Origin: Saccostrea cucullata
Lineage: Eukaryota
Length of the DNA: 64,000 nt
Assembly (NCBI RefSeq): GCF_032062105.1
Contig: NW_026928122.1
Span: forward strand, 186,001-250,000
Direction of reading: 5' to 3'
Shown in pieces: positions 1 through 64,000 of the stretch (the first letter of the stretch is position 1; the number at the start of each line of letters is the position of its first letter). The notes beneath the pieces were generated by a model. That model was not told the DNA's origin. It was given only the letters and a program-made list of their open reading frames with translations, and made no database searches. Position numbers and translations under genes: made by a program.

Positions 1-12368: not shown

Positions 12369-15300
12369 ATGCCTCCAACGGTTTCTGATTCCAAATCTGT
12401 AGGGAATACAGGTTTGTATATTTTAAAAATACAAATATAATATTTTCCCGTACTTTGTTTAACAACAAAAAAGTTGTCGCCCTTTTTTTCAGACGACGCA
12501 AATCTTAATGTAAAGTGCTTGAGGGTGTCATACTTTCTGTTTTTAGATTAATGTGTGTTTCATATGTGTTCATATTCAAACAAGAGTTTCAGAGTTGCTA
12601 GTAAAAGAATTATTTGCTGACTGATTATTTATTTTCAAGTGATGGAAAAAATAGAGAAGACTCTAAAGGAGCGGATCATGATATTTGATGGTGGTATGGG
12701 AACGATGATTCAGATGCATCGCCTCGAGGAAGAAGACTTCAGAGGAGAAGAGTTCAAAGATCATCCTAAAAGTCTTAAGGGGAATAATGATATACTTGTT
12801 CTAACTCAGCCCAAAATTATATTGGATATTCATAAGGTTTATATTTATTTGTAACCATTTCTTGTATAATAGTAAGAAGCATTACATGAAGTTAATGTTT
12901 TAAAATCCTATAGGTAACCAATAGGAGGAAAACTGCAGTTGTTCAACATAACAAACACTCTAAGCTGCATCTGCCATGTAGAAAATAAAAAAAAAGAATT
13001 ATTACATTTAAATAAAGTTCCTGTTCAAATGTTGTTGGATCAGTGTTATATCACTCTAGACTTGACTATTTATTCTTTAAATATCTTTATATTAATTCTT
13101 TAATATAAATTAAAAGATTTACCCCCCCCCCCCCACCACCACCACCATTTTTACTATTTACTCTTTTCCTCTTTAGGATTATTTAGAAGCTGGTGCAGAT
13201 TTTGTGGAAACAAATACATTTAGTGGGACCAGGATTGCTCAGGCTGACTATGGAACAGAACACTTGGTATTATTTAATTATTAAGAAATGAAAAATTGTG
13301 TTTTTAACAACCTTTATTTTGCAAACTCCATATTTTGCTTTTTTCCAGACATACAGATTAAACTTTGAAGCTGCAAAAATTGCAAAGCAGGCAGCAGAAG
13401 AGGTTTCAAATAAAACAGGTCGGGATACACACCATAACCACCCCTCCTCATAACAAAAAATAAATGCAACGAAAAAAATCACATTATAATTATATGCTAT
13501 ATATATATATGAGACTTAAACCATGAATAAATATTTTATGTATATGTGTTTACCCACATAATTATTTCAGTAAATCATTTAAAATGTTGAAATTTTTGTT
13601 TGCACAGGCATTCCAAAATATGTAGCTGGTGCAATGGGTCCAACAAACAGAACACTGTCAATATCTCCCTCTGTGGAGAAACCAGAGTATAGGAACATCA
13701 GTAAGTGACCATCTCATTAATCGCCATAGCTACATTAACTTATAATAATTTTCTTCTCAGGCTTTATCATTTAAATTAAAATTTGTCAGTGATACATTAA
13801 CTTATAATAATTTTCTTCTTAGGCTTTTATCATTTTAAATTTATCAGTGACAAATACTTTCACCTCAGAGCTCTCAATTTATCCATGTTATCCAATCATC
13901 TTGGAGTAAGATGAGAAATGTCATCTTCACTAGCCTTATTATAGGGATTAAAATCTGCTTCTCTTCTCTCTGTGTTCAAGAGGAGTGGAGCGGATCATAA
14001 ACCCTTGGCTAGCGAAAATGGAGAAAGGTGAAACTTATCTTATTTGTGCAAGACTTATTTATTTTATTCCTATTCAAACCATTTCTTCGTCAGCTTTTGA
14101 TGAACTGGTTGAAGCATACACAGAACAAGCCAAGGGACTGATAGAAGGAGGGGCTGATGTGTTACTGGTGGAGACAATTTTCGACACAGCAAATTCCAAG
14201 GCAGCACTGTTTGCCATTGAAGAACTGTTTCAGAAAGAGAACTTTGAGTGTCCCGTGTTTGTGTCTGGAACAATTGTAGACAAGAGTGGTAGAACTCTAT
14301 CAGGCCAGACCACAGAGGCTTTCATTATCAGTGTGTCTCATGCAAATCCTATGTGGTATGTAGATTCAGTCCTCTACTGAAGAAAATATGCTGTGGACTC
14401 ATGACCTTATTGACAATAATAAATTACATTAAATATATCATCTACTTGTTTGGAACCATGACTTATTTTGCTGAAAAATGATATATAAGTGGAAAGTCCT
14501 TTAAATATGATCTTTGATTTAGTTGATTTGACAAATATGTTTGAGCTTAATTGCTTGAATGTAGTCTGTCAATTTCTACAGTTGATATTTCCTATGACAC
14601 TGTTCTTCTGTTTTCAGTATTGGATTAAATTGTGCGTTAGGTGCCAATGAGATGAGGCCTTTCATTGAGGCAGTCAGTAAAAATACAACAGCATACACAA
14701 TATGCTATCCAAATGCAGGTTTGATTTCACATCATTATTTTTCAGTACTCTTTGCTAATCTGCTGTAATTTTCCAGAGATGTGGAAAAAGAAATTCCAAG
14801 AAACAAAACTTATATGATATTTTACATTTTACAGGATTACCAAATACATTTGGAGATTATGATGAAACCCCAGAGAGCATGAGTGAACAACTTTCAGTAA
14901 GGCTAATAACAGTGTACAATGGTTGCAGAGTGCAAAATTTTTTGCAGAGTCTTTGCATGCAAAGTCAAAAAAATTCATGGAAAGAAATATTGTACAAATA
15001 TTAATACAGCTGATCTTCGGTAATTCTTATATTAATATGATCTAGATTATGATTTACATATGAAAGTCGGATGAAGCCCAATCCACTTTTAGTTTTTTTT
15101 ATCTCCAATATCTTTAATCCTCTTGAATTCAATTATTTTTCTTGACCAATCCAATCAGAAATAATGAGGTTTGATTGTAGTTATATAGTTTTGTTATTTG
15201 AGTCTTGCTGTGTATTTTTCAGAGTTTTGCCCAGGCTGGCCTGCTGAACATTGTAGGTGGGTGTTGTGGGACCACACCCGAACACATTAGGTAAGTGAAT

Positions 15301-18300
15301 TAGAATGTCAGTGGTTTCTCACTCTTTGCAGAGTTCTTAATTGTTTAATAGTTTGAATTTTTCTATATGCATTACAAGTGATTTAACTTGGATGTGATTT
15401 ATGTACAGTAATTAAAGGCATATTATTTCTCCTATTGAGTACTCCAACATTTTAAAATACATGTTGTTTTGTACACATTGATCATCCATTAGTATGTTGC
15501 AGTTCTTTCCCTTTGATAGAATACATGTACATAGTATTTAATTTTTCTTTCAGAGCAATAGCAGAAGGGGTTTCTCAGTTCAAACCAAGAATTCCACCAC
15601 AGGAGCTTAGAAAAGACTTCATGATGCTCTCAGGTAACATTAAATTTTGTAGGCTATTCAATTTCATACAAAACACAAAGAAAATACTTTCAGTCAGAAT
15701 ACGAAATACTTTTAAGCCTGTAGGCCTACATACAATTTTTTTTTAAATAATGAAGGAGGTACATGTATTTCATTGTAATATTTTGCATATGAAGTATTCA
15801 GAATAATTTTCTCTTGTTCCTCAGGTCTTGAGCCGACATATATAGGGCCATACACTAACTTTGTGAATATTGGGGAGAGATGTAATGTGGCAGGATCTCG
15901 AAAGTTTGCCAAACTTATTAAAAATGGAGAGTACGAGGTAAGAAAAAAATCCCAGGCTTCTGATAAAGATGTCTTCATGTTATCAAGGATTATTCATGCA
16001 TAGACATTATAAATTGAACATGATTGTATTTCGATTAGCTTTTTAAAAACTTTTGCATTGTACAAACAGTACATTTGTATAAAGATGTACCATTGACATT
16101 TTGATTCCCTTATGTGTATTAACTTTATTTTTTGTAACACTTGTTTAAAAATATAAGATATATCCTAAATGTATATTTGTAATCTTGAGATACCTTAACC
16201 TAGAGCTGTTACTACTTTACAGGAAGCCTTAAGTATTGCAAAAACTCAGGTAGAAAATGGAGCCCAAGTCCTGGATATCAACATGGATGAAGGGATGTTA
16301 GATGGAGTGGCATGCATGTCCAAATTTACCAATCTCATTGCTTCAGAACCAGAAATCTCAAAGGTTTGTGACCCATCAAAAAAGTGTAAAATCATTTAAT
16401 GGTCAATATCAGAACCTAAAATCTTTAAGGTGTGCAATTCATCAAATTTTCCAATCTCTCTGCTTCACATCCAAAAAGCTCAACAAAAGTATAAAATTCA
16501 TTTAATGCTCAATATCAAAACCAGAAATCTTAAAGGTTTGCTGAAAACCTATTATTATGTAATGATCAGTATCCTGATAATTTTGATTTACATGTATCTG
16601 CAGGAAGGACAACATATTTTCTATATGAAGAATTGTTGAATATTTTATTGCATAATTTCGTGTGTGTTATTTCTTAACAGGTGCCCCTCTGTATAGATTC
16701 CTCAAACTTTGCTGTGATAGAAGCAGGACTGAAATGCACTCAGGGAAAATGCATTGTAAACAGTATTAGCTTGAAAGAAGGAGAGGAGGACTTTATAGAA
16801 AAGGCCAGGAAGATCAAACTTTATGGTGGTGCTGTTGTAATTATGGCATTTGATGAGCAAGGACAAGTGAGTACCATGAAAAGTATAATATCAAAAAATA
16901 AAATCCTGCATTTACTTGTGATTTTAGAAAAAAAAATCAAACAAAATATTTTTCTTCCACTGTAAAGGCAGCAGACAGGAAAAGGAAGTACGAAATTTGT
17001 GCGAGGTCCTACAGAATACTTGTGGACAAAGTGAAGTTTAACCCTAATGACATAATATTTGACCCAAATATCCTCACCATAGCAACAGGAATCGAAGAAC
17101 ACAACACATATGGAGTAGATTTCATCATGGCAACCAAAGACATCAAGGTTGTACTAAAATATGAGTATAAGGCCATACTTAAAAATTTGTTTGTTTGGAA
17201 TTGCCGCCTGAAGGGTTTCAGACACAGGAGGGAGGGAGGGAAATTAATTTTTTTTTTTAATTGAAAACTAATTTTACATAGATCTGACACTATATTTCAA
17301 TGTTTTGTATGGTGCATGTGATACAGGTAATGGGCCAAAAAAAATGATTAAATAAAAAAAAATCTTCCTACTTTTGGTCAATAAAATTTTTTCAGGAGGG
17401 GGCATTTCAATGAGGCGGGAGGCAATTCCAAACAAACAATAATTTTATATTGGCCCAAGTTGCTCACAAGTTATTTGAAATGAGCAGCTTTGCCAGGTGT
17501 TATGCTTAATTAAGTAAATCTGATAATTAATTTTCCTTTTCATTATTTTATAGCTGATTAACAAAATAACCTTGACCTTTTAAATAATTTAAGAGAATTC
17601 CTATTTTAGGAGAATTTACCAGGGGCCAGAGTTAGTGGAGGTGTGTCTAATTTCTCATTTTCCTTTCGTGGAATGGATGCTGTTCGAGAGGCCATGCATA
17701 GTGTGTTCCTTTATCATGCAATCAAGGTATTCAGAAGGTTCTTGGTAGCTAGCTGTAGTCAAGAAATTTTGGAATTTTAATGTTAGACTTCAAAAATAAT
17801 TAAAAACAAATTGGAAGATTTTTATTAATTATTACTTGAGCCATATATATCAGTAAAGATCTTCAGCTCACAAGCTGTTTACGAACCATTTTGAAAGTTA
17901 TATAACAGGGGAAAAACTCCTGTTGAACACAATTCTTTTAATTGTATATATGCTAAACACAGCCACAATTAATTACATTTATTCTAGTAGTAGAATGTTT
18001 CCGAGTCAAAATGGGCTATATACTGATAGAATATTTTTCATAATTAGACCAAATGATTTTCCTCTGAGAATATCAGAAAATCACTAATTAACAAAAAGTA
18101 ATCGGTGATATTAGGTGAAGCCTCAGTTTTCATTTATTATCTGGCTCCTAATGGTACATGTGTATATTTAGAATGGAATGGACATGGGTATTGTGAATGC
18201 TGGATGTCTGCCCGTTTATGATGATATTGAGCCCAAGCTTCTGGAACTATCTGAAAATTTGCTGTGGAACAAAGATCCAGATGGGACAGAAAAACTGCTA

Positions 18301-21300
18301 GCATATGCTCAGGTGAAATTTTGTAATAATTCTTGGCTGAAAAGCATGTGTTAAGGGTAAAATCAATTTGTATCTTTTAGGTGAATTAGTGTAGTCAACA
18401 TAATTTCAAAGTTTATAATACAGTATAAGTAGAATTTTTAGCGAGGATTTAATTTTGGCATTATTAGCGAGGGTGTCGAGATCGCTGAAATTGAATATCG
18501 CTAAAAATTAATTGCGTTTTATTTGTAATAGATTCTTTAATGTGCATTTTAAAATCACTAAAATAACATCTCGCTAAAAATAAAATACCAGTTTTGAAGG
18601 ACAAATTGCTAAATTTGCGTCTCGCTAAATTTTCCACTTGTATGGTAATAATGAATTTTAGTCAACTTTTCTCTTTTGCAGTTTTGTGAACATTGTCAAC
18701 TTTAATGTCTTCTTAAAAATTATTTTGAAAAATTATGAAATAAAATTATGATCTTAAATTGTACCTGCAGAGTATGGGAAAAGATGCCAAGAAGGCAGCA
18801 GTGAGTGATGAATGGAGGAACAAAAATGTAGAGGAAAGACTGGAGTTTTCTCTTGTTAAGGTGATAAGATATTGTGTATATGTTTAATAAGAACAATGAT
18901 GAGTAGATATTAATTTTTGAGTTTGGCAATGAAACAAAGAATATTAATGCAACTGAATTTCTAATTCCCTGATTCAGTAAATTACACAGAAATAAAAATT
19001 TTGTTACATGTTGAGCACCACCGTATTTAAAATCCAGTATGTTCCTGTAGATCACTAAATTTTCGCGACACCTTATTTTCACAAGATAGTCTTTGACTCT
19101 TGATTAGCGAGACAATATTTTCACGAATTGTGGTTATTGTTCTATATAATCTTATGGAATACTATTACATGCGAGAATTAAATTTTCACGAGCACACTGT
19201 CTCGCGTAATTACCCGAAAAAGTTCTCGCGAATAAAAAGTGATTTAAGTATTTAAAGCCAGTGTTGATGCTTGTTTGTTTTAGCTTCAATTAAAATTATG
19301 ATAGGGGTATATTTGTACTCATTAGTGAGTATTACTGTCAATAGGGAATAGACAAGTATGTGATAGATGACACAGAGGAGGCCCGTCAGAACCAGGAATT
19401 GTACCCACGACCTTTGAACGTCATTGAAGGACCGCTGATGAAGGGAATGAGTGTGGTGGGGGATCTATTTGGGGCAGGGAAAATGTTTTTACCCCAGGTG
19501 ATCAAATCTGCCCGTGTCATGAAGAAAGCTGTGGGTCATTTGATTCCTTTCATGGAAAAGGAAAAAGAGGAGCGAATGAAAAAGACTGGAGCTGTGGTGA
19601 GTTTTTATGTCCCAGGAAAGTTGCAGTTAAACCTTGTTATTTCAAACATAGATATCTGAAATATAGATTTGTTGGAGTGAGTTAGAAGTAAACACCCTGT
19701 TTATGTATTGTAATCTCAATGAAACACATTATTGTTCCTGGATAATCTCTGACTACCTATAATTCACCCATAATAACACGTATATAAACACCTATTTCTA
19801 TATTTTAAAATGTGTTGTTCATCATCAACTTAGGGTTCCAAACTTTGTATTCACAAGTTTTAAATGATGTGTTTTTTCCCTGTGAACTGCAACAGTAATG
19901 TATATTCTGGCATTTCATTGTTTTGAATAGGAAAGTGGATATTCTGGAGTTATTGTCCTGGCAACAGTAAAAGGAGATGTCCACGACATTGGCAAGAATA
20001 TTGTGGGAGTTGTTTTGGCTTGTAACAATTTCAAGAAATATAAGAAAATTCTTTTGGTTTTGCATATAGCCATTATTACTTTAACTTATGTTAATTTGTC
20101 ATTGGTGTGCATCAAAATTCATGTTTATATATAATTTTTCTCATCAAGAGTCATAGATCTGGGTGTAATGACACCATGTGAAAAGATTCTTCAGACAGCC
20201 ATGGAGGAAAATGCTGACCAAATTTACATAGAAATATATAGGAAAATTCAAAAATCTTCTTTCAAGAATGACCAAGCCATAATTACATATTTATATGGAA
20301 CCATCCTGATAGTGTAGATTGATTTTATGATAGGGCGGGGCCAAAATGGCTTCAAAGTTTTACATAGAAATATATAGGAAAATTCTTTAAAAATCTTCTT
20401 CTCAAGAATGACCAAGCCATAATTCATCATATTAATATGAAAGCATCCTCAGGTAGTGATATTGAGTTTGTTAAATCCAGGGCGGGGCCAAAAAAAAGTT
20501 TTACATAGAAATATATAGGAAAATTCTTTAAAAATCTTCTTCTCAAGAATGACCAAGCCATAATTCATCATATTTATATGGAAGCATCCTCAGGTAGTGT
20601 AGATTCAAGTTTGTTAAAGTCACCCCCGGGGGTAAAAAATGATCAAAGTTTTACATAGAAATATATAGGAAAATTCTTTAAAAATCTTCTTCTCAAGAAT
20701 GACCAAGCCATAATTCATCATATTTATTGTGTCATTACTCAAGTTTGAAACAAGGATGACAACAAATTTACATAGAAATATATAGGAAAATTCTTTAAAA
20801 AGCAGGGATAGAAAAGAGGTGTTCATGGGCCTATCTTGGATTTTACCTTTTTAATAAACCAATTTTACAAATATATACAGTGCTATGGGTGTGTGCTGTT
20901 TTCTTAAACCCAGTGAATTACAGATAATGAGGTTTGACTGTGTATAATACTTGTTAATTATTTTGATAAAACCTGTTGGTTGTCTTTCTGACAAGTTATC
21001 ATTAGAATTTGGTCACTCTCAAAACTTGTGTGTATGAACATAATTGTTCATTGACAATCTCAGATTGAGCACCTTTTATGCAGTAGCATGATTAGAGACT
21101 TTCCTTAGTTAAATAAGATGTGTTTTTCTACATGAATCCTGGCATATATGTTTTGAATAGGAAAGTGGATATTCTGGAGTCATCGTCTTGGCAACAGTAA
21201 AAGGAGATGTCCACGACATTGGCAAGAATATTGTGGGGGTTGTTTTGGCTTGTAACAATTTCAAGTAAGTCTTTTGGATTTGCATATAAATTAATTCCTA

Positions 21301-24300
21301 AGCATGATGCTAATTTAAAAAAAAGTGTCTTTGGTGTGTAGTAATTCATGTTGATATTTTATTTTTTCATCAAGAGTCATAGATCTGGGAGTAATGACAC
21401 CATGTGAGAAGATTCTTCAGACAGCCATGGAGGAAAATGCAGGTGGGGATTATAAAAAGAATATTCAATAATAACGTTAAATTAATTAAATCAGTTGATT
21501 TCATGTTGATTATATTATTTTTATAAATATTTGATACATCTGTATTTATTTATTATACCCTGTGTTCACTTTTACATTTATCCTTAAAACAATAATTGTT
21601 TCTTGTACATGGAAATAATTTAAAAGTGGTTGTCAAGGTTTTTGAATTTTTTTTACATAACATTACCTTGACTTGTTTCAGACATCATTGGTTTGTCTGG
21701 ACTCATCACCCCCTCCCTAGATGAAATGATTTACGTTGCCAAGGAGATGGAGAGGATTGGAATGAAGGTCCCCCTTCTGATTGGTGGAGCCACTACCTCA
21801 AAGTACGTATTGCCAATCACTTGAATAAATATTGTTTAATACCCTGTAAAGAATAACCAATGATAAAATAATCTTGCGAAGATTATTCACACAAATTTAG
21901 AGAAAAAAATTGGCATTAAAAAACTGAAGGTATGAAATTTTAAAAAGGCAATTTTATTGAAAATGTGCCTGTATGTTCTGTGGTCATATTATTTATAATC
22001 TGATCAATAATTGAAAATCTGTAGAAAAATTTTTTCTTTGTTTACTTTAGGACCCACACAGCAGTTAAGATAGCCCCAAGATACAAGTCACCCACCATTC
22101 ATGTATTGGATGCCTCCAAAAGTGTGGTGGTGGTCATGTATTGGATGTTTTTTATCCCCTCCAAAAGTGTGGAATGTAATTTTCCTGTGGGGGTGTGAGT
22201 GAGTGTGAGCATAACAGAAGCTGCCCAAACAATTATATTTTTTTGGATTGAAGAAATAAAAATTTTATTTATATTGTGTATACTATTCATATAGTGTATT
22301 AAAGTGGACAAAAGATGGGAAAATCCATCTCTCATTTGTAATTAGATTCACTTTATGGATATTAGATCAAGAATTAGCAGATAAATTTCATATGCAAAAT
22401 GTAAAATTAATCTTGTAAATGTTGAAAAAATAACCTTTAAGTGTTAAATGATGTCACTTTTTTATCAGTGTTCACAACTACTTGATGAGGAAAACAAAGA
22501 TGACTATATAGATGAAGTGTCCGAGGATTATGAGGAAATCAGGACAGATCATTACAGTGGCCTTAAAGTAAAGTAAGAAAATACAAAATTGTATCAAAGA
22601 AATTATACAAGAAGAAAATCACAAATTACAAGACTATTTCAAAATTAAATGGAATGTAAATGTAAAAGCTTAATTTGGATTCTCTTATATTCAAATTGGA
22701 TCATTGTTAAAATTGATTGATTGATTGTATATTGTTGGTCCCTCTCTAATTTTTTCATTACTTGCCTATAATATGTAACTCGGCACTGAGGGCCATTGAG
22801 CAGGTGGTCTTCTTTGAGCATTTCTCGGTTTAATGTTTATATGGATTCTCCCACAGTGGGATTCGAACCTGCAATGTAAGGATCAACTCCTTCCTTCGTG
22901 AATCTAGAGCAGACGCTCTTACCACTGCGCCACGCAGCCGACTTGTTAAAATTGATCTGGATAACAAAAAACAAGTCCATAGTTAAATTTTGTAGGTCAT
23001 TCTGTTAAAAGAAATGGATTGTAATAGATATATAGATATAATATAGCATCGGAAGAAGAGGTTTAGAATTCTATGAAAGAACACTCCTAAGACATTTAAT
23101 TATTTACAGCAATTATTGAATGCCATGTTTCTCATTTCAGGACAGAAAATATTTGTCAATTGAAAAGGCCAGAGAGAAGAAGCTCTCTATAGACTGGACC
23201 ATATCTCCACCAGGTTTGTTTGTTTGTTAAGTTTGTTTGTTTATTTTGATTCTTTTTGCTTGTTGTTCAGTAACATTGTTTCAATAATGTTGGGAACAGC
23301 TAACTCAATTTTAACAAAAATTATTCAATAAATGCAATCCTGGCTCTGGGACCCTGAAATATAGACAAGTGCACTTTTGATGTCAGTCTCACTTTTCACT
23401 ATTAATTCCTCATTAGACTTTGTTTGAAATAAGTTTAAGTTTATGGCCTCAGAGCCCTGTTTTAAAAAAAAAAACGATGTTCATACATGAAGTTTATTTT
23501 ATTGTTTTCACAATATTTCTTGAAAACAATTGTCTAACAATTCTACAAATTAAAATGTGACCCAGGAAATTTGACTCTTGCTTACATGTACATTTAACTC
23601 TTAAGAAATGGATAATTAGTTTAGGTTGTATATAAAATTAGACTTTGATATTCTCCCTATTCAGCTCCACAACCCACTGTAATAGGCGTAAAAACATACG
23701 AGAATTACGACCTATCTCGCCTGATTCCATACATTGACTGGAAACCTTTCTTTGATGTATGGCAGCTCAGAGGGAAATACCCCAACAGAGGGTATCCCAA
23801 GATATTCAAGGACAAAACTGTGGGTAAGAGTTTATTGCACAGTTCAGTTCATTAAAAAAATGTAAGCTAATATTTTAAATGTATGCAATAGTTTGTACAT
23901 GGATAAACTAATTATCAGTTGTAATATATTTAATAAGTTGATAAATCATTAGATAAAATATTCTGCCTTCTATAGGTCAGTATTTCATTCTTTCTGAAAA
24001 GATTATCATGCATAGTAAGCTTCATGATTGAAATGTGACATTTGATTTTGAAATGTCAGGTCCAGAGGCCAAGAGAGTTTACAATGATGCCCAGAACTTG
24101 CTGAAAACGATAACCACCACCAACAAGCTGCAGGCCCACGGTGTGGTGGCGTTCTACCCCGCCAATAGTGTGGGGGATGACATCGAGGTGTATAACAAGG
24201 ACGGGGAGGTGATAGAGGTCCTTCATGGACTCAGGCAACAGGTATAAGAACAAATACATCTATTGGGAACTTTTTTTTCTCCAAAGGAAAGACATTTTTA

Positions 24301-26158
24301 CTTTCGCATTTCTATGATTTTTATATTAATATGATCAGAGTTAACTTTTGGGACTTAAGTTAAACAGACATTGTTTCTATTTTGTTAATGTCATTTCCAT
24401 GTGGAATCAAATTGTACAATTACCTTTTTAATAAAAAAAAATTTTGTTTGAATTTTCAGGCAGAGAAAGAAGCAATGGACAAATCTCCATATTTATGTTT
24501 ATCAGACTTCATAGCTCCTAAGAGTTCTGGCAAGAAAGATCACATTGGCTTGTTTGCAGTGACTGCTGGTCATGGGGTGGATAAAATGTGCAAAATGTAA
24601 TTATTAGAATAATTTTTATGCCCCTTAGAAGAAGGGAGGGCATATTGCTTTGCTGCTGTCTGTTGGTCCATTTAGTTTCCGTTCATTTTCTTCACAACCC
24701 TTGCACATACTGAAATGAAATTTGGTATACAGGCATATCAGATAAATATCTAGGCCAAGTTTTGTTTTGTCATTTCCATTTTTGGAGTTATTCCCCTTGA
24801 ACATTGAAAAATTCCAGTTATTTTTTGTTAATTTTTTTTTGTTTGAAATTTTTACAGATTTATCAGGTAAATAAGCAATGGACAAATCTCCATTTTTATG
24901 TTTATCAGACTTAGAAAAATTCCAATTATTTGCAGTTTCCGTTCATTTTCTTAGCAACCATTGCACATACTGAAATGAAATTTGTATATAGATTTATCAG
25001 TAACTGCTGGTTCTGTTTTGGGGTGGCACCATTTTTAAAATGTCAGAAAAATGTAATTTAGGGGGTATAATTTTAAAAATGATATTTTTATTGTAAGAGT
25101 AGTTTAATAATTTTTTTATATGTTAGTTAACTTATGAGTTGTTGTCTTATTCCAGATATGAAGAGAAGTTTGATGACTATGGAATTATCATGGTCAAAGC
25201 TTTAGCTGACAGACTTGCAGAGGTAAGGTGCCATTGCATTGAGTCACAAATCATGAAAGATGTATATTTGATAGAGCAGAAATTGATGGCATATCAATTG
25301 TCTCAGCTACGTATTAATTCTTTTCATTCAGGCATTTGCTGAGGAGTTGCATGAGAGAGTGCGAAAAGAGATTTGGGGTTATGCATGTGAAGAGGTGTTA
25401 GAAGCCAACGATCTGCACAAAATTAAATATCAGGTATATTTTTTTTTGGCTTCAATTATCTATTGATATTGAAAATTCTGTTGAATTACATTATATGGTT
25501 ACTAGAATTCTCTACTGTATTCTAGAAACATATTTGGAAAACAAAAGTTTTCCAATAAAATAAATAATGAATATGTTTATAGCATTCATACTCTAAAGCT
25601 GTTTTCAAAATGTTTTCCCATGACCTCATGTACATATACGTGCATATTTTATTTGAAATGATTAGCTTTAGTGTCGAGTGAAAATTATTTCTTAATGACA
25701 GGGTATAAGACCAGCACCTGGTTACCCTAGCCAGCCTGATCACACAGAAAAGGAAGTGATGTGGCGCCTCCTAAAGGCTGACAAAGTGGGGATAACTCTG
25801 ACAGAATCCTTAGCAATGTTCCCTGCGGCTTCTGTGTCTGGATTATACTTTGCTCATCCAAAGTCAGAGTATTTTGCTACAGGAAAGTTGCAGAGGGACC
25901 AGGTGAGTTAATAAGTGGCCTCCTTATAAACCCTAGTACAAAAAAGTAAATTAAAAAAGTCATTGGTTGTAAAGCTAATCTTTTGGTTGCTGATATATAC
26001 CTGTATTAAGTAACAGGAAATTATTACACAATATATTACAAAACTAAATATATCGTTTTTTTTCTTTCCAGATTGTTGAATATTCATCAAGAAAGTCAGT
26101 GGATGTAGCAGTGACTGAAAAGTGGCTAAGCTCAGTGTTGGCTTATGATCCAGAATAA
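12369..26158 (+). CDS. MTR: Cobalamin-dependent methionine synthase (5-methyltetrahydrofolate-homocysteine methyltransferase), about 30 exons
   Basis: Exon 1 12369-12411, then [176 protein letters not shown]; last exon IVEYSSRK...AYDPE* ends at 26158. Confidence 0.97.
16330..16545 (+). repeat. Degenerate tandem copies of an MTR exon 3' end/donor region inside the following intron
   Basis: cagaaccagaaatctcaaaggtttg recurs as cagaacctaaaatctttaaggtgtg and caaaaccagaaatcttaaaggtttg. Confidence 0.55.
17170..17456. mobile_element. Short MITE with long imperfect TIRs in an MTR intron
   Basis: aggccatacttaaaaatttgtttgtttggaattgccgcct versus aggcgggaggcaattccaaacaaacaataattttatattggccc. Confidence 0.7.
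18421..18646. mobile_element. Short TA-flanked MITE with TTTAGCGA/TCGCTAAA internal repeats
   Basis: ta|cagtataagtagaatttttagcgag ... ctcgctaaatttccacttgtatgg|ta imperfect inverted ends. Confidence 0.65.
19044..19250. mobile_element. Degenerate short MITE (CTGTA...TTTCGCG type)
   Basis: ctgtagatcactaaattttcgcga ... ctcgcgaataaaaagtgattta imperfect inverted ends; repeated TTTTCACGA/CGCGA motifs. Confidence 0.5.
19920..20216 (+). pseudogene. Duplicate of two MTR exons (cobalamin-binding DVHDIG exon and next) lacking GT donors; intact copies at 21161-21263 and 21374-21442
   Basis: 19931-20033 and 20148-20215 match the downstream exons at the protein level, but their ends read TTCAA-gaaata and AATGC-tgacc instead of gtaagt/gtgggg. 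Confidence 0.7.
20218..20800. repeat. Tandem array of 4-5 copies of a roughly 140-bp satellite-like monomer (Helentron-associated type)
   Basis: ttttacatagaaatatataggaaaattctttaaaaatcttcttctcaagaatgaccaagccataattcatcat recurs near 20223, 20359, 20499, 20650 and 20767. Confidence 0.85.
22718..22942 (-). mobile_element. tRNA-derived SINE with (ATCA)n tail and 14-bp TSD
   Basis: On the minus strand: A-box TGGCGCAGTGG, B-box GGTTCGAATCCC, tail (ATCA)n. TSD TTGTTAAAATTGAT at 22704-22717 and 22943-22956. Confidence 0.85.
24612..25065 (+). mobile_element. HINE/Helentron-like non-autonomous element remnant intermixed with scrambled MTR exon sequence
   Basis: TTTTTATGCCCC...GGGCATA hairpin start followed by a GTCTGTTGGTCC microsatellite remnant, and two copies of agtttccgttcattttc...ttgcacatactgaaatgaaattt. 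Confidence 0.55.
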
Positions 26159-28299
26159 AGAGGGTCCAAATTATTGATGCAGAATAAAGTTTTCTATGTG
26201 TATATATTTTACATATTGAAAATGTGGATCATAAACTTTGGTGATATCAATGTTTTCACACATGGTTCTCTACTCATGTGGCATAGTATTTCAGTCATAA
26301 TCATTATTTAAATTTTTACAAATTTGAATTATCTATAAGTGCTGTCTTTAAAGACAGCAATAGTATGTATTAAACATATTTAAAACACATACATATATAA
26401 GTGTATTTTTGAGGGAAGAATGAAGCAGAGACAAGAATGCTTCAGGACTATCTATAATCTAAGATGGCATGTATATGTATTGTGAAATGAATTTTTGAAT
26501 GAAAATTGTCACATCCTACTATGTAGGTATAACAAATAAATAATTATATTTTTAAGTGCAAAGAATGTGAATTAAGCAATTAAATTATTTAAAAACCAGC
26601 ATGTTTCATGCTTCTTTATTTTTTTGAAATGGCAAGTGGATATGTATGTAATTAATCTAAAGCCATAAAAAAAATTTCTTGGATCTCATCTCTTCCAAGG
26701 GTGCCCCATTGACCCTTTTTATAACTAAATCAATAAATTAAAAATAGCAAATCACCTCCATCATCATTATTTGAGGTTTTGTACAATGTAAAAAGCTGCC
26801 TCATCATGTTTTAGGGGCAGTAAACAAATGCCTCTCTCTCTCGTTATATTTCTTGAAAAAAGGCCTGAGAACCAAGGAGTTAAAAACATTGCATGGCCTA
26901 GGGCTTGTATAGGGGATTCATTTAGGAAACCGAAGAAGTGTGAGTAGTTCAGGCCCAGGGAACATGAAACATCTTAATCCTAAGTGAAATTCTTTATACT
27001 GAACTAAAAATGTTGTAGAAGTTGAGCAAATCAAAAGTTAAATATTTTTCTAAATTGCTTCACAAAACTGCTATCTGCAAAATAAGGGATTAATTCAATT
27101 ATTTTAAAATATTTTACAGGCAATAGATATTTTGACTTAAGCCTTAGGTTTGTTTCATGAACATTGGTCATAATGGTTGATAGTAGAATTCTTAGGTGCC
27201 AAATTATAACTAGTACTTTCACATGTAATGCTAGAACCAGAAGATTGAAGGCAAAAATAGTGATTTTATACCATTTTTTGAAGAAGAAGGTTGAACAAAA
27301 GACAAAACCTATGAAGATAAGATAATATTGAAGTACCTTCCTGCAATAAATATGGAGAATGAGTGTATATTTTTTTAAATTCTTCAGATCCTTACAAGTT
27401 TTGTCATTAAAGTAAATTATGGTTGTTTCAGATGACATACTGTTTTTATAAACACTTTTGTAGGTGTTGTTTTCCCCTCATTTTTACATTGAAAGTAGGA
27501 TAATATTTCAAATAAATCACATTGAATTTCTTCACTGACCTCCAACCCCACTTCCAGTATGACACTGGCATTCTTGCATAATTAATATAAACTCATTATT
27601 TATACTGTAAAACAATGTAATTTTCTCAATATCCAAATAAAATATTTTGCAATATTGAGTAAAATTGGAATTTTTCTCGTTATTTCCATGTTTTATTTTA
27701 AAAAAAAAAAAGTTTATAAAAGGATATTCCTTTTTGCACTACTATAATCATATGTACTGTCATAATTTAGAGTATTCACAAAGAAGGATCACTTCTAAAG
27801 GACCTGTTATGGCCCTGTGAATTTCTGGAAAAAAAAACAAAACTGATCAGTTATAGTTGAAAATTATGCACTTTTAAATATCTCTTGGGCTTTGAGTGAC
27901 TGCATATCTTCAAATTTAGAGAATACTGCAATTTTTATAAAGTAAGGTTTTCAATTCCTGGACTCGGAGGAATTTTTTTTTTATAGGGGAAGAAAGCACC
28001 TAGTGCTTTCTGGCCACTACAATGACAAATTATGAATAATGATTCCAGTAAAGATCCCAGTGAAATGTGGCTGAAGTGTTGCTGACATGTGTTAAGCGAT
28101 AAACAGTAGATAAATGAAGTAAAGATCACAGAAATTGTTGAAAATATTTCTATTTCCAACAAGCCAAAGTCCCTATATCACAGTTGACATGGTACAATAA
28201 TCGTCACTCCATTTTTTTAATAGAAAAAGTCAAGAAGTTCCCACTAAATGATTAATATCATTGGTATGTTGTTACTTTAATAAGTTTCATCTTAAACCA

Positions 28300-28785
28300 G
28301 GCCTCTTTCTTTACTCCTCACTAAGATAATAACGGTTGTGAAGAAGACTTCAAGAAGGAAACTTCAAGAGTAATGTGCAACAATATATTCAAGAAGTGGT
28401 GTAAATCAGATGTGGATACTTAAAAATTCCAAGGAACTTTTGGACAATTTAAAACACAAGATTTTACCAAAAAATCAACAGCTTAAAAACTTACGACTTT
28501 TCAACTTTATACACAACCATTCCCCACGATAAATTAAAGTCCAGGTTTTTTGATTTGAAAGCTGCTTTTTCAATAAAAAATGGAACTCGTAAATCTACTT
28601 ACCTTGTCATTGGTCATTTGCAAAGTTATTTTGTTTAAAAATCATCCTGATTGTACACAAAAGTAATTTGAAGTTGACATCAAAAAGATGCTTGAGTTTC
28701 TGATTGACATTGTCTATGTGGTTTTGGAGACCAGGTCTTCCAATAATCTACTGGAATTCCCATGGGTACCAACTGCGCCCTGTTA
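28300..28785 (+). mobile_element. Decayed Penelope-like retroelement reverse transcriptase fragment
   Basis: Frameshifted translation contains MWILKNSKELL, KTYDFSTLYTTIPHDKLK and GIPMGTNCAP, typical of Penelope RT motifs. Confidence 0.8.
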
Positions 28786-29896
28786 CAATGTAGAACTTAC
28801 GAAATGATGACTTTAAACGAGACTGCTGATATTTTTGTTTCATCAACTTGTTTGTCAATGATTTACTTCGTTTTGAAAATTGTTCATACGTAAAGCATGT
28901 TCTTGCGTATCGAATCAACTGAGATATATTAACTCCGTATGCAAGTTTTGAAGCTATATTGCTTGCTGCATAAGTAGGGGAAGTCGGCGATTGAAGAGTT
29001 TTAGAGCTTGGTTGTTAAATTACAATTAAAGTCTTTTTTCAAGTAAAATATCCAATTATGAAACAGATGTGTCATACTCTGTGGTATCTTTTATCTTAAG
29101 CTCACCGGGATATATCGACAATGGAAATTACCATTGTTTATTTACAATACGCCGTCGGTATATCTAAATGTCGATTTGAAGGCGACAGCAATTGTTTTCT
29201 TTTCGCACAAAAGATTTTGGACAAATTCTGCTTCATATGAATACAGAATATATATGCTAATACATGTATATCTGAAATATATCGATGAGACAATTGTGGT
29301 AAAGTTTGAAAAAATCTACAGGAAATTTAAAAAGAATTATAACTATCCAAATAAAAAAGTTTCAATCAACGAAAAAGGTATTCTTTTATATCCTTATGAA
29401 GGAAGTAAGCAAAATTTAAAATTATTTTTGAAAAAAGTCATTTTTGGTTTTAAAAAAAGAGAAGAACGAAATAAAACACCATTTGAAACATTTACATAGA
29501 AACCAAAAAAAATATTTCAATCCTTTCTACAAGTTTAGAGCTACAAAGTAAAATTGCAAACGCAAGTTGTATAACATTGCGACTTTTTATATAACAGCTT
29601 GTTGAATTTCATGTTGATATTCATCAGAAAAAGGATGTTGTACATTTATTCGCCTTATTGTACTCACACAGTGAGTGTTACCCTATCTGTAACAACTAAG
29701 CCTCCAGCTGTGTTGCCATTGTGCCATGGAGTGCGTTAAGAAGTTATTTGACTATTGTACCACAATGGAAGATGAAATTTGCCAGTACGTATGTTGATTA
29801 ACCCTTTGTCCAAAACAGAACGTGGAGAAAACTCGGGAGACGCCATCACCTGCGTGAATGTACGAAAAAAGGGGGGAAATGATCAATACGAATTCC

Positions 29897-29906
29897 TCTA
29901 TATAAG
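29897..29906 (+). promoter_or_regulatory. TATA box of the VWD/EGF gene
   Basis: CTATATAAG about 40 bp upstream of the ATG at 29939. Confidence 0.5.
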
Positions 29907-29938
29907 AAAAACAAGAATATAATTGTATCCCACCAGTT

Positions 29939-32900
29939 ATGGAAGGCAGGCGTTTCTTGCCCTATGTATTGGGTATTGTGGTCGTAGGTTTACTAGAATT
30001 CACCAGCAGTGCCCGTGAGTACTATTTATATAGGTACAAGGTGATCCTTAAGAATATTGGGAAAAGATCGAACCATTAAAGGCATTTTTGCGTCCCTACC
30101 TAAATTCGCCCATTTAGATTAATGTCAAATTAATCATGAATCATTCAACAAATATAGCTATTTTAAGCGTTTAAACCTTCAATTTCAAAACAACATTTTT
30201 GGCATTAAAAAAGTCTGAATCTGTCAGAACAAAAAACAAACTGAACCACAAGGGGAAAGAGATATACTGAAAATGTAATTTACTTCCACGTAAAACTTCA
30301 CAGACAAGTATTTTCTGTTTTTTTTTTCTATTCATATAATGTTTATTCCCCCTTTTTACATTGTTTACGAGATTCTCTGTGAAATTTAAGATAAAATAAA
30401 AGTTTCCTCCTATTAAGGATGAAATACCACTATGGAGATTAGCGTTTTTATCTAAAGAATAAGCTGGTCAATCATTTGCTTATTCATTTCTTATAGCTAA
30501 ACCTTTATTTTGAAATTTGGAAAGTGCGACAGTATGAAGATACATTATGTCTTTCTCAGGCAAATTACAAAAACGTATAAATGCTCTAGTGAAAATATTT
30601 ATCACTTTTTATATAGTTACAGATGTTTTGGGAAAAACCCCTAAAAGATTTCAGAAGATTTCATCTGTCTTTATTTTTAAAAATTAGACAATACTGCCTT
30701 TTACAGATGAGTGCAAAATTGAAGAAAAAACGCTCTCTTGTATGAGCAGGAGACTGCAGTCCAGTAGTGGTCAAGAAAAAGAGATTAGAAAGTTTTGCAG
30801 ACTGGATATCCCAAAAGAAATAAAAAATATAAAAATCAAACTTGTGAAGCAGGATAGCGTTTCTAAACCATGCATATATCAAAAGTCGTTCCGTCTAGTC
30901 AAGAAGAAGGGTATAAGACATTTGGAAGTTCGCAATGGATGTCGAGGAAAATTCAAGATCCGATATCGCAGGAAAAGTATGATATCTACATGTTCTTTCA
31001 CCCGTCCTCATTTATGAAGGCTAATTTTCTCAAATAGTTCAATATTAATTTCTTGACATTATTGGATTGAGCTCCATTTACTCAAAAGAATTTTGTAAAA
31101 TTCCTTGCAACATAGATTGCTCCAGAAAATGCGGCCCAAATGCTATTTGGAAGAAAAGACGAAGAAGCAGAAGCGGCAAATGTCAATGCAAGAGAGGATA
31201 TCGTGGAAATCCGAAGAAGGGAGGATGTATTGGTAAGGTGATTTTTCCAATTCATGAAAATTATCACACTCTCAAAACACTTTATGAAAAACACGAATAA
31301 AAGATATTACAAATATAAAATAAGCTAAAGGCTGATAAATTCAAAAAGGATACAAATGCACTTTTTTTCTGCCTGCAATTTAAAAAAAATTACTATATCT
31401 ATCAGAAACATATCGAAAACCTCTTCTGTGCAAAAAATTCTAAGTTTGTAGAAATAAGTTGACAATATTTTGGACAACTTGACAAAATAAAAAGATGGAT
31501 AACTATGGCAAAAATTCCCTTCTTTCTCCCCAAACCTTTTCAGCTTCTTGCACAGCCTCAGCTTTTGGAGACCTTCACTATTCAGTATTCAAATTAATAA
31601 TTAATACATTTGTGGAGAATTAAAATTACATTGTGTTGACAACTTGTAAATATATAGGATACCAATGACTATTTTTCAAACCCATCTTTCTGTCTTACTC
31701 TCTTTCAGCTTCTTGCGTATGCCGAGCTTCTGGAGACCCACACTATTCAACATATGATGGACAGAAAATCCACTTCATGGGCACTTGCAAGTACACGCTG
31801 ACAAGAACATTGGAAAAACAACCCTGCGCCTTTAACATCATGGTGTACAACGAGAGACGAAACAACAAGAAAACAGTGTCCTATACCAAACAAGTGGATG
31901 TGGAAATCGGCACAAACAGGGTTTCACTATTCAAAGGCAAGATATCCCAGGTAGGAACCTTCATGCACATCATTCCTCTTGTGTGCGGTGTCGCCATGGT
32001 TAAATACTACTATGTCTTGAAAAGAGTTTCATGCATGGGTACTTTTTGGTTTGAGAGATTTTCAGCTGAGGTCGAATGGAAGTTGATGGTATCTGTTGCA
32101 TTTGTAGGTGAATGGAAGAAATGTAAACATCAGAGAAATGCCCTTTGAAAAAGATGGCATTTTGTTGACGACTGTAGGGCGCCGTTTCGTCAAACTTCAA
32201 TCCCCGTCTTGCGGATTGACCGTGCTTTGGGATGGCAAGCATTCTGTGGAAGTGTCTGCCGACAAGGGTAAGTACGGCGGCAAAATGACTGGAATCTGTG
32301 GGGACTGCAATGGAAAGAGAGACGACTTCCGCTTGGCCAATGGAACAAATGTATCACAAATGCCAGCAAAGGAAAAGTACAGGGAAATCGGAGATAGTTA
32401 TCGCGTGACGGATGCAAAGAGTCCTATATCTGCGTGAGTACGACTTTCTTTATACTTTGTCCGACAGTCAAGTTTTGTTCCTTGTAGCGTTTGCACGTGC
32501 TATGATATATCGATGAAAACTGTAAGAATGGTTGATAATTTAGATGTGGTCCTACACCGGCATTTTCAAGTTGCAATCCGGAACAGACAAAGAGACTCAG
32601 TTCCAATGCAGTATGTGGATTGATGGAGAGTACATCCGACGAAAATCCATTCAAAGCATGCGTCAATTGGATGAAACAGACTAAAGATGCGGACGGAAAC
32701 AGTCCATTTTCTTCTTGTCTTATTGATGCTTGCAACAACGACGGAGCTACATTGAAGACAGTGACCTGCCCCGCCTTAGAGGAATTCGAAGAAGTATGTG
32801 TAGAGAGTGGTTATGCCCCACCAGAGGTTAATAACTGGCGAAACATCACTTCCTGTCGTGAGCATTTGTATTTCATACATATACTTCTCATTGCATTTAT

Positions 32901-35900
32901 CTCTATTCTATCAATTGCTTTGTAATAAGGGACTGACAGAACAATTAAGCATTATTTTTTGGGTTCATTTTAATAGCTCCAAAAATGATATCATGTACAT
33001 ACTTTTAAAGCATTGACAGAGGTTGAAAAATGCAGAGAAAATGAGGAGTACGTAGAAGATGGAAGTGGATGTCCCAACACTTGCCTGTCCCCAAAATCAG
33101 AAGAAAGCTGTTCTGATCCTGATGTTGCAGGGTGCCAGTGTAAGAAAGGTTTTGTGAGAGATGGAGATATCTGCATACCTGTCAGTCAATGTGGATGCAT
33201 TATACTGAAGAAACGCGTCCCTGTACGACATTTCACTATCCTTTTCTTAAGAGATAAAACATTTAAAAAACATTTAATTGGAGACCATAAAAAAAGTCTA
33301 TGTTCATTTTAACAAAAAATCTCTTCCCTCTTGGATATCGAAAGTATTTTTAAGAAATGATTCGAAAACGGTAAATTGAAAAGGTCAAAGATACATCAAA
33401 GATTTTTAATATTTAGAATAATCTGATTCTATCTGCAAATTTATAACATTAGACGCTCTCGATTTTGTAGGTAAACTCAAGCATACTTTCAATAGACTGC
33501 AAACAGAGAATTTCCTGCACTCTGAGGAGTGGTGTGCCCGAACTGAAAGAGGAACCAGCAAAGTGTAGTGCTGACGAAATATGTATGAATCTAAAAGGAA
33601 GAGGGGAATGTAGAAAAGGTAATCCATTTTGAACGATTTTTTTTTCAGTTAAGTCTAAGTTATTAATAATTTCATTATAGATGATTAAGAAAACGAGTGA
33701 TATATATAAGACCTTTTAATTAAAGACACAAAAGGTTCCAAAATCCCCAAAATTCAAGGATAATTAGAATGCCAAACAATAAGCAGAAAACCTGGTGAAT
33801 TACAATCGTATTATTGTAAATCTGAATTTTTCAGCCCCAGCCATCGCCGCTGAAGCACCCATTTCACCTCCTAAATCTAGCTCACCTGAAACTGCACGTA
33901 AGCCATTTTATTTTGTCAAAAAATTGATAGAGATCACTTTTACATGAAATGTTATGAACCCGCTTACGTTTAAATTAACTTGTTACCAGTAACCTTCTAA
34001 AATATATGAATGCATTCGATCAAATGACTGTTTGTAGGGATATCGGTGTGATTGGATTGGGTAGGGTAGGGATGAGGTTTGGGGGCGGGAAGAGAGGCTA
34101 CTTTAATACTTTAAAAACATCGAGTGAATAATAATACATATTTCGATGCAGGTAAATGTAAAGAAGAGAAAAAGAATGTGAGGTGTGCTAGCCGTAGATT
34201 ACAACTCAGTAGTGGTCGACAGAAGGAGATCAAAAAGCTTTGTAGACTGGGGAGCACCAGACAAATAGAAGACGTCAGAGTCCAACTAGTCAAGCAAGAT
34301 AAAGTGTCTAAACCTTGCATCAACAAGAAGTCGTTTCGCTTACTCAAGAGGAAAGGGAGATGGCATTTGGAGGTTCGCAATGGATGCCGAGGGAAATTCA
34401 AGATCCGATATCGCAAGAAAAGTAAGATTTATTTCTCATTCTCAGAGAAAGGGGTTTTCCTACATTAGTTCTCATCAAAAATGTACGCTGTTAAGCTGTT
34501 GATGAGATGCTTGATCTTTTTACGACGTAGATTGTTCCAGAAAATGCGGTCCCAATGCTGTTTGGAAGAAGACACGAAGAAGAAGAAGAGGCAAATGTCA
34601 ATGCAAGAGAGGTTATCGTGGAAATCCGAAGAAGGGAGGATGTACCGGTAGGTGATTTGCGGATCTTAAAACTTACAGCATGATGGAAACAGTGTATGAA
34701 AAAGATATGATCAAAACAAGAACGCAGATGAAACTGACAAAGGAAATATTTCACGTGGAGATAAAAATTGACTTGGTGTTGACAACTTGTCAAGATTAAA
34801 TAATGTATCTAGAATACCGATGACTATGTTCCAAACCCATCTCTCTGTCTTACTCTCCTTCAGCTTCTTGCGTATGCCGAGCTTCTGGAGACCCACACTA
34901 TTCAACATATGATGGACAGAAAATCCACTTCATGGGCACTTGCAAGTACACGCTGACAAGAACATTGGAAAAACAACCCTGCGCCTTTAACATCATGGTG
35001 TACAACGAGAGACGAAACAACAAGAAAACAGTGTCCTATACCAAACAAGTGGATGTGGAAATCGGCACAAACAGGGTTTCACTATTCAAAGGCAAGATAT
35101 CCCAGGTAGGAACCTTCATGCACATCATTCCTCTTGTGTGCGGTGTCGCCATGGTTAAATACTACTATGTCTTGAAAAGAGTTTCATGCATGGGTACTTT
35201 TTGGTTTGAGAGATTTTCAGCTGAGGTCGAATGGAAGTTGATGGTATCTGTTGCATTTGTAGGTGAATGAAAGAAATGTAAACATCAGAGAAATGCCCTT
35301 TGAAAAAGATGGCATTTTGTTGACGACTGTAGGGCGCCGTTTCGTCAAACTTCAATCCCCGTCTTGCGGATTGACCGTGCTTTGGGATGGCAAGCATTCT
35401 GTGGAAGTGTCTGCCGACAAGGGTAAGTACGGCGGCAAAATGACTGGAATCTGTGGGGACTGCAATGGAAAGAGAGACGACTTCCGCTTGGCCAATGGAA
35501 CAAATGTATCACAAATGCCAGCAAAGGAAAAGTACAGGGAAATCGGAGATAGTTATCGCGTGACGGATGCAAAGAGTCCTATATCTGCGTGAGTACGACT
35601 TTCTTTATACTTTGTCCGACAGTCAAGTTTTGTTCCTTGTAGCGTTTGCACGTGCTATGATATATCGATGAAAACTGTAAGAATGGTTGATAATTTAGAT
35701 GTGGTCCTACACCGGCATTTTCAAGTTGCAATCCGGAACAGACAAAGAGACTCAGTTCCAATGCAGTATGTGGATTGATGGAGAGTACATCCGACGAAAA
35801 TCCATTCAAAGCATGCGTCAATTGGATGAAACAGACTAAAGATGCGGACGGAAACAGTCCATTTTCTTCTTGTCTTATTGATGCTTGCAACAACGACGGA

Positions 35901-38900
35901 GCTACATTGAAGACAGTGACCTGCCCCGCCTTAGAGGAATTCGAAGAAGTATGTGTAGAGAGTGGTTATGCCCCACCAGAGGTTAATAACTGGCGAAACA
36001 TCACTTCCTGTCGTGAGCATTTGTATTTCATACATATACTTCTCATTGCATTTATCTCTATTCTATCAATTGCTTTGTAATAAGGGACTGACAGAACAAT
36101 TAAGCATTATTTTTTGGGTTCATTTTAATAGCTCCAAAAATGATATCATGTACATACTTTTAAAGCATTGACAGAGGTTGAAAAATGCAGAGAAAATGAG
36201 GAGTACGTAGAAGATGGAAGTGGATGTCCCAACACTTGCCTGTCCCCAAAATCAGAAGAAAGCTGTTCTGATCCTGATGTTGCAGGGTGCCAGTGTAAGA
36301 AAGGTTTTGTGAGAGATGGAGATATCTGCATACCTGTCAGTCAATGTGGATGCATTATACTGAAGAAACGCGTCCCTGTACGACATTTCACTATCCTTTT
36401 CTTAAGAGATAAAACATTTAAAAAACATTTAATTGGAGACCATAAAAAAGTCTATGTTCATTTTAACAAAAAATCTCTTCCCTCTTGGATATCGAAAGTA
36501 TTTTTGAGAAATGATTCGAAAACGGTAAATTGAAAAGGTCAAAGATACATCAAAGATTTTTAATATTTAGAATAATCTGATTCTATCTGCAAATTTATAA
36601 CATTAGACGCTCTCGATTTTGTAGGTAAACTCAAGCATACTTTCAATAGACTGCAAACAGAGAATTTCCTGCACTCTGAGGAGTGGTGTGCCCGAACTGA
36701 AAGAGGAACCAGCAAAGTGTAGTGCTGACGAAATATGTATGAATCTAAAAGGAAGAGGGGAATGTAGAAAAGGTAATCCATTTTGAACGATTTTTTTTTC
36801 AGTTAAGTCTAAGTTATTAATAATTTCATTATAGATGATTAAGAAAACGAGTGATATATATAAGACCTTTTAACTAAAGACACAAAAGGTTCCAAAATCC
36901 CCAAAATTCAAAGATAATTAGAATGCCAAACAATAAGCAGAAAACCTGGTGAATTACAATCGTATTATTGTAAATCTGAATTTTTCAGCCCCAGCCATCG
37001 CCGCTGAAGCACCCATTTCACCTCCTAAATCTAGCTCACCTGAAACTGCACGTAAGCCATTTTATTTTGTCAAAAAATTGATAGAGATCACTTTTACATG
37101 AAATGTTATGAACCCGCTTACGTTTAAATTAACTTGTTACCAGTAACCTTCTAAAATATATGAATGCATTCGATCAAATGACTGTTTGTAGGGATATCGG
37201 TGTGATTGGATTGGGTAGGGTAGGGATGAGGTTTGGGGGGCGGGAAGAGAGGCTACTTTAATACTTTAAAAACATCGAGTGAATAATAATACATATTTCG
37301 ATGCAGGTAAATGTAAAGAAGAGAAAAAGAATGTGAGGTGTGCTAGCCGTAGATTACAACTCAGTAGTGGTCGACAGAAGGAGATCAAAAAGCTTTGTAG
37401 ACTGGGGAGCACCAGACAAATAGAAGACGTCAGAGTCCAACTAGTCAAGCAAGATAAAGTGTCTAAACCTTGCATCAACAAGAAGTCGTTTCGCTTACTC
37501 AAGAGGAAAGGGAGATGGCATTTGGAGGTTCGCAATGGATGCCGAGGGAAATTCAAGATCCGATATCGCAAGAAAAGTAAGATTTATTTCTCATTCTCAG
37601 AGAAAGGGGTTTTCCTACATTAGTTCTCATCAAAAATGTACGCTGTTAAGCTGTTGATGAGATGCTTGATCTTTTTACGACGTAGATTGTTCCAGAAAAT
37701 GCGGTCCCAATGCTGTTTGGAAGAAGACACGAAGAAGAAGAAGAGGCAAATGTCAATGCAAGAGAGGTTATCGTGGAAATCCGAAGAAGGGAGGATGTAC
37801 CGGTAGGTGATTTGCGGATCTTAAAACTTACAGCATGATGGAAACAGTGTATGAAAAAGATATGATCAAAACAAGAACGCAGATGAAACTGACAAAGGAA
37901 ATATTTCACGTGGAGATAAAAATTGACTTGGTGTTGACAACTTGTCAAGATTAAATAATGTATCTAGAATACCGATGACTATGTTCCAAACCCATCTCTC
38001 TGTCTTACTCTCCTTCAGCTTCTTGCGTATGCCGAGCTTCTGGAGACCCACACTATTCAACATATGATGGACAGAAAATCCACTTCATGGGCACTTGCAA
38101 GTACACGCTGACAAGAACATTGGAAAAACAACCCTGCGCCTTTAACATCATGGTGTACAACGAGAGACGAAACAACAAGAAAACAGTGTCCTATACCAAA
38201 CAAGTGGATGTGGAAATCGGCACAAACAGGGTTTCACTATTCAAAGGCAAGATATCCCAGGTAGGAACCTTCATGCACATCATTCCTCTTGTGTGCGGTG
38301 TCGCCATGGTTAAATACTACTATGTCTTGAAAAGAGTTTCATGCATGGGTACTTTTTGGTTTGAGAGATTTTCAGCTGAGGTCGAATGGAAGTTGATGGT
38401 ATCTGTTGCATTTGTAGGTGAATGAAAGAAATGTAAACATCAGAGAAATGCCCTTTGAAAAAGATGGCATTTTGTTGACGACTGTAGGGCGCCGTTTCGT
38501 CAAACTTCAATCCCCGTCTTGCGGATTGACCGTGCTTTGGGATGGCAAGCATTCTGTGGAAGTGTCTGCCGACAAGGGTAAGTACGGCGGCAAAATGACT
38601 GGAATCTGTGGGGACTGCAATGGAAAGAGAGACGACTTCCGCTTGGCCAATGGAACAAATGTATCACAAATGCCAGCAAAGGAAAAGTACAGGGAAATCG
38701 GAGATAGTTATCGCGTGACGGATGCAAAGAGTCCTATATCTGCGTGAGTACGACTTTCTTTATACTTTGTCCGACAGTCAAGTTTTGTTCCTTGTAGCGT
38801 TTGCACGTGCTATGATATATCGATGAAAACTGTAAGAATGGTTGATAATTTAGATGTGGTCCTACACCGGCATTTTCAAGTTGCAATCCGGAACAGACAA

Positions 38901-41900
38901 AGAGACTCAGTTCCAATGCAGTATGTGGATTGATGGAGAGTACATCCGACGAAAATCCATTCAAAGCATGCGTCAATTGGATGAAACAGACTAAAGATGC
39001 AGACGGAAACAGTCCATTTTCTTCTTGTCTTATTGATGCTTGCAACAACGACGGAGCTACATTGAAGACAGTGACCTGCCCCGCCTTAGAGGAATTCGAA
39101 GAAGTATGTGTAGAGAGTGGTTATGCCCCACCAGAGGTTAATAACTGGCGAAACATCACTTCCTGTCGTGAGCATTTGTATTTCATACATATACTTCTCA
39201 TTGCATTTATCTCTATTCTATCAATTGCTTTGTAATAAGGGACTGACAGAACAATTAAGCATTATTTTTTGGGTTCATTTTAATAGCTCCAAAAATGATA
39301 TCATGTACATACTTTTAAAGCATTGACAGAGGTTGAAAAATGCAGAGAAAATGAGGAGTACGTAGAAGATGGAAGTGGATGTCCCAACACTTGCCTGTCC
39401 CCAAAATCAGAAGAAAGCTGTTCTGATCCTGATGTTGCAGGGTGCCAGTGTAAGAAAGGTTTTGTGAGAGATGGAGATATCTGCATGCCTGTCAGTCAAT
39501 GTGGATGTTTCCTGTTTAATGAACGCTTTTTGGTACGTTTACCTTATAACACTATTTTAAACAAACTAACTTTATTAGAATGTTTTTAGAAGAATGTATT
39601 GCATCTGAAAAATTTTTTAACATGTGTAACATTCTTTACTCGGAAAAAAAAGCGTGATGGAATTCAAATATTTTTTTGTTTAACAAAAAATAAATATAAC
39701 TCCGTCTCTTGTATTACTTTACAGCGGAAGTGACCAATTGGTGTCCCTCTGTATATTTTAAATATATAAGTGAAGAAAAGCTCAAATATTTTTGTTTATG
39801 TCCTTATAGGTGAACGCAAGCACTCTCTCAAAAAATTGCAAGGAAAGAATGGTATGCACACTGAAGGATGATGTCCCACAGATTATAAAGGAACCAGCAG
39901 CTTGTGGTGATGATGAAATGTGTGTCGATATCAAAGGAAAGGGAGAGTGTAGAAAAGGTATTGATAACGTATTTTTTTTAATTTTTAAAATTTTAATTAA
40001 CATACCTGTATTTCAAAAAAAAAATTTTAAATACTAAATGTTAAATAAAGTAAATGAAAAATAGATTTATTGTCATATTGTTTTTGTTTTTCGATAGATG
40101 AATTAATTGATTATATGTTGTTTTACATCCAATTCGACAATTTTTCAAACATATAGAGGTGTAAGAATAGTCATATGTAATTCGCTTAAATGCCGAAATA
40201 AAGGTTCTTTTGTATTAAAATATCATGGAAAGTTATTTTTGTAATTTGACAGCTCAATGCCCAAACGGAGAATTAGTAATCAAGTGATATGAAAAAAAAT
40301 ATATCAGAAATAAAAAAAGGATATCTAGTTAAATATTTACAGAAAATTTTTGGTTCTACGTTTTATGTTTAAAGTCTTGTCATTAAAGATTCCATATGTC
40401 TATAGAGAATATACATTGAAATATTAAGATGGATCATTGCTATTTGACAAGTATGTGTTTTTTCTAAGTACATTAGACTGTTGACATCTCTTATGATATT
40501 TAATTGATTTATATTAACATATACCAATTAAATGACAAATTACAACTGCTTAAACATGTTTAAAACCAGATAGCTAGATTTGAAAATTGCATATTTCTTT
40601 ACATTAAATATTGTTAATTTTGTGCTGGACTTGAATGAATGATAGATACAACGGAATATGATATGATATGATGGACTTGAATGAATGATAGATACAAAGG
40701 AATACGATATCATTCTTTACAATTATATTATCTGTATATCATATTTTATGTATCAGCATAAAGATTCTTATTTCTGTTATATTCTTTATAAAGTTATATC
40801 GTTTTGGAAATTATAAAATGAGTACAAGAATTGGTTACTTATTAATTTCTATATAAGTACATGTTTGTAATTATACTACATAAGTACATGTTTGTAATTA
40901 AATTATAGTCCCTTCTACCACCCTGAGATCTCCAATTCCACCGACAAAAGCTTACTCACCACCAACTGGAAGTAAGTTGTACCATATATTTTTATGTTAT
41001 ACTTAATTACGCTGGAAGTATAGCTAAAAACTTAAAAACTAAAAACTTCCCACGAGTTTGCTGAATTGTATATTTATAAAAATATGGGAAGGAAACCAAA
41101 TAATTTTTGAAGATTAAGTCAAATAAATACATGTTTTGATAATATTTCAGTCAAATGTGGTAAAAAGCACTGTGCAGCAAATGCAAAATGTGTTGACAAT
41201 AGTGTGTGTGTATGCGAAGATGGATTTTATGGCATTGGTGATATAAGATGTTCAAGTGAGATTACTTTGATGTTTCAAAAACACATTACACGTTTATAAA
41301 ATTTATCTATGATTAAATTCATTATGATAGAATGTAATAAATAATGGACTTTATTATAAAGCACACGTATCTTTCTACTCTTTAATTTAAAAAAAATTAC
41401 CTTTGAATTACATTTGATTTGTGCTGTGTTTTCATTTCAGTTTGCCAAAAAATATTCAGATCCTTTTTTCGGTCAATTTGTCTAGTAAATTTCTTCTAAT
41501 TTCTAGAAATGTGTACATGTGGAAGCGGTGGTCCCAACCTATTTGAAACGTATGATGGCAAGATTCTTCACTTCTCTGGAAAGTGTCAATATCAGATGTC
41601 ATCCTACACAGATCCTCTGGGTTCCTGTTCTTTTTCGGTGGACTTAGTAAACAAACGAAAGGAGGAAACTCATCTCATCGTCAAAATTCTAGGAATAAAC
41701 ATCAAGTTGCTCCAAAGCCAACAGATACAAGTATGTTATCCATCCATATGCTTTTTATCTACATGTTTTATTGGTTTTGTAGTTTTTATATCGTTTCTCT
41801 GTTCAAATTATATAATCTAGGTTTTTTTTCCCAGATAAATGGACAGGATCGTTCCCTTCCTGCTGGTAATTCCAAGTTTATAATCTACAAAGCTGGTTTT

Positions 41901-44900
41901 GCTATTAGGCTGTTTGTTCCGAGCTGTGGTTTCTTAGTCAGTTGGGATGGTGACACCAACATGTTAATTTCTGTCCCAGTTGCGTATTCTACTGGACTTG
42001 ATGGTATCTGTGGCAATTGTAATCAAAACAAAAAAGATGACCCGACCACTGCTGATGTGTTTTCAAAGTACACAGTGACAGCATTGTCCAGATCAACGTA
42101 TGTGCATTATTTTTCTCTTAATGCAAAGTTTACAATATATAATGTGTGTATATGTATGTCAGGAAGATATGTCATAAATTTTTATAAGGAAAATACTAAG
42201 TAAAAAAAATAAAAAGTTTTGGTATCTCAAGTTTACAGCTTCAAAACTTAAATGTTAAGAAGAATTTTCTGAAAATACTAGTAACAATGATTAAACATTT
42301 ATATGCAGGTGTGAAAATGCATTCTCCATCAAACGTTGCAACAGACGATCTAACTTGATGATGAAGATGCGAGTTTGTAAATACCAGGATCGAGCGATCA
42401 AACGAAAATGTAATCAGTCGTCCCAAGAAAGTAAAACGTTAATGAAGGCCTGTATTGACAGTGGTTGTGACTCCATGGCTAGAAGAAAGAATAAAGTTGC
42501 AATAGAGACTGGATGTCAGACGTTAGACTTGTTCTCTGGAATCTGTAGGGCCAAAGGTCATGATGTCAATTGGAGAATATTCCCGCTTAACGATTGCAGA
42601 CGTAAGTCTTTTTATCATCACTCATTCAAATAACTGATTAAATATCACATATATTGCTCTTAATCAGCTCAAATACATTTCTAATGGTCTTACTTTACAA
42701 TTCGAGTTCACCCAAATCTATGTTATAAATTCATCTACGAATGGTTAGAAGATGCAGTTAAAGAAAATGTTTCGAGACAAACTTAGTATATGTAATATTT
42801 GAATTGTAATCAAATGTTTTCAATCAAAATTCAGGACCAAGATGTAAGTCAAGTGCAAACATGGAGACAAACTTTGGTAAAGGGATATCGGGTTGTCCAC
42901 AGACTTGTGGATTTGCTTTTGAGGGAAACTGTACTTTGCCCTTGGCTGAAGGCTGCAAGTGCAAAGAAGGCTTTGTTTGGGATGGAGACAACTGTGTGAG
43001 ACCTAGCAAATGTGGCTGCACAACGCCTGAAGGGGATTATATAAGTGTAAGCGTATGCATTAGGTTTACGTCATCACGATGAACAACTTCAAATTTAAAA
43101 TCATTTTAAGCCCCACCCTCTCCTTTCCTTCCACATGCACTAGACGAGGTATACAGTGTTGACCCTTTCTGTTATTTCTCTTACTTAGTTTTCCAGACTT
43201 TTTGCTATGCTTGTTGATAGCAATCTGTTTTTGGTTGTTTGTGTCTCTTTGTTTGTGTATTAAAAAAGTTTAATATTTCAGTTTGGAAAGTCTCTGATCA
43301 GCGAAGACTGTTCACATGTATACAAGTGTGTCAGGAAAAACGGAAAAGCAACACTGCGGGAACAGCCTGGACCATGTGTGAATAAAAATTGTATTGTTGT
43401 TAATGGCGAGCCAAAATGTACAACGTGTAAGGAAGGGTTTGAAAAGACACCTAACGGATGCATTCCAAGTACGTTTGATTGTATTTAGTTCAAAAGTGAA
43501 CTACAAAATATTCATTGATAAATGTATTGGTCTAATCATTTTTTAACATATTCTTTAATTACAAAAAGTGAACTACAAAATATTCATTGATATTTGTTTT
43601 TGGTCTTGTAATTTTTTAACATATTCTTTAATGACAGAGTTTACCACAACAACAGCAATCCAAACACCTGCTTCTATGCCACCCCAAGGTATTTAATATG
43701 CAATCTTTACCCTGTTCAGAAGATAATGCTTGTTTTAATAACGATAATGCATATTTACTTATATCTGTACATGTTACACGATTCCTGTTTGTGTGTTTTA
43801 TCACTATTACTGTCAAAATATGGTGCTATAAAAATGAATAAAACATCGACTTTTAACTTTTTTCATTCAATATTCCATGACTTTCATATTGGGTTAACTT
43901 TGAAATTCGATCAAGTTGATCTTGATAGAAGGAACAAGCTGAATATGAGCTTTCAAGTGAATCAATTAACAGAAACATTTTTAGGGTACCGGTATTATGG
44001 AGCAGATGGTCATGATAGAAACCCTTAGTTTTTACATAATTTTACCGGTACATGAAATTAATAATACCTGGGTATACTATATTCTGTAGATTTAAACACT
44101 CCACCAAACTTCAACTACCACTCCAGCATTATGTTTACTGTTTTAAAAATAGCTCACGAAGACAAAATGAAGCATTAGAAGGAAACACCTGTAAAAACTC
44201 TTTACAATGTATATTTGAGTATATATAACTTATTGGGCAATTATGTTAGACGTGCTAGGTCAAAAAGGTTATTTCTGCATTGGGATACTCAAACTGATGC
44301 ATTGCATTGTTCATCTAATATACAGTTATTTTGTAGGAGCGCCTCCAGTGGCCTTTTCCCAACCAACTCGTTCTCCTGTCTTATCGCCTTCAACAGGTAA
44401 TTTTGAATTCATATAAAACAGTCAAGTTATCAAACTGCTATTTTACTAGTAATTTACGAAAATGTATACGAACTGAAAGCATATCTTCAAATATACATGT
44501 AAAAAGCATCTTCAACCAACTGCTTGTCATAGCAAACAATGCTTAAACAGCAATACTTTAGATCTGAATTAGGGATACAAGATAATTTTTTTTAAGGTTT
44601 GATCTCATTGAAAAGCACAGAACGGCTACACTTAGAACACAGAAAACTACCGTTCAAATTATAAGCATTGAATAAATTGGGTCACAATGCAGGTTTTAAT
44701 TTTTAAATCTAAGTAATTATGGAATATCTTCTTTACTCAGATTCAAGTACACCGCCAAACACACCGGCGACTTCTACATCGGCTTTTATCTCTACAGAAG
44801 GTAATCTTAATAAACCAGAGAGTTGATTACTTACTTATGATATTAATTAATTTTTTTTAACATAATTTTAAAAAATATTCTTAGTTACATTCTTGTGTTG

Positions 44901-47900
44901 AAAAAAGATATGTAGTCTGTTGAAATTGATAAAATCATTATTCTTAATTTCAGGAACGACTCCTTTAACTTCAGTGGCTGTGGCTCCACCGACTCAGCCT
45001 ACCGTTTTATCGCCATCTATAGGTTACTAGTAATCTGAATTCATTCATAATTTTTTTTTCAAATGGTATATAGGAAATAATGTATCATTTTTAGCCATCT
45101 GACTGGATATAAATACGGATTGGTTATGAGATCAAATTCCATAAAGCCCGAAAGAATAAAATGCAATGCATTTACTAAGTACAGCTAACACAATTCTTAA
45201 AGGTTCAAAAGAGATTTTCTAATTTTATTTTGCTTTTTTGGTCAGAAATGTATTATCGATGCTTACTCTTTTCCGTATTTTTTCTGCCTAACTACGTATT
45301 TATTCCTATCAAAAGTTTTAACATAAAAACATCATTTTCAGGAAAATGTATTGATAGTGAGTGTCCTGCAAATGCTGAGTGTTTAGAAAACAAATGTACC
45401 TGTAAATCTGGCTTCATTGACGTTATGGGGGTTTGTGAAAGTGAGTATTACAGTGAAATAGATACAAATTTTAAAATGAATCATCAGTTAAAGGATCTTC
45501 GTTTCGGTGATTTTGTAAAGGTCAAAATGCTAAGTTTTGATGAAGTAATCGTAGTATTGGTGTTACCTTATCAATTTTTATCATCATACGAAATTAGTGG
45601 CAAGAAAAAAAAGAGAAATCACAATTGATACATGTAGTAAGAGCAATTATAAAATTACGAGATATTTTTTTGTTTCAGAAAAATGTGTCGATGGTGACTG
45701 CCCTCCAAATGCTGAATGTTCCGACAATAAGTGTACCTGTAAAACTGGGTTCATAGACGTTATGGGGACTTGTGAAAGTAAGTATTACAGAATTACTTGT
45801 TAAATACAAAGAGAGTTACACCTTTGATGTAGCAAAGATTGTGTTTTTAACGTGTTATGACCTCGTTTCAATTGTTTAATAAATGTGAATATATAATTTT
45901 TGATTAATTTTAATAAATCTCTCTTCTAAAATGTATTATAATATTTTTGGTCAGAATATTTGACAGAGATATCCCCTGTTGGATTAAAGGGAATTTTCTA
46001 TAATTAAAACTTTTTAAAAATTCTTTTAGAAAAATGTATCGATAGTGACTGCCCTACAAATGCTGAGTGTTCCAACAACAAATGTACCTGTAAAACCGGC
46101 TTCATTGACGTTATGGGGGTTTGTGAAAGTAAGTATTACAGTGAAATGAATACAAATAAAGCATCGATTTAAAGAATATTTGCTTTTAAAAATGGTTTTA
46201 TTAAAGTCAAGATGTGAAGTGATGATGAAGTAGTTTTCATATTAATAAATATTATAAAAATACGAGAGTTTGTTTTCTTTCTGAAGAAAAATGTATTGAT
46301 AGTGACTGTCCTACAAATGCTGAGTGTTCAAACAATAAGTGCACCTGTAAAACCGGCTTCATTGATATTATGGGGAATTGTGAGAGTGAGTACAATGTCT
46401 GTGAATTTTTGTATTTAATACAATTCTATTCAAAAAGTTTTACCAACTGAAAAGTTTGTATTTATTGCAGTGCTACGACTCTGTTAATATAAAGATATGA
46501 ATTTTAATTTTGTATGCATCTTTTTTTAACAAAAATATGATAGGTATTTTTTGTTCAGATTTTACACAAAAATAAGCGTAATAATAATGAATGAAATTTT
46601 TAGATAGTGAGTGCCCTACAAATTCTTGTTAATAATAAATTTTTATTGACGTTATGGGGATTTTCATTAAAGAAAAGGAATACTGTAAATATTGTCGCAG
46701 TTTTATTTTGTTGCTGCATGGTCTGTAATCGTGACATGAATTTTTAAATTAATTTTTATGTTCTCTGTGAAGAGAGTCAAATTATTTTCTTTGATTATTT
46801 TATTGTAACATTTCTGAATATTTTTATTGGTTTTTTTTTCACCTATCTTTTAATATTTTTACTCCGAAAAATATATACAGCAAATTTATTTTGAGACTTG
46901 TACATTTCAAAACGACCAAGTTTTGCAGATTAAAAGCCATATGTCAGCAAGAAGTGGTCGAAATTATCCAATTTTACCCTATAAATGAATTCAAAAGGAA
47001 CTACAAAAAGCAGTTTTAATAGTTTTGCTATATAATACATTTCTGATTCTTAAAAAATCTTTTTACGGAAAGAATGCTTGTTCTTAAATATTTTTTGTTT
47101 AAGTAATAATACTTCTTTGCCGTTCAGAAGGAGTGTTCATCTTTGATAGAAGTCTTGGTAGAAATCAAAGAATTCATCGGGGGAGGGGGAGAATAAAGTT
47201 AATGATTATTTTTTTTCCAGAAAAATGCATCGATAGTGAGTGCCCTACAAATTCTGAGTGTTCAAATAATAAATGTACCTGTAAAACTGGCTTTATTGAC
47301 GTTATGGGGGTTTGTGAGAGTGAGTATTACATATATAAATTTATCCTATACAACAAGTTTCTTTCATGTGTGTTGCATCATAGACTGTAATCAATGAAGT
47401 TTTGATTCATGTAGAACATGTCCTCTCCTTCTAGTTTGAGTTAATTTTAAGATAAGCACCTTTGATAATGTTATTGTAGGAATAAAGAACTTATCTGATA
47501 TTGAGATTATGTATACAATGTTACTGATCAGAGAAAAACAAAAAACAAAACGTCTTGTTGGACTATACCGGTCTGTTTAAATGTAAACTAGTGAATTGCG
47601 TTCAATGTAAAGTTTTGTTTACATTTAAAACTCTAAAGGTTATTTTCAATTATATTCAGTTTTCCTTACAACAAATATGAAGAAATCTATATATAAAAAT
47701 ATTTCCTTCTCTTTCAGTGAAATGTGAAGATAAAAATTGCCAGTCTAATGCACTTTGCAAAAAGAACAAGTGTGTCTGTGTGGATGGATACCTAGACAAA
47801 GGTGGAATTTGTGAAGGTAAAGAATATTTACAGGTGTATATCTCTACCCCTGGGCATCGGTAGTATGGTATCAGTACAGTATAATGCAATGGAAGACTTA

Positions 47901-50900
47901 AATACATGTAGCCTGTCTTGTATTTCGTAGAAATCTCTTTGTGGATTATAATTTATGTGTTACAAATCTTACAGTTAAATGTGTGAATAGTGCATGTCCC
48001 TCAAATTCAGCATGTGTAGACAACAAATGCAAATGTCATTCCGGATATGTAAAAATCAATGGCGAATGTGAAGGTAAGTTTTCCTCTTTTTTAATATATT
48101 TCTCCATCTAATACATTCTGCTCTCTTTCAGATTACATTTTAGTTTCAAGGATAAATGGATTCAGTTCTTATTTATTTTTGTATTATTATAATAGTGAAA
48201 TGTGTGGACAGTGATTGTAAAGCTAATGCAGTTTGTCGTCACAATAAGTGTACCTGTAAGGTGGGCTTCATTGAAAGGAGTGGTAGCTGTGAAGGTAAGA
48301 CTACAAGAACTTTTTTAAAGAACTTAAGCTATAATAAACTCGATTTAGTACATATTTTATATGATTGACTTATTTTCACAGAAAAATAACCTTCCCCAGA
48401 TCAATGAATTTTGTCATATTTTGTCATTTACATCGTGTATAGATTTTACTAGTGCTTGTGGTAATCTTTTTTGTTTCAGAACTTTGCCACTCCTTTAACT
48501 GTCCACGATTTGCTTCATGCGTCGACAACAGATGCACGTGTAACAGAGGATACGTAATGATCGGGAACAAATGTGAAGGTATGAGGAATTTAGTGAAGGA
48601 TTATCAAGAACCCTAATTAAGCTGTCATAAAAATACGTTCGTAATACATGTATTATTTATTTTATTTCTGGTTGAAATTTCTATTTGTAGTAAAATGCGT
48701 TGCTTCGAAATGCGCGCGATATGCCGAGTGTCGATCCAATAAATGCCAATGTAAGAGAGGTTATATTGGAGATGGTGCTACGAAGTGTCAAGGTAAGAAC
48801 ATGATTTCATTTCACAGTATGAATGATATCCAAAACGATGGAAAGTAAACTTTTGGATATTTAAATAGCAAGATAATTCTACGGTATTACTTTTGTTTGT
48901 AATACTTACTTGAAAACCAGAAAGCTGTGGAGGAAGAGTTTGTGGAAAGAATGCTCGATGTTCACGATATGGACGAAGAAAGAAGTGTAAATGTGTTAGT
49001 GGCCTCTATGGCGACGGTTTCACTTGTACAGGTATAGGTGTCATACTACATTTCAACAAGATTTTTTAAAAACACTCATTCATACAAAACATTAATTGCT
49101 TCATCATACGAAAACGATTTCTTGAGGATTTGAGTGGTATATCCTTCACTATTATTAAATTGTTTAGTACCTTGAAAAAAAAAATCAAAATGCATAGTAA
49201 ATGCATATATTCTTTGTTTTGCAGATACCTGTGGGGGGAAGAAATGCCATATGTATGCAAAATGTAAACATAACAAATGCGTCTGTTCTAGGGGTACTTA
49301 CGGATCAGGCGAAACTTGCAAGAGTATGTATAGTTTATACTTTTAAGACAATAATTGGAGCTTTCCACATAAACGCACACATTTTACACTACAAAGCCTC
49401 AAAGAACTTTACATTACTATCGAATAAATTTCTAATGGCTTTAACGATAGTTTCGTGTTAATTTCAAATGGTTTTTAGGATCGTATTTCTTCGATTAACA
49501 TTTTAGGGACATTATTATGTGTTGAAGTAATACCTTTAGTAAAAGTAGAATACATAAACTGGGGTTTGATTTGTTAATAATTGAATGCTATTGTCAGGAC
49601 TGTGTGGGTGGAGGCGAGTTCGATGTGGTGACAATGCCAGCTGCTATAGAGGAAAGTGTAAATGTGATGGAGGATTCGAAGGGGACGGTATGGTCTGCAA
49701 AAGTAAGTAGTTAATCAATTGGGGTGGGAGAGGTCCACTTTTCAACGAGATTCTAAAAACGCTTAATTATAGAATGTCGTATAGCAAGGGTTTGATGCAT
49801 GATTTTGTAAAATAAGATGTAATGTATAAAATATAATTTGATTCGTTTATATTTCCAGAACTTTGCACATGTGCAATAACGAGTGACATGTGGTATAATC
49901 TATACGATGGGAACTTTGTGAGGTTTGCTGGAACTTGTAAATACACTTTGTCTCAATACAGTAATACCAGTTCACCTTGTCAATACAAGACGGAGATAAA
50001 ATACAAAAAGACAGACTCTCAGAGAAGGGGAACGACATTAGAGTACATCGAAATCTCTGCGGCAGGAAGGAAGATACACATGGGTAGAAATTTAGAAGTC
50101 ATGGTAAGACTGGCCTCGCCCAAATTAAATTTGTAGAAAGATCTATCAAAGCATTATAAGGAAAAAAAGTATATTTTTTCTTTAAAAAACTGGCTAAAGT
50201 TTAATTAAAGTTACACTTACATTTTAATGATTATGGCAGGTAAAATTTTTTGGGAAAATTTTTTCCATGCTTATCAATATTGTTTGGTAAAACGTTTTTT
50301 GGAAGAAAAAAAATGGGTACAACTAGATGCATTGTCTTTATAGGGATGCAAAAAGAACCTTTCTATTTCATATAACTTCATTCTCAGGTGGACGACCTTC
50401 AGATTTACCTACCTTACACATCCGCAGCCGTAACAATCCACTACAGCGGAATAGGTGTGGTCGTCCTCTTTAATGGCTGTAGTATTCGATTGTTCTGGAA
50501 TGGCAGAGGAATGGTGGCACTGTCTGTTCCGTTAGACTTCGGTGGTTCTTTGACTGGAATCTGTGGAAACTGTAACAAAAAGAGAGACGATTTGAGAACT
50601 AAGGGTGGTGAAGATGTGTCGAGTTATGGACAGAAGGCTGGGTCATATATTGGAAACAGCTATTTAGTGAAAGAAATGGATAATAACCAAACGTAAATGT
50701 CAAGATTATTCCTAACTTGTATATTAGGGTGTTATTATTCAAAATCCTAAAAGATAGTTAGTAACGGAAATCAATTTAAATCATTTTGAATTTTGATCAA
50801 TTACAAATTGTAAATAGCTGTTGATATTTATAATGATTATCCATCGAACTATATAATCTTCGAAATTTTAGATGCGAGGCCCTTGGGTCTACCGTAACAT

Positions 50901-52295
50901 GCTGGAACCGTGCGGGCTCTTACTCGTTCAGGAAATGTGGGATGCTTAACAAGAAATACAAATACTCACCATTTAAACGTTGTATGAAAGCTTTCCCAGA
51001 GCTTGCCGACAGGATGTATAAAGCCTGTAGGCAGGATTATTGTGCCAATCGCCAGGAAGCTGAATCCATTCTCTGTAGACATCTAGAAGGATTCGCCACT
51101 CTGTGCGCCAAACGTGGTCAGCTCGTTTATTGGAGGTACCGTGTTCCCACATGCAAACGAAGTGAGTTAATATTTCTTGTAAATTGTAATTATCATGAAG
51201 AAATCGAAATTGATTATGCACTTTGTTTTTTTCATGGTTTGTTTTTGTTCAAAATAAGTATACGATCAATTTTCTGAGAAAATAAATTTTACAAGTACTA
51301 GTATTTAAATACAATACCATTGTAGAACTCAAGTGTGGAAAGAGAAAGTTTTACTGGTGGTTCGCCTCTGCGTGTCCCAACACTTGTATGGATCCAAATG
51401 CAGAAAAGAAATGCATTCTGCCAAAGACTGAAAGTTGTCGCTGTGCTCATGGTTTTGTTTTAAGTGGAGATAAATGTGTCAGGGCAAAAGATTGTGGGTG
51501 TTCAAGAGGACCCTATTATTTCCCAGTACAGTTTCATGATTATTTATTAATTATTATCGCATTGCGTACCAATTGGGTTTACAAATAAATAACTTCATCT
51601 TTAAAAAAAAAAAAAGACTTGCAACTTATGTCTCTTTTGTTGTAGTTGAAAGCAGTCTACTCGAAGCCCGATTGCTCTGGAGTCGACACGTGTCGTAAGT
51701 TACCAGGCAAAAAGCGCCCTCAGTTAGTCAAGGGCAAAAAACAAACTTGTCACACTGAGGCTACTTGTGACGTTGTACACGGTGTACCTCAGTGCACATG
51801 CCAGATTGGATTTACAGGGGATGGTGTCAAAACATGTAAACGTAAGTTAAAATTTAAACTTTTTAAAAATATATCCGTTTATTTTACTATACACAGATAT
51901 TACATAGAAAAAAAGGCCTACATAATTATATGATCGCATCAAAATACTGACGTATATTACGCTGGATCCGCATAATTTCCATAATCATTTGCTTATTTTT
52001 CTCTTATATAGCGGCAACGTCCTGTTCTGTGTCAGAAAACGTCCGAAATTGCAGCGCTACTATTGAGTTAGCGGGAGAATGTTTCTACAAATCCAGACAT
52101 ACGCAGGCGTGTAGATACACCACGCTCAGCGTCACAGACGGCAATAAACACCGTTCTTACGTCAAATTTAAGGGTCAGACTAAAAGCCGGTCTCTACCCC
52201 GTGGTCACACATCTTTAGGATGTGCAGACTTTACCTTCTCAGGGGACCGAGTGATTATAGAGGAAAAAATATGTGATTGTCCTGGACAGCATTAG
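29939..52295 (+). CDS. Large secreted modular protein (IgGFc-binding protein/zonadhesin-like): signal peptide; 3x[lectin-like module-basic EGF-like-VWD(GDPH)-C8-TIL-TILa-linker]; EGF-VWD-C8-TIL; P/S/T-rich microexons; 13 EGF-like exons; VWD-C8-TIL-EGF; unique C-terminal domain
   Basis: Exon 1 29939-30014 MEGRRFLPYVLGIVVVGLLEFTSSA; ASCVCRASGDPHYSTYDGQKIHFMGTCKYTL (VWD); WDG...GICGDCNG; CLIDAC (C8); CPNTC...GCQCKKGFVRDGDICIPVSQCGC (TIL); 99-nt phase-1 EGF exons; last exon ends CDCPGQH* at 52295; AATAAA at 52344. Continuity across about 40000-40900 is inferred. Confidence 0.85.
31675..39507 (+). repeat. Near-identical intragenic tandem segmental repeat, period 3155 bp (about 2.5 units, exons and introns)
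   Basis: Identical ORFs at 31777/34932/38087 and 32620/35775/38930; only scattered differences (e.g. GGA vs GAA near 32114/35269, 1-bp homopolymer indels). Confidence 0.97.
45342..49702 (+). repeat. Array of 13 single-exon EGF-like modules (about 99 nt, phase 1-1); the first five are close paralogues
   Basis: KCIDSECPANAECLENKCTCKSGFIDVMGVCE-type exons near 45342, 45679, 46030, 46287 and 47221; more divergent ones near 47719, 47974, 48196, 48480, 48691, 48921, 49226 and 49598. Confidence 0.88.
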
Positions 52296-52618
52296 AATTC
52301 AATACATGAACAAAATGTCTCAATATTTCTTGTAATTTATTGAAATAAACTATCTTTAAAAGACCCCTGTATCACCATGTTCAATGTACATAATGGAAGA
52401 TTAAATGTGGAGAATAGAAAGCTTGCAAATAACACATAAACTATGGAGTATTGTTGACAAAAGGACAGGAAAGCCAAAAATTCAGATTGGCCTATTTACA
52501 GGAATACTATACAGATTTTTAAAAAATAATTTTTGTGGACAATCATTGTTTCTTAACGTCCATGCATTTACAAATTTACTTTTCCTTCAGTGTAAAATAT
52601 ACGATGTTTCCACAGAAT

Positions 52619-64000: not shown

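Follow-up and report, generated by a model that had tools for sequence, protein, structure and literature searches.

A secreted VWD-repeat protein of oysters with cationic DUF3011-like modules, a candidate component of larval adhesive

Described relatives and the architecture of the oyster gene

The larval adhesive of oysters is hard to extract and its proteins are unidentified according to PMC6337334, which also lists, as adhesive candidates, five consecutive Pacific-oyster gene models, CGI_10010553-57, that are named 'IgGFc-binding protein (zonadhesin-like)', are pediveliger-specific, and consist of VWD/TIL pieces and one EGF-array piece. The general design of such an adhesive, a lectin-type domain combined with vWD, EGF and positive charge, has been described before in flatworms and sea stars: Mlig-ap1 (flatworm) and Sfp1 (sea star) (PMC6410801), like limpet P-vulgata_1 (PMC7333891), are large, secreted, Cys-rich proteins with vWD, C8, EGF and lectin-type domains, and Mlig-ap1 is an extremely K/R-rich cohesive vWD-type protein inhibited by heparin (PMC6410801). 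Another scaffold is that of vertebrate FCGBP (PMC8267560, PMC11796319), with tandem VWD-C8-TIL units, GDPH sites and an IgGFc-binding N-terminal domain; as for the DUF3011 domain, Aplysia AKL consists of three such repeats in tandem and is secreted as a free protein (PMC5484111).

How does the present locus compare? The window, the whole 64,000-nucleotide stretch of Saccostrea cucullata DNA that was analysed, contains on the forward strand, as do all features below, a gene at 29939-52295 for which a hand-built model of 54 exons, open from ATG to stop and with AG/GT sites, predicts 3167 aa (about 350 kDa, pI about 9.1, 8.7% Cys). RefSeq holds it as a partial model, XP_062614735, named 'zonadhesin-like' and nothing more. 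The earlier note had delimited a feature at 30707-37576, within which the modules do lie, although the gene extends much further, with two more VWD-C8-TIL units, Pro/Thr/Ser exons and 13 EGF-like exons. The predicted signal-peptide exon (29939-30014), the sole hydrophobic stretch, has counterparts of 56-59% identity in Ostrea edulis and in Magallana-type contigs, where they likewise precede the first module, and the 3167-aa model has no transmembrane segment apart from it; the product is a secreted protein with repeated VWD blocks.

The signal peptide leads directly to module 1 (30707-30976; 5 Cys, net +19), followed by a K/R-rich EGF-like exon (31116-31232) recognised by composition, with just 5 Cys and a weak Pfam EGF_3 match. 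Unit 1 (31709-33618) comprises a VWD in two exons with GDPH, C8, TIL and a TIL-adjacent exon, with Pfam matches to VWD, C8 and TIL and GT-AG joints seen in RNA, which also places the TIL exon acceptor at 33011; an RNA loose end at 33197 reads the ending of the last unit, unit 3. A Pro/Ser/Ala linker exon (33835-33897; second copy 36989-37051; RNA joints 33616-33833 and 33897-34152) connects to module 2 (34152-34421; 5 Cys, net +25) and unit 2 (34531-36772; K/R EGF, VWD with GDPH, C8, TIL and TIL-adjacent exons), and module 3 (37307-37576), an identical copy of module 2, to unit 3 (37686-39957), which has the same composition with a distinct TIL 3' end and TIL-adjacent exon. A Pro/Thr exon, an EGF and a fourth VWD-C8-TIL unit follow (40909-43468; conserved in O. 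edulis and the assembly L004), lacking GDPH and module, then four short Pro/Thr/Ser-rich exons forming a mucin-like stalk of about 80 aa (43638-45022), 13 EGF-like exons of 99-111 nt each in phase 1-1 (45342-49702), and a fifth VWD-C8-TIL unit, an EGF and the last exon (49859-52295; AATAAA near 52344), which contains Cys and matches no known family. GDPH is thus present in the three repeat VWDs and missing from the last two.

With FCGBP the gene shares tandem VWD-C8-TIL units, GDPH and the lack of a cystine knot; it differs in the cationic modules set between the units, in its 13 EGF exons, in its novel last exon, and in lacking the IgGFc-binding domain, for which Pfam gave no match in the exons or the orthologues (domain libraries were searched exon by exon, or with stored database proteins as queries). 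Gel-forming mucins and vWF have a C-terminal cystine knot, for which the domain search gave no match in the last exon, and a long PTS domain, where the oyster gene has its stalk of about 80 aa. The earlier note had proposed a polymerising scaffold; without a cystine knot, mucin-type polymerisation is unsupported, the Cys count per repeat unit is even (40), and even FCGBP is reported to dimerise, at its C terminus (PMC11796319).

Charge and kinship of the modules

The three modules are single exons at exactly the positions given in the earlier note, each of 270 nt, phase 1-1 and AG/GT bounded, and each continuing in frame into the K/R-rich EGF-like exon and the VWD, C8 and TIL exons, so that the order proposed there agrees as well. 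In an RNA contig from a close relative the repeat module is spliced to EGF-VWD-C8-TIL, with the module 2-to-EGF joint in three RNA runs and the EGF-to-VWD joint in two; splicing to the VWD exons is thereby borne out for the repeat module, module 1 lying outside the coverage of the RNA contigs checked. The extreme Lys/Arg content noted earlier is real: oyster modules carry net charges of +14 to +25, and K+R make up 22-36% compared to a mean of 14% in bacterial DUF3011 repeats, which are about 25 residues shorter. Within the 564-aa repeat unit, the head formed by module and EGF (129 aa) carries a net charge of +40 and is followed by the GDPH-type VWD and an acidic C8-TIL part (net -11); successive units are joined head to tail by splicing.

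Is the module a DUF3011 domain at all? Pfam PF11218 scores the modules at 16.9-17.3 bits (E 0.005; 17 bits for module 1) and their best oyster relative at 20.4 bits, all short of the 25 bits that Pfam sets as its gathering score. When the profile contains bacterial DUF3011 repeats only, the modules reach 23-26 bits (module 1, 25.6), whereas about 8000 module shuffles gave at most 13.8 bits, so that the resemblance is not due to chance. Furthermore, hhalign aligns the module with bacterial DUF3011 repeats at 95.7% (E 4e-9), and a module-only profile retrieves DUF3011 proteins from 1.84 billion sequences at E 6.5e-7 to 5e-4. Judged from these profiles, the module is a distant relative of DUF3011 (PF11218). 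The four core Cys, G-C-R-(A/G)-x-F and L-x-K-Q are kept, as is S-F or S-Y at the G-x-(S/T)-(W/Y/F)-G site. However, none of the eight oyster modules examined has the Trp of (I/V)-W-V, which 98% of the 485 bacterial repeats carry; Glu, Gln or Ser stands there instead, and K/R/Q/D occupy the two Gly positions around S-F or S-Y. The likeness claimed in the earlier note therefore holds as profile and predicted-fold kinship, below the Pfam cut-off and with the Trp/Gly motifs lost.

Seven canonical DUF3011 exons elsewhere in the S. cucullata genome retain the Trp and both Gly, and other genes there fuse DUF3011 to VWD-C8-TIL, kringle and WSC domains, so the architecture is not unique; DUF3011 is a shuffled phase 1-1 exon of oyster extracellular proteins. 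The canonical and the Trp/Gly-less cationic exons form a natural pair in one genome with which sugar binding by single repeats can be tested.

The predicted structure of the module is small and all-beta (pLDDT 89, from an alignment that included DUF3011 rows), and a single-sequence prediction of module+EGF gives the same beta pattern, being uninformative on disulfides. Against Atlas DUF3011 clusters the model reaches TM 0.66 and 0.62, depending on the query, in a comparison of predicted structures on both sides in which an unnamed viral cluster likewise reaches 0.66. A PDB sequence search with the module gave no match. Of the checks suggested earlier, profile and Atlas comparisons thus supported DUF3011, and Foldseek and VIA-align against PDB gave weak beta-sandwich matches at background level, both for H-type lectin or discoidin (E 0.32, Z 5.4-5.8) and for a tailspike C-terminal domain (Z 6.3), so that an H-type lectin is not claimed.

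The repeat fold and cysteine framework are common to the oyster modules, Aplysia AKL/ADEL and bacterial DUF3011; the oyster modules are longer and more K+R-rich, have lost the Trp/Gly signature, and occur singly, one per VWD unit, spaced by 475 aa of EGF-VWD-C8-TIL. The module could also be read as a true sugar-specific lectin of the galacturonate type, as in AKL/ADEL, with the protein cross-linking acidic glycans through a defined site. The retained core Cys, L-x-K-Q, S-F and GCRG-F are compatible with this, as are the S-F at the corresponding place of AKL (PMC5484111), in a residue-level comparison that rests on one published peptide, the suitability of basic residues for a uronic-acid ligand, and the H-type lectins heading the non-significant PDB matches. 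Nevertheless, we consider it unlikely, given the replaced Trp and Gly and the sub-threshold score; DUF3011 has no mapped binding site, and that the domain binds sugar at all has been deduced only from AKL as a whole. A search aimed at AKL/ADEL returned nothing but bacterial DUF3011 among its best 120 matches. With the Trp and two Gly lost and this net charge, lectin activity is unproven, and the lectin-like glycan binding of the earlier note appears unsupported by the sequence; electrostatic binding of acidic polymers would be the likelier role.

A possible role in larval adhesion

We propose, with a probability of roughly 0.5, that the product may act as a cationic protein giving cohesion to a secreted adhesive, which most likely comes from the foot of the pediveliger larva at settlement. 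The DUF3011-derived beta-sandwich would be a disulfide-stabilised scaffold whose Lys/Arg surface grips polyanions mainly by charge (candidates are sulfated or uronic glycans, acidic adhesive proteins, biofilm and periostracum), the array itself would supply avidity, and the VWDs would probably self-cleave at GDPH and remain disulfide-linked, as reported for FCGBP. The support comprises the open 54-exon model with signal peptide, RNA splicing, oyster-wide architecture, the charge pattern, Trp/Gly loss with K/R gain relative to both bacterial repeats and canonical exons of the same genome, and three further lines. The gene is present in six RNA-labelled runs and next to absent from eight others, which fits restricted expression, with sample stages coded and absence from contigs no proof of silence. 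The pediveliger-specific CGI_10010553-57 cluster (PMC6337334) resembles the S. cucullata gene in that its successive models carry VWD, TIL and EGF-array pieces, and judging from names and domain order it is probably the counterpart. Mlig-ap1 offers the analogy, a likeness that, as with Sfp1 and P-vulgata_1, is one of architecture and composition: those proteins use galactose-binding or C-type lectin-like domains instead of a DUF3011-derived one, and the charge of Mlig-ap1 lies in long low-complexity K/R tracts, that of the oyster protein in a folded module and EGF inside every repeat. The tyrosine content is low (2.7%), so the product is not a DOPA-type surface glue.

The architecture is common to oysters, as the survey called for earlier indicates: it recurs in O. 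edulis, Magallana and further oyster contigs, and XP_052697478, XP_056022045/47/48 (RefSeq), K1PIX3 and K1PR13 (UniProt) are orthologues with 60-80% identity in VWD/C8/TIL. The M. gigas orthologue is split into K1PIX3, 'IgGFc-binding protein', and K1PR13, 'Zonadhesin', accession searches returned no record tying these to CGI_10010553-57, and database models of O. edulis skip module exons that its DNA contains; in Magallana, some units are apparently module-free. The DUF3011-like module is unnamed in the UniProt and RefSeq orthologue entries and, for CGI_10010553-57, in the available part of PMC6337334. No methionine synthase/Dak neighbours were seen in the 10-kb flanks of the O. edulis locus, a range too short to judge. 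A strong larval-adhesive candidate that databases hold as fragments thus obtains a complete gene model, and its unannotated domain a name.

A bolder and rather doubtful extension makes the product the main cohesive protein of larval cement, an array of variable copy number with DUF3011 rebuilt as a polycationic glycan-gripping head disulfide-stapled to the next EGF, and with a thiol made available for cross-links between chains where an exon is skipped or a unit lacks the module (35 vs 40 Cys); if true, this hard-to-extract glue would gain a defined sequence and mechanism.

A counterpoint to an adhesive is that FCGBP-like proteins occur in adult oyster mucus too, IgGFc-binding proteins being reported from C. 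virginica mucus (cited in PMC6337334). The gene might then encode an adult mucus or mucosal-defence protein whose cationic heads on an FCGBP-like scaffold trap bacteria or food on gill and palps; GDPH-bearing VWD-C8-TIL repeats, the short Pro/Thr/Ser stalk, the strongly cationic heads and the metatranscriptome libraries among the runs holding the gene are consistent with this. Its near-absence from many RNA runs labelled as the same species, the probable match to a pediveliger-specific cluster, and the lack of both a long PTS domain and a cystine knot make such a role improbable.

VWD and EGF proteins are found in shell and periostracum matrices and in gamete-adhesion matrices, and the database names read 'zonadhesin-like'; however, the name reflects shared VWD domains and nothing else, no MAM exon occurs among the gene's exons and the transmembrane anchor of zonadhesin is absent, so that a matrix or gamete-adhesion protein is very unlikely.

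Copy number of the tandem array

Modules 2 and 3 lie in a 3155-bp tandem repeat (31651-39507, about 2.5 periods) whose 99.4-99.7% identity extends to the introns, at a single locus of the assembly. The triplication described earlier is accordingly real as three exons, of which only two are distinct in sequence, in an array whose copy number is lineage-variable: O. edulis has nine units with a period of 3.64 kb, L004 a period of 3.19 kb, and Magallana at least 15 VWD units (15 in a partial model of Magallana angulata). Unequal crossing-over would lengthen and homogenise the array. That the repetition is an assembly artefact, the true gene having one or two modules, as the near-identity and the fragmented assembly might suggest, is hardly credible and largely refuted, since units are near-identical inside each species and differ in sequence and period between independent oyster assemblies (O. 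edulis, L004, M. angulata), and since in a DNA run of a relative repeat contigs are 5-14 times deeper than unique flanks, pointing to collapse, not inflation. Given the counts in O. edulis and Magallana, three units in S. cucullata may be an undercount, and a relation of array length to settlement strength becomes testable across these oysters.

Gene structure and transcripts

The three exons that the earlier note described as DUF3011-like modules preceding EGF-like/VWD/C8/TIL blocks lie exactly at 30707-30976, 34152-34421 and 37307-37576, each of 270 nt, in phase 1-1 and bounded by AG and GT. The exons 3' of them bear out the rest of that description, with VWD, C8 and TIL above the Pfam cut-off and a weak EGF_3 match. 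The modules are parts of a single gene, flanked by methionine synthase and Dak1-domain kinase genes, for which a hand-built model of 54 exons has an open frame between the ATG at 29939 and the stop at 52295 (3167 aa). The model starts with a signal peptide, its sole hydrophobic stretch, followed by three copies of module-EGF-VWD-C8-TIL-TIL-adjacent exon, a fourth VWD-C8-TIL, short Pro/Thr/Ser exons, 13 EGF-like exons, a fifth VWD-C8-TIL, an EGF and a last exon that has no family assignment. A degenerate copy of a 99-nt EGF exon, with internal deletions, is found at 46600-46660 (+), with the exons at 46287 and 47221 on either side. Database searches were run exon by exon or with stored database proteins as query; XP_062614735 ('zonadhesin-like', Saccostrea cucullata) is a database fragment corresponding to the repeat units.

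A 1722-nt RNA contig (run X5) runs from the TIL-adjacent exon through the linker, module 2, EGF, VWD and C8 to TIL, with GT-AG joints where predicted, and the module-EGF and EGF-VWD joints recur in RNA from three and two runs, respectively. Thus, module 2 is joined through EGF to VWD, and the objection that these exons might not be spliced to the VWD exons fails. Because no RNA contig covers module 1 or the signal exon, their splicing is deduced from exon phase and from contigs of Ostrea and of Magallana type, where the exons follow in the same order. The stretch is contained in six RNA-labelled runs, with next to none in eight others; the stages of the runs are coded.

A modified DUF3011 module and its canonical relatives

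The assignment to DUF3011 holds as kinship but falls below the Pfam threshold (top match, 17 bits against a cut-off of 25), and lectin activity is not demonstrated. A profile built from oyster modules only recovers DUF3011 proteins among 1.84 billion sequences; a profile from 485 bacterial repeats gives the window modules 23-26 bits, the best of about 8000 shuffles reaching 13.8; and hhalign relates the module to DUF3011 at 95.7% (E 4e-9). The predicted structure is all-beta (pLDDT 89), and its TM values against DUF3011 models are 0.66 and 0.62, both sides being predicted; there was no significant match among solved structures. Atlas feature matches to three DUF3011 clusters (0.83-0.86) are a lead only. 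The module keeps the four core cysteines, L-x-K-Q and GCRG-F, and all eight oyster modules have replaced both the Trp of (I/V)WV, which 98% of bacterial repeats have, and the two glycines flanking the S/T-aromatic pair, with a net charge of +14 to +25 compared to a bacterial mean of +1.6. Judging by these patterns, the oyster module is a modified member of DUF3011.

Seven canonical DUF3011 exons elsewhere in the genome, near neutral and with the Trp/Gly motifs kept, are likewise in phase 1-1 and sit in EGF-VWD-C8-TIL-DUF3011-kringle and WSC-DUF3011-kringle genes, so that DUF3011 is a shuffled exon in oysters, fused to VWD-C8-TIL in more than one gene. By exon order, the former architecture, its VWD carrying GDPH, occupies L017:6033-9462 (contig G000:C13720) and L018:5809-9876 (G000:C17556; WSC upstream); WSC repeats followed by canonical DUF3011 and two kringles occur in L019, L020 and L021 (G000:C17556, C12175 and C8205); all are on the minus strand. 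Among the loci retrieved, L013/L014 and L015/L016 are apparent haplotig pairs. The portions of the DUF3011 literature examined contain no description of a DUF3011-like/VWD-C8-TIL fusion.

Could the oyster module bind sugars? All functional evidence on the family comes from whole AKL, a sea-hare lectin with three repeats that is inhibited best by galacturonic acid (PMC5484111). The loss of the Trp makes lectin activity less likely, and we consider it unlikely that the module is a true uronate lectin. The L017 and L018 genes, a second DUF3011+VWD fusion family with the Trp/Gly signature, are the better candidates for a true lectin-VWD protein.

A young array and a cationic unit

Three module exons are present, as the earlier note had it, but modules 2 and 3, which do not differ from each other and share 65% identity with module 1, belong to a young tandem array at 31651-39507 with a 3155-bp period and 99.4-99.7% identity, introns included. 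The assembly contains this locus once, and an artefact can be ruled out given comparable arrays in other oysters: the chromosome-scale Ostrea edulis assembly has a signal exon, one first-type and eight repeat-type modules and the same downstream exons, in nine units of about 3.64 kb with 99% identity; a Magallana angulata protein model has 15 VWD units (99% internal identity); and a further oyster contig has a 3.19-kb period (99.96%). Units are 60-80% identical across genera and near-identical inside each genome, which suggests concerted evolution. A DNA run from a close relative, at 2-5% divergence, has contigs with a depth of 432-756 over the repeat and 52-81 over unique flanks; although contig depth does not measure copy number, a difference in this direction suggests that the true number of units may exceed three.

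In each 564-aa unit, the head formed by module and EGF carries a net charge of +40 and the C8-TIL part is acidic (net -11), with a GDPH-bearing VWD in between. Module and EGF have five cysteines each, the canonical DUF3011 exon has six, and the unit has 40 with the module and 35 without; the spare N-terminal cysteine of the module might bond the spare one of the EGF, yielding a single cationic head. FCGBP is reported to be cleaved at GDPH and yet kept together by disulfides (PMC8267560), and it makes C-terminal dimers (PMC11796319). The domain search of the exons found no cystine knot in the model, and therefore the mucin-type polymerisation proposed for the scaffold is unsupported; the array itself accounts better for multivalency. 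In function, the nearest model is Mlig-ap1 of flatworms, a cohesive protein rich in K/R that heparin inhibits, and Sfp1 is a vWD/C8/lectin analogue (PMC6410801); the design class is already known from other marine adhesives.

Orthologues, site of action and neighbourhood

RefSeq divides the Ostrea edulis orthologue (L009, L022 and L023; OX387708.1, about 40.58-40.63 Mb) among no fewer than three models called 'zonadhesin-like', which omit most of the module exons contained in the DNA; RefSeq models lacking the module are probably wrong, as those of O. edulis are against their own DNA. Magallana-type contigs (L008:474-2092) start with signal peptide-module A-EGF-module B-EGF, modules A and B being different and in tandem, and Magallana-type protein models carry the module at every third VWD unit only.

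In the Pacific oyster, PMC6337334 presents CGI_10010553-57 as five consecutive models, each bearing the name 'IgGFc-binding protein (zonadhesin-like)'; they comprise VWD/TIL pieces and a single piece with seven EGFs, and were chosen as pediveliger-specific adhesive candidates. This is the pattern that fragmentation of the module gene would be expected to give, and the orthologue in M. gigas is in fact divided between K1PIX3 and K1PR13, which are named like these models. Accession searches found no link between the two sets, so their identity, suggested by names and domain order, is only probable. A cohesive protein of the larval foot fits this choice of candidates; an adult mucus or defence protein seems rather improbable, and a shell or gamete protein highly so.

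Upstream of the module gene, a short frameshifted reverse-transcriptase-like fragment at 28690-29010, with the motif G-I-P-M-G-T-N-C-A-L and no Pfam match, is probably a decayed retroelement. The cobalamin-dependent methionine synthase gene (12621-27800, +) contains a duplication (19904-20214/21136-21440, 84%) and a 141-bp tandem repeat (20223-20727). Exons at about 9500-12400 (-) resemble syntaxin-5, an identity that Pfam did not confirm, and Pfam identifies an ML-domain (NPC2-like) exon at 631-933 (-). Downstream, a short acidic reading frame lies near 53310-53400 on the minus strand, and the dihydroxyacetone/triose kinase gene with its Dak1 domain (54576-62000, +) harbours an intronic 156-bp satellite-like array at 59924-60904.
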